Below are positions 1 to 64,000 of a DNA stretch of 64,000 bases, piece by piece; the first letter of the stretch is position 1, and each line of letters starts with the position of its first letter. The DNA comes from Phallusia mammillata (taxonomy: Eukaryota). The DNA lies in NCBI GenBank assembly GCA_965637545.1, contig OZ281497.1, positions 7,068,001 through 7,132,000 on the forward strand, in the 5' to 3' direction. A model generated the notes under the pieces. It saw nothing but the letters and a program-made list of their open reading frames with translations, was not told the origin of the DNA and searched no databases. The position numbers and the translations under genes were made by a program.

Positions 1-76
1 ACATGGTTAAAATTCTTGACAACCTAGCATGGCACCAACATAGATATGTTCCTTTGAAAATACTTTTATATTGTAG

Positions 77-3000
77 GCAAGGCGATCACTAGATGTCCAA
101 TCCCTACTTTGATACTGAATGGTGTTGTTTCGACTAATGGTGTGAATCCGGGCAGTGCTCAATACAGCTGCAACCCAGGGTACGAGCTTTACGGCAATAG
201 GCTAAGAGAGTGCCTTACTGACGGTACTTGGTCAGGGGAGAAACCCACGTGTGTTCAAAACGTCGGTAAGTGAGGTTTTACCCGTTAACAAAATTGGACG
301 AAAATCAGTTGTAATTAGTGACCTAAAGTTCTCAGGGCTTAGGAACACAACTGCAACTAAGTTGGTATTATTCGTTGTGTATAGCATAAACCAAATGATA
401 TTATTATTTGACGTGATCGCTGGTCTGCATGAACGCTCTATGGTAAACCCGGGTATGAGTTTACGTGTTTGACACAAGTACAATTTTTGTAAGGTTTCTG
501 CAACAACCCACCATCTATACTGAACGGCTGGTACAAACTCGTGTATAAAGACACCAGTGATCAATCCAATGCTAAACCGGACACGAGTGATGTCGATTTA
601 ACTCGCTACGGAGTAGGTCAGATGGTGGAGTACGGGTGTAGATCCGGTTTCCAACTGAACTCCGCGGAAACAAAGAAAACTTGTTTGCGAGATGGAAGTT
701 GGTCCGGGAGCGCACTTGAATGCACATGTGAGATTTGATTTAAAGGTTTAAAAAAACAAAATCGTTTGGAAAACCTGTAAAACGATTTATCATTTTTTGT
801 CGATCACGATTACACTCTCAATTCCCTATTTCAAGCTTCGAAACTTGCATCAAAAATTGTAATCTTGAGCCTGTCCCCCAACATACGTATTAAGTTACAT
901 AAATTATCTTCAAAACAATGTCAATCTATTTTTTTACATCATAAAAGCCAAATATTAATTAAATTGTTTATCCCCCAAACAAAGTGTGGTAAAATGGAAC
1001 GTATGTAAACTTTGAACAAGCCAGGGCATTTTGGTGTATTTGAATGCAGTAGTTTTCACTTACAAGTTGATAAAACCCGAATTGGATTTACAGTGAGAAT
1101 AAGGATCCAATGTCCGTTTCCGAGACCGTTGCAGAACGGTGATGTAGAGGCGACTGGTGTCCACCCGGGTGCTACTATTCAGTACAGCTGCAATTCAGGT
1201 TATGAAATTTCGGGCGATTCGAGAAGACGGTGCCTTGATGACGGTACCTGGTCCGGACAAGCACCCACGTGTGTTCAAAATGTCGGTAAGTCTTATTACC
1301 AGTGAAGATAAGTTTGTTTTGCTTGTGAACAAATTATGTTTTTCATGACTAATGTGTTTTCTTTTGGATGCTTTTAATTTTCTATCCCTAATTTCCAAGA
1401 TTGTATTCATGTACTAAACATATCCTATATCTTATTTGATTCAAAGTTATATGGTATTTCTAATTTTGTATTGGATGGAGAATACATCAAGTAGTAAAAA
1501 CGAGAAAATTTTTCACCTTATCTTTTGTTTACTTTTCTGCAGGTTTTTGCAACAATCCACCATCCATACTTAACGGCTGGTTCAAGATTATTTATGACTC
1601 CCCCGACGAGTCCAACACAAACTCCGAAACGAGTAACGTGGATTTAACTCGCTATGGAGTAGGTGCGGTGGTCGAATACGGATGCAGATCGACTTATCAG
1701 CTTAATTCTGCTGATAAGAGAAAAACGTGTTTGAGAGATGGCAACTGGTCTGGAAGTAACCTGGAATGCATATGTAAGCTAAGACTTTACCATAACTTTG
1801 AATTATGACTATAGGGTGTTAAGCTTTATACATACACAAGCTCAATTGCATCGCTAATTTGATTTCATTTAGTTTGTTGTGGAAAAGAAATAATGCCATA
1901 AAAAAGTGTCAGGTTGTAAATGATTTACAACAGAAAATGCTCTATGATTAAATCCATCAAACTATGTTAGGCTTTTCAAATTCAACTTTGAACATTATTG
2001 TAGTTGTACTTAGGGAGCGGCACAAAGACCTAAAGCCGTTTGAAAGTGATAAATCATAGTCATCAAAAAATTTGGTGAAAACTTAGTAAAGGCTCCGTAG
2101 GTAAATTAAGGTTAAATTCGCTGCACCTACACATACCTTTGAATTAAATAAAATATTTGTTAACAGTGAAGAAAGTGGCACAATGTCCTCTCCCTCCTCC
2201 CATACAGAACGGAGTTTTGGAGGCGACTGGTGTTTACCCAGGAAATGCTGCTCATTACAGTTGCTATTCAGGTTATGAGCTTTCAGGCGATAGTAGAAGG
2301 CAGTGCCTTGGTGATGGTACTTGGTCAGGGGAAACACCCACGTGTGTTCAAAATGTCGGTAAGTAAAGCAATCCTAAAATGATGTGCTCACAAATAATTC
2401 GCGAAGGCCTTTAATATTACTTTCCCTCTTCAGTGACCTTCTAACCACATTTTAACTTGTTTTAAGGTTTCTGCAACAATCCACCATCTATACTAAACGG
2501 CTGGTACAAACTCGTGTATAAAGACACGGATCAATCCAATGCTAAACCGGACACGAGTGATGCTGATTTAACTCGCTACGGAGTAGGTCAAATGGTGGAA
2601 TACGGATGTAGGTCCGGTTTCCAATTGAATTTCGCGGAAACAAAGAAAACTTGTTTGCGAGATGGAAGTTGGTCCGGGAGCTCTTTACAATGCGTACCAG
2701 GTAAAACTTCTGATTGTCTTTTTTTGTTTTTGTTCGCTTTTGCTAACGATTATAGTTGAAGGCACAACTGTGGCAACCTATGTACATTAGAAAACACTAT
2801 TTTTTTTTACTGAAACCAATTTTCAACAACTCTAATACCCAAAAATGTAAAATGTTTCTTTACACATAATTTGTGTTTTCTGCTCTTTTATGTTATACAA
2901 CTTTTAAAATTACATTGGGATAAGCAATCTTTTTTGCTTACGAAAACGCGTCGGTCGAAACAAACATTTTTCAATTTATCTTTTTTTGCAACAAATTTAT

Positions 3001-3919
3001 TGAAAGACTACACGAAATTAATCCATACGACACATTTTGTGCGGTTAGTTGTATCAACTCCTGCTGTTTGTCCAATGCCACGTCCACCCCGGAACGGTTA
3101 CATAGCCTTGTGCAAGTCATGCCCGGTCACCAACTTTCCTGGTATTACCGTTGGAGACGTGTTGACTTACGAATGCGCGATCGGTTATACTCTGGTTGGA
3201 AGGAGAACCCGGGTTTGCGTAACTCGTACAAGACGTTGGAGTTATCTCGACCCCTTGTGCCAGTTCGGTAAGTTGTCTTAATTCTGAAACTAGTACCATT
3301 GGTCACATTTGTACAGCTCTACTGACAATTGTGTTTTTGTACCAACGTTTCGACGTAAAAATGGTAAAAATACAATTGCCAGAAGAGCTCTATAAAGTTC
3401 ATATTGTGCCTGGCAGCAGCAGCATCTTATATATCGTACTGTTGGTGTAATTTCTTTAGCACGCATCTGAAGAAAAGTAGTTTGGGTGTGAGAGCAACAA
3501 AACGATTGCAAAACAAAACATATTTCATCGATTATAAAGTCCAACACATTAACGCCTACAACAGTCACAGTAACAATATGTACCTTTATCTATGAGTCAA
3601 ACAGATAAAGCCATAGCCACTACCCTCTAAGACATTAGTTCAACATATATGTAACATACCTGTTTAATGCTGTTGATTTTTCCACGTACTTCACTAATTG
3701 TTTAACAAACATTGTAATTTAATAATTGTATTTTATTAGCTGGATGCACCATCAACTTCCAAATATCAAACGGTTTCGTATCAAAGACCCGGTGGTTGCC
3801 CGGCAGCAAACTCAATATACATTGTTCGGAGGGATATAGACTCAGTTCATCACAACAAGTGAATTGTGTTGGAGACGGACAGTGGAGTGCTAGTATACCT
3901 TCCTGTGTTCCATTTGATG
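77..3919 (+). CDS. Eight single-exon Sushi/CCP domains, all phase 1-1
   Basis: Each exon has the C-P..NG..Y.C..GY/F.L..C...G.W....C pattern, e.g. CPFPRPLQNGDVEATGVHPGATIQYSCNSGYEISGDSRRRCLDDGTWSGQAPTC; all eight exon lengths are multiples of 3. Confidence 0.92.
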
Positions 3920-6900
3920 GTTAGTGAAGTAGACGTTTTAGTTTGGCTTGTTTAATAATTTATCCTCATATTGAACAAGCGATAGTTCGCGATGTAACGA
4001 TAAACGACATTGTTACACTTGACGACCCAATTTTCACGCTTTCAGAGAAAGTACAATGTCTAAGTGTTAATTTAAAGTTTTGATTAATCTTCTGAAATAG
4101 AAGCAGCATACGGCTGGATAAGTTGAAAACAAAACTGTATGCTATTTCCTGCAAACCTTGACTGATTGATATGTTCAGATACAACAACTAAGTACGAATG
4201 GTTGACCATCCAATCTCTGTCATATATGTTTGTTAATGATTTGACCTCCTGGTATGAAAGTATGAAGTTTTGTTCGTACGTTGGTGGATGGCTGGCGACA
4301 TCTGGTGTCCGAGACTTCCAAACCTACCAGTAAGTACAAATCTACCACCAGCGCATGCAAAACTAACTGTATTTTACTTTTGAAGGTTGAGGAATGAAAT
4401 ACAGCCTTGCGTCACTATGATTCAAATACTTACCCACATTTGTAACATTTTTTTAAACTACATTTGCATGACTTTATGGACTGATCATTTTTAAAGTGAA
4501 CTTATGCGAGCACCAAGAATCACCAAATAAAATCAATTATAATTCAATATTTGCGCTGACTCTTTCAACGAGTACCTTTAATACTTAGTTGTTCGTTCCA
4601 GAATCTTGAAATCTCATATGTTACCTGGAAAAACCTACTGGTTCGGATTGACCGACAAAACAAGAGAATCTTACTGGATGTGGGAAAAGGGCGAACTTTT
4701 GAGACCTGAAATGTATCTTCCAGCATTATTAGAAGCTCTGGGAAGGTTGGGCTTTTACTTTCAAATCCACATTATTTGGCTTGATATTTAGAATTTGTTT
4801 TCAAACGACTTGTAAAACACTTTCTGCAAAACGTTTAGTTGAACTGTAACAAACTCATAAAACTATGGGGATTCTATTGGATGTAAACTTTGGTTAGGAC
4901 GAAAGTCCGATTGTGTTTTACATATCAATGAAAATTGAAAATAAATACAACCGATTGTCAACACAATCTGTTGTTTCTTTAAAAGCTGGGTTTATCAGAA
5001 TTATTTTTACTTTCAGTATAAAGACGAACGCGCCCGATGACGATTCTGATTGCGCTTACATTGCCAACGATGTGATGAGGTCATGGAACGACGACCATTG
5101 CAGAAATGGGCGCCACTATTTCATCTGCGAGAAAAGTAATCTCTTAAAACTTCCGTAGCAAAGGTGTTCTTCATTAATGACGGCTACTATCAACCTCATT
5201 GTATACAATTGTCATGCAAATCCTGCTTTTATTCTTCAATATTCGCAATCAATATGACCGCGTAGTTCATAAGGTTGTGGGCTCTAATCGTGTCTGACCG
5301 CTTGAGTTTCTGTGAGCAAGAAATTTAAGAGACCAACTCACAAAATGTAAGGGGCTGAATTTTCACCAACGGCATTAAATTAAAAAATAAACAAAATGAT
5401 TTAACAGCCTTGCAAACATATTGGGGCGTTGTCTGCCCACCAAAACCAACAAAACTTCGATACATTTGGGAGGCCAACATATTGGAGAAGTTCACATTGA
5501 TAAAAGATTTTTTAATTAATTCTTTGTCATTTTGTACAGACAAAGTTGACACTTGGGTTCCGGCCGGACCAGGATTCGAACAGCTGACCATTAGTGGCGA
5601 GATAAGGTGGTTGGAAGCATTGGCAAGATGTCGCAGTCTCGGTGGGTGGCTGATTACATCAGAACAAGAAAAAATACTAGCTGGGTAGGATTTAAGTTTG
5701 ATTGTTTCATCTTTAAGCAAACCAAATGTTACTTTGATCTGATGCTCTCATGAATTAATAACCCGTTGATCTTCATAGTTTTGCTAATAAGCCTCAAATC
5801 TCACATATAACGTTAATGTTTTTCTTGAAACCTTTTTTGGCATCCTATATTGCTTGTGTTTTATTGTTATTTGGTGTTTAAATTCCAAGGCAGCGTTTTT
5901 CCAGTTAAAATGTTTAAACGTATTTAAACTTAACCCTAACAGAATGACTAATGAGATCGAAGTTGAAAACCAAAACGAGAAACCAAGCAAAGATCTATCG
6001 TCAGGACAAGTTACTCTCGTCGACCCAGTATGCGAGAGAGGTTAGAACGCTATTCGTACATTAATTATATTTGTGCCAATATATTTACATTAGCTAAAGT
6101 AAATGTAAAAAAATAATATTTGCCTTGGGCCTACTTTAGGCTTGTTACCATGTTTCTGAGACAGGTTTCGGGCTGCGGACCCAATTTCAGGCCAACAATC
6201 AATTTTCTTGAAGTAGGCATTCACCACTTATCTTTACATATCAGAGACCACTCTTACCAGATATGTAAAGTGATTTGTAAACAGAGAATTAGATTTTACA
6301 AGCATTTAGCATAGCATAACGTATTAATTTGTAAACTTGTGTGTTTTAGTGACATTTCCACAGAAGTATCGCCTAGTTGAAATATAATAGACACACATGC
6401 CCAACCAATGACGCTTTGCGCTTCTGTACAATATGTATAACTTTGCGTCAAGTATTAGTTTTGATTGTTAACGTCTCCAGAAACCAAACACTCAGGCGTT
6501 GGCATGTCTGACGACGTCATCAATGACGACGACAGCAGCGAAGCGACATCGTGTGGCGACATGTGCGAAACAAACAAAAATTGTTCTCAAAGTCAAAGGT
6601 GCTCATGTGACGATCAATGTGGGTTTGTTTGCAAATCATTCGAAGAGGCTGAAAAATGTAAGTTTGTTTTTTCTATGAGAAGCAAGTTTACATGGAAACC
6701 ACAACACTCTTTCCATTACCCCGTTTTTTACCTATTTTAATTTTCCAAATAATCAGTTTTTTATGCATATACACCACGTGTTGCTAAATGTTCCCCTGTG
6801 ATATACAATTTTACGTTACTACTAAAGAGATTTCGAATTGTGCTGCAATGTATTTTAGGGAATAATGACAAAATACGGGTATGATATAATATCTTAGATC

Positions 6901-9900
6901 AAAAACAATCTCGCACATAAAGTTGCAATTTAATATGTTTTGAAACTAGCATGAATTTACCTTTTGGAAACCATGGTGCAGAAATAAAAACAGTAAAAAC
7001 TAGAAACCATTTTTCAATATCACTCTACATGTCAAAAACTTTCGCATAGAAGTGCAACCTAGGTTTCAAAATCTTTTCCAGCCTGTTGTCTAAGAAGATG
7101 GACCCGTAAACAATGCGGTGGACCCAGGACATGCACCGGCGATTCTGACTGCAGCCGTCGCCATATGTGTATCTGTAACGGCAAGTGCGGACCGACATGT
7201 ACTCTCCGACGAGTAGAAGGAAAAATGAGTTTGGTGTCAAGTGAAACATCTGAGGAAATCGCTAACACCACGACCTCCTCTGCCATCGAAACCTCTTCGC
7301 TGCCCGGGGGCACTTGGAGAGTGAATTTTTACAGTCTTTATGAAAGGACAGACGGGAATTCACCAGCCCAGACCACTGTTGCTGGTAAGGTTACCTTTCG
7401 AAATGCTTTAAAAGCAAGTGTATAATGTTTGTGTTAGTTTTGCTTGTCTGTGCAAAGTATTTAAAATAATTCACCCAAGACCGATGTATGTACTATACGA
7501 GCAGCACGATATGGTACGTGTTGGTATCAAAATTCAAAATTATCACACGCAAATTCTCTATATTCCTCTGTTGCAGACTTTAAGCAGTAAATAAGGCTGA
7601 AGTTTCTTATGGTGATTACGATTTTCGAACAGTTTTGTTGATTTAGGTTTAGGGTGTACAGCAGGTGCCAGATTTTTGAATAAGAGATTTAAAATATCAA
7701 AAAAGTAACGTGCTTCCGGTTAAGATGCTGCCCCAGTCCCAAACACAGCTGCTGTCATGAAAAGAGTATCAAACCAAACTGACGTTGCAGCTGATGGACG
7801 ACAATTCAACATGCTTCCAACTTCCAATGAAGACTTAATGGCTTTTACGGAAATGAATGAAGTGGAGGCTATGGTCACTATTGAAAGTGGTGCGTATTTT
7901 TACCCTTGTGTCATAGCAAAGGCTGGATTTGAGTAAAAACATCAAAAGTAGTATGTATAAACTTCATAAACGCAATTTTGCGAAAGAAAGTGGGTGTATA
8001 GGTTTTGTTTCTATTGCGTCTCAATTGCTTTAAAGATGCTGCCCAAGCGCCAACCACAGCTGTCATGGAAACTATTGGAAATCAGACGGAAGTGCCAGCG
8101 GTTAACCGTCAGTTAAATTTGCTTCAGACTTCCACTGAAAATTTGATAAAGGTTTCTACTGAATTGGGTGTGGGGGAATTGGTTGCCCCTGGAAATGGTG
8201 CGTATTTTTTACCTATTCTTATAATAAACATACAACATTAATACCAAATCTAAAGTACTCACCAAATATAGAAAAAAATATAGAAAAAAACACAGCATTT
8301 TGTTACACAAAAAGTAGCATGAAACACACAACCACTTCTCAACGCTTTAGCGTAAAAAATATGAACTCCGTTTTTCATGGATTACTTCAGGTTGCAATCC
8401 ATCACCTTGTGAAAACAACTGCGAGTGCGTTCAATCATGCAAACATACAAACGGTTACTTTTGCAAACCAAGCGGAGATGAGGCATTCCTTGGCAGAAAT
8501 TGTTCCCATCGTAAGTGCCCATAATATTTGAAGTACTATACCAAAGACTTAAATGTATCGTGTAAGAATAAAAAAAGCATTATGGGCAAACAGGTTTCTA
8601 ATGGAAAGAAATGGTTCTAAAAAACAGTAACTGTTGTTGTTGTGTAAGTATGGAAGTAGCCTACAAATAATTGGATAGTTTGCAAACTAAGCATAACTCA
8701 CCAATGTTTACACAAAAGTGCATTTTGTTTGCAGCGCCACCTTACGTTGAATGTAGAAACGACTCTGTGATGGTTTTGAAAGTAAGCAAATCACTCATGC
8801 GTGAATACGACATGGAAATCTCGAATGGGGTTTTCTACGTCGATTCTTCAGGTCCCGCAAACAATCCCTTGCCTGTTTCGAAGGTCAACGGAAGGTAAAA
8901 CTAAATTTGTGTTTGTTATATTTCGAACACAACATGCGATTGGTACAAAATACCGTTTAAAAAAGACCTAACGTTTGAGCTCTCTTAACCAACGTTGTCA
9001 AATTTAAAAACCAAACGTACATGTTGCATAAGAAGACAAACACACATGAGTTTAATCTATGTGGTTGTATGCAACCACTTATATTACCACACTGTACCAA
9101 TGTGCCCAAAACTTTGTTCATCGGATCTTGGTATTTATTATGTTAACAGTTACTAACCGTAAACATTTTGTCCGGTCAAATGCATTTTTGCCCATTGAAA
9201 GATAACAAAAAGTGAATATATTCACTAACCTTAATGTTTACAAACCTTAATACAATAGTTGTCAGCTGTTGGAAGCAGAAACGCAAGATAGCTTCACGAT
9301 CCTGTTGAATCTACAATCGTGCGGCACAGAGCAACTTTATACCGGACCGACGATCATTTACATGAACAGAGTAAGTGAAATCTTATTTTTGTTCTACTTC
9401 AATATAATCCATTCTATAAGCTAACATCAATTTTGTGTGAGAACGTTGCCTTGATTTGTGAAGTGGTGAAAGTGATTCTTTTGACCAGAAAGCTTTTTTT
9501 TTATCAATAGATTTGGTGGGATCGTTTGACTGAGAACGGACGATTAAGTTTTACAAAACCTGTGGCAGAAGTATCCTGCACCTATCCTACAGTGTACCAC
9601 GTACAGTCAGCAATCAAGCCATTGTAAGTCAATAGGTTATATCCTTTGTCTTTAACAGCAACAACGTTTTGTTACTTTTGGCCACTCGCTGGGATCACAG
9701 CGAGTTAGACAGGTCCACTACCTTTTGCTTTTGGACAGAAATAATTTGACCTTTAAATGTGAAAAAACTCATCCCATTTCTTTTTGAAAACACGACATAA
9801 ATGTGCATTGTATCAAAATTTCTCAAAATTGTCAAGGTATCTACAAAATGTAACTGCATCTAAAGCACATTTTATTAAATGGTACAAACCTTAAGACTCT

Positions 9901-11518
9901 GCCTTTCGATGCTTTACAGTTGCTGTGATCCAGTGCCGCGCAAAACGGACTTTGGAACCTTTCTCTTGCGATCTGCTCTTCACAAAAATCCACCTGGAAG
10001 TGGAAAAAAGAGAATACCTGTTAATCCGGATCAGCGTGGTATTGCAACGTACACAGTAGGAGAGATGATTTACCTGACTGTTACTCTTGATCTCGGACCA
10101 AGGATGGCGGTTTATTCGGACGATGAAACACGAATTTTGTTTCCAAGATTCACTATGTGTTGGTTATCGCCAGGATTAGATGAAGGACAGCCCGATGATA
10201 GTCTTATCATTTATCCCAAGTATGTAGAGTTTCATTACAAGTTTCCCGCAGGTTGATGTTAAATATATCTTTATTTTGTGAGGCTTTTATTTGCCCTTTG
10301 TTATGTAGGCTTTAATAAACCAAAGTAAAAACAAGTCATTCCGCCGACCCAATCAATTTCTAGCTTTGACATAGCCTATGTCCAAAAAGTTACATGGTAA
10401 AGCGTTTTAGAAGCATACAAATTACAATTCGCAACTAATATTCTTGACTCGCAAACTGATCACAAACGTGGTATATTATCGACTAAGATAATTCCATAAC
10501 ATGAATAAACCAAGACTCATCTGGTTCAGGACACATTTCGATTCGGTCCTAGATTTAAAACTGAATCTTGTACATTGATCGAGAAGCATTGCTCCGACCT
10601 TTACATGAACAGTATTTTTCAAGTGTGACGTAAATTGAGTTTTTCTTGTGTGGCAGCGACAAGCCAGCGTTCGACGTTTGGGGTCCAGATAACAATTTAA
10701 ACGTGGCTGATATTGGCTTCGAAGTAATTCGGTGGACGAATCCTGATCTGAAGTTCGTGTACATTCACTGCATGTTGCAAGTTTACACGGTAAATTTGAA
10801 GCTATTGAACCCCTTGAAACCGCTTATCGGCACTCTGTTCTGCCTGTTATATTCCTGTTCTTTTAACCACTATCAGTGGTTTGATTCCGGATGCAGAAAT
10901 AAAGTTTCGACTATTTATCACCTTTTGCATGACGTCATCACTTACGTCATTATGTGATGTGTCTCGCCTCTATGGCTGTCCAAAATTAAGATGTGATTAT
11001 TATCTATCAAACAAGCAATGTATTTTCCCGCTTTTAGATGGATCGAGCAAAGCGATCTACTGACGACAATGTCGAATACAGCGAAATTGTAGTGAAAGGT
11101 CCATTTCGAATTGTGACCCCTTACGGGGATATGGCGCCACCAAGTGCGGACAACGAAAGTGCGAAAAGTTTGTGGGACACATTAACTTATGTTGTTGGAT
11201 CTATAAAAAATAGTTTTTGTGGACTTCTTGGTTGTGGTGAAACAATTCGTGGAAATTAAAACTTGAAATGTAAAATCGTTTGCAAAAAAGGTCAATAGCG
11301 TACGAAGAAATGTTAGTTTAGGAAAAAAACAATAGTATATTTAAGTTTTGTTTTTCACAGAGGCAAGCACCGGTTCCCTTTTCACGCCTCTTCTGATTGC
11401 GTTCGTAATTTTGTTTCTTGCATTTGTGGTTGCTATGGTGGTCATTGCAAGATTGGAACTTTGCACATGCCACAGAGATCCGCAGGATGGCAGCAGCGGG
11501 ACTTTGGATTTCAACTAG
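77..11518 (+). CDS. Multi-exon gene (5' end outside the window) for a type I membrane ZP-domain protein: 8x Sushi/CCP, C-type lectin, partial C-type lectin, 2x WAP-like, linker, EGF, ZP, furin site, TM; about 1,450 aa within the window
   Basis: 26 GT-AG exons that join in phase with no stop: 77-265, 494-727, 1094-1285, 1543-1773, 2167-2358, 2467-2700, 3049-3267, 3740-3919, 4179-4329, 4602-4712, 5017-5135, 5540-5684, 5943-6040, 6481-6657, 7082-7384, 7725-7889, 8036-8197, 8391-8510, 8735-8894, 9259-9370, 9511-9623, 9920-10219, 10657-10789, 10877-10903, 11038-11158, 11361-11518 (TAG). Some boundaries have alternatives (e.g. donor 4712 vs 4745). Confidence 0.85.
4179..5135 (+). CDS. C-type lectin domain (3 exons)
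   Basis: SWYESMKFCSYVGGWLAT ... TYWFGLTDKTRESYWMWEKG ... DCAYIANDVMRSWNDDHCRNGRHYFICEK: WFGL core, WND motif and terminal FICE. Confidence 0.88.
6481..7384 (+). CDS. Two WAP/four-disulfide-core-like Cys-rich modules
   Basis: CGDMCETNKNCSQSQRCSCDDQCGFVC and CGGPRTCTGDSDCSRRHMCICNGKCGPTC. Spacing resembles the WAP C-x5-C-x5-C-x-C-x3-C-x3-C tail, with CxC in place of the usual CC. Confidence 0.55.
8391..11518 (+). CDS. EGF + ZP module + consensus furin site + transmembrane segment
   Basis: EGF CNPSPCENNCECVQSCKHTNGYFC...GRNC; ZP-N cysteines in VECRND, SCQLL, QSCGT, VSCTYP; ZP-C MCWLSP and VYIHCMLQV; RAKR furin site followed by EIVVKGPFRIV (external hydrophobic patch-like); TM PLLIAFVILFLAFVVAMVVIA. 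Confidence 0.85.
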
Positions 11519-11694
11519 GACGGATTTTTTTGTTTTCTTTTTTGCTTTGACTTATTTTCGTACAGTTTCATATGTTTTCATTTATGCTATGTGATTAAGA
11601 AACAATACAAATTCTATTTTGCAAAAGGACTTGTTTCGTTTTAAAATGGAAAAACGTCCAAATAGTATTCTGTAGGCGAAGTCTATGTAAAGGG

Positions 11695-11700
11695 AATAAA
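11695..11700 (+). terminator. Putative poly(A) signal of the ZP gene
   Basis: AATAAA about 180 nt after the stop codon. Confidence 0.5.
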
Positions 11701-12353
11701 GAATCTTATTCATGTGTAGCACTTAGTTAAAATATATAAATGTGTTGTTTTCAACCGAAGTTTTAACTTCCCATTTTGGCCGCCTTCATACGGGTAATAA
11801 CACTCCAGTCGTGCAGAAATGAACAAAACGCAAAGTCGGGGAAAATGCATACCCTATATCGACACTAAACACAAAGCTAAAGACTTTTAATCCATGGTAT
11901 TCAAGGAACCACCGTCAACGCTGCGTCAATATATATTTTGTGTCTGTGTGGTGTTGCATGAGTAGCAAGTGCAAGACTTTTGTGCATCGCTGTTGGTAAC
12001 ATCCTGTTCGTGTTTCTTTCGAGCTATAAGTGACCTTTCAGTTTATCTGAAGTAGCCTATACTAGTGTATCCGCTTGGAACGTCCGTAAAAACAAGTCCT
12101 TTTCTAGAAGAGCGCCATTTAGTTTAAATATTATACTTGACAGTGATTGTTTATGTAAGTTATAGTTTAATTTATCTTTTTCATCTGTTTTAATGTTTAA
12201 ATGTTGTAGGCTTGGCGAGGTCGTTACCGAATCTAAATTAAACGATGTTAAGTTAAATATCGATTTATTTATTTGTGGTTTCGGGAAGTTCGATTCCATA
12301 TCACTTTTCTTTCATACAGCCTTAACTATAATATTGCTCATATTGCTCTATAC

Positions 12354-12777
12354 CAGCGGTTCCCAAACTGGGGTCCGCGGTCCTTCAGGGGTCCGTGAGG
12401 CAATTTTGGGGGGGACCGCGAAGCGGGTAAAGTAATTCTATAATCTTATTAGGCGTCAGTTTGTGCCACTGAATAAGTTTAAATCAAGAGAATTGAGAAA
12501 TCGACTGTCTCCATTAAACAATAGCCTTTATTGAATGACAACTATCAAAAATGCAATTGTTCGCGCACAATCGTACTGCATTGTGTCTTGTCTGTAATGT
12601 CACAAGCTGTATTTAGAGTTTAGATCATTATTATGCGCAATTTTGCATAACTAGCGAAAATCCTGCAATCAACTTTCGTTTTTCTGAAATACACATTCCA
12701 GCATAAGGACCGCGAGCCCTCGAAATAATGGCAAGGGACCGTTTTGACAAAATAATGAAAAAGTTTGTGAACCACTG
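12354..12777. mobile_element. hAT-type MITE, 424 bp
   Basis: TIRs CAGCGGTTCCCAAACT / AGTTTGTGAACCACTG; perfect 8-bp TSD CTCTATAC at 12346-12353 and 12778-12785. Confidence 0.88.
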
Positions 12778-14328
12778 CTCTATACCAAGCGACAGAGCAT
12801 CTCGGTCAGATCTGCAAAAAACTCTAGCAGGTGACGTTCGCAGAACCGTCAATCTGATAGTCACGCTTGATAACCTTTGATAAATTCGGCTCAGTTAACG
12901 CGTTGGAGGTCACGAGTCTATTTATGTGAAAACAAGCTTTACGTCGCCTTTGAGAGGCTTGAGACCACGTCGCGACACACCAAGCTTTCTCACGCTTCTT
13001 CACTCGGCGGCGTTAGGTTTAAAAGTGAATAAATCAAATATTTCAAGGTTGAACAGCAAAGGCGTGCTTTAGTAAGCATTTATAGCTGAACATAGGTATT
13101 AGGCTTAAATACGAATTTCTTAACTATAAGTAAACTTTTGTTGCATCAGTTTGAAAAAAGTTATCCCCAATACATGTATTCACAACATGCTAACATATAT
13201 CTGATTTAGCCATTCTTAAAGTTTGCGTTTGATAGTGTAGGTAAATTGTTACATTACTTAAGCTACAATTCAAACAAAGAATTTCGTTTTCCTTTGACAC
13301 TTCGTGTTTTGCCCATACGTATGTCTGTTGACTGCCGGAAACGTTATCATTTACATTTTGTATCATTCCGAGAGCATCAATTTGGCTGCGTATGCTTCGC
13401 TGGTGGCTGTGATTACTAGATCACTTGAAATGCCAATCACGCTTGTTTCCCACTTACACTCACTGTTATTCGATAACACCTGTGCATCGATATTTACTGC
13501 TAATAAGCTTAGCGGATTAAGCTACTTGAAACGTGGCTTAAGATCGACGTGGGAAATAAACAGGTTTTGGGCGAGAGAACAAAGATGTCGTAGTTTTGCA
13601 GTTAATTCTTGTAATAGCGCATTTTGTGTGAAATTTGCGGTTACTACTTGGAGATAATATGGTTGTCACGTCATATGACGCTTCATTAAACGCTTACGCT
13701 ATATTGTGGTCAGGTTGTACAGCTTTAAAACTTTGCTACGGTAATTTTAATAGGCACATTTTCAGGTTCCGATTTGGCTAATTTTAATGTTGTTAGTCGT
13801 AAACTGTGCGTAAATAAAATATTTACATGACAACCTACATTGAGTAACTAACCAGCGAAATAAAATATGTTTCTTTCTAACTAAGAATCAATACGATGTT
13901 ATCTTACAACATCCTTTTGCGAAAATACCCGTTTCACTATATGGCACTTAAGGAATTTTTCAAATTGACGTTAAATGACATTTGTTTTTTGACAAGACTT
14001 TAATATTTTCATGTGGAGATTTTTAATATAAAAAATGATAGTTTGACTGAGCGATTGGCGACTACGCTCTACAGCAAGTGACCTCCCCGTAACCCCGTAT
14101 TGGCAGTAGGATTAACCCAGTTGTCTCCCGGCATGGCACCGGCCCTGTTGAAGAAGTTAGCCTTTGTAAAAAGGTGAACTATTGAACCACAGTGGTGCTA
14201 CACAAATGATAAAATAAACTCGAAAAAGGTCAAAATGCATATTATTTGTTAACATTAAACTTTTTTAAAATAAAAATACAGCAAAACCCCTTAAAAATAT
14301 CTAATCAGTAAAGTGAAAGGTCTTATTT

Positions 14329-14659
14329 CAGGGGTTCCCAAACTTTTTTGGTCTGTGGCCCAAATGTCTATTTAATAGCGATTCGCGGCTCACTGCGTGC
14401 GGTGAATTTGGACACAAACAAAAAAAAAACTCAAAAAAGGGCGAAATGGTTTCTAACAATTTATTTTTAATGAGATGCATGGTCCTGAAATTTGGTTAAA
14501 AGATTCGAAATTCTTTGCAAATATTATCTTTTTCAAAACAAAGCGCATAATATCTACAGTATAACAAAACAGTAGAATCTGTTCAAATGGCTCTGTGGCC
14601 CATTGAAAATGTCTTGGTGGCCTAGTACTGGGCCATGGCCCACAGTTTGGGAAACACAG
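14329..14659. mobile_element. hAT-type MITE, 331 bp
   Basis: TIRs CAGGGGTTCCCAAACT / AGTTTGGGAAACACAG; 8-bp TSD TCTTATTT at 14321-14328 and 14660-14667; subterminal GGCCC motifs. Confidence 0.85.
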
Positions 14660-17237
14660 TCTTATTTAGGGTGTTTTTTCTCATTGAACTTCTTTTGTTA
14701 AACAACCATTGTTTCATCACATTCACTACATTGATTTACCTTACTGCGTAATTCTTAGGACGGATTTAACAGAACTTATCTAAAACATGTGGCGACTAAT
14801 GCACTTGGCATGCGTCCCGAATTGAGTTTGAATTGCCTACAAGTGCAAACATTTGCGCAGCAGTTTGCCCATCGTAAATGCAGTCCAGCAGTTCGGTAAT
14901 GGCCGCTATGCATTGGTAAAGTGGTCCAAATTGCTAAGTTAATTTGTCTAGCCCAAACAAAGGCATGTACATTGAAATCAGGTTGTCAAAGTTTTAAGAG
15001 GTCCCAAAGTTGTTCAGAAACGCTCAATATTAACATTCTGAAACCTATTTTCTACTAACGTACACATCGAAAAGTAAAATCAAACTGTGTGTAATGTTTT
15101 CGAAATGATAATGGCATTTTGGAAAACAATTCTGTAAACAAAGACCGTATTTAATGGTCCACTTTAAATAAAGAATACTCCAAACCAGACTCCAGACATC
15201 ATCATTAAGTCATTTTTGTTTACTCACCTGAGGGTTGGGTAAAGTTATCTTTTTTCAGTTGACAACTAAACCAAAAGCAGCAGACTTGCTAGCAAAACTT
15301 TAACGCGCCAGTGGCGATGAATTAACCCTTGCAAGCAGTAAACAATCACAACACGTTCTCACAGGTCTTGCCAAGTCCGTTAACGCCCAGACAAAGCAAG
15401 ACCAGGAAATTAGATGCAAGGCAATTAGTCCAACTTCTGTTGTTCGTTCGTCTGCTGTAATCTGTAATGGAACAATGCTGACAATGCATCCTTGTTTAAA
15501 ACACAATGGCTGTAAAACAGAGAAAAACTTGCTTTGATTAGAGGTAAATACTTTAAATAAAGGATAATAATGGTCAAGGTTGATTTCGCAACACGAATAG
15601 AGCTAAACCATATTGTTATCACAGATATGCAATCAGTTGTTTTTTCGATTTTGTCAGGCTTACTATCAAAATTTTTTGGAATTTCGGTGAGATGGAAGTT
15701 TTTCGCAATGGACGGTACAGTTTTTTTTCAAAAATAAAACAAAAAACATAGATCTTACGACACCGTTTAGCATGCCCTTGAACTCTTAACTATAGGTCGA
15801 ACTAATTTTGTCATTCATTATATCACGTGTGGGGCCACCAGCAGGGTGCTGTACAGTGTTTGGTGAATGGAGTTGTTATCATCAGTAACAACGGTACAGG
15901 AGTTCGGTGTGATTGCGTCCAGTAATCGGACACTGCTGCGCATTCAAACTTCTATCGCGATTCCGAAATGCCTGAACTGACGCCCGTGGTAAAATGCTAA
16001 CCTTTTGTTTGTGGTAATATGAGAAATTCATCACACCAAAGGTGACGTTGGTGACGGTATAGAACGTTTGAAAAGCAGGTGCATTTAATGTATGAATTAA
16101 AAGATTGTGTGGTGTTGAGTCATTCTAACTTCAGACATTATAGGTGGAAGAAATTTTTCTAACTCTAGCTAAATTTATGCTTCCAAATATAAAATTTGTT
16201 GTTATTTTTGTTGCCCCCAAACCACAATAGAATAGAAATTCCTTTGTAATGTTTTAAATCCCAAAGTTATTGGCGGTTATCCCCGTTATCTGTATCATTT
16301 GAGCTAACGCCTATTCCATCTAAAAACAACTGTTGTTGAATAAAAACCCAACTTAAACGAACCGCTTTGAAATCTAACCACTATTACGTATCGGTGACTA
16401 ATCGAGACACAAAGAAGCCTAGATACCTGAAAGGCGCAACGTTCCTTAGCCAAAAAAACGCAACAAAAAACTCGGACAAAAGTTTCAGATCAAAAGGTTG
16501 CAATGGCACCTGGTCACATCAGACCCTTTTCAGCAAAACCTCTGTTTACAGGGTAGACAACTTTTCTGGGCCTATCGTAGGGAGAGTTGGGCGCCTGGCT
16601 GTCAGACTGTCCTTTATTTCGACTTTATCGACACTTGAAAACGATCTATTGCTGGCGCTGGTTATGTATGGTGGTCTGTAAAATACTAAATTGGTACGAC
16701 ATATAAGGTGGTAGAGACTAAATTGACACGACAAAGGCTATTAGGTTTTCATTAAGACTACATATTCTAGTGTTACACAGGGTAAAATTTATACCACGTG
16801 GGCTACCCCTTTATATATCACGAATTAATGACATGTCTACTATCGAAAATCAGCCAAAAAAATCTATACTTCCATGTGTATACACCGTGTAAATATTTTA
16901 TTGGTAACGTGATGTTTTAATAAACAGCAATATAGGACAACTGGATATTAACTAAAATGAGGCACTTATTTCATTGTTTGTATGATTTTATTGATAAGAG
17001 TACTATTTCTCCCATCCGTCTGTGTAGGCGTGATCGAAATTTTCAGTAAGCGGTAAAAGTCAGCGCCCAATAACGTTACGCAATCTGTCCCCCAGTCAAT
17101 TTCGGTAACTTGGTCCTAATTCCAAATGATTCATATCAGAAAAGCGGAAATTGGACCGCCAGTCGGGCTAAAATATCACCTAGAAACACCGTCTTACCAA
17201 ATACAGACAGCATTTGTCGTGGTTCCAGTATCTATAA

Positions 17238-17780
17238 CAGTGGTTCTTAACCTTTTTGGGAAGGTTTCCCACTAAAGTCGATCACCAAGTTTGAATTTCC
17301 CCCTCTGTTATTTTTATAAAGATGTTTTGTGCTCGACGTTAACAAACATTTTTATTTTTTGATTGAAATACTTTTGTGAAGCGGTTTGGTCTGGACCATA
17401 TAGGCTTACTGCAATGTTATTTAGTTTGAATAGTGCTACCGTGAGAGAGTAAAAGTGTGTGGAATATTGAAATGTCCTTTCTGTTGCATTACTCATTTTT
17501 TGATCACAATCAACAAAGGGAAGGCATTTATTCGCGCACAATAACAAAAGCATTGATATTTTAGACATGTCTGTGATGTAACAAACAGCCTTTTTACACT
17601 AGGTGAAACTAATCTTACATGTTGTTGCAAAAAAACTGTTGTAAATTAACTTTTAATATTAATTCAAGGCCGGATTCGACTGGCGGGCCGGAGTGTGATT
17701 ACTCCCGACTTACAAAATTTCCCTCTGAATGCAACGAATTTCCCACTAGTGGGAAATTTCCCACCGGTTAAGAATCACTG
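17238..17780. mobile_element. hAT-type MITE, 543 bp
   Basis: TIRs CAGTGGTTCTTAACC / GGTTAAGAATCACTG; 8-bp TSD ATCTATAA at 17230-17237 and 17781-17788. Confidence 0.88.
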
Positions 17781-19106
17781 ATCTATAATTTCCTACTCAT
17801 AAACATATTTTAATACTCTTGAAAGGTCATCAAAGAAATTCATAGTTACACCGGAATAATAACTTTACTAAGATACCACATAATACTTAAACCCATTTTA
17901 CTTGATTTAGCCTACCTATTTACATATTCTTATTGTGTAAATCATTCTCAAAATAGGCAAGAACCCGAAGCGTATAAATTTGCATTGAGTGAGACCGAGA
18001 TAGAATTGTGGAAAATGAACTAAAGATTCGGCGAAACAATTGACTGAAATTCCGCCTAATCTTGTGCAACAAATAGTTCTCCCATGAACCTTTCCCATCA
18101 ACAATGGGAGAAAGGCACTTGAACTACAGTGACCTCACCAGCTTCTGTTTAAGGCGCAGTCAGGTGTAACGTATTCTCAGTCACGCAACGACGGCCAGGA
18201 AATGATGCCTTGTGTCCCACGCAATAACTTGGCACACGCGCAGTGACGTCATAATCTTTCACAAATAAATGATTGACGAACTTTGAAACGTGTGTACTGA
18301 ACATTAATCGCGAAACGTTTCGGGTTGGTCTCTTTTCTGTCTGACAGTAAAAGTTTTAGATGCTTCAGGCAACTAGTCAGTTTTAAAACATTTGATTGTA
18401 TCTCTTAAATTTGAGAGTCAGATATAAAACAAAACTACAAAAACTAGTTTCATCTGGTTGATACAACAAAAAAGCATAGACATGTGATGTAGAAAAAATC
18501 GAATTCTGTAAAGTTTTACTTGCAGCCAAGAAAACACGTTGTCAAACGTTGATTAGGAGGAACGTAGGTTTTAAACTACAAAGCAAGTGTGAAAAGTTTT
18601 GTTTTAAACTTCCATACTAGAAGATTAGGACAGATCCATTAATTTGGCGTCGCTTTAATTAAATTGTCGAAGGCCCGTCTGCTGCTTGCCAACGTTTGCA
18701 CTCGAGCCTTCTCTTTTTGTCCGTCTTCTCTCGTGCCCATTAGCAAGTTGCAAGAAAAAGGAAAAAGGCGTGGGCAGCGGTGCGTGACTGGTGCCTGAAG
18801 TGACGATTGAACGAGCATTCATCAGCAAGCCACCCACCAGAAGAAGTGTAGAGATTTTGTTTGAAAGTTGTTTTTAATCAATTTTGCATTTGCAGGTGCT
18901 CTAAAGGTTGTTCATTACAAAACGGATAGGTTTGGTTTGTTTTAGGTTGTACACGTTAGGAAAACTATGTGTATTGTGCATAAGATATAAGGCGAAGTTA
19001 CCAAGTGGATTTTGCCTAATGGGTTGTTTTTTACTATTACTTTATTCAGATCTAGACCAATTTTAGCCAAACAGTGTGTGCTAGTGAAGCTTGTTTTGTT
19101 TTCAAA

Positions 19107-22100
19107 ATGTGGAAAGAGAGCGAGTTTAGCTCAAAACGCGACGACGATAGTGCTATCGGAGATTCGCCAAACAACTCTGCCGGCGAGGAAAGCATTAATT
19201 CCCGCCGAAAATCGTCGACGTCCGACGATCTGGAGGACGAACGCGACTTAGCCTTTAACAACTTGAATCAAAAGCTTGGTATTAAAGTGCCTTCGTGCCT
19301 GCTACGCAACGCTGAAGAAAGCCCTGAGCGCTGCAAGTCAGTCAATGGGATTACACCAACAAAAAGTACAAAAGCAAAGAGAGTTATAAAAGTGCTACCA
19401 GCAAACGCTGTACTAGCCCCGAAAACGGATTTGGAAAAACAAGCAGCAAGGACGAAAAAGTCACCTAGCATGGATAGTAACTCAGGAACCGAAGTTTTTC
19501 AAGCCAAGCTACATCACTTGTTGTTTGAGATGGTAAGTGTTTCAAGATATTTTTAAGTCATATATACCTATCTAGCTTAGCTACAAAACAAAGATTTGAT
19601 AAAAACGTTGTTGTCGAAATTCGAAAACCTTTTGTCTTGGATGGGCCAGCGCTTGCCCATTAATATGATTGCGTAATCGTTCGTTTTAGTTCGAGGATGT
19701 CGTTTGATCCTATCTTGTTGTGTATAAGCAGGCAATTTACCAGTTTTATAAAGTGTGCTTTAGTGTTTGGCCACGCTTTTCACACTTCGTGTGGCCCACG
19801 TATTCTTATTCGCTTGTTTGGTGTCCCTAAGATCAATATTGCACCCGTCTGTATTGGACAGGTCATGTAACACATTTGCACATTGGTTTCATTGGATTTC
19901 TGCAAACAAAGGCTTTCTCGTGTACTGGTTTTGAATAATTGAAGTTAAGACGCCGGGCTACAAGCTTGAAACCATGGCAATGCGCCGGTGCCGTTCTTGA
20001 CGAACTGTTGTGAAAAGGAACGTCGAACACTCTTTTGCGGGGTCGTCGCCCGATAAGGGCCTTACTCTTATTTGCTTTCTTTGGCTGTTAACATGATTAA
20101 TCGATCTGTCAATCTGTTCCTTGTTTGACCCACTTCTTTAATTTGTTGAAGATATAAGGGTGAAGCCTACATCAAAAACTATACAAAGGCTTAATATACA
20201 CAACGTTGGGGATGAAATATGTGGTGTCTTTGACTGGAGTTGTCTCAGAGTCATGATGTAGTTGATTTGAAGCTTATCTTTTGCCCAGTAGTTTTAGATA
20301 TGTTATAAATTGATTACAAGTTTTTTTTCACATTTTTATCTCTACATCCAACAAAGTGTCATTAGCTTTATACAATGAAACTCTCACCAAAAAAGAGTCA
20401 GATGGGCTTTTCATTTTACAGAATGATATTAAAAGTGCTTGGATAGAAAACATTACTTCTAACTACAGATAACGATGGAATAGATTTAGTGATTTCTTGT
20501 TAACTTAATCGTATAGAGCATTTCTATTTTTTACTCAATGCATTTGCTCATATATCAATACAAAAGCATATCTATGTAAGATATAAAAGGATTAGTCTAT
20601 ATTGCCTTTATACTAAGAATATGCAACCTATTGGCAATAATTGGTAACCCTACCCAAATCAAAACAATGAGCTTTTGAGGGAATCAAACAGATGGCATTG
20701 TTACCTGTTGAAGCACCTTTCCTGAACTGTAATGTTATGTATCCATTGGTCTTCCTGCAATCATTGTTCCTTACAATAGTTGTGATCTGGTTGACAACAT
20801 TCTTTGGTTTTGTTGGAGTGCCAGTCATTGTTGGAAGTATACTCAGTGAGGTCATGTACCTATAAATGACTTGTGGGGCTTCATATAACACTGGCAATTT
20901 TAAACACAGGAAGGTTTTCTATAATAATATGTTTGAATTAATTTGTGGTGTCCTTTGATATATTAACCATGATGCTTGGATACATTTATTTCAGCATTGT
21001 ACAAAAAATGCTAAATTTTAAATTCTATAAGGTTATAATAAATCATATGTTTTGCGAAATCATAATATTTCACTTCTGATAAACAAAAGACTCAAGTAGG
21101 TGAAAAAAAAGCAGCGGACTAAAACACAGTTTGTGACAGATAGTTTACATATCTTCGGAATCAATCTATATTTAACTATATTGAATGACGTTGCAAATGA
21201 CTTCATGATTGTTCATACATCTCAAAACGAACCCAATTTCCTGAACGCAAAACGCCCATAAAATCTCCCAACGCCCCCACAGGCCTTCTGTGATAAAAAA
21301 ATCTGTCGTCACGACCGAGTGCCCATGGCCAGTCGCTTACAAAACCGTCCCGATCGGTTTCACGCTGTTTAACGTTTAAAAGGCGCCGAATCGTTGATTT
21401 GGAACCGCTTGTCTGTGACGTCACAATGGAAACGCAATCCGGCCTGAATTCGAACCGCGACGCTTGCGTGCGGACGCGGTGTTTCAGGGACGCGGTTTTG
21501 CCCCAGCCACACCTGGGCAAAACATACAATCCCACACTAAAGGAACGTTTGTCATCAGTTAGGGCAATAACCTGAACCATATTGAACTGGTAACAGGAGC
21601 TACGGCGTCTGGCGTTTCTTGGTATCTGTCTGATGTTCAGAACAGCACACTTGTGTGTTGATGTAGTCTCGGCAATGTAAAAGCAATTATTTGCTGTGGC
21701 AGCCCAAACGTCGCACTCCGACCATAGTTTTACCGGGTACGCATAAGCCTTTGCACGAAATGGGTGTTAACTGTGTACCAAACAAATTTCGAAGAAGATT
21801 GTGTGTGTTGTAACAGATGAACTTAATCACAGAAATCAGGATGTTGCAATGTATTTTTGGCTCTTACCCTAAGGGTATCGTGAACTTGTGACAAAAAAGT
21901 TCTGCATTTCCATTGTACTTAAATACGTGTAAGACAAAAAATGGTACATGGACCACCAAAGGTCCTTGACATGGCGATGTAATTGAGTCACTAACCCTCA
22001 CCGAAGTGACTTTCCATGTCACAGGCCATGTCCGCATGTTTACGCTTCTCTAATCGTTTTTACATCCAGCGTTTTGTAATCCCTTAGTGCAAGGACCACT

Positions 22101-25100
22101 AATACGTCGCAACGCACTTTCAATGTACCAGCGAAGGTAATCGTTCCTACGCCTTGCGCTGGTGACATGGAACTACACACAAGCCTGGAAAATAGCTTGT
22201 CACCCCCTAAAGTGGCGTCTCTGTGGCGCCGTTCCTCATCTGCTTAAAACAATAAGCAAAGGTTCATTGAGAAATCGACTGCAACTGAAGCTGTGATAGG
22301 CATTCGTGCAGTTTTTGTGGTCTTGCATCACCACTGCTTAGTCACCGATTGCACGAGTTGTAAGTTTTATGTTTAATGCCCAGCCTTTTGACTGTGTGTG
22401 GTTTACAAACTGGTCACAAGAAACTTGTATTGTACAACTTGATTTCTAAATTGAGCCGTTTGTCCTCTTTTGGAAGCACGCACACAAATCTTTAAAAGCT
22501 TGAAATGATACCATTCACTTTGTCTTTTTATATTGGCTTGTTACTTGATACAGCAGATACGAAACTATACCACATCGACAGCGTCCCATTCGAATTAAAC
22601 CCACAACCGGACAGAAAGAGTTTCATGACATCTGTTATATTTGCACAGCTTTGTGTGTAAATTGATCCGCAGTTGTTGCGCTGGGTATTACAAGAGTTTT
22701 TTTTTTTCAGCACCATTGCGATAGACCGTCCCCACGCAATTTTACCCTTGACCTGGTAAACTGGATTACCGAGGCAAGCTGTTCTGTGCACTATCGTCCT
22801 AATATCTGTCCTATCATAACATTCCCGTCAATTCACTGACGAAAAGTCCGTGTAGTTGTGCAATGCAAACAGGTTTGCCCAGACGTGCTGGAATGAATAC
22901 GTTACGACACACGGCGCGACTCGAGCTTTTTATGACCGACCTGAGTCGTTCTGGTCGATTGTAAACTGGGTCGAGATTTAGGGATTACGTAATCAAGCAA
23001 CATTCCAACCTTTACTTAATTATTCTACCCGGGCTTTACTGCTTGTAAAAACATTCGAACAACCTTTGATTTCTACCTTTAAAATGTAAGCGCGAATGTT
23101 TTAAAATCTACAAGTTCACGTCGCTCACACTAAACAAACTTCAGAAACTAAAGATAAACAGTTTTGTGTCTGTGTTGGTAAATCTTAGGTGCGACTATTT
23201 GTTAGTCCTCGATCTTATTGCTGTTTGAATACAGAGTTTTTTGTGTTTATAAAATTAATATTGTTTTGTTTTAGTATCAGTAAAAGTACTATTAGTTTTG
23301 CTCGTGTAAATCCATTAGGTTAAACGTATAGCTCAGTCGGAGTTTTTGAATTAAAGGGTAGTATTTTCAAAATACATGTGACTTGCCCTAATTGTCCTGT
23401 ATATGTTGAGGTGTGGTGTTCCCACCCAGAGCTTATTACTATCTCTCTGTCTCTAAAACCACATCGTATAATACATAAAAACCTGTCATTTCCTTTCACA
23501 ATTTCGCCTTACCCCAAGCACTGACGTCACCATATGAAACCTGTTATTTGCTTTCGTCAATTTTTCGTCGAAAACACAATTCAAAGAATCTCAGTCCAGA
23601 AACAAATCCTCTTGTGTGAACGGCACATTGTTTCTATTTGTCTGGCCTTCTGTCATATGTATATACCACACAGAGGAATGCCCCTAAAATGCATACAAGG
23701 AGTGGGCGGTAATCAAGTATTATCAGCTGGGTAAACTCTACATTGATAAGATTTTGCGTTCCAGGATAACCACTTCGAATGAGATACTTGGTTACTGGGG
23801 AAATGTATTGCACCTGGTTGTTCCAATCACCTTTAATATTGTATGTAGAAACTTTTGTTTCAGTGAACCTCTCTGTCCATACTGTACTCTTGTTGTGGCT
23901 CTTTGATGTTGTTGATGTGGTGTTTTTAACAGCCCTGTTGTCCTGTATAGAGCGATGGATGTCAAAGCGTTGAACGTTTGTAAAAGAAACTTTATCAGTC
24001 CCAAGTAATTCGTATTGCGGTGCAAAGGTTTTGTGAAGTTATCCTGCAATGAACGTGTCATAAAATGAACTTTAAACACGCTTGTGACTTGGTCCAGTGC
24101 AATGATTAACTAAAGAGACCTTTACCAGAGCAGTTGCCCGGCTACAAACATAGTATAGGCGCGTTCCTGGTCATATAACATCCAAATATTGCAATGGTTC
24201 CGAAAACGAATCATAAAATAAGCCGATATAAACCCACGGATCAAGAAATATTTCTCAAGTCCTTGCTGTATCTAATCCGACAGAATCTTTATAAAGTGGT
24301 TTGCCTGGCTTGGTGCAATATTGATTTGGCGTCATGCATCCACGTCAGACGCATGACCTTGCAGGCAGATTACTTGTGTCGTACCAAGTCGAAAACGTTA
24401 CACCCTTCCCTACAGGAATATAAACAAACCACACACGTTACTACTACTTGGTATTTCCTCCATCAAAGCTGATATTTGTCACTTGATGACGAGGGATGAC
24501 AAAACAACATGTTAATTTTGATTTCCGCATGCACAGATGTAGAAGGACCTCTAAAATGTGTCGGTTATCTGTATAGCCGTGTTTTAGTTATGTATTGTTC
24601 CGTTTATCCTGCCCAAGGCAACAAAAAATCAAGTGTGCGGTTTTATATTCGGTTACCACGCTCTGCACTATTGAACTGTTATAACAAACCGCCAGCTCTA
24701 CCATCGATTGTTCTCAATTACCACGCTTATTAAGCACCATTCAACATTCAACTTGAACGTGGCTCCTCTTTCCCTTTAACCCTCAAACTTCCACGTATCA
24801 AACCGCCATCAATATCTTTTAAATTATCCGTTTCGAAGAGTCATTAAGTTTCAAATGTGAGACATTTTCTCCCATACACTGGTCCGAATGCAGCCAATTG
24901 GGTGGCTCGTTGTTATAATGACCCGTGCCCTATTCTCAGAGAAGGCCACTTCGACATTTGCGTTGTTTCCGTTCCAAGAAAAGGTCGAAGCGCTTTGACT
25001 TCAATTTGCTGCGCTGTATTTGGGACTGTAAGTCGTGATGGAAATACTTATTACCATTTTTGTTGCAAAGAACTTTTAAAGTTTTAGCTATCTACAAGTG

Positions 25101-28100
25101 TAAGTTTGTACGAATTGGCAAATCATGGTCAAATCGCAGACAATACACCAATGAAGGAAAAAAACGATTGACGGACTTTTCGAACTGCAACAACTAGAAG
25201 TGTTACAAGAACGTGAGGTTTTTGTACCATTTGCAAAACAATGTTTATTGAGCATTGCTCCTATAGAAAACATGTACCATGATATGTGATTTCTGATATA
25301 CAACACGCAGTGATACAGGCCGCATTATGCCTTGCAAAACATACCTTGTCTCACAAGAACCGAGACCGTTGAACAACCCTCCCAGACCGCGCTGCTAATA
25401 TGTACATTGGTGTTGACTCGGTATAATTCCGGCGCAAGGCAACCACAAGCACTGGCGTCCCGGTCTGGTGTTGGAAGTGGCTGCAGAAGAGGATCCTCGA
25501 CTGAGACTCCAACACGACTCGGCCCAGAGCTGTGCTTGAAGAGCTCTCAACAACGTCGGTGTTGTGCCTTCCTTCGGGCTGTTGACTAGCAGGTCTCGTT
25601 TTGTCGATGTGATGGGGTTTTTTGAACGTCGCCAGGCCGACTGTGGTGTGGTCTTATCCGTATCTGAGTTTTTGTGTGCTCCTTGGTTTCGAACTCAACA
25701 AGTGTACTGGAATTTGTGCGGATTATCTTACTATCATGCCGTGATTAATTATCATTAGGCAAATTATACAAATGTTACTGGCATATGAAAATTTTAGGTT
25801 GCAATTCAATATCGCAAAGTGAAATGGGTTTTGGCTCACATTTGAAAAGCTCTTCTACCTTTGGTTGTAATGAGTGTAGTTTGTATCTAAGCTGCACCTA
25901 TTTTTCAAAAACAACAACAACGAACAAACAAGAAAAGAAGCTTTAGGCTCGAATTACCGTCAATTATTTACAACAGTCCGAAGTATTATTCAGGTTGGCA
26001 GTGACAAATGACTTTCGGGTAATAAATTCCAAAACAGCTATAAAATACCACACACGATTTATGGCGAGGAAGAAATAGACTGCATCCAGCGATATAAATT
26101 CCAACAGCATTAATCAAAAACACGCGATAGTTAAATTCCAACTACATTAATCAAAAAGCACCTGATTGTTAATCGATTTGCAACTATACGCTGAAGTCCT
26201 TGCGTGTCGCCTGAATCAATATTGACTTTAGTTTCAAACTTTGTCCGTTCCTCACAACGCCTATCATTAGTCCATGGACTTCCCAGGCGGGCCCAGGTAC
26301 ATTTACCATGTGATGTTTATCTGGCCAATCCAGTGATAGCCTCAAACTTAACCAGGGCCAATTATCACAGCTTTATGGATGTGAAAACTGATAAGGCACG
26401 GACCCTTTTCAGTTTAAACTGGGATTATTGGACTTGCGTGTTTACTTTTGGTGATAAAATCAATTTGTCAATTACGGACGTTTTCAAGCCTTGGGTATTT
26501 GTTCTTTTGGGTTGGTTTTGTGAGGTTCACTCAGTTGACCTATCGACTGCCCCTTTCCCCCCTGAGGTATTGGATTCGGTGATTGAGATTGATTGATTGC
26601 TGAAATGTATCTGATATTGCTGTTAACATGAGTGTTAACTTAACACCTTGTAACAAATTGCCTACAATGTGGGCAACAACGAAATGGTGGATAGCCATTG
26701 CAATAAAGGTTTTGTAATGTAATATGTGCTTGTTTCAACAACGCACAGTGATTTTCAGCATTTTGGAATTCTACCTTGTTGTGAATGTAGTGCGTTTTAC
26801 TCCAAAAGGCTTTAACGAACAAAATTTATTTTTTTAGGCATAATTAATCATCCCTTTTCTAGTATCAATGAGACTGGTTTTTATTTGGTCGTGGTTTAAT
26901 GGCGTTGAGCTTAATACTTACAACGTTGTCGAATCTCCATTATAACTCGCTTTATGTCTCCGATTACAATCCAAACGAGGTTTCTCAAGATAACAATTCT
27001 TTAAGTATTGTCTTTTTCGAATTTAGTCTACAAATTATATTATAGTTATACTTTGCTCTAATGATGTTCTGTCTAGCGAACGTGTTATGTGTTGAGTGTG
27101 TTGACTTATGTTGCGAATTGTTCGAAATCCCAGACAGCCTTTACAATTTTCACCCCGTTTTGACGGGTCACGAGGCAATTCCACGATCGACAAGTATATT
27201 GGGGCAATCTATCACGCTCATAAAGCACTAAACCAGTATCGTGTCTGCATCGCTGTTCTTGGAAGTCAAACATGCTGCAGTTCACCCATAAACCTTTGCA
27301 CATTGTATTGTATGCATGGTGTAACATTGAGAGTGTACCAAACAAATAAGCGACTTGATTATTTAAGAACAGCTGATACTAAGCAACTAGTATGTGTGTT
27401 GATCTGATTCTTTAAACAGACCTTTAGCATGTGGCCCGGTTTTTAACATAATGACAAAGATTTTTTTGAAGCTTTTAACACAAGGGTATTGAATCGATTA
27501 ATGTGTTGAATTTTAATGGTTGTTTCAGAAGCTTGTTACAAACGAATGCGTGTCGGTATACATGTTTTGACCGTAAACTAGAAGAATTGAATCCCCTTTA
27601 TAGCTTTGGCCCTAAACTATTTCATTTGACCCCGCTAAATCCACAGATTTAACTATGTTTCCGCTTTTTGAAACTAATATTTACAAACTTTTAAACGTCA
27701 GGAGTTTGACATTGCAGAAGTCAAGGATTAGTAAAATTATCCAAAGCGTGATTTTGAATTAAATCTGGAAGCGCAATTTGGCCAGGACGACATAATGATT
27801 ACTTGCGTCTTTTTGGTTTCCAAGTTGTCTGGACACCACGCGTGTCAGACAGCAAAAACAGGCCACACATGTCAAATTCAGACTCCTTGCATTTCTCAGC
27901 CGGCCTATTAAAATGCCAATTTCCTCCACTCTAGTGGTTTTCTGCTCTCGGTACCAATTGTTTCTGAAATGTGGCGAATTTGTGTCCGATTAATATAGTT
28001 CACTACCGTTTGATGATATTTTGTTACCGTTGGACGACATTGTAACATTTGGTTTAAATGTCGTTCATTTGGTAATTAACAAACACTTTTCTAAACGGGG

Positions 28101-31100
28101 CACGTATAAGTTGAATGTCAAAACAGAATACAGGAATCAGCCTGTGTAACAAGATGCTGACCTACTTATTTGTTAATTGCCTATATCCAAAATTATTCAA
28201 GATTCTATATGAATCAGCCAGAAACTGACGATATCTTCTAAACCAGCGTGGTCCAACTGCAGGCCCGCGGGCCAATTGTGGCCCGCGAGATAATTTTGTT
28301 GGCCCGCGAAAGTCCCAACATTTTAATGACAACTATAAGTTTTGTCTTCAATAATTCAATGTTTTTAATATGTGAGGATTAACGCACACTAAATACTGTA
28401 AAATCTCCTATTGTGACGCCTGACAAGGCATTGTTATGTAAGAAAGGGTTCTGCTTCTCCAAACCGTTCAGGGGCATTTCTGCGCTAGAGTGGAAACTGA
28501 ATGTTTTTGACAGCTTCTACTAAGTAAATAACTATAAAGTATAAAAATAAACTTATCTATAGGTAAAAAAGGTGTATAGTTACCCTAGAGTTTGATTCAG
28601 AAAAAAGTTTTTCCTGCAAAAATGTAAACCTTGGCCCGCGTAGTCAGTTAACGATTTTAAATGGCCCGCAACAAAATAAAGTTGGACCACACTGTTCTAA
28701 ACTAGGCGAAAAGATACATTTCAGTTTCGAAAAAAACAGTGACCGTCTGCCACGCAGCGTAAATTTGGATCAGTAAACATATATTCACTGTCAAGATGAT
28801 TTTGTTCCCACGCTATGTTAAAACGTTGGTTCAAAGTTTTTTGTATTGGGGGATAGGATTTATACCTTAAGTTGTGCGCTGTAATGTTTGTCCTCTCAAT
28901 TAACCCAATTGCAAATTTTTAAGTATTTCTTCATTGGTTTGGTATGTATAGGTTTATGCGCTTTTCAGGTTTGTATAAGAATCTCCATCATTGATGGGTG
29001 AATGAAAAGTGCGTTGTTTACCAATAAACTAATTGCCATATATCACAACTTTACTGTCTAATTAATCGCATCTTTATGGCAGTGGTTTTGCAGTAATCTA
29101 CTTTTTCCACAAGTCACGTTGTTTACTGTGCTTTATACAAAACAAAAACTTACACAGATACATGCAAAGACAATCATCTGACTGTAATGTAAAATGTGCG
29201 TTGGTTACCTAATGTAACGTGGGAAGCACCGCCTGAACGTAAATTGCCCCCAAATTTGGTTGTCCAGTCTTGGTAAATCCGAGTACTTCAGTTAAAAAAA
29301 TGTGTTAAAATCCCTCTCAACATAATCAATCAAGTTTTCTTCTTTAAACTGTCGAAGTTCCCGCCCTCGTACCGTAAACGTAGATATTTTTCGCGCTCAT
29401 CCTGCCCGAGTGGACCGTTAAGTGCACTCCCACTGTCCGGACTCCCTTAGTGTAAACAAACACATAATTGTGACGCAAGCGGCGTCAGAGAAAGGCCACT
29501 TTCGCCCACCCGAGTTAGAGACATCACCTCATTCCTGTATACAAGACCCCACCCACTACCAGTTCGTTTGAACAGTAAAACGCGTTGTCGCGAAGTGTGT
29601 CAGGCTTCGTTTGCTGTGTTTAAAGCTTTCTGTTGTCAGACCACTTGGGGTGGCTATAAGTCTTTATTGCCATTCTTGCGAGATGATTCAGTAGTCTTGT
29701 TTTTTCACTCTTGAAACATTTTCTGCTTTGCGGGGTTTATACGAGATATATCACATATTCCTAATCAATATCCCACCGAAAACTGTTCATTCCTTTTTCC
29801 GCTTTAGCTGATCAACAAAGTTGGCTGTCAACAACCGCATTTTGTGATGTTTTACTTTCGCCGCGTCTTTGGTCACACAAAAACCCGGTAGCATCCCCTT
29901 ATCTAGTATTGCTGCATTGTATGTTGCAGCATACAGGGATGTAATGGATTGACAAGTGCCACAAAATCCATGGTTTTGGTCTTTATTTAATGAAACGTAC
30001 AAGGTTGGAAGCTATGTACTTTTGCTGCGTTTACATGACATTAGCATTACTGTAACAACAACGAACGGTACCAGACGTAGGCAATGCATATTACACCTAC
30101 ATCTACGTTGACCTTACTATTTACTCTAGAGGTGTGAAATAGGTTTGTTGACAACTTTAAACCACGCTGCCAATTTACCGATTTTGCAACATCGGTTTGC
30201 AGTTTTAGAGTCTACCCACAAAATTGAATTCAAATCACCATACACCAGAAAAGCGTCTGTTTTCTTTCGGAATTTTACCCGTTATCTTGGCGCCATGATA
30301 CGGAGCACTTTCGCGAATAGCTCTCGACGAAGTCAAATCGTCATAAAACTTCTATTCTTTTGCATTGTGGCGTCATAAAAACGTAACGCCAGGCTTCCGG
30401 TGTGCCTTTGATGCGGTCTATCGATCCCTTGTCACGCTTTGTGGACTTTCTAAAACCCTTGAAACGAATCGAAAGCCCACCATGAATGCAGTTTATTGAC
30501 TGGCAAAATGTGTTTCGGTATAGGCTCTATTCAATAATTTTAGTTTCAAGCGTTTGGTAATGAATTACGGTATATGGGATTTTACATGAATATTGACATC
30601 CTATTTTATGTGGTTATACAGATGCCAATACATTGCAGAATTAATTCCAGAACAACTTTATTCCTTGCTAAAGTATTTGCTTTTGCTATGAATACTGCAG
30701 AGTGGATTGTAGGTAATGATATTTTTCGAATTAAACACAGTCCAACTGAAGTTACACACTTCAGAACGGCTGGACAGGCGTTAGCATTTGCACCAAGGTT
30801 TTTTGATTTTGAAATTTTGTATGTGACCTAATATTTCGTTTTTGTTGCACCACAAAACCGTCTTTGATGTGTGCAATCAAGTCCGTGATTTGTCTTTACC
30901 TCAATGCTGCACGCATCGGCCCTTGGTGAGGCAAATTACTACTTACATTCATTGCCTTTCACGGTTTGCATGGTAATCGTCAGGCAAGTCGCAATTAAAC
31001 TCGTCCCACTTGCTAGTTTCAATCAAAGTCAACGCACATAATTGGCTCTGAACCTAATCCTTCGCTGCTCCAATTGCGCTGCACAGAATCGCAAGTGCTT

Positions 31101-34100
31101 AAGCCGGAAGAGTTGGATTGTGTTGGGCTTGTATGCAAATACTGCTGGCCCCTTTACTTTCAATGCAGCAAGCTTGCTTCAGCTTTTGTATGAAATAGTG
31201 GTTTGTTTTATGATCTATGTTCACACTGGGATACGGTAATCAACAATTTGTACGTTAAAATGTATAATTGTTAACTTTCTTATGACTTACACCCATAAAT
31301 GTAGTTCGGGTTAATTTTTCTCTCTTTTTTGTTTTGTAAAACAGCCGTCCTTACGGTACGTTGCTTGGTTTGGTTCAAATTCTTTGTTGTTGCAATTCAA
31401 TTAACCCTCAAAATACTCGCCATTTACAATGTTTTATCTTTTTCTATTACACATGCTTACACTTTAAAATATGCCTTTCACCTTCCAACTACTACGCCTT
31501 TGTTTCTTTAATATAAAAATACTTAATATTTTATGCTTTTTATCAGAACCTGCTTTGTAAGGTACAGCTTCACTGGTTCCAAACTTTCACAATAAGATTG
31601 CATAATTGTTACCTTGTTACATGTTTTTAATATATTTTTTGCACAAACGTATGAAGGACGGATTGGTTGCATACCTCACTGAGAATGGTGTATTTGATCT
31701 GTAAAAGCCTTTTATGGCATGTTTGCTACTGTCAATGATTAATGATAAAGAATGATGTAGCTGATGGTCAACGGCAAAACGAATGAATGGGATATATGAG
31801 AAATTTGTTTCGTTTTAATATTAGAGCATTAAGGTTATTTTCGGATAAGGCTCTAATACAAAAAAATTCTTAAGTAAAGTGCGTTTCAAACTTTCATTTA
31901 ACATTGAATAGTGTTCGCCGACCAAGAAATTGAATAGCCAACTACAGACTAAAAACAAATTTCATCGCTATGCCAGCAGAGCCATAATCAGGTTTCTGGC
32001 TAAACACCAAACATAGCAAACCTACATAACCTAAAGGCTAGTCGCAAACCTGGCTCAACTTATCCAGCCTCTGCAAGTAGATGTGCTAAATTATTCATGC
32101 ATCGTTCGTCATATAAGGTCGCATAGGGAGATAAGGTACACCGCTGAGGCATAGGCCTCTGCAAATTGAAGAATAAGTTTGTGGTGGGCGTCAATTTACG
32201 TAGGTGTGCCAAGTTAATGTGTTGACAGTGATTCTTGATGTACCAAGAGGCGTTTTTGTTGGATTACAGTTATTCTATTATGTTTAGCATGGGTGCATTT
32301 TTGCACCTATTGTATTTTTTCACCCTTTTGAAGCAGTGGTCCTCAACCCGTGACACACGATTCTTACAAGGTTGAAAACCACTGCTTTAAAGCTTACATC
32401 TGGTGTTGTGTGGTTCAGATTACAAATCTCCTTCAAAAATTAGCATTTTAAACTAGCTTCGCAAAATGAACTTGGACATACCATCATGTGTAACTAAAGC
32501 GTTCCAAAAATGGTAATGCTACAGACAATGTATTTCCAATGTGGATTATAATTATACATTATCGACTTGATTCTGTCTGGTCGATCAAAAAATAGTATCA
32601 GTAGAAGTTGGTAATTACAGCCACGCCGTAATTACAGTAACGGCGCATACACAAACGAGACAATCGCTACGGCGAGATTTGGCTTTAATCGACCTCGGCA
32701 ACAATGGAATTCACAACCGCAATTTTTCTTTGCAGAAACAACTACGTGAGCTCGACAGCGACATCTTGCGAAAATTCGTGCGTCTGAATGACTGCATCGA
32801 CGACATGCGCTGGCAACTCGAGCAGCGTGAAGCTGATCTTAAACGCAGCATGGAACAAGATGACGTCATCACCATCCAGGATGACGTCATGAACGATGCG
32901 GGACGTCCAAATCCATGGGAGGAGGATTTAAAACGGTTGTCCGAAGACGAAAACGACAACATCGAAGAGGATGACGACATGAAGTTTGTAGCTCCGGTTA
33001 CCAAGGCAACCACGTCATACGCCACGTTGACGTCAGTTCGTAGCAGCAAGCCAGGCGTGACGAATAAGTCGTATGCCAATCCCACGCATGGGCATGTGGA
33101 TGAAAAAGGAACAATGACTGCAGACAGAACGAAAGATCAACAGGAACACAGTCGGCAAGATTTTTATAGGTAAGTTTAACTCTTCTTGACAATTTGGTTT
33201 AAGGCAGTTGCAGAATTAAACCTTGATAAAGTATAAGAGCAAACTGACCAAAATGTGTCGCAAGGCCACAATCACCACATTTCAAAGTTAAAATACGCGT
33301 CTGTGAGCAGTTTTGTTTTGTCTTTTGGTAACTGGAATATTTTAAGCAAAAAAATCATAGCCTGTATTTGCGTGTTAAACATGACTAGGTTTCAACTGAT
33401 TTGCTCAGAATATTTACAACCGTGCATTGCATGTGCACACAAGGATGTTATATTTCGCCTTTTAGACTTTTTACATGCAACTGAACGCAACGTAAGATAA
33501 GACAAAACCTTGTAAACTAGGCTCGCTTGTATGTTCAGCCCACTGTTATCCACACCACGTGACGTTGGTAAAGTCAATTGAGCGTGACGAACTTCGCTCT
33601 GCTTTTTGCGGTTCGTGAGAAGGTGTGCCTTAATATGGCGCTGGTGGTTTAAAACTCTTGTTGAAGTGACAGTTGTGGGAATCTCACACAGGCCTTGTAA
33701 TATACAGCTCGTAGTGAGCCAGGTTGAGTAAATGACGTTTCGCACGCTACTTCCATTTCACGAAATGTATCATATTGTGTAGCCCTTAGAGGAAACTTTC
33801 TGTTTCATTATGCAGCTTGTAGCATTTGGACCATATGTTTGGTGTCATGCTATGTTTTCTAAAAAACAACTAAAGCTTTTTTTATACTTGACAGTCTTCC
33901 AAACTTTAACTGTTTTCGAAATAGTAGCTTCTTGGTTGCTATTGTTTTTGCATGGATAAACGCAGCTACATGCGATGTCCGGCTTAGCCTAAATGTCAAG
34001 TTTTAAAATCTGTGCAGCACATAGTAACATTTTCCCAATGTCTTTTACTTGTAGAACCAAACCACTCAGGCCGACCTCTGCAAGCCAGGTGGCCTACACC

Positions 34101-34844
34101 ACCTACCAAAAACAGCAACAGCAACATCCAGTGCAGCAGACTAACTACCAGCCCTATCACCAGCACCAGCGTGTTGTTCCAAACCAGCGGCCAGCCTCGG
34201 CGTCCAACGCTAACAAGAAATACGCCACTCGCGCTGTATCGTTCCAATCATCTGGCCGAGACTCGGCGTTTCGACCAATCAGAAGCAATCAGCAGTCACG
34301 TGATTCGGCCACGACATCACGTGACTCAAACCCGAGGGGCGACCGTGTTCTCGTCAGACGAGTGTCGGACTTTCAAAAGCAACGAGATTACCAGAATCTG
34401 ATTGACTTGTCACGTGTCAGAGGATCGAACCAATCAGGTGGTGGTCATCCGCAGCATCAGCAGCCGCAAAGACCTCAGATGAATGTGCCAGGTTCGCGAA
34501 CCTCTACGTCATCTATTGCGTCATCTGCTTCGTCCAACTCATCTGCGTCATCACTTCGCTCTCCCACGCGGCCCTCTGTGGCGCGTAGCAGCAGCCACAA
34601 GTGGGCGCGCTTTGGCTTGGGCAAGTCTAGTAAAGCGCCACAGCCTGTAGTTGAAGCCAAGCCTATGGCGCCGCCACAAAGTCTTGTCACACAACAGCAG
34701 AAGAGGACAAGTCTCTCGCGGCGCGGTAATGACGTTATGATTCCACGTGACCAAAACGTGATCACGGTGTCATATAAGCGCACGACCGCAAACGACTCTG
34801 TCTATAGTTGGATCCAGAGTCAAGATGACGTCACGTATTTGTAA
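19107..34844 (+). CDS. LURAP1: LURAP1/LURAP1L (leucine-rich adaptor protein) homolog, 3 coding exons, 549 aa
   Basis: Exons 19107-19532 (ATG; donor GTAAGT, phase 0), 32736-33169 (phase 2) and 34055-34844 (TAA). The exon 1-2 junction rebuilds AKLHHLLFEM|KQLRELDSDILRKFVRLNDCIDDMRWQLEQR, matching the LURAP/FAM89 leucine-repeat pattern. The C-terminus WIQSQDDVTYL resembles the PDZ-binding end of LURAP1 as I recall it (DDVTFL). Orthology to LURAP1 versus LURAP1L is not resolved. Confidence 0.8.
28244..28694. mobile_element. hAT-type MITE, 451 bp, in LURAP intron 1
   Basis: TIRs CAGCGTGGTCCAACT / AGTTGGACCACACTG; 8-bp TSD TTCTAAAC at 28236-28243 and 28695-28702; several GGCCCGCG subterminal repeats. 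Confidence 0.88.
32334..32384. mobile_element. Minimal 51-bp hAT-like element
   Basis: CAGTGGTCCTCAACC ... GGTTGAAAACCACTG with a 21-bp spacer; flanks TTTTGAAG / CTTTAAAG match at 6 of 8 positions. Confidence 0.55.
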
Positions 34845-35115
34845 CATGACGTCACTGTCACTTTTTTGCCTCCACGTTTACGCGTATCCACGAATTAAGC
34901 CTTCTTTTGCTATTGTCACTTTCGTTCGTTTTTTTTTCGTTTGCCAGTGCTCAGCTTATTTATCGTCTTTATGTCATCATTGTCATTGTTCTTATTCTTG
35001 CTTGGCACCGCGCAATGCAAGCACATCCAAGTACCGTACCGCCATATAATATACATAACATCTACCGATGCATTGTCCTTTCTCCTTGTCTTTTATGTAA
35101 GGAATAAATCTTGTC
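32404..35115 (+). repeat. Segmental duplication, copy 1 (about 2.7 kb; LURAP exons 2-3 plus flanks)
   Basis: Colinear with 42251-44958 at an offset of about 9845 bp; nearly identical across both exons and the intervening intron. Confidence 0.95.
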
Positions 35116-35475
35116 ATACTCGAGTGTTGCGAGTCAGTTTGGATGTGTAAGGAAACGTCACTGGGGCACCATTATGAAGGGGGCACGTCTTGCTCTGTGA
35201 TTACTCATCTGGTTGATACGTTTGATGAAACCTCTTCAGATGTGGTTGCAAAATAACTTTGTCAAAATTATATAACGCTTGGGAACTTCATGTTGGGGGT
35301 AAGACTGTCAGACTATAGATTCACTGCAACTGCCTGAACAGTTTTTTGTAAAGAGTCAGATTATATTACGCCACCAACGTCCCAATGACATAACAGCTTT
35401 ATGATAATTTTCTAAATACAAAAACAACTCTACAACATCGTTTTTTTAGTTATTCTTATTTTGTTTATAATTAAG

Positions 35476-35684
35476 CTAAACTGGAACGATATGCAAAATG
35501 GCATGCGACTCACCTGATTTTGCAGCAAACAATGAAAACTGAACGCAAAGCCCAATATGAAGAGAAGGAAGACGACAAAAAATTTCGTAAATGTTTGAAG
35601 AACTTCGGTAAACATTAGAACATAAATTCCAAATGTTGGCAATTTTCGTATGAACATGATCAAAACCATCCATGATAGTAAAAT
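35476..35684 (-). pseudogene. Orphan 5'-truncated TRPA1-like exon (S4-S5 region) with donor site
   Basis: Aligns to 53353-53562 with 13 substitutions and 1 indel. Encodes ILLSWMVLIMFIRKLPTFGIYVLMFTEVLQTFTKFFVVFLLFILGFAFSFHCLLQNQ|GTGAGT; the acceptor and first 10 codons are missing. Confidence 0.88.
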
Positions 35685-35687
35685 ACG

Positions 35688-36894
35688 TACACTCTAAAAA
35701 AACTTCGCTCATTTCTTCTCCCCGGCGGGAGACGGCGAGCGAAATTCCCGTCTTTCGTCTGGAGAGAAGTGAAATTTTCGCTCAAACCTTTTTTCGCGGC
35801 GAAACGAGAGAACCTTTCTCTATTTTCGAAATCGCGCGTTCCGCAGTGGACAACGTGATTGGCTGGCGCAAGCGAGAGGAATGAAATTGAATTACGCCAC
35901 AGTCACATCTATTGCGCAAAACTGCGGGATAGGGTTTGGATGGCGCGAATTACCAAACGAGGCCAAGTTGGGCTTAGATATTACCATCGGCTAGCGTTGG
36001 CTGCGTTGCATGCAAAGTGTCCAAAGCAGATATTTCACAGTTTGGCATTGAAGAGCCGCGTTTCTAAAGGATAAACAGTTAATTGACGATAGTATTGAGG
36101 AGAAAATGAGAAGTAAGTCATTTTATTATCTTGTACTTATATATTGTGTATGTTTTTTTTTATTTATTTTGTGGTCTTGTTTTCATTCAAAAATTTCCTG
36201 CATAAATGTACAATATTCATAAAACAAAACAATAAAGTTAATGAACATTGACAGTTCTAATTGTCCTTTCAAATGTGGATTTACTTGCAAAGACTGTAAG
36301 TGGTAAAGATTAGCCCGTGATGCAAGTATAATTGTTTTTAAGCAAAACCAAATCTTGTTCAAAGTTTATTTTTCAGTAAGTTCCCAAACCCTGATATTTT
36401 CTGGATTATCATTTGCTGTGGTTAAAATATAGTTGTACAGTATAAAACATCCCCACTAGCTCTGATGTTTTTACAGGCCGGCAACAACATTGCTGAATAT
36501 GCCCTGAACAAGTCAAAAGTCAATCTCAGTCAGCAACTTTTGGTCGCCGTTGGACGAATATAATAAGATCCAGACCAGTTTCCATTCTCTTAGTGCTGTG
36601 ATGTAACAACTGTGTTGGTGTGTTCATTTGTGCCCAGAAAAATAAACCAGTGAACATATTGTGATGTTTTAATGTGTATTTTGATTGAAAGGTGAGCAAA
36701 ACAAGAACCAAACACACAGCACCTGCTTCTTTCAATAGCTCAAACCAATGAGTGAAATAAAGACCAAAAACCCTGCAAATTTAGTCTTTTATTCACTCAA
36801 ATCAGTGAGTGAAGTTGTTCGCTCGTTTAAAGTGAGCTTTTGTTTCACTCGCAGAATTTTTCGCTCAAATTTCGCTCATTTTTTTTAGATTATA
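35688..36894. mobile_element. Possible degenerate TIR element, or two separate remnants
   Basis: Left end TACACTCTAAAAAAA and right end TTTTTTTTAGATTATA are imperfect inverted ends; TTCGCTCA motifs recur near both ends. The interior may be unrelated sequence. Confidence 0.3.
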
Positions 36895-37061
36895 TTTTCT
36901 GTGGCTAAACCCTTGCTACGGTCAACCTGATATTTCTGCCACAATTTGTTTGCCTACAGGTACACATTCAGCTTAAATAATGTAACGTCATGTTTGCTAC
37001 AATATAACTATACTCACATGTATTGATGCGTCAAACAATAGTTCCATGTCTTCAATTAAAC

Positions 37062-37540
37062 CAGGGGTCACCAAACTTTTTTCACTGCGGGCCGGATAAG
37101 TTGAATAATGATTCGCGCGGGCCGCATAGTTCACATGCCCCAGCGCCGTCTTTCAAATCTTAGCCCTCGAGGGGATTTTTATAGGGACCCAAAGATATGG
37201 TCTTTCCACAATCCCATTCAAAATCTGGTAATGCGACTGTTAAACTGTACGAACAATGCTTGTATACAATGTCACAAGCAACAAAATAAGGCAATTTTTG
37301 CACACAATTAACAATTGTAGTCTTGTTTGTGACGTAACAAACTGGCTTTGGATCAATCTTGAGCGTTGTAATCCTATGAAACTAGGTAATATCAATTCTA
37401 CATATCGCGACAGAAAAACTTTCGTAAGGAGTAGATTAATTTTTGAATGTTACAAAGTTATCAATACGATTTGACGAACCAAAAAATGTGGTCGCGTGGC
37501 GGATGAAATGACCTCGCGGGCCGTAGTTTGGTGACCCCTG
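37062..37540. mobile_element. hAT-type MITE, 479 bp
   Basis: Perfect 16-bp TIR CAGGGGTCACCAAACT / AGTTTGGTGACCCCTG; TSD AATTAAAC / AACTAAAC (7 of 8 match). Confidence 0.85.
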
Positions 37541-37821
37541 AACTAAACCATCAAGTGATGCATAGTAAAGAGGTACGTATACAATCTTCTTTGATATTAC
37601 CCAGAGTCCATGTCTGAGTCACTCAGCCCAGGAAACCAAGAATCAAACATTACAAGGTTGAGGGCAGTTTGTCCTTTCTCGTTCTGAATGTTGACATCTG
37701 TAAACGTAGTAATTATAGCAATATTTTCGTTCACAATACTTACGTGTGCTGTTACGAGCTAACGATAAAAAACAATCTACTGTAAACATTGCAGCCTCAG
37801 TCAAAACACACCACCGCTTTC

Positions 37822-38473
37822 CTGTCACCCGTTGGGCTGCACTTTTGTCAAGCCGTCCTTGTGTTACCACTCCGAAGATAGATGTTGCCTTTTCCAAACT
37901 TACTTGAATCCATTGACCCACTTCAGCTGACAACAGACGAATCTCTTAAACCTAAGGTATAACAGTCAAATGCTATTTCACAACTTTTATTATGTTTGGG
38001 GTGGAATTTGTTGAATCTTTTTAAAACAAGAAAATTCAGTGTGAAAAACCACTAAATCTGTCGCTATGTTTTATTTGTTTTATCAAAACAAATGCATTTC
38101 GCTATAAAAAGCATCATCAGTGTCTAAAAACAAAATAAAAAGCGGGATAAAAGCAAAAAATACAAAAAACGCACACACCCAGACCAACCACAAAAAGCCT
38201 ATCCTCTGTCTTACAGGACTGCAAATCTTTTTAAAACAATCACAAAAAGATTTGAGAGACGATTTAAAATCTTTTGTTTCAAAGTTTAGCATGAGTTGAA
38301 GTTAAATACGAAAATGTTTTGCAATTAAGAATTACCTTTTCCGCTAGACCACCCTCCTAGACTACCGAGTCGTGCGTTTTGAGGAGCATAAAAGCTGTGA
38401 GAATTGAAGTACGACGAAGCAGTAATGGCTTTGTCTAGTATGGCACCACTGTTTAATCCCAACAAGCAAGGGC
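37822..38473 (-). pseudogene. Discoidin (F5/8 type C) domain exons, probably degenerate
   Basis: Exon 38473-38336 (GPCLLGLNSGAILDKAITASSYFNSHSFYAPQNARLGSLGGWSSGK, phase 1-1) splices to 37926 (AEVGQWIQVSLEKATSIFGVVTQGRLDKSAAQRVT), the typical N-terminal half of the domain. No clean continuation was found. Confidence 0.65.
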
Positions 38474-39869
38474 CTGCAAAGTGTATTATTCGAAATTCAG
38501 ACAAAAAGTATTTAAATTTCCAAATAGGCGCAAAACAAACCTGTTGGTTTACTTCCACTCACATCACTACCTAAAAACAAATTACATGTTTTACGACTAA
38601 TTTGCTCCGTTTTTTAAGTCTGAAGGTTTTGGTCCCACCATATGCACAAAACATTCATTGTTGTCTATAATTTTTTATCCAGGGAAACAGCAAATTGTTG
38701 TGATTAAAATTTTTTCGTGCTAACCTAATCAGGAAATGTGCACATCTTTCTTGCTAACATTTGTTCCAAGCTGCCCAACAATTCAATCAGAGAAGAGGAT
38801 GTGGTTACGCGTTTGGTGGTCGTTATTGTTTTCTGTAAAAATCATTTTTATCATCTTCTTCTCCAGATGGATATGTGCATTTTTACCGTTCTTGTTCAAG
38901 CGCAAATAATATGAAAACAGTGCTAAAAATGTTAACATTTAGTTGCCTTCAAAGCACTAGTTACAATTCGGACAAGACTTTTGTGCAAAAATTTGAACAT
39001 TGGCGCTCTAACGTTTTAACAAAGCATTATGACTTTATTGAAAAATAATTTACATTGGTTTAGTGTTGATAGTTTGAAACGATGACAATGATTAAGGTAA
39101 CAATTCTGCATATTTCCTTGACGTCCCTTCGGTGATGGCTAGTGTTTAAAAATACTGGGGGTGCTGATCCTAGTTTTTGCCTTAATAAAACAAAAACTGC
39201 CAATACCTAGAAAAGCCAACTTCCTAGGTGGCAACTTGTTATTCTATTTTCATCCAATGTGACGTTATCATTATATATCAACACGAAGTGATAATGTAGC
39301 ACGAAAACACACGCCACACAGCCTCGAAACGTAGTAGCGGTTGCAAATACGCGAAACAAAAATAATGAAGAAAAACATTGATTAAAAAAGAAGATCGGAA
39401 AGAGAAAAAACCAGAAAGGTTATGACAATGTCCACTGACTAACACACTTTTCCAATCAGCCATTATTCAATCGTTTATTTTTACCTGCGAATATTAAATT
39501 GAACAGAAAAGTGATGGTAGAAGACATCGATTAAACTTTTGGTTAAAATAATGGAAATAAACTGAAGAAGACAACAAATGCAAGACAAAACAGTAGAATT
39601 TAAAGTTTGGTGTTAAACAATGGAACCGCAAAGTAACACAACATTAGAGACGTAGAGTTGATTAAACAATGACAACAACAAGAAGCAAATGTATAACAAA
39701 AGATAAAAATGAAAAATATATATATAAATAATAAACACGAGACAAAAAATCTAAACTATGCACCACACTATGAAACTCATAAACTTAGTAAACACGAACC
39801 GTCGTGCATACAATTACCAACAAGGGATGCGAGGATACACGCATTTGTAAACAAAAGTGGTTTGACCGT

Positions 39870-42250
39870 CAACATTTATAGTTGTAGGCTGCAATAAGGT
39901 GGCTTTAAATTGCACTTTGAATGAGTGTAAAACAAGGTTTCTAATTTTAGTAGAAATATCGTTCCAAATTACTGGACCACAGTAATGTAAAGACTTTTGG
40001 CCGAGGGTTGTCTGAAATCTAGGGATGAAGAGGTTTTCGCCATCAGTATGTCTCGTGGAGTGGGAAAATGAACCTGTGAAATTTTGGCAAAAAACTCATC
40101 GAATGTTGAGGGGAGTTGATGGTGGTGGAATTTGTGCATAATTTGAGCTATTTAAAGTTTGTTAATATCGGCTAGTTTTAATGGTTTAGTTTTGTGTGAA
40201 TGAGTGTCATGTGGCAGTTTCTTTTGTTATAGGTTATGATTCGCAAGATATTATTTTGCAGCCCTTTTAATTGGTGAAGTACAGGTGCACTCCCACTACC
40301 CCAGAAGCTGATGGCATATTGCAGTTTTGAGTATACAGGGCTATGATCTAAACTTTTGTGGGTTTTTAAATCGACATATTTTCTTAGCTTATACATTAGA
40401 CCAGAATATTTAGCAAGTTGTGTTTGAAGTTGAGTTATATGCTGTGATCAGTTTAATTTGTCATCCATTATAACACCTAAATATTTCATTTTTAGTTGTT
40501 GCCGAGATGAAGTAAAGTTAATGTTTTGTGGGCATTTTGTCACAAGCATGTAGGATGTTTTGCTAATGTTTAGGGTCAGTTTGTTTACTCTCGACCAAAG
40601 GACTATTTGGTGGTTTGTTTTGATTTGCAGATTGCTTAAACTCCTATCAGTCATAATGAGATTATTGTCATGTGCGAACAGCGTAGTTTGCAGGTTGCTC
40701 GCAAGTGGGAGGTCATTTTTATACATTAACAATAGAAGAAAACCAAGCTTCGAGGCTTGTGGAACCCCATTGATCCATGTGTATTGGTACCGGTTGGTTA
40801 AATGTGACTCAAATAAATTTAAAACTACGCCACGTATAGCAAAAAACGTTGCATTTTGGACAGTAAAATTTTGTGGTTTATGGTGTCGAATGCCTTGGTT
40901 AAATCTAGTGAGATGCAGCATGATGCGAGTCCCCTTATCAGCATTATGCATAAGTTGGTCATGTATAACATGGAGGGCTAGCATAGCGGAGTGATCTCTT
41001 CTAAATGAAACTGTTGTTCATACAATAATTTATATTTTTCGAGGTATAGATAAAGTCGGCAATGTATTATATGTTCAAATATTTTGCTGAATGTGGATAG
41101 GAGTGATATTGGCCTGTAGTTTGTGCATTTATTGGTATGGTCCTGATTTCTAAATTGGGATTAGTTCAGCAATGTTTAACGTATCTGGATAGATTCCCTG
41201 TTGCACGCAGTTGTTAAAGATGGTGCTTAAAGGCAGTGTTTCATACCGGAACGGAACGAAACGAAATAACGTTATTCGTTCTGAGCAAATTATTTATTTT
41301 GTTATTTCGTTCTGGACCGATATTTTCATTTTTTTCCGGTCTGACCGAAATAAATTTATAACGGTATTTTTTTGTAATTCGGCCTTAACAAAAGAACATT
41401 TCTTTATGGTCTTTACAGCTATTAAGCGAGAAAAGAAGAAAGTTACAACACACAAAAATTATTGTCGGGAGTTGTTACGTCACATAACATTTGTCAATGA
41501 TGGTCAAACGAATGTAAATTGTAAGAGCTTAACGGCGCAAAATTTTCAGCAATTGTTTGATGTCAAGTGTTCAGAACGAAATACCGGAATGAAAAATAAC
41601 GGTATTTCGTTCCGTTTCGGTATTTTGAATTTTTTATTTCGGTATTTCGTTCCGGTATTTGAGCCAAAAATTATTTATTTCGTTCCGGTATAACGTTCCG
41701 TTACGTTCCGGTATGAAACACTGCTTAAAGGATACGCGGTGACTTCCTTTGACATTTTAATAAATTTGACTGAAATGCCATTGTGGCGTAAAGCTTTTTT
41801 CAGTCTAATGAGGCAATAATTGATAAACTTTCATGTGGTGTGGAAGGTGTTATGAACAGAGACTGGAAAATGCTTTTAAAATGCAAAGTGTGTAGGATAT
41901 TTGCTGTTGGTATTTTCTCCGCAAGCTTCTGGCCAAAGTTGGAAAAAAAATCATTAAAAGTTTCCACAATTTCTTTCGAGTCTTGAGTTTTTGTTTCTGT
42001 CAGTTTCGATACATGAAATGGTGTTGTGTTTTCGTCGTTTGATATTTATCAAGTCATTAATCATTTGCCATGTCCTACCAGAGTTGTTATTGTTATTAGC
42101 CAGAAGTTTTTCTTTTTGTATTGGACAATAGCCTTGTTGAGGATGTTTCTGTATAAGTTGCAACGTGGGGCATTACCAAAGTTTTTATTGCGATACATTT
42201 TAGCAAACATTTTATGTTTTACTGCAATTGACTTAATAATTGCCTTGCCT
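39870..42250 (-). mobile_element. Decayed, 5'-truncated LINE of CR1/L2 type (ORF2 reverse transcriptase region)
   Basis: Frameshifted fragments RTWQMINDLIN, GVPQASKLG (cf. GVPQGSxLGP), LFAHD (cf. LFADD), KLTLNISKT, KYLGVIMDDKLN, YSKLQYAISFWGS, LQNNILRII, GPVIWNDI. Boundaries are approximate. Confidence 0.85.
41234..41723. mobile_element. hAT-like MITE, 490 bp, nested in the LINE
   Basis: Perfect 20-bp TIR CAGTGTTTCATACCGGAACG; perfect 8-bp TSD CTTAAAGG at 41226-41233 and 41724-41731; many CGTTCCG / CGGAACG subterminal repeats. Confidence 0.9.
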
Positions 42251-44958
42251 TGTTATGTGGTTCAGATTACAAATCTCCTTCAAATATTAGCATTTTAAAC
42301 TAGCTTCGCAAATTGTACTTGGACATACCACCATGTGTAACTAAAGCATTCCAAAATGGTAATGCTACAGACAATGTATTTCCGATGTGAAATATAATTA
42401 TACGTTATCGACTTGATTCTGTCTGGTCGATCAAAAAATATAATCACTAGAACTTGGTAATTACAGCTACGCCGTAATTACAGTAACGGCGCCTACACAA
42501 ACGGGACAAGTGCCACGGCGAGAGTTGACTTTAATCGACCTCGACAACAATGGAATTCACGACTGTAATTTTTCTTTGCAGAAACAACTTTGTGAGCTCG
42601 ATAGCGACATCTTGCGAAAATTCGTGCGCCTGAACGACTGCATCGACGACATGCGCTGGCAACTCGAGCAGCGTGAAGCTGATCTTAAACGCAGCATGGA
42701 ACAAGATGACGTCATCACCATCCAGGATGACGTCATGAACGATGCGGGACGTCCAAATCCATGGGAGGAGGATTTAAAACGGTTGTCCGAAGACGAAAAC
42801 GACAACATCGAAGAGGATGACGACATGAAGTTTGTAGCTCCGGTTACCAAGGCAACCACGTCATACGCCACGTTGACGTCAGTTCGTAGCAGCAAGCCAG
42901 GCGTGACGAATAAGTCGTATGCCAAACCCACGTATGGGCATGTGGATGAAAAAGGAACAATGACTACAGACAGATCGAAAGATCAACAGGAACACAGTCG
43001 GCAAGATTTTTATAGGTAAGTTTAACTCTTCTTGACAATTTGGTTTAAGGCAGTTGCAGAATTAAATCTTGATAAAGTATAAGAGCAAACTGACCAAAAT
43101 GTGTCGCAAGGCCACAATCACCACATTTCAAAGTTAAAATACGCGTCTGTGAGCAGTTTTGTTTTGTCTTTTGGTAGTGGACTATTTTAAGCAAAAAAAT
43201 CAAAGCCAGTATTTGCGTGTTAAACATGACTAGGTTTCAACTGATTTGCTCAGAATATTTACAACCGTGCATTGCATGTGCACACAAGGATTTCATATTT
43301 CGCCTTTTAGACTTTTTTCATGCAACTGAACGCAACGTAAGTTAAGACAAAACCTTGTAAACTAGGCTCGCTTGTATGTTCAGCCCACTGTTATCCACAC
43401 CACGTGACGTTGGTAAAGTCAATTGAGCGTGACGAACTTCGCTCTGCTTTTTGCGGTTCGTGAGAAGGTGTGCCTTAATATGGCGCTGGTGGTTTAAAAC
43501 TCTTGTTGAAGTGACAGTTGTGGGAATCTTACACAGGCCTTGTAATGTACAGCTCGTAGTGAGCCAGGTTGAGTAAATGACGTTTCGCACGCTACTTCCA
43601 TTTCACGAAATGTATCATATTGTGTAGCCCTTAGAGGAAACTTTCTGTTTCATTATGCAGCTTGTAGCATTTGGACCATGTGTTTGGTGTCATGCTATGT
43701 TTTCTGAAAAACAACTAAAGCTTTTGATATACTTGACAGTCTTCCAAACTTTAACTGTTTTCGAAATAGTAGCTTCTTGGTTGCTATTGTTTTTGCATGG
43801 ATAAACGCAGCTACATGCGATGTTGGGCTTAGCCTAAATGTCAAGTTTTAAAATCTGTGCAGCACATAGTAACATTTTCCCAATGTTTTTTACTTGTAGA
43901 ACCAAACCACTCAGGCCGACCTCTGCAAGCCAGGTGGCCTACACCACCTACCAAAAACAGCAACAGCAACATCCAGTGCAGCAGACTAACTACCAGCCCT
44001 ATCACCAGCACCAGCGTGTTGTTCCAAACCAGCGGCCAGCCTCGGCGTCCAACGCTAACAAGAAATACGCCACTCGCGCTGTATCGTTCCAATCATCTGG
44101 CCGAGACTCGGCGTTTCGACCAATCAGAAGCAATCAGCAGTCACGTGATTCGGCCACGACATCACGTGACTCAAACCCGAGGGGCGACCGTGTTCTCGTC
44201 AGGCGAGTGTCGGACTTTCAAAAGCAACGAGATTACCAGAATCTGATTGACTTGTCACGTGTCAGAGGATCGAACCAATCAGGTGGTGGTCATCCGCAGC
44301 ATCAGCAGCCGCAAAGACCTCAGATGAATGTGCCAGGTTCGCGAACCTCTACGTCATCTATTGCGTCATCTGCTTCGTCCAACTCATCTGCGTCATCACT
44401 TCGCTCTCCCACGCGGCCCTCTGTGGCGCGTAGCAGCAGCCACAAGTGGGCGCGCTTTGGCTTGGGCAAGGCTAGTAAAGCGCCACAGCCTGTAGTTGAA
44501 GCCAAGCCTATGGCGCCGCCACAAAGTCTTGTCACACAACAGCAGAAGAGGACAAGTCTCTCGCGGCGCGGTAATGACGTTATGATTCCACGTGACCAAA
44601 ACGTCATCACGGTGTCATATAAGCGCACGACCGCAAACGACTCTGTCTATAGTTGGATCCAGAGTCAAGATGACGTCACGTATTTGTAACATGACGTCAC
44701 TGTCACTTTTTTGCCTCCACGTTTACGCGTATCCACGAATTAAGCCTTCTTTTGTTATTGTCACTTCGTTCGTTTTTTTTTCGTTTGCCAGTGCTCGGCT
44801 TATTTATCGTCTTTATGTCATCATTGTCATTGTTCTTAATCTTGCTTGGCACCGCGCAATGCAAGCACATCCAAGTACCGTACCGCCATATAATATACAT
44901 AACATCTACCAATGCATTGTATTTTCTCCTTGTCTTTTATGTAAGGAATAAATCTTGA
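42251..44958 (+). repeat. Segmental duplication, copy 2
   Basis: Colinear with 32404-35115; weaker similarity continues to about 45280 versus about 35400. Confidence 0.95.
42582..44689 (+). CDS. Second copy of LURAP exons 2-3 with no exon 1 of its own: alternative 3' cassette or partial pseudogene
   Basis: Exons 42582-43015 (434 nt) and 43900-44689 (790 nt) have the same lengths and splice sites as copy 1 and open frames. Changes include R>C (KQLRELD to KQLCELD), N>K, H>Y, A>T, T>S, S>A. Confidence 0.7.
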
Positions 44959-45807
44959 CATATTTGAGTGTTATAGGTCCGGTTGTATATAAGTGTGTGG
45001 AATAGTCACTAGGGGCCCATTCTGAATATGACCTATTTTGCCCTGTGTTTTTTCTCCGTCGTAGCTTATGCACCTGGTGAAATAGTTTAATGTATCTTAA
45101 TGATACTTTTTCGGCTGGCTATAGTTGTAAAATACTTTTGTCCAAATTGCATACCATTTGGACACTTCATATTGCAGGTAATGACTTGCTACGTAGGACT
45201 AGGAATCTACTCCAATTACCCCAACAATCTCCTGTAAAAATCAGCTTATAATTCGTCACCAACGCCCAATTATTTGGCCCTATTATTTGGACTTTCCACC
45301 ATACAGCTTGTTTTGTCTCCCCTCACAACAGAAACACGTTCAAAAGCTTTGCATCTGTTGCCCATGCGTTTCTCTCCGAAAGCAATTATATATACTACAA
45401 AGATTTTCTAGGACCAGATGTAAATTATGCTACAATCTAAATATGGGATCTACGGCAAAATAGACTGAACCCAAAGCCAGATTTTCTACGATTTTTGATG
45501 CAAAAGAATCTAAAAAGGGAATAATGTCGAAAATAAAGAGTGTTTTATAAATAACGGAGGTAAAATGTTTCAAGTAGAATATTTAGCACAAGACTAAAAC
45601 ACAAAATAACCCTTATAGGCTAGATTTCTGAGTATTGGTTATGTCATATAGCATGGTTGAAAAAGATTAAAGATGGAAAGAGTAACACAGCTGAGGGGAT
45701 GTCATTGCTGTTCATAAAAGTCAATGTTTCAAATATACACAAAGATCAGTTGCAGTCAGAAGGCCATTATTTGCTATTTCTGTTTTTGACAGTAACCAAT
45801 AATGCTA

Positions 45808-45883
45808 ACCGGTTCGCAGATCTCATAAAATTTCGTGAAACGGTTCTATAGAACCGGTGCGAACCAACTGAATCCTACCACTG
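45808..45883. mobile_element. Single hAT-like terminus (remnant)
   Basis: Ends GAACCGGTGCGAACCAACTGAATCCTACCACTG, a CAGTGG-type TIR; no partner end or TSD found. Confidence 0.35.
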
Positions 45884-46951
45884 ATCTAAATGTAATGCAA
45901 TTCTTATCTTAATGTAGAGTGCCAAAACCGTGACATGAGAGAATAAACAAGCATAGTTGCTGTGTAATACCTACATTTTTAAACTTCCAAAATTAAATAC
46001 TCTATTCCGGGAGTATAATTTGCATACATTATTTGCCCAGGATCAATAAACTGCCTAAATACACTTATATAACAGTATAGCCTTTGTAGAGTCAAGTCGA
46101 GTCGAGTCGAGTCAAGTGTTGATTTAAACAACACTAATTTGATGTTTCTATAGTATCATGACGATGAACCTTTGAAAGCATTGTCCGGAATGTTACATTA
46201 TTTGTACTCAACTGCGTGGTTCTGTTAAAGGAACGTTAGCATTTGCGAAAAAAAATTCATGGATCGGGTTTTCACCAATAAAAGAACATAAATCTAACCT
46301 CAGGGTTTTAAAACTAGGACACCAATAATATATGTTTCTGGTTTTTATTTGCTACCACTCTTTGAGGTGTCTACAAATACCATTACAAACAAAAAAACTT
46401 CATTAGATTTAAATGTATAACCTCTCGTTATCAACTATCACTTACGAAAGACGGCTGTCAAAAAAGTTAGACAAATAATTATCAGAACTTTTTTTGATTA
46501 AATTGTAAATTTACAAGTGAAAGCTTCCATTTATATTGTACGAACACCTGAATATGATTTGTTAAGCCGAACTCTAGGAACACATGACGCAAAATGAAGT
46601 TACCTAAAATTTTTGAAAGCTTTTTGACGTCTGTTAGATAAGATGACTTTATCCATTTTCGGGTGTGTCGTATTTACAAAAATTCAGATTTGTAATCGGG
46701 ATGTGGTTTAAACTGCACCAAAATGTGAGGTTCCTGATTTGGGGATTGCGCCTTTCGCAGCTTGATGCAATATTCAGCTGGGCACACGAAAGGAAAGAGT
46801 TGCATAGGAATAAAATGTGTCATGTCCATCCATATCCCCGTTTTTCGGTGTTAAACCGGCAATCAATTTGGATTATAAAACTAAAAGATGATAAAGTGAA
46901 AATTTTAAGTAAACATAGTTCAAAAACACTAAAACGTTACCTAACTAGTTA

Positions 46952-47135
46952 GGATGAACATTAATTCATAACTGGGATGAGCCCTGAAGCGTCTATGCAG
47001 ACCAGCGATCACGGCACACTCATATACAAATCACAGTACGCCAGGCCCTTTGAAGGCGCCATACCGAACCAGCCGGCATGCACCACCATATGGCAAAGCG
47101 TAGGCTAGACAAAGGCCTGGCGTACTGTGATTTAT
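46952..47135 (-). mobile_element. Internally deleted sibling of the palindromic element at 51004-51539
   Basis: Same unique tail (GATGAACA..TTCATAACTGGGAT..CCCTGAAGCGTCTATGCAGACC) and same opposite end (GGCCTGGCGTACTGTGATT); 11-bp TSD CTAACTAGTTA at 46941-46951 and 47136-47146; tRNA-like core absent. Confidence 0.8.
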
Positions 47136-48329
47136 CTAACTAGTTATGTTTAATGGGTAATGTTTTGATATTTTTAAACTATGTTTACTAATTTGAACTT
47201 TTTTGTCGATTAATTTAAATTTAGTTTTATCTTTGTACACTTACGAGTCACTTACTCAGTGTTATCTGTCTAATTGTTGTTTTCTTTTTTCGCTATGCTG
47301 TATTCATTATTTATTCCCCTATGGCAAGTTTTGTATCGAGTTGGCCATGCCTGATTGCCCACGTAATAACCCGGATGTACATTGTTTGTCGTTACACCAT
47401 TCGTTGATACACATTAACCAGTTTCGTTGGATGGAAAGTACAGTTAGCCTTCTCTGGGTGTCCTATGGTAAATCGTGTCCTGTTGTGTGTAGCTTTTGGT
47501 TGAATTGTAAGGTGCAGTTGGTTTGTGTATTTTATATCTGTTTGGTCAAACAAGACGCCTTTTATTAAAACCAGCTTGTGGCCTCTCTTTGGCTTTCGAG
47601 GTTAACCGCTTTTTGTGCAGTTAGGTTCTTTTTCGGTTAGGGATGTAGTTTTGGTAAAATAAAAAGCTATAGGTTTATGGGAGGCGAGTAGGGTAAACGA
47701 TCTCGCTGAAAATTCGTTTAAACTGCCGAAATAATTTGCAACAGAAAAAAAAAATATTTCCAACAATCAACATAGCGCGCAACAGTTTAAAATTTGGTTG
47801 GAATAAAACGGCTAAAAACAAAAATATTTATCTGATGAATTTGGTATTCATTGAGGGACGAATAAGACTTGTTTTTTAGAGCAGTGGTGCAATTTAAACC
47901 GAGATCCATAATGTCCTCTATTTGCCCATAAATGATTGATATTTTGTTCTTTCTCATGGTGAGTGGTGACTTTGCTCGAAGAAACTTTAAACATTGTTAC
48001 TGTGTCTTGCGATTAAAAGTGCAGTTGTTTACCGTTTCTTGAAACATTCTTGACGGATAAAAAGCTATTTTGCGACCACGTAGAACATAGTATTCAGTGT
48101 AACATCAACATTTCACCCAAACAAAGGATTTAATTTTTTTTTGTCCATTCGCGTTGTGCATGATCGACCTGATCACTTCGCAAAAGACAACAGAAAATCA
48201 AGTTTGCACAATCAGGTTTTTGAACTGCATTTTCTATGTTTCCATTTGAGTGTGGGAAACCCACTACAACAGCAATTATATTTTAAGGGTTGCGTCCTCT
48301 TGTCAAAAATAAAAGTAAAACTTTACCGA

Positions 48330-48530
48330 CGTGGTCATTTACTTTTCATCATGCTCATATATTGTGTTTGCCTTCGTAGCTTATTGGTGTTTGCTGAGGT
48401 CCAAGCAAAACTTATGCTTTGTTTGTGAAATGTGGCGATGTAGTACAAATCAAGCTCCGCAAATCTGTTTTTTAGCGTCAATGAGTAACAATTTGTTTCT
48501 CTTCCGTTTCTCAGTGCGCAATATTTAAGC
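48330..48530 (-). mobile_element. Possible Tigger/CENP-B-like transposase N-terminal remnant
   Basis: Stop-interrupted frame KRKRNKLLLIDAKKQICGA*FVLHRHISQ.. loosely resembles the psq/CENP-B N-terminal HTH. Pattern match only. Confidence 0.25.
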
Positions 48531-49463
48531 GCTGACTCGCCCACACTGCAAATATTGAACAATGTTGCAACATGGTTCATGGCGCGGAGATGTATTGAAG
48601 ATTTTTAAAATATTTTCCGGAAATGAAGTTTTTCTTTTGAACCTTGTTGCTGTGCCTGGCGGCTACAAATTAATTTGTTTATCGTTTCATAAAACAATCT
48701 GGAAATTTCGAACATTAAAAAAAAACTAAAAAAAAAACTAATAAATGATGTGTTATGAAGAATAAGAGGAATAAATCGTTTTGCTTTTTGTATTTTGGTT
48801 GTTTTGTGTTCAAAAATAAATGTTAAATGCATTTGATTTAGATTTGACCAATTTGTGGAAAATTTTAAATCTTCTAACGCATTTTGCTGTGATTGTAACA
48901 GTATTTACTGATTGAGACATCGGTGAAAGAACTCTAAGGCAAGTAAATACAACAACTGCTGCATAGTATATTCTACTAAACAGCGTTACGATTTAAAATG
49001 TTTTTTGATGTCTTCAATCTAAACATACCCGGGTTAAAGACTTACACTAAAAGAAATCCAAAATCTTCTCAATAAAATTAGTTGTACAAACTAAATGTCG
49101 TACTAAAATTTATTCTATGGCCTTTCCTTGTTTGCGTTACAAATCGTGCTGGCGAACGTTTGGGTTAAAGTAAAACTACTAAAGTTGTTAAAACTAAGAA
49201 AAAAAGAAAGAAAGAGCGCTAAGTTAAAATATAGATTGGTCTAATCAACCAGTGAAAGAATGTGTCTAAGACGCCGTCTGTTAAAATAAGGACGAATGGT
49301 AGAAACAAGAATGGTATAATAGCAATCATGCTTCTAAATTAGGGCCTAATCTACATGTTGTTCTTTGATATTAAAAAGTGCCACAAATATTAGGAAATAT
49401 TGTTGTTCATTCTTGTAAAACTTAAATTTGTAAAGATAACCAGCAAAAGATTAAATTCAACAG

Positions 49464-49673
49464 GTCGGACACCTTTTTAAAGAATACTTACGTATCGGAC
49501 GGGATAGCTTCTTTCTGCGTTACATAGACCCCCGTTGGAGACCCGCGGTTGTGGAGCAACTTGAAGTGATTCGTCTCATGCAACTCAGCAACGACTTAGC
49601 CGGTTTATTTGAAGCAATCCGACGTTATCGTGGATATGTTAGTCGCCCTGCTTGGCCTCAAATATGCGGCTGA
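49464..49673 (+). other. Candidate orphan terminal coding exon (69 aa)
   Basis: Acceptor TTCAACAG followed by exactly 70 codons to TGA: VGHLFKEYLRIGRDSFFLRYIDPRWRPAVVEQLEVIRLMQLSNDLAGLFEAIRRYRGYVSRPAWPQICG. Richer in GC and CpG than its flanks; no partner exon identified. Confidence 0.35.
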
Positions 49674-50134
49674 TGCACCTTCTTTTGCTAATGTGCCTTA
49701 CACGTGCACAAAAAATTTTTGAAACCTGTTTTTGCTAAAAACGTTTTTTGTGCGACTTTTTAAATAGAATACTTTCGTGTTTTTCATTATGTAACAAAAT
49801 GTCTTTGTCGAAAAGCGTTGGTTTAATTTGTTTGTTTGTGACCCACTATTTTTTTATTTTTGCATGTTGCACATTATTGTACATTTTATGTACGCTTTTC
49901 CAAAACTGTTTGTTGGTTTCAAATTCAAAGAATGTAATGCAACTAAATCATATTCAAGATTGTTTAATTGTCACGACTTTTATTTTCATTGAAATATGCG
50001 ATGACAAAATTTATCACCAATCTTTTAACATGCTAAAATTTAAGTCAAGTAAATTGTCTAGCTAAGTAGTTAGTTGTTAAACTTAACCTTATGCGAACAG
50101 CCCTTAAGTGCCTTGTTTAAGTCATTGTCTTTGG

Positions 50135-50635
50135 TGGGCCATGGAACTGGTGGGCCATGGAAGCATTTTGACTAGGCCGCCGACCAATCAAATAGAAAGC
50201 TTTTTTTAAGAATTTTCATTTGTGTCACTACACTCAATTTTACAAGAATAATGGCTTGGGGAGGAATTGAGAAGGAATGTGAATTAATTTGAATTATTCT
50301 ATTTACGGTATAAAGTTACTTTGACTTTCTGCAACGGCGTATGTTTATGATGTAATAAACTACTTTGTGATTACAATAAAGCCAGATAATAGCAGCATAT
50401 CAATTGTCCAATTATTCGGTCATAACTGAAAATGCTTGAACAAGGGAAGTGCTGTTTTATGATTTTTTGCATGAATTTATTTCGAACTATATTATCTGTT
50501 TGAAATATGGCCTGCAGTTTTTTTTGTTCTGAATCTACTTTTTAGTTGTTTCTTTCTTTCATAAAAATTTACTGGGCCACAGAATTTTTGTGCAATGAAA
50601 ATGGGCCACGAAAGAAAAAAGGTTGAGAACCACTG
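50135..50635. mobile_element. hAT MITE remnant (right end only)
   Basis: Right TIR GGTTGAGAACCACTG at 50621-50635 with repeated GGGCCA(C/T) subterminal motifs; left TIR and TSD not found. Confidence 0.45.
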
Positions 50636-51179
50636 GGCTATGGTCAATCAAAGTTTCCGGCCAAAATCGTCTGTTCAAAAGCGATTCGGGTCCGGGTCTG
50701 GCTTTGGGCTTCTACTTTCGGGTTGATACTTTAACTTCGGGTCCACATACAACTCTGCCTTATACCCCAAAAATGTTTTGTAATTGTTGTACATTTCCTT
50801 TTATTTTCTATGCATGTAAATACGGCTTTGTTTTGATGTTAACACAGCGTGTGTGGCAGGTGAATATTGTACGATATTCACGTTTTCGGCCGATAGTCCT
50901 AGCTTGATCTTCGGGCTGATTGTGGTGACATGTTGTCGCTGTGTCACAGTGGACTTGTGCAGTTGTGTAATTGTCGAATTAAATTGTAACTTGTTGGAAC
51001 TTTTAAGATGAACATAAATTCATAACTGGGATCAGCCCTGAAGCGTCTATGCAGACCAGCGATCACGGCACACTCATATATAAATCACAGTACGTCAGGC
51101 CCATTGAAGGCGCTATACCGAATCAGCCGGTCACCAAGCATTCACCACCATATGGCAAGGCGTAGGCTAGAAAAATCTA

Positions 51180-51252
51180 GCCTGCGGTGGGATTCGAACC
51201 CACGACAGGAGTCTTTCCGGGACTCGCGCTCTACCAACTGAGCTACACAGGC
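51180..51252 (-). ncRNA. tRNA-like cloverleaf (SINE head), left arm
   Basis: GCCTGTG TA GCTC AGTTGGTA GAGC GC GAGTC CCGGAAA GACTC CTGTC GTGGG TTCGAAT CCCAC CGCAGGC: all four stems pair, A and B boxes intact, followed by a T5 tract. The anticodon loop lacks U33. Confidence 0.7.
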
Positions 51253-51369
51253 CCAGTGGGGAATCCGCCGAAAGTCGAATCACAAGCACCGTTGCCTGCC
51301 TCGTATGCTGCACATGTCAGCTTCGTAGTAGGGATCTTGTGATTCGACTTTCGGCGGATTCTCCACTGG

Positions 51370-51442
51370 GCATGTGTAGCTCAGTTGGTAGAGCGCGAGT
51401 CCCGGAAAGACTCCTGTCGTGGGTTCGAATCCCACCGCAGGC
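51370..51442 (+). ncRNA. tRNA-like cloverleaf (SINE head), right arm
   Basis: Same 73 nt as the left copy except C3>A, which breaks one acceptor-stem pair; A and B boxes intact. Confidence 0.65.
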
Positions 51443-51556
51443 TAGATTTTTCTAGCCTACGCCTTGCCATATGGTGGTGAATGCTTGGTGACCGGCTGAT
51501 TCGGTATAGCGCCTTCAATGGGCCTGGCGTACTGTGATTGTTGGAACTTTGTAACA

Positions 51557-51562
51557 TTTATT
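51557..51562 (-). terminator. Putative poly(A) signal of the TRPA gene
   Basis: TTTATT on + (AATAAA on -), the first canonical signal I found after the TRPA stop at 51854. Confidence 0.5.
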
Positions 51563-51853
51563 GAAACACAATCTTCACTTTTTCCCATAATTTGCTTTGT
51601 ACATAAACAGAGTTTTGTGATAATCACTACTTACAAAATATCGTTAGGGAGTAATACAATGGATACATAGGAAAGAATTACACTTCATACGCTTCGACAG
51701 ATACAAGTAAAAACACACACATGTGCACAAATAAAATTAAAACGTTTTAAGTCAAAACTAAGGTATTTGTTACAATATTCAGGGTATCATAAAACAAAGT
51801 GAACTGATATCAAGGTTTAAATGTACGCATTTAGTAAACAGATAATGACGTCA

Positions 51854-54800
51854 CTAGTTGGTGGCGTCATTGTCGTCAAGTTTGTTCCCACCGACATCAA
51901 AATGTGACATGATCGTTGACATTATACCTTCCATTGACCTTAAACGGTTGTCAAGGGCTACCATTAAGGACTCGACTTTTTCATCCAGAGATCCCACTTT
52001 CTCTTTAAGGGAGACATCTTGATCTTCGAGCTTGTCGCGCTCGTTCTGGAAATTTGGACAATACAAAAAAACTGAATAAAAATCATGTGCAGTCCCCAAA
52101 ACTCATCAATACATTAAAAATGAGTTCCAACATATAATAAGGCCTTTGTATTTAGCTACACTTTTCAGAAAAGTTGTTTTCCACCTTTTCAGGGTTAAGA
52201 GCTTCTTTGATGGTTAAGTGGTTCAAATTTTTCTCCGAATGCCACCAATGTATAAAAGCAGGCATTTTGCGGTAATAATTTGGGTAATATCGTCGATACT
52301 CATGTAAAACCATACGTCGAATAAACAGAGGCAATGAGTACTGGACATCCAGGGTTAATTTTACCTGCAAAACACATCGTCAAGATATACCATAGCAACG
52401 ACCAAAAGTCACTTTCGGGTAAACGCACATACTGAAGTAAAAATTAGACGAGTAATAAACATCCTTATCATTATGTTACCTTATCTTTGTTTCGGCTGAA
52501 CAAATTGGATAATACGTTTGGAGAAGTATTACTAGCCTGTGGAAAGTGTAGACTTATGTTATCACACCACTTACCTGCATTGTCAAACCTTCAAGTTCTG
52601 CATTTTCTTGCACGCCTTGAATATCGTCGACTGCAAGACCGACCTGTAAACACCATAACATTCATGTATCGTTCTCTGGAATTGACTTGTACTAATCGAA
52701 TGCAAAGTTTGCACTTAAAATTTTTCACACTACTTAACCTAAACAGGTTATCGTGTAGCCTATTAGTTAGTTACTGTACAACAGCTTTGTGCCTACGCGT
52801 TTACCAGCAAGTTCATAAGAATGATGCTCATTATAATGACAAAGACCACGAAGAGAATATAAGATACAGGTCGGTATTTCACCTGTGGAATAAAATGTAA
52901 AGTTGTAAATAATAAAACAACAACAACAACCTACGACGCAAGGACGGCTTTTGCAAACTTACAGTGGAAACACTTATTGTGTGACTGTCTGCTCCAGTCT
53001 CAATCGCCTCAGCTTCAGCCACAAAAATGTCTTCAAATCCAAGATCCCCGGTCATCATGAGTGAAGTCTTGATCAACGCGTTCCACCATTCTCGAAACGC
53101 ATACTATGCCACAAACAAAATTTTTCCAAAAAATTAAAAGAGGCACTAAACTCTAAGTATAGATTTATTTACCAGTAGCTTTACAAAATTACGAATGATG
53201 TTGAAATAAAGTAGACATTTTATTACTTCCGAATTTCGAAACACCAGAACATTTACATGAGAAAAGGCCTCTGAGGAAACGTTGTGCAACAAAATGTCTG
53301 CGTTTCAGTCTACAACATTGTCTTTAGGTTTGGAAGTTTGTTTTCAATCAAACTAAACTGGAACGATATGCAAAAATGGCATGTGACTCACCTGGTTTTG
53401 TAGCAAACAATGAAAACTGAACGCAAAGCCCACTATGAACAGAAGGAAGACGACAAAAAATTTCGTAAATGTCTGAAGAACTTCGGTAAACATAAGAACA
53501 TAAATACCAAACGTTGGCAGATTTCGTATAAACATGATCAAAACCATCCACGATAGTAAAATGCTGACTGCTCCAACCTGCCACTGCCAATCCTGTCAGC
53601 AACAAAAGATTTAAAGGTGAACGTCTAGCTTGCAGATATTTATAACCCACCTCTCTGACACCTAAGTAGTTTGGTCCAGCTGAACTTGTGTCTGAATAAA
53701 CAGTGAGAATCGCAAGAACGTAAAGCGAAACTTCGAGAAGGTTTGTGAAGTTTTGAAAATAAGTAATCCTTTGCGAGTAAACCTGATATAACTGAAAAAG
53801 ATGTTTATGTTTTTTAATTACAGAAATCCATAGGTTATTAGGCTTATGATTCCAAACAAGCAAAAGGAGCATACTTATCATATAAAACTTAGTTGGATAA
53901 CACATCTGGTTGATGTAAGGAATATGTCATTTTTTTGTTATTTATGTCAAGATTTTTAAAAAAGTTACTGTTTTAAATATGACAATATTACCAGGTATAT
54001 GGAGCACAGTATATACTATCTGTTTAACTCGATTGTGAATTTAAACGGTTGTTGGTTGAGATCATTGTTGTGTTATGTAATATGTAATGTTAATTGTCCA
54101 TAGATTAACATATACATTTTATCACCTCTTTTAATAAACTAATTGCTGAAAGGACAATGACAAAATATTTGGCAACAATTCCAAATGAGTTGTAGTCATA
54201 ACAATGTCCAAATGTCGGTTGCGCTTCAGTGATTATTGCCACGCATGATGATGTCACGTTGCCCGAATCTGTGTGGAAATTAGCTGTTCTTTTTTGGATC
54301 GCGTTTATTCTTAGAGTGCAAAAAACTTTCGTTAAAATTGCTAGCAGCCCTGCAACTGCCTCAATATGGTTATAGTTTAAGGGTTTATAGTTATTTGAAT
54401 AAAGTTATGCGTCAACGCAACTTTGTGTGTGTCGAGACACTAAACTTACCAATAGAATATGGGGGAGGCATCGACAACATGTACATGTTAAAAAATACCA
54501 TGAACATCAAGTAGAGCGACAAATTGAGACAATACACAAGCCTCACAAACTTTTTCCACTTGTAATTTAACATACTGACAACCAGTGGGTGGCGCAAGAG
54601 ATTCTTTCGTTTTGCTTCAACCTGTGTACAGAAATTACCATACATGTCTTACATAACTTAAAATCAGCAAGAAGCTGTAGGTCATAACTAGCGCATCAAA
54701 TTATATTTACCATAATGTTTAATGGATGGTTTTTCTTGAGAAAGTTTGAATCATTAGAGTATGGAACTGCACCTTTGTCGTTCACATCTTCCTGTTAAAA

Positions 54801-57800
54801 CAATATATTTTTTAGTGTTTCCTATATATGTTACTAGTAAATTCAATTTCGAGTATTTAAAAGATACAAATTTGAAGCACCACAGGAGAAGTTTAACCGG
54901 AACAGCTCAACCTCGAAAATCATGTCAAAGGGCAACTGTATAGTAAAATTTTAAATGTCAGAAAAAAATATGGGTTTAAATAAAAAGTAAAATGTTGCTG
55001 TGAATTTGTTTGAAAATTAAACTAGAACCTTGTCATCTTCATTGTCTCCAGACCAACTCGTACTGAAAAATTCATCATCCAAAAATTCGTAATCAAATGT
55101 AACCTGTATAGATAAACAAATTCAAGAGACAACCCATAAGAGAATAAACGCAAGCAGTAATTTTCGGCAACTTAAAATTAAAACTTAAAATTTTGAAACT
55201 AAGACCGAAATATTTGTTTTTACCTCGTATAATTCATCTTCAACAGGAATATCTTCAATTTTAATGAATTTTGCAAAAACTTCTTCAGCAATCATCGGCA
55301 TCTTCCTGATCAACTTTCTCATTGGGGTGTCATTAAACTCATCATCAACTGTCAAAAAATAATGAAAATGATTGCAGAGAAAGTATGTTTGCCCAGGTAC
55401 ATAAACAGGAACACAGATGATACAAAATATTAGCAAAGTTAGCTCTTTAAAGCAAGTGTTTTATCATCTATAATGGCATTGTAACGTCCCGTGAACGCGC
55501 CCCGGTTATAGCGCGGAACGTCACACGAGGAGAGAATTGAAACGCGATTCCTAATAGCCTCCAACAACCAGTCCACACAGATAGATGTTTTGCTGATCTT
55601 ATTAGGCGAATTCTTTGAATGTAGGACGATGAAAACGAATAGGAAACGTATAGGAAACGTATAGGAAACGGTTTCTGCATAAAGCATGACATTAACACAC
55701 TGCGCTTTAAATGCAGAAATATAGCACAAATCTTACCAACTGTTGTGGTAACCGGAGAGAGTAAATAGCACGGGTATTCAACTCGCATCAATTACTGGTA
55801 CACACCTAAACGTACAATAACATATATCACCACACTGCGCCTTTATGACGTCACACACAGTTCTTACCAAGCTATGTTGGGCGACAGTACAGAATAAGTC
55901 ACGCTTCACGTGAAGATAAAACAGAAATACTGCGTAAACAAAATGCAACTTAAGCACCTTGTCTAAACCCAATTACACGTACAGTACAACTATTACAAAG
56001 CGAATGACATATTAGGTCATTGCGGTTAAGATTACATTCATTACAATAATTCACATTTTGGAGTCATTAAACACATATGTACAAAGTGACTCACCAATAA
56101 TCGTCAACACGACAATAAATAGCCTTTTCTAATTCAACCGACGCAGCACCGTGCTCCACGGAAGTCAGCAACGAAAAGAACTGAACCACGTTGCGTTATC
56201 ACACAAAACTGGCAGCCGATTATTACGTCACACAACGCCATAGATTACAACACAAGTTGTACTGAGGAAATGCGGGAATCAATAGAAATCTGCAATTACT
56301 GGCAAATAAGATGTAACATACCCCCCCACAATGTACGAATCCAAGGAGTACATTTACAACACAACACAAACATCGGCAGTAATTGCGAACACAATAAACA
56401 CACAACTAATCACGCATCGCGGCATAGCAAGCACAATTTTGCAATTGGGCGTCTGAGTGCTCCAGTGTGAGTCTTGACGATCACCTGACGCACTACTCCC
56501 TTCCGATCAGGAAGCACATCGGTCACGCGACCCAGAAGCCATTTGCTCCTAGGCTGATTATCATCCGCTACAAGCACAATGTCGCCGACCGTGAAATTAG
56601 AATGTCCATTTGCCCACTTCGATCTGGGCATTAGCGTCGGCAGGTACTCGCGCGACCATCGCCGCCAAAATTGGTCGGCCAAGTATTGTACTTGGCGCCA
56701 ACGGTTACGATGGAAACAGTCCTTCCCCGTAAACAGTCCAGGGGACATATTCGGCGCTGCACGTTGCAGCAGTAGGTGATTTGGTGTAAGGGGCTCCTCA
56801 TCCTTCGAATCGAACGTCACCGGAACCAAGGGACGAGAGTTCAGGATGGCCTCGACCTCCACCATCAGCGTCATCAATTTCTCATCGGACAATGTCTGCT
56901 CCGAAAGCAGAGCGTTGAGAATTTTGCGCACAGAGCGTATCATTCGCTCCCAAACCCCACCCATGTGGCTGGCAGTGGGAGGATTGAAGCTCCACGCAAT
57001 ATCACGTTGTTGCAGATATTTGTAGATCTGCCTTTGATTCCACCTGTTCAGCTCTTCGCGCAGGATGCGCTCAGCTCCAACGAAGTTTGTGCCGTTGTCG
57101 CTGTAGATCTGGTCTGGTCGTCCTCGACGACCGATGAAACGTCGGAGAGCTCCGATAAAGGAGTCCGTAGACAGTGAATGCGCTATCTCGATGTGCGCGG
57201 CCCTGGTGGAGAAACAGCTAAAGATGCACCCGTACCTCTTTACCTCACTTCGTCCTTGCTTCACAAGGAAAGGTCCAAAGTAGTCGACACCGACCACTGA
57301 GAACGGCGGCTTATTGGCCTGCAGTCTCGCAGCAGGAAGGTCTGCCATCATCTGTTTGCCCAGAGAGCCATTTCTTCGTCGACAGGAAACACACTTGCCG
57401 AGAACACGACGAACCGCTACCCCTCCTTTGATGATCCAGTAGCGTTGCCTGAGAGACGACCATGTGTGTCCCATTCCAGAATGGCCAACCTCGTCATGCT
57501 GCTGCATAATCACCAGGTCTGTAAATCGATGGTCGTATGGAAGAATCATCGGATGCTTCACATCAAACTCGACACATGCACGCTCGAGCCTTCCACCAAC
57601 TCTCATAACTCCATTGACAAGAATTGGGTTAAGCTTTCCAAGAACCCTCTTTTTCTTTGGTAAACGAACAGGTTCGCCTTTGGCCTTTGACATCGCAGCC
57701 ATAACGTCTGGGAAACTTCGTCTCTGCACATACTTTACAATCTCAAGCTCGGCAGCCTTGAGTTCAACAACGGTCAGTTGCCCAGTAGGTGCTTGATACT

Positions 57801-60800
57801 TGGCAGGAAACCTCCTTGACATCAACATCGATTTGAATCTGAGCAACCAGCTTACAGCCCTTTTCAGCCGATTGAGTGATGAATATCTGGCAATGAGTCG
57901 ATCCGTAGCGGATTCGCTGGCGACCAGACAAACGGTTTGAGTTTCTTTCTTTAACAAAAGAAATTCGATTGGCAATGACGACAAGTCCGGACAGGTAGGC
58001 CATCCATCTTCTTGCTCCCAGAGAAACTGGGGTCCAGTAAGCCATCGGCTGGACCTAAGGAATTTATTCACACTGAGTCCACGAGACGCCTCGTCCGCTG
58101 GATTTACCTTGGTGCTGACGTGTCTCCATTGACTAGGCCGGGAAACATCCTCGATTTTGGCCAAGCGATTTGCAACAAACACTGGAAAGCGCTTATTGCA
58201 GTTGCGAATACTTTGAAGAACCGCAGTCGAATCCGTCCAGAACACGGATTGGCATTCGTCTAGTTGCAGCTCCTTTCTTACAAGTTGATCCAACTTCGCT
58301 GCAACAACGGCCGCCGTCAACTCCAAGCGGGGAATCGAACATGTCTTCAGGGGGGCAACGCGTGCCTTGCCTATTACAAACGAGCAGTGAATGCGTCCTC
58401 GCTCGTCTACCAGCCTCAGATAGGTCACCGCACCGTAAGCTGTAGATGACGCATCTGCAAAATGGTGCAATTCCGTTTTTCGCACCTTACCAAAATCGTG
58501 GGGCTTCACGCATCTTGGTAGAACGACGTCTCCTAACCGCGGTAGTTGCTGCAACCATTTTGCCCACGATTCGGAGTCTTCATCGGAAAGAACGTCATCC
58601 CATCCCAGCTGCTTTCTGCAGAGATCTCTTTGCATAGTCTTGGCCACCACGATCACAGGCGCTGCAAAGCCAAGAGGATCGTATAAGGAACTTACCACCG
58701 ACAGGATTGTCCTTCTGGTGTAGGCTGTAGGCTGCTTTACATCGACATTGAAACCGAACTCGTCCGACGAAACGTTCCATCGAACACCAAGTACCCTCTC
58801 GCAGGAGGAACCATCCACGTCCAGCTCCTTCACCGATTTAGCCCGTTCCTCTTCATCAATAGACGCGAGAACTCGCTCGCTGTTGCTAAGCCACTTGGTT
58901 AGCCGAAATCCCTTCTTCTTGAGAAGTGCACAAATACCTTTGACCAACTGAACTGCTTCTGCTTCAGTCGACACGGATTTTAAACAGTCGTCAACGTAGA
59001 AATTCCTTTCTACCGTCTCGACGACTTCCTTTGGAAATTCGCTTCGCAAATCATTAGCGGCTTGTTTAAGACAAAAACTCGCGCAGGAAGGGGAAGAAGT
59101 TGCTCCAAACAAATGAACGAGCATCCTGTGCGCGGTGGGCTTCTTCGACACATCGCCATCAGGCCACCACAAGAACCGAAGCGCATCGCAGTCTGTCGGC
59201 TTCACACGTATCTGATGAAACATGGCCTCGACGTCGGCGACAAGAGCTACCTTTTCCATCCGAAATCTTGAAAGAACTCCTACTAAGGAATTGGTCAGAT
59301 CCGGACCCTGGAGTAAAGCATCATTCAACGACTGGTCGCGGTATTTGGCAGCACAGTCAAAAACTACCCGTACTTTCCCGGGCTTGTGTGGATTTGTAAC
59401 AGGGTGATGCGGCAGGTACCATACTACCTCTGCAGACTGTTTCTCATCTGGAACTTCTTCGGCATAGCCCTTAGCTATGTAACCCTGTACCGTCTTTGTA
59501 TACGCATCGCGTAGCACGGCGTCGCGTCTCATGCGACGTTCCAAAGAACCCAAACGATTTAGCGCCATGTCCCGGTTGCACCGAAGCGGTTGTGCGTTCG
59601 GGCGCCATGGCAACGGCAACTCGTAATGACCTTGCTTGAATTGCACACTGGTTTTCATTTTATCTAAGACGTACCGGTCTTCACGCGACATAGGCATCGC
59701 GTCGGCGTTAGTATCTTGAAAGTCGGTCTTCCACATTCGCTCTAACTTCTCGTGCAGCGAATCATTGGCAACTTGAGTAAAGTTGACGGAAAACAAACCA
59801 GTTGACTTGTTAGAGACAGGTCCTGCCAATGCCCATCCCAGTGGAACTTTAAATGCAACAGGTTGCTTCGGTTTTCCCTTTCGTACCTCTTGCACGAGAA
59901 AGGCCTCTGGAACGTCCAGCCCGATGAGCAGCAAAGCTTCACTGCAATCTACCTGTGGGAATGACAGGTCTCTGATATGTGGAAGCGCATCTAATTCCGC
60001 GTTTCTCGGAAACTTGTTGGCGGTAATAGGCAGACAATCAACAGCGAACACCTCGGGGAGTTCAACAGTTGTGGAGCCATCAAGCGAAGCAACAGATAAA
60101 TTTACTCTTTTGCCCTTGCGCCTGCGACTGTCCCCGTTGACCGTTTTAAGCGTCACGTTGCTCGCTTCACCTCGTAGACCAAGCTTGTCTGTCAGTTTTT
60201 TGTCGCACAAAGTAATGCCCGAGCCAGTATCTAAAAGAGCGTAAGTATCTACAGTCCTACCGTTAGCACGGACTTTGACCGCAACCATCATCAAGTTGAC
60301 GCTCTGTCTACCAGAGGAAGCATGACAGTCCTTTCCAATCGCCGACACAACCGAACAAACTGTCCGTTCCGGCGCAGGTCCTTTGACAGGAGACTCGTCC
60401 TCTCTCTTCTCTGGCGGATGCAATAAGGTGTGATGGGCTTCATTGCAGTCCCTGACGGTACACGCTTTGGGGCTGTTGCACTTAGTAGCAAAGTGCCCAA
60501 ATCTGAAACAATTATCACAGAGTCTGCGGCGCCGGGTGACGCGCAGACGATCACGGTAACACCGGGATTTAAATTCCTCGCATTTAGCAAGCACGTGATT
60601 TCCCGAACAGCACTGACAGAGCGGGGCAGTGGGAAAATGAGAAGGTCCGGCACGAGCCTTAGGTCTAGATTCTTGTTCGCTTACAACAACATGACTGGAA
60701 GCCTTTACATGACCACTTTTACCTTTCGCCTTCTTAGCTTCGTTGCGATGCTCATCGAGCATGCGGCTGAACAACGAATTTGCAATCCGATCCTCAGTTT

Positions 60801-63800
60801 CCACAAAGTCGACAAGATGCTCAAACAAAGGTTCACGGCCAGTATCTCTGAGAATTTTCTCAACACGCCGTTTCCAAGCCTCTTGCATCTTGAACGGTAG
60901 ACGATTCACAACAGCAATCAACGTAGGGTAATTATTCATCTCGGAATGCTCGTCAATGTCTGAAAGCGTAAGTAAACAATCGCGCAGCGACTGCGCAAGC
61001 TCGCTTAAACCAGCAGCATCGTTCGGTCGCAATTCTGGACCGTTGACAACACACCTTACACATGCATGAGCGATTATATGTGACTTGCCAAAGTGGTCGT
61101 ACAGTAACTGCCTCGCTTGTTGGTACCCGTTTTCCTTTAGTCTAAAGCAGTGTTCAATCAATTTACGGGCCTTGCCATCACAATGCTGCGCCAAATACGA
61201 CAATTTGGCACCATCGTCGTCGACCTTGTCGTCGATACGAGAATCAAAATTGCGGACAAACTTCCAATAGTCCATTGGATTGCCATCAAAAACGAGAACT
61301 TTAGGCTTCGGTCTGTTTATGTGCTTTACAAGTGATGCAATCTCATTGTCATGCACGCCAGTTGGCTTGACCGAATCATATGTACAAATACTATTTACAA
61401 TTGGGTTTGTTGCTGTGAACGAACCTCTTTCGTCAAACGAAGATTTAATTTTGGGCACATATTGGGACAGGGGCTCTGACGGAGCAACATAGTCAACCAC
61501 ATACCGCTGATCAGGAGGGCTTCGCTGCGACGTGACAGGCGGTGACGTGAACAATACGCGGCGTTGATCCCCGAGCGGCTCCTCCAGGGGAGGCGTGGTC
61601 GATTCACCAGAACCTTCCTTCACCGTCACGTACTCCGTGTTTCCTGACATCTCATCCCAAACTTTCTCCTCGACCTCTGCGGCTTGTAGCTGGTGCTGCA
61701 GTTCTAGCATTTCCATGCTGTCCTTTTGGCGCTGTTCTTCTTCAGCACGACGGATTTCTTCCTCGGCACGTCGCCTTTTCATTTCTTGCTGCTGTCTGGC
61801 CAGCTCCTGCTTCTGCGCAGTCTGCTGAATGGCAAGACGCGCGAGCTGTGTCGTTACTTTAACTCTAGTTCTACTATTAGTCGAAGAACTAGAGCGCCTA
61901 CTTCGTCCGCAGAACGAGTCGTTGTCCTTTGGACTCTTATCACCGCTTCCACTCGGACTAGCCATGTTAACAGGTAAAACACTGGTAGATGGAGAATTTA
62001 CCTCGAGAACCCAGTGAGAGACTCGGTCATCGAATTCGGCCTTGTTTTTCCTTATGCTTGCTAGTTCGTCGGCAAGATCGGGATGCGCCTCGTAGGCAGC
62101 AACAGCATCGATAAAAAGATGTTCAAGCGCAACCAAAACCGTCTCGAGCACCTGCTTGTTGCGGTGGTCCTTCATCAGACACTCGGCGACTAGGTATTGT
62201 TCACTTAGGCGTCGACGACAATCAGCGACCGCTTCAGGAGTTGTAACGTTTGATTGGCTCATCTTGGACGGCTTAAATATTCAACAAACGGTTAAACTTG
62301 TCTTCAACACACAGTTGAAGCTTATTTCAAAAAGCAGTTGAAACTTGATTTCAACTGCAGATTGTGTTCAACACCCAGTTGAAACTTGATTTCAACTGTA
62401 TTGTTCTGTTCAACTAACAGTTGAAACTTTCTTTCAGGAAGCAGTTGAAACTTGATTTCAACTGCAATTGTCTTCAACACACAGTTGAAACTTTCATGTA
62501 ACGTCCCGTGAACGCGCCCCGGTTATAGCGCGGAACGTCACACGAGGAGAGAATTGAAACGCGATTCCTAATAGCCTCCAACAACCAGTCCACACAGATA
62601 GATGTTTTGCTGATCTTATTAGGCGAATTCTTTGAATGTAGGACGATGAAAACGAATAGGAAACGTATAGGAAACGGTTTCTGCATAAAGCATGACATTA
62701 ACACACTGCGCTTTAAATGCAGAAATATAGCACAAATCTTACCAACTGTTGTGGTAACCGGAGAGAGTAAATAGCACGGGTATTCAACTCGCATCAATTA
62801 CTGGTACACACCTAAACGTACAATAACATATATCACCACACTGCGCCTTTATGACGTCACACACAGTTCTTACCAAGCTATGTTGGGCGACAGTACAGAA
62901 TAAGTCACGCTTCACGTGAAGATAAAACAGAAATACTGCGTAAACAAAATGCAACTTAAGCACCTTGTCTAAACCCAATTACACGTACAGTACAACTATT
63001 ACAAAGCGAATGACATATTAGGTCATTGCGGTTAAGATTACATTCATTACAATAATTCACATTTTGGAGTCATTAAACACATATGTACAAAGTGACTCAC
63101 CAATAATCGTCAACACGACAATAAATAGCCTTTTCTAATTCAACCGACGCAGCACCGTGCTCCACGGAAGTCAGCAACGAAAAGAACTGAACCACGTTGC
63201 GTTATCACACAAAACTGGCAGCCGATTATTACGTCACACAACGCCATAGATTACAACACAAGTTGTACTGAGGAAATGCGGGAATCAATAGAAATCTGCA
63301 ATTACTGGCAAATAAGATGTAACAGGCATTGTTTGCCAACCTGGGACGTTACTGAAAACAATGAAGAAATTACTTCTCTATATACACCGACGAAAACGTT
63401 CACCTACAATTATATTTATCTTTGCTACTTCTGTTTCTTAAAGCTTTTTGTTTTTCTTTCTCTATTATCAGACGAGCACATGATTCATTTCTAAACTCAA
63501 TCGCAAAATCCAACGCATTCCATCCTTTGCGCCCGGAACGAAGAGATACATCAGCTTTCCATCTGTTAAAAACAATCATGGACTTGAGCAATGACTCTTT
63601 GTTTTAAAGTCGTTGAGCAAAAACACAATGTTTTGGTCAGACTAGGTTATACGGTCAATGTCTTCTTCAGTCACCAGTTTGTGGCTAAAAAAGTTTTGTG
63701 ATTGCAAAATTAATTGTAGCCCATAGATGAGTAAATATGTTTTTTTGTAAAAAGATAAGCTTATTTTAGTCATTGGATGCGTGAACCACTTATAGCTACA

Positions 63801-64000
63801 TAGTTCTTATTTTCCCCCTTACGAAATTTTTCGCCTGTTGAGAAGCCATCAGTTCATTAATGTCAGTTGACAATTTTCCCCACATGAAATACCAAACATG
63901 GTGTACCATGCATCTTAAAAACTTAATTTTGTGCCTTTAATTTGTACTACACTCACTGTAGAAGAACTTGAACTATCTCAGGGTGACCAGCCTCACAAGC
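51854..64000 (-). CDS. TRPA1: TRPA1-like ankyrin-repeat cation channel (3' part; 5' exons lie beyond the window)
   Basis: Phase-compatible exons: 64000-63957 (ACEAGHPEIVQVLL, ankyrin), 63562-63429 (GWNALDFAIEFRNESCARLII), 55348-55224 (TPMRKLIRKMP), 55103-55029, 54791-54711 (NHPLNIM), 54621-54450 (LLRHPLV..KWKKF, S1), 54268-54126, 53791-53651, 53592-53392 (WQWQVGA..FGIYVLMF), 53103-52963 (pore, MMTGDLGFEDIF), 52882-52805 (ILMNLL), 52643-52575 (VGLAVDDIQGVQENA), 52364-52185, 52045-51854 (coiled coil, TAG). TRPA family is clear; strict TRPA1 orthology was not tested. Confidence 0.88.
55480..56318 (-). repeat. 3' LTR (839 bp)
   Basis: Matches 62497-63324 apart from one extra 11-bp unit (AGGAAACGTAT). 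Confidence 0.95.
56410..62262 (-). CDS. Bel/Pao gag-pol polyprotein, 1950 aa
   Basis: Triple Cys/His knuckles (CQCCSGNHVLAKC, CDNCFRFGHFATKC, CTVRDCNEAHHTLLH), protease LLDTGS, RT NFYVDD, RNase H HFADAS, integrase GVDYFGPF / SDNGTNF / GGVWERMI, in the PR-RT-RH-IN order. Confidence 0.97.
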   Translation of the reverse strand: MSQSNVTTPEAVADCRRRLSEQYLVAECLMKDHRNKQVLETVLVALEHLFIDAVAAYEAHPDLADELASIRKNKAEFDDRVSHWVLEVNSPSTSVLPVNMASPSGSGDKSPKDNDSFCGRSRRSSSSTNSRTRVKVTTQLARLAIQQTAQKQELARQQQEMKRRRAEEEIRRAEEEQRQKDSMEMLELQHQLQAAEVEEKVWDEMSGNTEYVTVKEGSGESTTPPLEEPLGDQRRVLFTSPPVTSQRSPPDQRYVVDYVAPSEPLSQYVPKIKSSFDERGSFTATNPIVNSICTYDSVKPTGVHDNEIASLVKHINRPKPKVLVFDGNPMDYWKFVRNFDSRIDDKVDDDGAKLSYLAQHCDGKARKLIEHCFRLKENGYQQARQLLYDHFGKSHIIAHACVRCVVNGPELRPNDAAGLSELAQSLRDCLLTLSDIDEHSEMNNYPTLIAVVNRLPFKMQEAWKRRVEKILRDTGREPLFEHLVDFVETEDRIANSLFSRMLDEHRNEAKKAKGKSGHVKASSHVVVSEQESRPKARAGPSHFPTAPLCQCCSGNHVLAKCEEFKSRCYRDRLRVTRRRRLCDNCFRFGHFATKCNSPKACTVRDCNEAHHTLLHPPEKREDESPVKGPAPERTVCSVVSAIGKDCHASSGRQSVNLMMVAVKVRANGRTVDTYALLDTGSGITLCDKKLTDKLGLRGEASNVTLKTVNGDSRRRKGKRVNLSVASLDGSTTVELPEVFAVDCLPITANKFPRNAELDALPHIRDLSFPQVDCSEALLLIGLDVPEAFLVQEVRKGKPKQPVAFKVPLGWALAGPVSNKSTGLFSVNFTQVANDSLHEKLERMWKTDFQDTNADAMPMSREDRYVLDKMKTSVQFKQGHYELPLPWRPNAQPLRCNRDMALNRLGSLERRMRRDAVLRDAYTKTVQGYIAKGYAEEVPDEKQSAEVVWYLPHHPVTNPHKPGKVRVVFDCAAKYRDQSLNDALLQGPDLTNSLVGVLSRFRMEKVALVADVEAMFHQIRVKPTDCDALRFLWWPDGDVSKKPTAHRMLVHLFGATSSPSCASFCLKQAANDLRSEFPKEVVETVERNFYVDDCLKSVSTEAEAVQLVKGICALLKKKGFRLTKWLSNSERVLASIDEEERAKSVKELDVDGSSCERVLGVRWNVSSDEFGFNVDVKQPTAYTRRTILSVVSSLYDPLGFAAPVIVVAKTMQRDLCRKQLGWDDVLSDEDSESWAKWLQQLPRLGDVVLPRCVKPHDFGKVRKTELHHFADASSTAYGAVTYLRLVDERGRIHCSFVIGKARVAPLKTCSIPRLELTAAVVAAKLDQLVRKELQLDECQSVFWTDSTAVLQSIRNCNKRFPVFVANRLAKIEDVSRPSQWRHVSTKVNPADEASRGLSVNKFLRSSRWLTGPQFLWEQEDGWPTCPDLSSLPIEFLLLKKETQTVCLVASESATDRLIARYSSLNRLKRAVSWLLRFKSMLMSRRFPAKYQAPTGQLTVVELKAAELEIVKYVQRRSFPDVMAAMSKAKGEPVRLPKKKRVLGKLNPILVNGVMRVGGRLERACVEFDVKHPMILPYDHRFTDLVIMQQHDEVGHSGMGHTWSSLRQRYWIIKGGVAVRRVLGKCVSCRRRNGSLGKQMMADLPAARLQANKPPFSVVGVDYFGPFLVKQGRSEVKRYGCIFSCFSTRAAHIEIAHSLSTDSFIGALRRFIGRRGRPDQIYSDNGTNFVGAERILREELNRWNQRQIYKYLQQRDIAWSFNPPTASHMGGVWERMIRSVRKILNALLSEQTLSDEKLMTLMVEVEAILNSRPLVPVTFDSKDEEPLTPNHLLLQRAAPNMSPGLFTGKDCFHRNRWRQVQYLADQFWRRWSREYLPTLMPRSKWANGHSNFTVGDIVLVADDNQPRSKWLLGRVTDVLPDRKGVVRQVIVKTHTGALRRPIAKLCLLCRDA
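62301..62496 (-). repeat. Array of short inverted repeats in the retrotransposon leader
   Basis: Three CAGTTGAAACTTGATTTCAACTG hairpins interleaved with four TTCAAC-N5-GTTGAA hairpins, directly abutting the 5' LTR. Confidence 0.85.
62497..63324 (-). repeat. 5' LTR (828 bp)
   Basis: TGTAAC...GTAACA; followed on the - strand by TGAAAGTTTCAACTG rather than a TGG-type primer-binding site. Confidence 0.95.

What the first reader, a model, noticed from the sequence alone, without database searches (positions are those of the whole stretch)
51004..51539. TSD-flanked palindromic element built from two back-to-back tRNA-like genes
Seen: 204-bp inverted arms with only 3 mismatches, a 49-bp spacer, one outward-facing tRNA cloverleaf with A/B boxes per arm, a unique 79-bp tail on one side only, and an 11-13 bp direct repeat around the whole unit. 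Established: an ordinary SINE is copied from a Pol III transcript that starts at the tRNA head, so sequence upstream of the head is not carried along, and a T5 run usually stops Pol III. Here the inserted unit includes about 34 bp upstream of each head plus the opposite copy, and T5 follows each cloverleaf directly. Inference: this is not a standard SINE insertion. It may be an undescribed non-autonomous family that moves as a fold-back unit, from a longer RNA by LINE- or Penelope-type target-primed reverse transcription (variable TSD, asymmetric tail) or through a hairpin DNA intermediate.
Basis: partly seen in the sequence, partly recalled or inferred. Interest (0 to 1): 0.85.

Follow-up and report, generated by a model that had tools for sequence, protein, structure and literature searches.

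The report
Palindromic tRNA-like retroposon, Penelope-style insertion
A short mobile element carrying a tRNA-like gene has inserted in a sea-squirt genome as a head-to-head inverted pair with an extra tail on one side only, a shape that is the known footprint of Penelope-like retroelements rather than of ordinary SINEs.

Summary
The arms are 204 nt with 3 mismatches, the spacer is 49 nt, each arm holds one outward-facing tRNA-like gene followed by T5, a 79-nt tail lies on the left only, and an exact 13-nt target-site duplication flanks the whole unit.

A second, independently inserted copy at 46952-47135 decides the reading. It has its own 11-nt duplication and sits in the centre of a host fold-back. 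It keeps the same 3' tail. Its direct part is 5'-truncated before the tRNA. Its inverted part is only 22 nt, yet ends within 5 nt of the same internal site.

So the element has a fixed 3' end and variable 5' ends, as in target-primed reverse transcription. The inverted copy is most likely remade at each insertion and always lacks the last 74-79 nt. That matches the published Penelope-like (PLE) pattern of an adjacent inverted 5'-truncated copy, a one-sided tail and a short duplication.

My best reading (about 0.5) is a non-autonomous element with a tRNA-like module, copied by a PLE-type enzyme. It has no hammerhead ribozyme. No partner element is in the window and no further copies could be fetched. 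LINE twin priming and a fold-back master RNA remain open.

The genome is an ascidian close to Phallusia mammillata. Unchecked scan notes report similar tRNA-like inverted and tandem units elsewhere in it.

The parts
50991..51003 (.). Left target-site duplication of copy 1 (TTGTTGGAACTTT).
   Evidence: Exact 13-nt direct repeat with 51538-51550.
51004..51082 (-). 3' tail of the direct copy, 79 nt. It is the fixed 3' end of the element and is absent from the inverted copy.
   Evidence: It is 96% identical to 46950-47026 in copy 2 and 78% identical to 409-466 in copy 3. It shows no significant fold of its own, z -0.41.
51083..51177 (-). Body of the direct copy. It includes the 8-bp hairpin at 51164-51183, whose loop is the T5 run.
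   Evidence: Outer part of the left arm. The hairpin is seen in the fold. T5 is the only run of four or more T in the sense unit.
51178..51253 (-). tRNA-like module of the direct copy, with A and B boxes and a non-canonical anticodon loop CCGGAAA.
   Evidence: ARAGORN. Rfam tRNA 55.3 bits.
51254..51286 (-). Leader upstream of the tRNA-like module, carried inside the arm.
   Evidence: Inner end of the left arm.
51287..51335 (.). Unique 49-nt spacer between the two heads. It is probably the 5' extension of one of the two copies.
   Evidence: It has no other match in the window and is not a palindrome.
51336..51539 (+). Inverted copy: leader, tRNA-like module 51369-51444, T5 hairpin and body. It ends 76-79 nt short of the element's 3' end.
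   Evidence: Right arm, 99% complementary to the left arm. Rfam tRNA 50.1 bits.
51538..51550 (.). Right target-site duplication of copy 1.
46941..46951 (.). Left target-site duplication of copy 2 (CTAACTAGTTA).
   Evidence: Read. The same 11 nt recur at 47136-47146.
46952..47113 (-). Copy 2, direct part: the tail plus 85 nt of body. It is 5'-truncated in the loop of the post-tRNA hairpin and has no tRNA-like module.
   Evidence: 89% identical to copy 1 over 173 nt. Alignment.
47114..47135 (+). Copy 2, inverted part: 19-22 nt, the reverse complement of 47027-47047. It ends at the same tail/body boundary as the right arm of copy 1.
47136..47146 (.). Right target-site duplication of copy 2.
   Evidence: With the insert and one duplication removed, the flanks form a long hairpin of -53.8 against -34.5 +/- 4.3 kcal/mol.
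409..466 (+). Copy 3: an old fragment with tail sequence only, either extreme 5' truncation or a related family with the same 3' module.
   Evidence: 78% identity to tail positions 9-67. nhmmer E = 7.5e-07.

Best explanation
This is a short non-autonomous retroposon whose sense strand is the minus strand. Its layout is a leader of at least 34 nt, a tRNA-like module, an 8-bp hairpin with a U5 loop, a 95-nt body and a 79-nt 3' tail.

It was inserted by target-primed reverse transcription at a staggered break of 11-13 bp, in the manner of Penelope-like elements (PLEs).
- One cDNA starts at the RNA's 3' end and gives the direct copy with the tail.
- A second cDNA is primed from the other DNA end at an internal site 74-79 nt upstream of the 3' end. 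It gives the inverted copy without the tail.
- Each cDNA runs a variable distance toward the 5' end, and the two are then joined head to head.

Shown directly:
- A fixed 3' end in two insertions.
- Duplications of variable length.
- Variable 5' ends.
- The outer ends of the two inverted copies lie within 5 nt of each other.
- There is no hammerhead ribozyme.

Inferred:
- The enzyme is a resident PLE reverse transcriptase with its GIY-YIG nuclease.
- The template RNA starts upstream of the tRNA-like module. It therefore does not come from that module's own Pol III promoter, whose transcript would also stop at T5.
For: - The anatomy of copy 1 is confirmed.
- Copy 2 is an independent insertion. 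It has its own 11-nt duplication, and its rebuilt empty site restores a host hairpin.
- Both copies end at the same 3' sequence...TTCATC(T/C)TA, next to the duplication. Copy 3 keeps tail sequence only. This is the pattern of 3'-anchored, 5'-truncated reverse transcription.
- The inverted parts are 204 and 22 nt long. Both stop at sense positions 251-258 of 332.
- In both copies the inverted part is wholly nested in what the direct part also contains.
- The direct cDNA of copy 2 stops in the loop of the hairpin that abuts the tRNA-like fold. Its junction shows AAA microhomology.
- The literature describes PLE insertions as 5'-truncated. [quoted passage not shown] It also reports 8-10 bp duplications and in-trans mobilisation by terminal sequences alone (PMC3846280).
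- There is no A-rich or simple-repeat 3' end.
Against: - No PLE gene and no PLE 3' end is in the window, so the partner is unidentified.
- Only two informative insertions exist.
- The tail is 74-79 nt, against 30-40 nt in the literature.
- No tandem partial copy (pseudo-LTR) is seen here.
- The internal priming zone is one of about three AU-rich patches of the RNA. Agreement of two events is therefore weak evidence against microhomology-driven twin priming.
- That this genome holds many PLEs with inverted arms and tails rests on unchecked scan notes.
Confidence: 0.5

Rival explanations
1. This is an ordinary LINE-mobilised tRNA-SINE in which both insertions underwent twin priming. The second DNA end annealed inside the SINE RNA and primed an inverted cDNA.
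For: - The geometry fits: an inverted 5' part, a direct 3' part and a variable duplication.
- The shared priming zone AUUUAUAUAU is AU-rich, and copy 1 shows 2 nt of microhomology with the duplication.
- The tail occurs alone in copy 3, as a LINE-derived 3' module would.
Against: - In the twin-priming model as I recall it (Ostertag and Kazazian 2001, own knowledge, not read here), the two cDNAs cover adjacent parts of one RNA with a small overlap or gap.
- Here the inverted part is entirely nested in the direct part, by 204 nt and by 22 nt.
- There is no poly(A) or microsatellite end.
- Copy 2 has no microhomology at its priming site.
- The leader and the T5 run are odd for a Pol III SINE.
Confidence: 0.2
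2. This is the first reader's idea: the master copy is itself the palindrome. It is transcribed as a long hairpin RNA and copied whole. Copy 2 is an internally deleted descendant.
For: - Both copies share both termini.
- The arms are 1.5% diverged rather than identical.
Against: - Copy 2 needs an internal deletion that leaves exactly the outermost 22 nt. Two short cDNAs explain it directly.
- No promoter is evident at the right terminus.
- A 204-bp perfect RNA hairpin is a poor template for reverse transcription.
- Unchecked notes on this genome list tRNA-like units with inverted arms of 51 and 84 bp. If these are the same family, the arm length varies.
Confidence: 0.15
3. This is a DNA transposon, either a long-TIR MITE or a fold-back element, or it moves through a hairpin DNA intermediate.
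For: - It has long inverted repeats and a flanking duplication.
- Copy 2 looks like an internal-deletion derivative that keeps both ends.
Against: - The left terminus (the tail) has no inverted partner.
- No duplication flanks the palindrome alone.
- The duplications are 13 and 11 nt long, whereas cut-and-paste families give a fixed length.
- Copy 3 keeps only one end.
Confidence: 0.04

Closest known systems
Insertion architecture of endonuclease-positive Penelope-like elements (Penelope/Poseidon, Neptune, Naiad, Chlamys)
   Same: - A head-to-head inverted 5'-truncated copy next to the direct copy.
- A 3' tail on one end only.
- A short duplication of variable length.
- Frequent 5' truncation.
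- Terminal sequences alone can be mobilised in trans.
Sources: PMC8557442 and PMC3846280.
   Different: - There is no reverse transcriptase or GIY-YIG ORF.
- No tandem pseudo-LTR is seen here.
- The tail is 74-79 nt, not 30-40 nt.
- A tRNA-like module sits where canonical PLE terminal repeats carry a hammerhead ribozyme.
Metazoan non-LTR retrozymes and schistosome Sm-alpha/Sj-alpha SINE-like elements
   Same: They are short non-coding retroposons. Retrozymes are thought to depend on PLEs (PMC7229834; bioRxiv 10.64898/2026.07.22.740005). The schistosome SINE-like elements appear to be transcribed by Pol III (PMC6765202).
   Different: Those families are defined by a hammerhead ribozyme and tandem units. 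Here no hammerhead core is found on either strand, and the structured RNA module is a tRNA-like cloverleaf.
tRNA-derived SINEs mobilised by LINEs
   Same: - A tRNA-like module with A and B boxes.
- A body plus a distinct 3' module.
- Variable duplications and 5'-truncated copies.
   Different: - The head is preceded by at least 34 nt that are carried along.
- T5 follows directly after the cloverleaf.
- There is no A-rich or repeat tail.
- Both informative copies carry an inverted nested duplicate.
L1 twin-priming inversions
   Same: An inverted 5' segment and a direct 3' segment lie within one duplication.
   Different: The segments are nested duplicates rather than adjacent pieces. Two independent events start within 5 nt of each other. 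There is no poly(A).

Membership tests
PLE-type insertion (PLE-dependent non-autonomous element) | An inverted 5'-truncated copy immediately adjacent to the 5' end of the direct copy | tested here: met
   Copy 1 has 204-nt arms. Copy 2 has a 22-nt inverted piece.
PLE-type insertion (PLE-dependent non-autonomous element) | A short 3' extension (tail) on one end of the insertion only | tested here: met
   The tail is present on the direct copy only, in both insertions. Its length of 74-79 nt exceeds the published 30-40 nt.
PLE-type insertion (PLE-dependent non-autonomous element) | A short target-site duplication | tested here: met
   13 nt and 11 nt. The rebuilt empty site of copy 2 restores a host hairpin.
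PLE-type insertion (PLE-dependent non-autonomous element) | Partial tandem copies (pseudo-LTR) | tested here: not met
   No tandem copy is present at either locus. The literature describes tandems as frequent, not obligatory.
PLE-type insertion (PLE-dependent non-autonomous element) | 3' end shared with an autonomous PLE of the same genome | not testable with these tools
   No PLE is in the window and the rest of the genome could not be fetched.
Canonical PLE terminal repeat / retrozyme | A hammerhead ribozyme motif | tested here: not met
   The Rfam E-value scan finds none. No CTGANGA or TTGANGA core lies on either strand.
LINE-dependent tRNA-SINE | A tRNA-related head at the 5' terminus, so that the Pol III transcript equals the element | tested here: not met
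   33-34 nt of leader precede the cloverleaf in both arms. A caveat is that the leader is seen only in this one insertion, so it could be 5' transduction.
LINE-dependent tRNA-SINE | No Pol III terminator inside the element | tested here: not met
   T5 lies 2 nt after the cloverleaf.
LINE-dependent tRNA-SINE | A tRNA-like fold with A and B boxes | tested here: met
   Rfam 55.3 and 50.1 bits and ARAGORN.
LINE-dependent tRNA-SINE | A 3' end that is A-rich, a simple repeat, or shared with a LINE | tested here: inconclusive
   There is no A-rich or repeat end. A LINE match cannot be tested here.
MITE / fold-back DNA transposon | Inverted repeats at both termini and a duplication of fixed length | tested here: not met
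   The left terminus is the unpaired tail. The duplications are 13 and 11 nt.
Functional tRNA gene | A canonical anticodon loop (U33) and an isotype-consistent structure | tested here: not met
   The loop is CCGGAAA, with C at position 33. It is called Ser-GGA but has a 5-nt variable loop.

The most novel reading that the evidence does not exclude
Tunicates may hold a class of SINE that is copied by Penelope-like reverse transcriptase rather than by a LINE. In it a tRNA-like module, a possible Pol III or RNase P/Z handle, would take the place that the hammerhead ribozyme holds in PLE terminal repeats and retrozymes. Its small size would make each insertion a readable record of the still unexplained two-ended priming of PLEs.
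Probability: 0.3. Interest if true: 0.7.

Novelty: new variant of a known kind. Interest (0 to 1): 0.5.

Why it matters
How Penelope-like elements build their tandem and inverted insertions and their one-sided tail is still described as undefined (PMC8557442). If a 330-nt non-coding passenger shows the same footprint, each insertion is a compact record of where both cDNAs start and stop.

It would also widen the known passengers of PLEs from ribozyme-bearing retrozymes to tRNA-like elements. It would warn annotators too that tRNA-headed repeats in such genomes are not all LINE-dependent SINEs.

Locally, the insertion creates a near-perfect 204-bp hairpin (3 mismatches) and two divergent Pol III-type units.

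Tried and rejected
- Metagenome scan with a conserved 19-mer of the tail. It returned seven loci, all matching the 19-mer only, with GC of 52-71%. These are chance hits.
- Exact-protein look-ups of two window ORFs, meant to fetch more of this genome. Neither is on record.
- Protein search with a 45-aa frame through the element, meant to catch ORFs called on other copies. There were no candidates.
- Profile nhmmer over the window. It found only the three copies.
- Hammerhead search by Rfam and by regular expression. Nothing lies in the element. One CTGATGA...CGAAA string at 38097-38120 (-) has no Rfam support and is taken as chance.
- Snap-back self-priming. The spacer is not a palindrome, its 15-nt near-palindrome is off centre, and copy 2 is not symmetric about its junction.
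- Tail RNA structure. It is not significant.
- Paralogous introns as an empty site for copy 3. They could not be aligned.
- Literature searches for a tRNA-like PLE passenger or for ascidian SINEs. Nothing relevant was found.
- The tRNA of origin was not determined. I recalled some resemblance to Ala and Lys tRNAs, but this was not tested.

Full report
**1.

- The repeat finder gives inverted arms 51083-51286 and 51336-51539. They are 204 nt long, 99% complementary and 49 nt apart. It also gives an exact 13-nt direct repeat at 50991-51003 and 51538-51550.
- ARAGORN and Rfam each find one tRNA-like gene per arm, facing outward, at 51178-51253 (-) and 51369-51444 (+). The Rfam scores are 55.3 and 50.1 bits against a gathering score of 29.
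- The anticodon loop reads CCGGAAA, with C where U33 should be. The call 'Ser-GGA' comes with a short variable loop. It is therefore a tRNA-derived module, not a working tRNA gene.
- A and B boxes are present.
- T5 follows the cloverleaf after 2 nt and is the only run of four or more T in the unit. It forms the loop of an 8-bp hairpin that overlaps the acceptor 3' strand.
- The arm mismatches are at 51260/51362, 51250/51372 and 51095/51527.
- The mismatches, the non-palindromic spacer and the duplication make an assembly artefact unlikely.

**2. The sibling copy is the key**

BLAST and nhmmer find two more pieces of the family in the window.

Copy 2 (46952-47135):
- It has its own 11-nt duplication, CTAACTAGTTA, at 46941-46951 and 47136-47146.
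- With the insert and one duplication removed, the flanks form a long hairpin of -53.8 kcal/mol, against -34.5 +/- 4.3 for shuffles. It therefore landed in the centre of a host fold-back, and its boundaries are confirmed independently.
- It holds the tail (96% identical to copy 1) and 85 nt of body, then stops in the loop of the post-tRNA hairpin.
- After an AAA junction there follow 19-22 nt that are the reverse complement of its own sequence next to the tail.

Copy 3 (409-466) is an old fragment of tail sequence only.

**3. What this shows**

- Taking the tRNA sense (minus strand) as the element's sense, two independent insertions end at the same 3' sequence next to the duplication. The 5' ends vary. 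This is the signature of target-primed reverse transcription.
- The inverted parts are 204 and 22 nt long. Both end at sense positions 251-258 of 332, that is 74-79 nt short of the 3' end.
- In both copies the inverted part is wholly contained in what the direct part also carries.
- The palindrome is thus not a constant of the family. The simplest account is that it is rebuilt, to a different length, at each insertion.

**4. Best mechanism**

- Two cDNAs are made, one from each DNA end of a staggered break of 11-13 bp.
- One cDNA starts at the RNA's 3' end. The other starts at an internal zone just upstream of the tail.
- Both extend for a variable distance and are joined head to head.
- This is the published footprint of Penelope-like elements. 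[quoted passage not shown]
- In the rotifer Adineta vaga, such units carry duplications of 8-10 bp, and terminal sequences alone can be mobilised in trans (PMC3846280).
- The template RNA must begin upstream of the tRNA-like module and pass the T5 run. It therefore does not come from that module's own Pol III promoter. That step is inferred, not shown.
- The 33-34 nt leader is seen only in this one insertion, so 5' transduction from a source locus cannot be excluded.

**5. Limits**

- The window has no PLE gene. Its one large ORF is a BEL/Pao polyprotein.
- That ORF places the genome in or near the ascidian Phallusia mammillata, with 98% identity to one of its proteins.
- I could not fetch more of the genome, so the partner and the family-wide structure remain untested.
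- Unchecked scan notes report many PLEs in this genome with inverted arms, duplications and tails of about 30 nt. They also report tRNA-like units of about 355 bp in inverted and tandem arrays, with arms of 51 and 84 bp. These are leads that fit the reading, not support for it.

**6. Rivals**

- LINE twin priming fits the geometry, and the shared start zone is AU-rich. However, as I recall the model (own knowledge, not checked here), it predicts adjacent pieces rather than nested ones, and usually an A-rich end.
- A palindromic master RNA needs an odd internal deletion to give copy 2, and it lacks a promoter.
- A DNA transposon fails on three counts: the unpaired left terminus, the unequal duplications and the one-ended copy 3.
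- Snap-back priming fails on the spacer and on the asymmetry of copy 2.

**7. Comparison and novelty**

- The architecture is known.
- PLE-dependent passengers are also known or proposed. They include retrozymes and non-autonomous Chlamys elements such as MRC1. The schistosome SINE-like elements, which carry a hammerhead ribozyme and appear to be Pol III transcribed, are a further comparison.
- All animal examples are defined by a hammerhead ribozyme. This element has none and carries a tRNA-like cloverleaf instead.
- I found no paper describing that combination, but the repeat databases could not be searched.
- I class it as a new variant of a known kind, of moderate interest.

**8. Unexplained**

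The arm is bounded by a direct 7-mer, TGTGATT, at sense positions 52-58 and 247-253. The origin of the 49-nt spacer is also unknown.

Noticed in passing
window 55480-62949: An apparently intact, very young BEL/Pao LTR retrotransposon. Its LTR segments are 100% identical (55480-55943 and 62497-62949). It carries one 1950-aa ORF at 56410-62262 (-) with gag-like, protease, RT, Pao peptidase and integrase domains. The ORF is 98% identical to a Phallusia mammillata protein.
   Followed up: partly
window 46875-46940 and 47147-47225: Copy 2 sits at the centre of a host fold-back (MITE-like) palindrome. The 11-nt duplicated target contains the palindrome TAACTAGTTA.
   Followed up: partly
window 32404-35144 and 42251-44988: A tandem duplication of about 9.85 kb at 92-96% identity. 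Each copy holds a 283-aa ATG ORF (33993-34844 and 43838-44689) with no Pfam match.
   Followed up: no
window 51285-51344 and 51531-51539: Each arm starts (CTTGTGATT) and ends (ACTGTGATT) with the same 7-mer, TGTGATT. This could be a template-switch or priming signal, or chance.
   Followed up: no
window 50983-51003 and 51551-51560: The target of copy 1 is a short imperfect tandem of TTGTAAC / TTGGAAC units. Some PLE clades are reported to prefer microsatellite-like targets.
   Followed up: no
window 41233-41271 and 41686-41724: Another pair of 39-nt inverted repeats, 87% complementary and 414 nt apart. It may be a MITE.
   Followed up: no
window 35495-35684 and 53373-53562: A dispersed repeat at 93% identity. 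The second copy overlaps a 185-aa ORF (53348-53905, -) with no Pfam match.
   Followed up: no
window 77-3000: An array of Sushi-type exons with a period of about 1 kb. Copy 3 of the tail lies in one of its introns.
   Followed up: no
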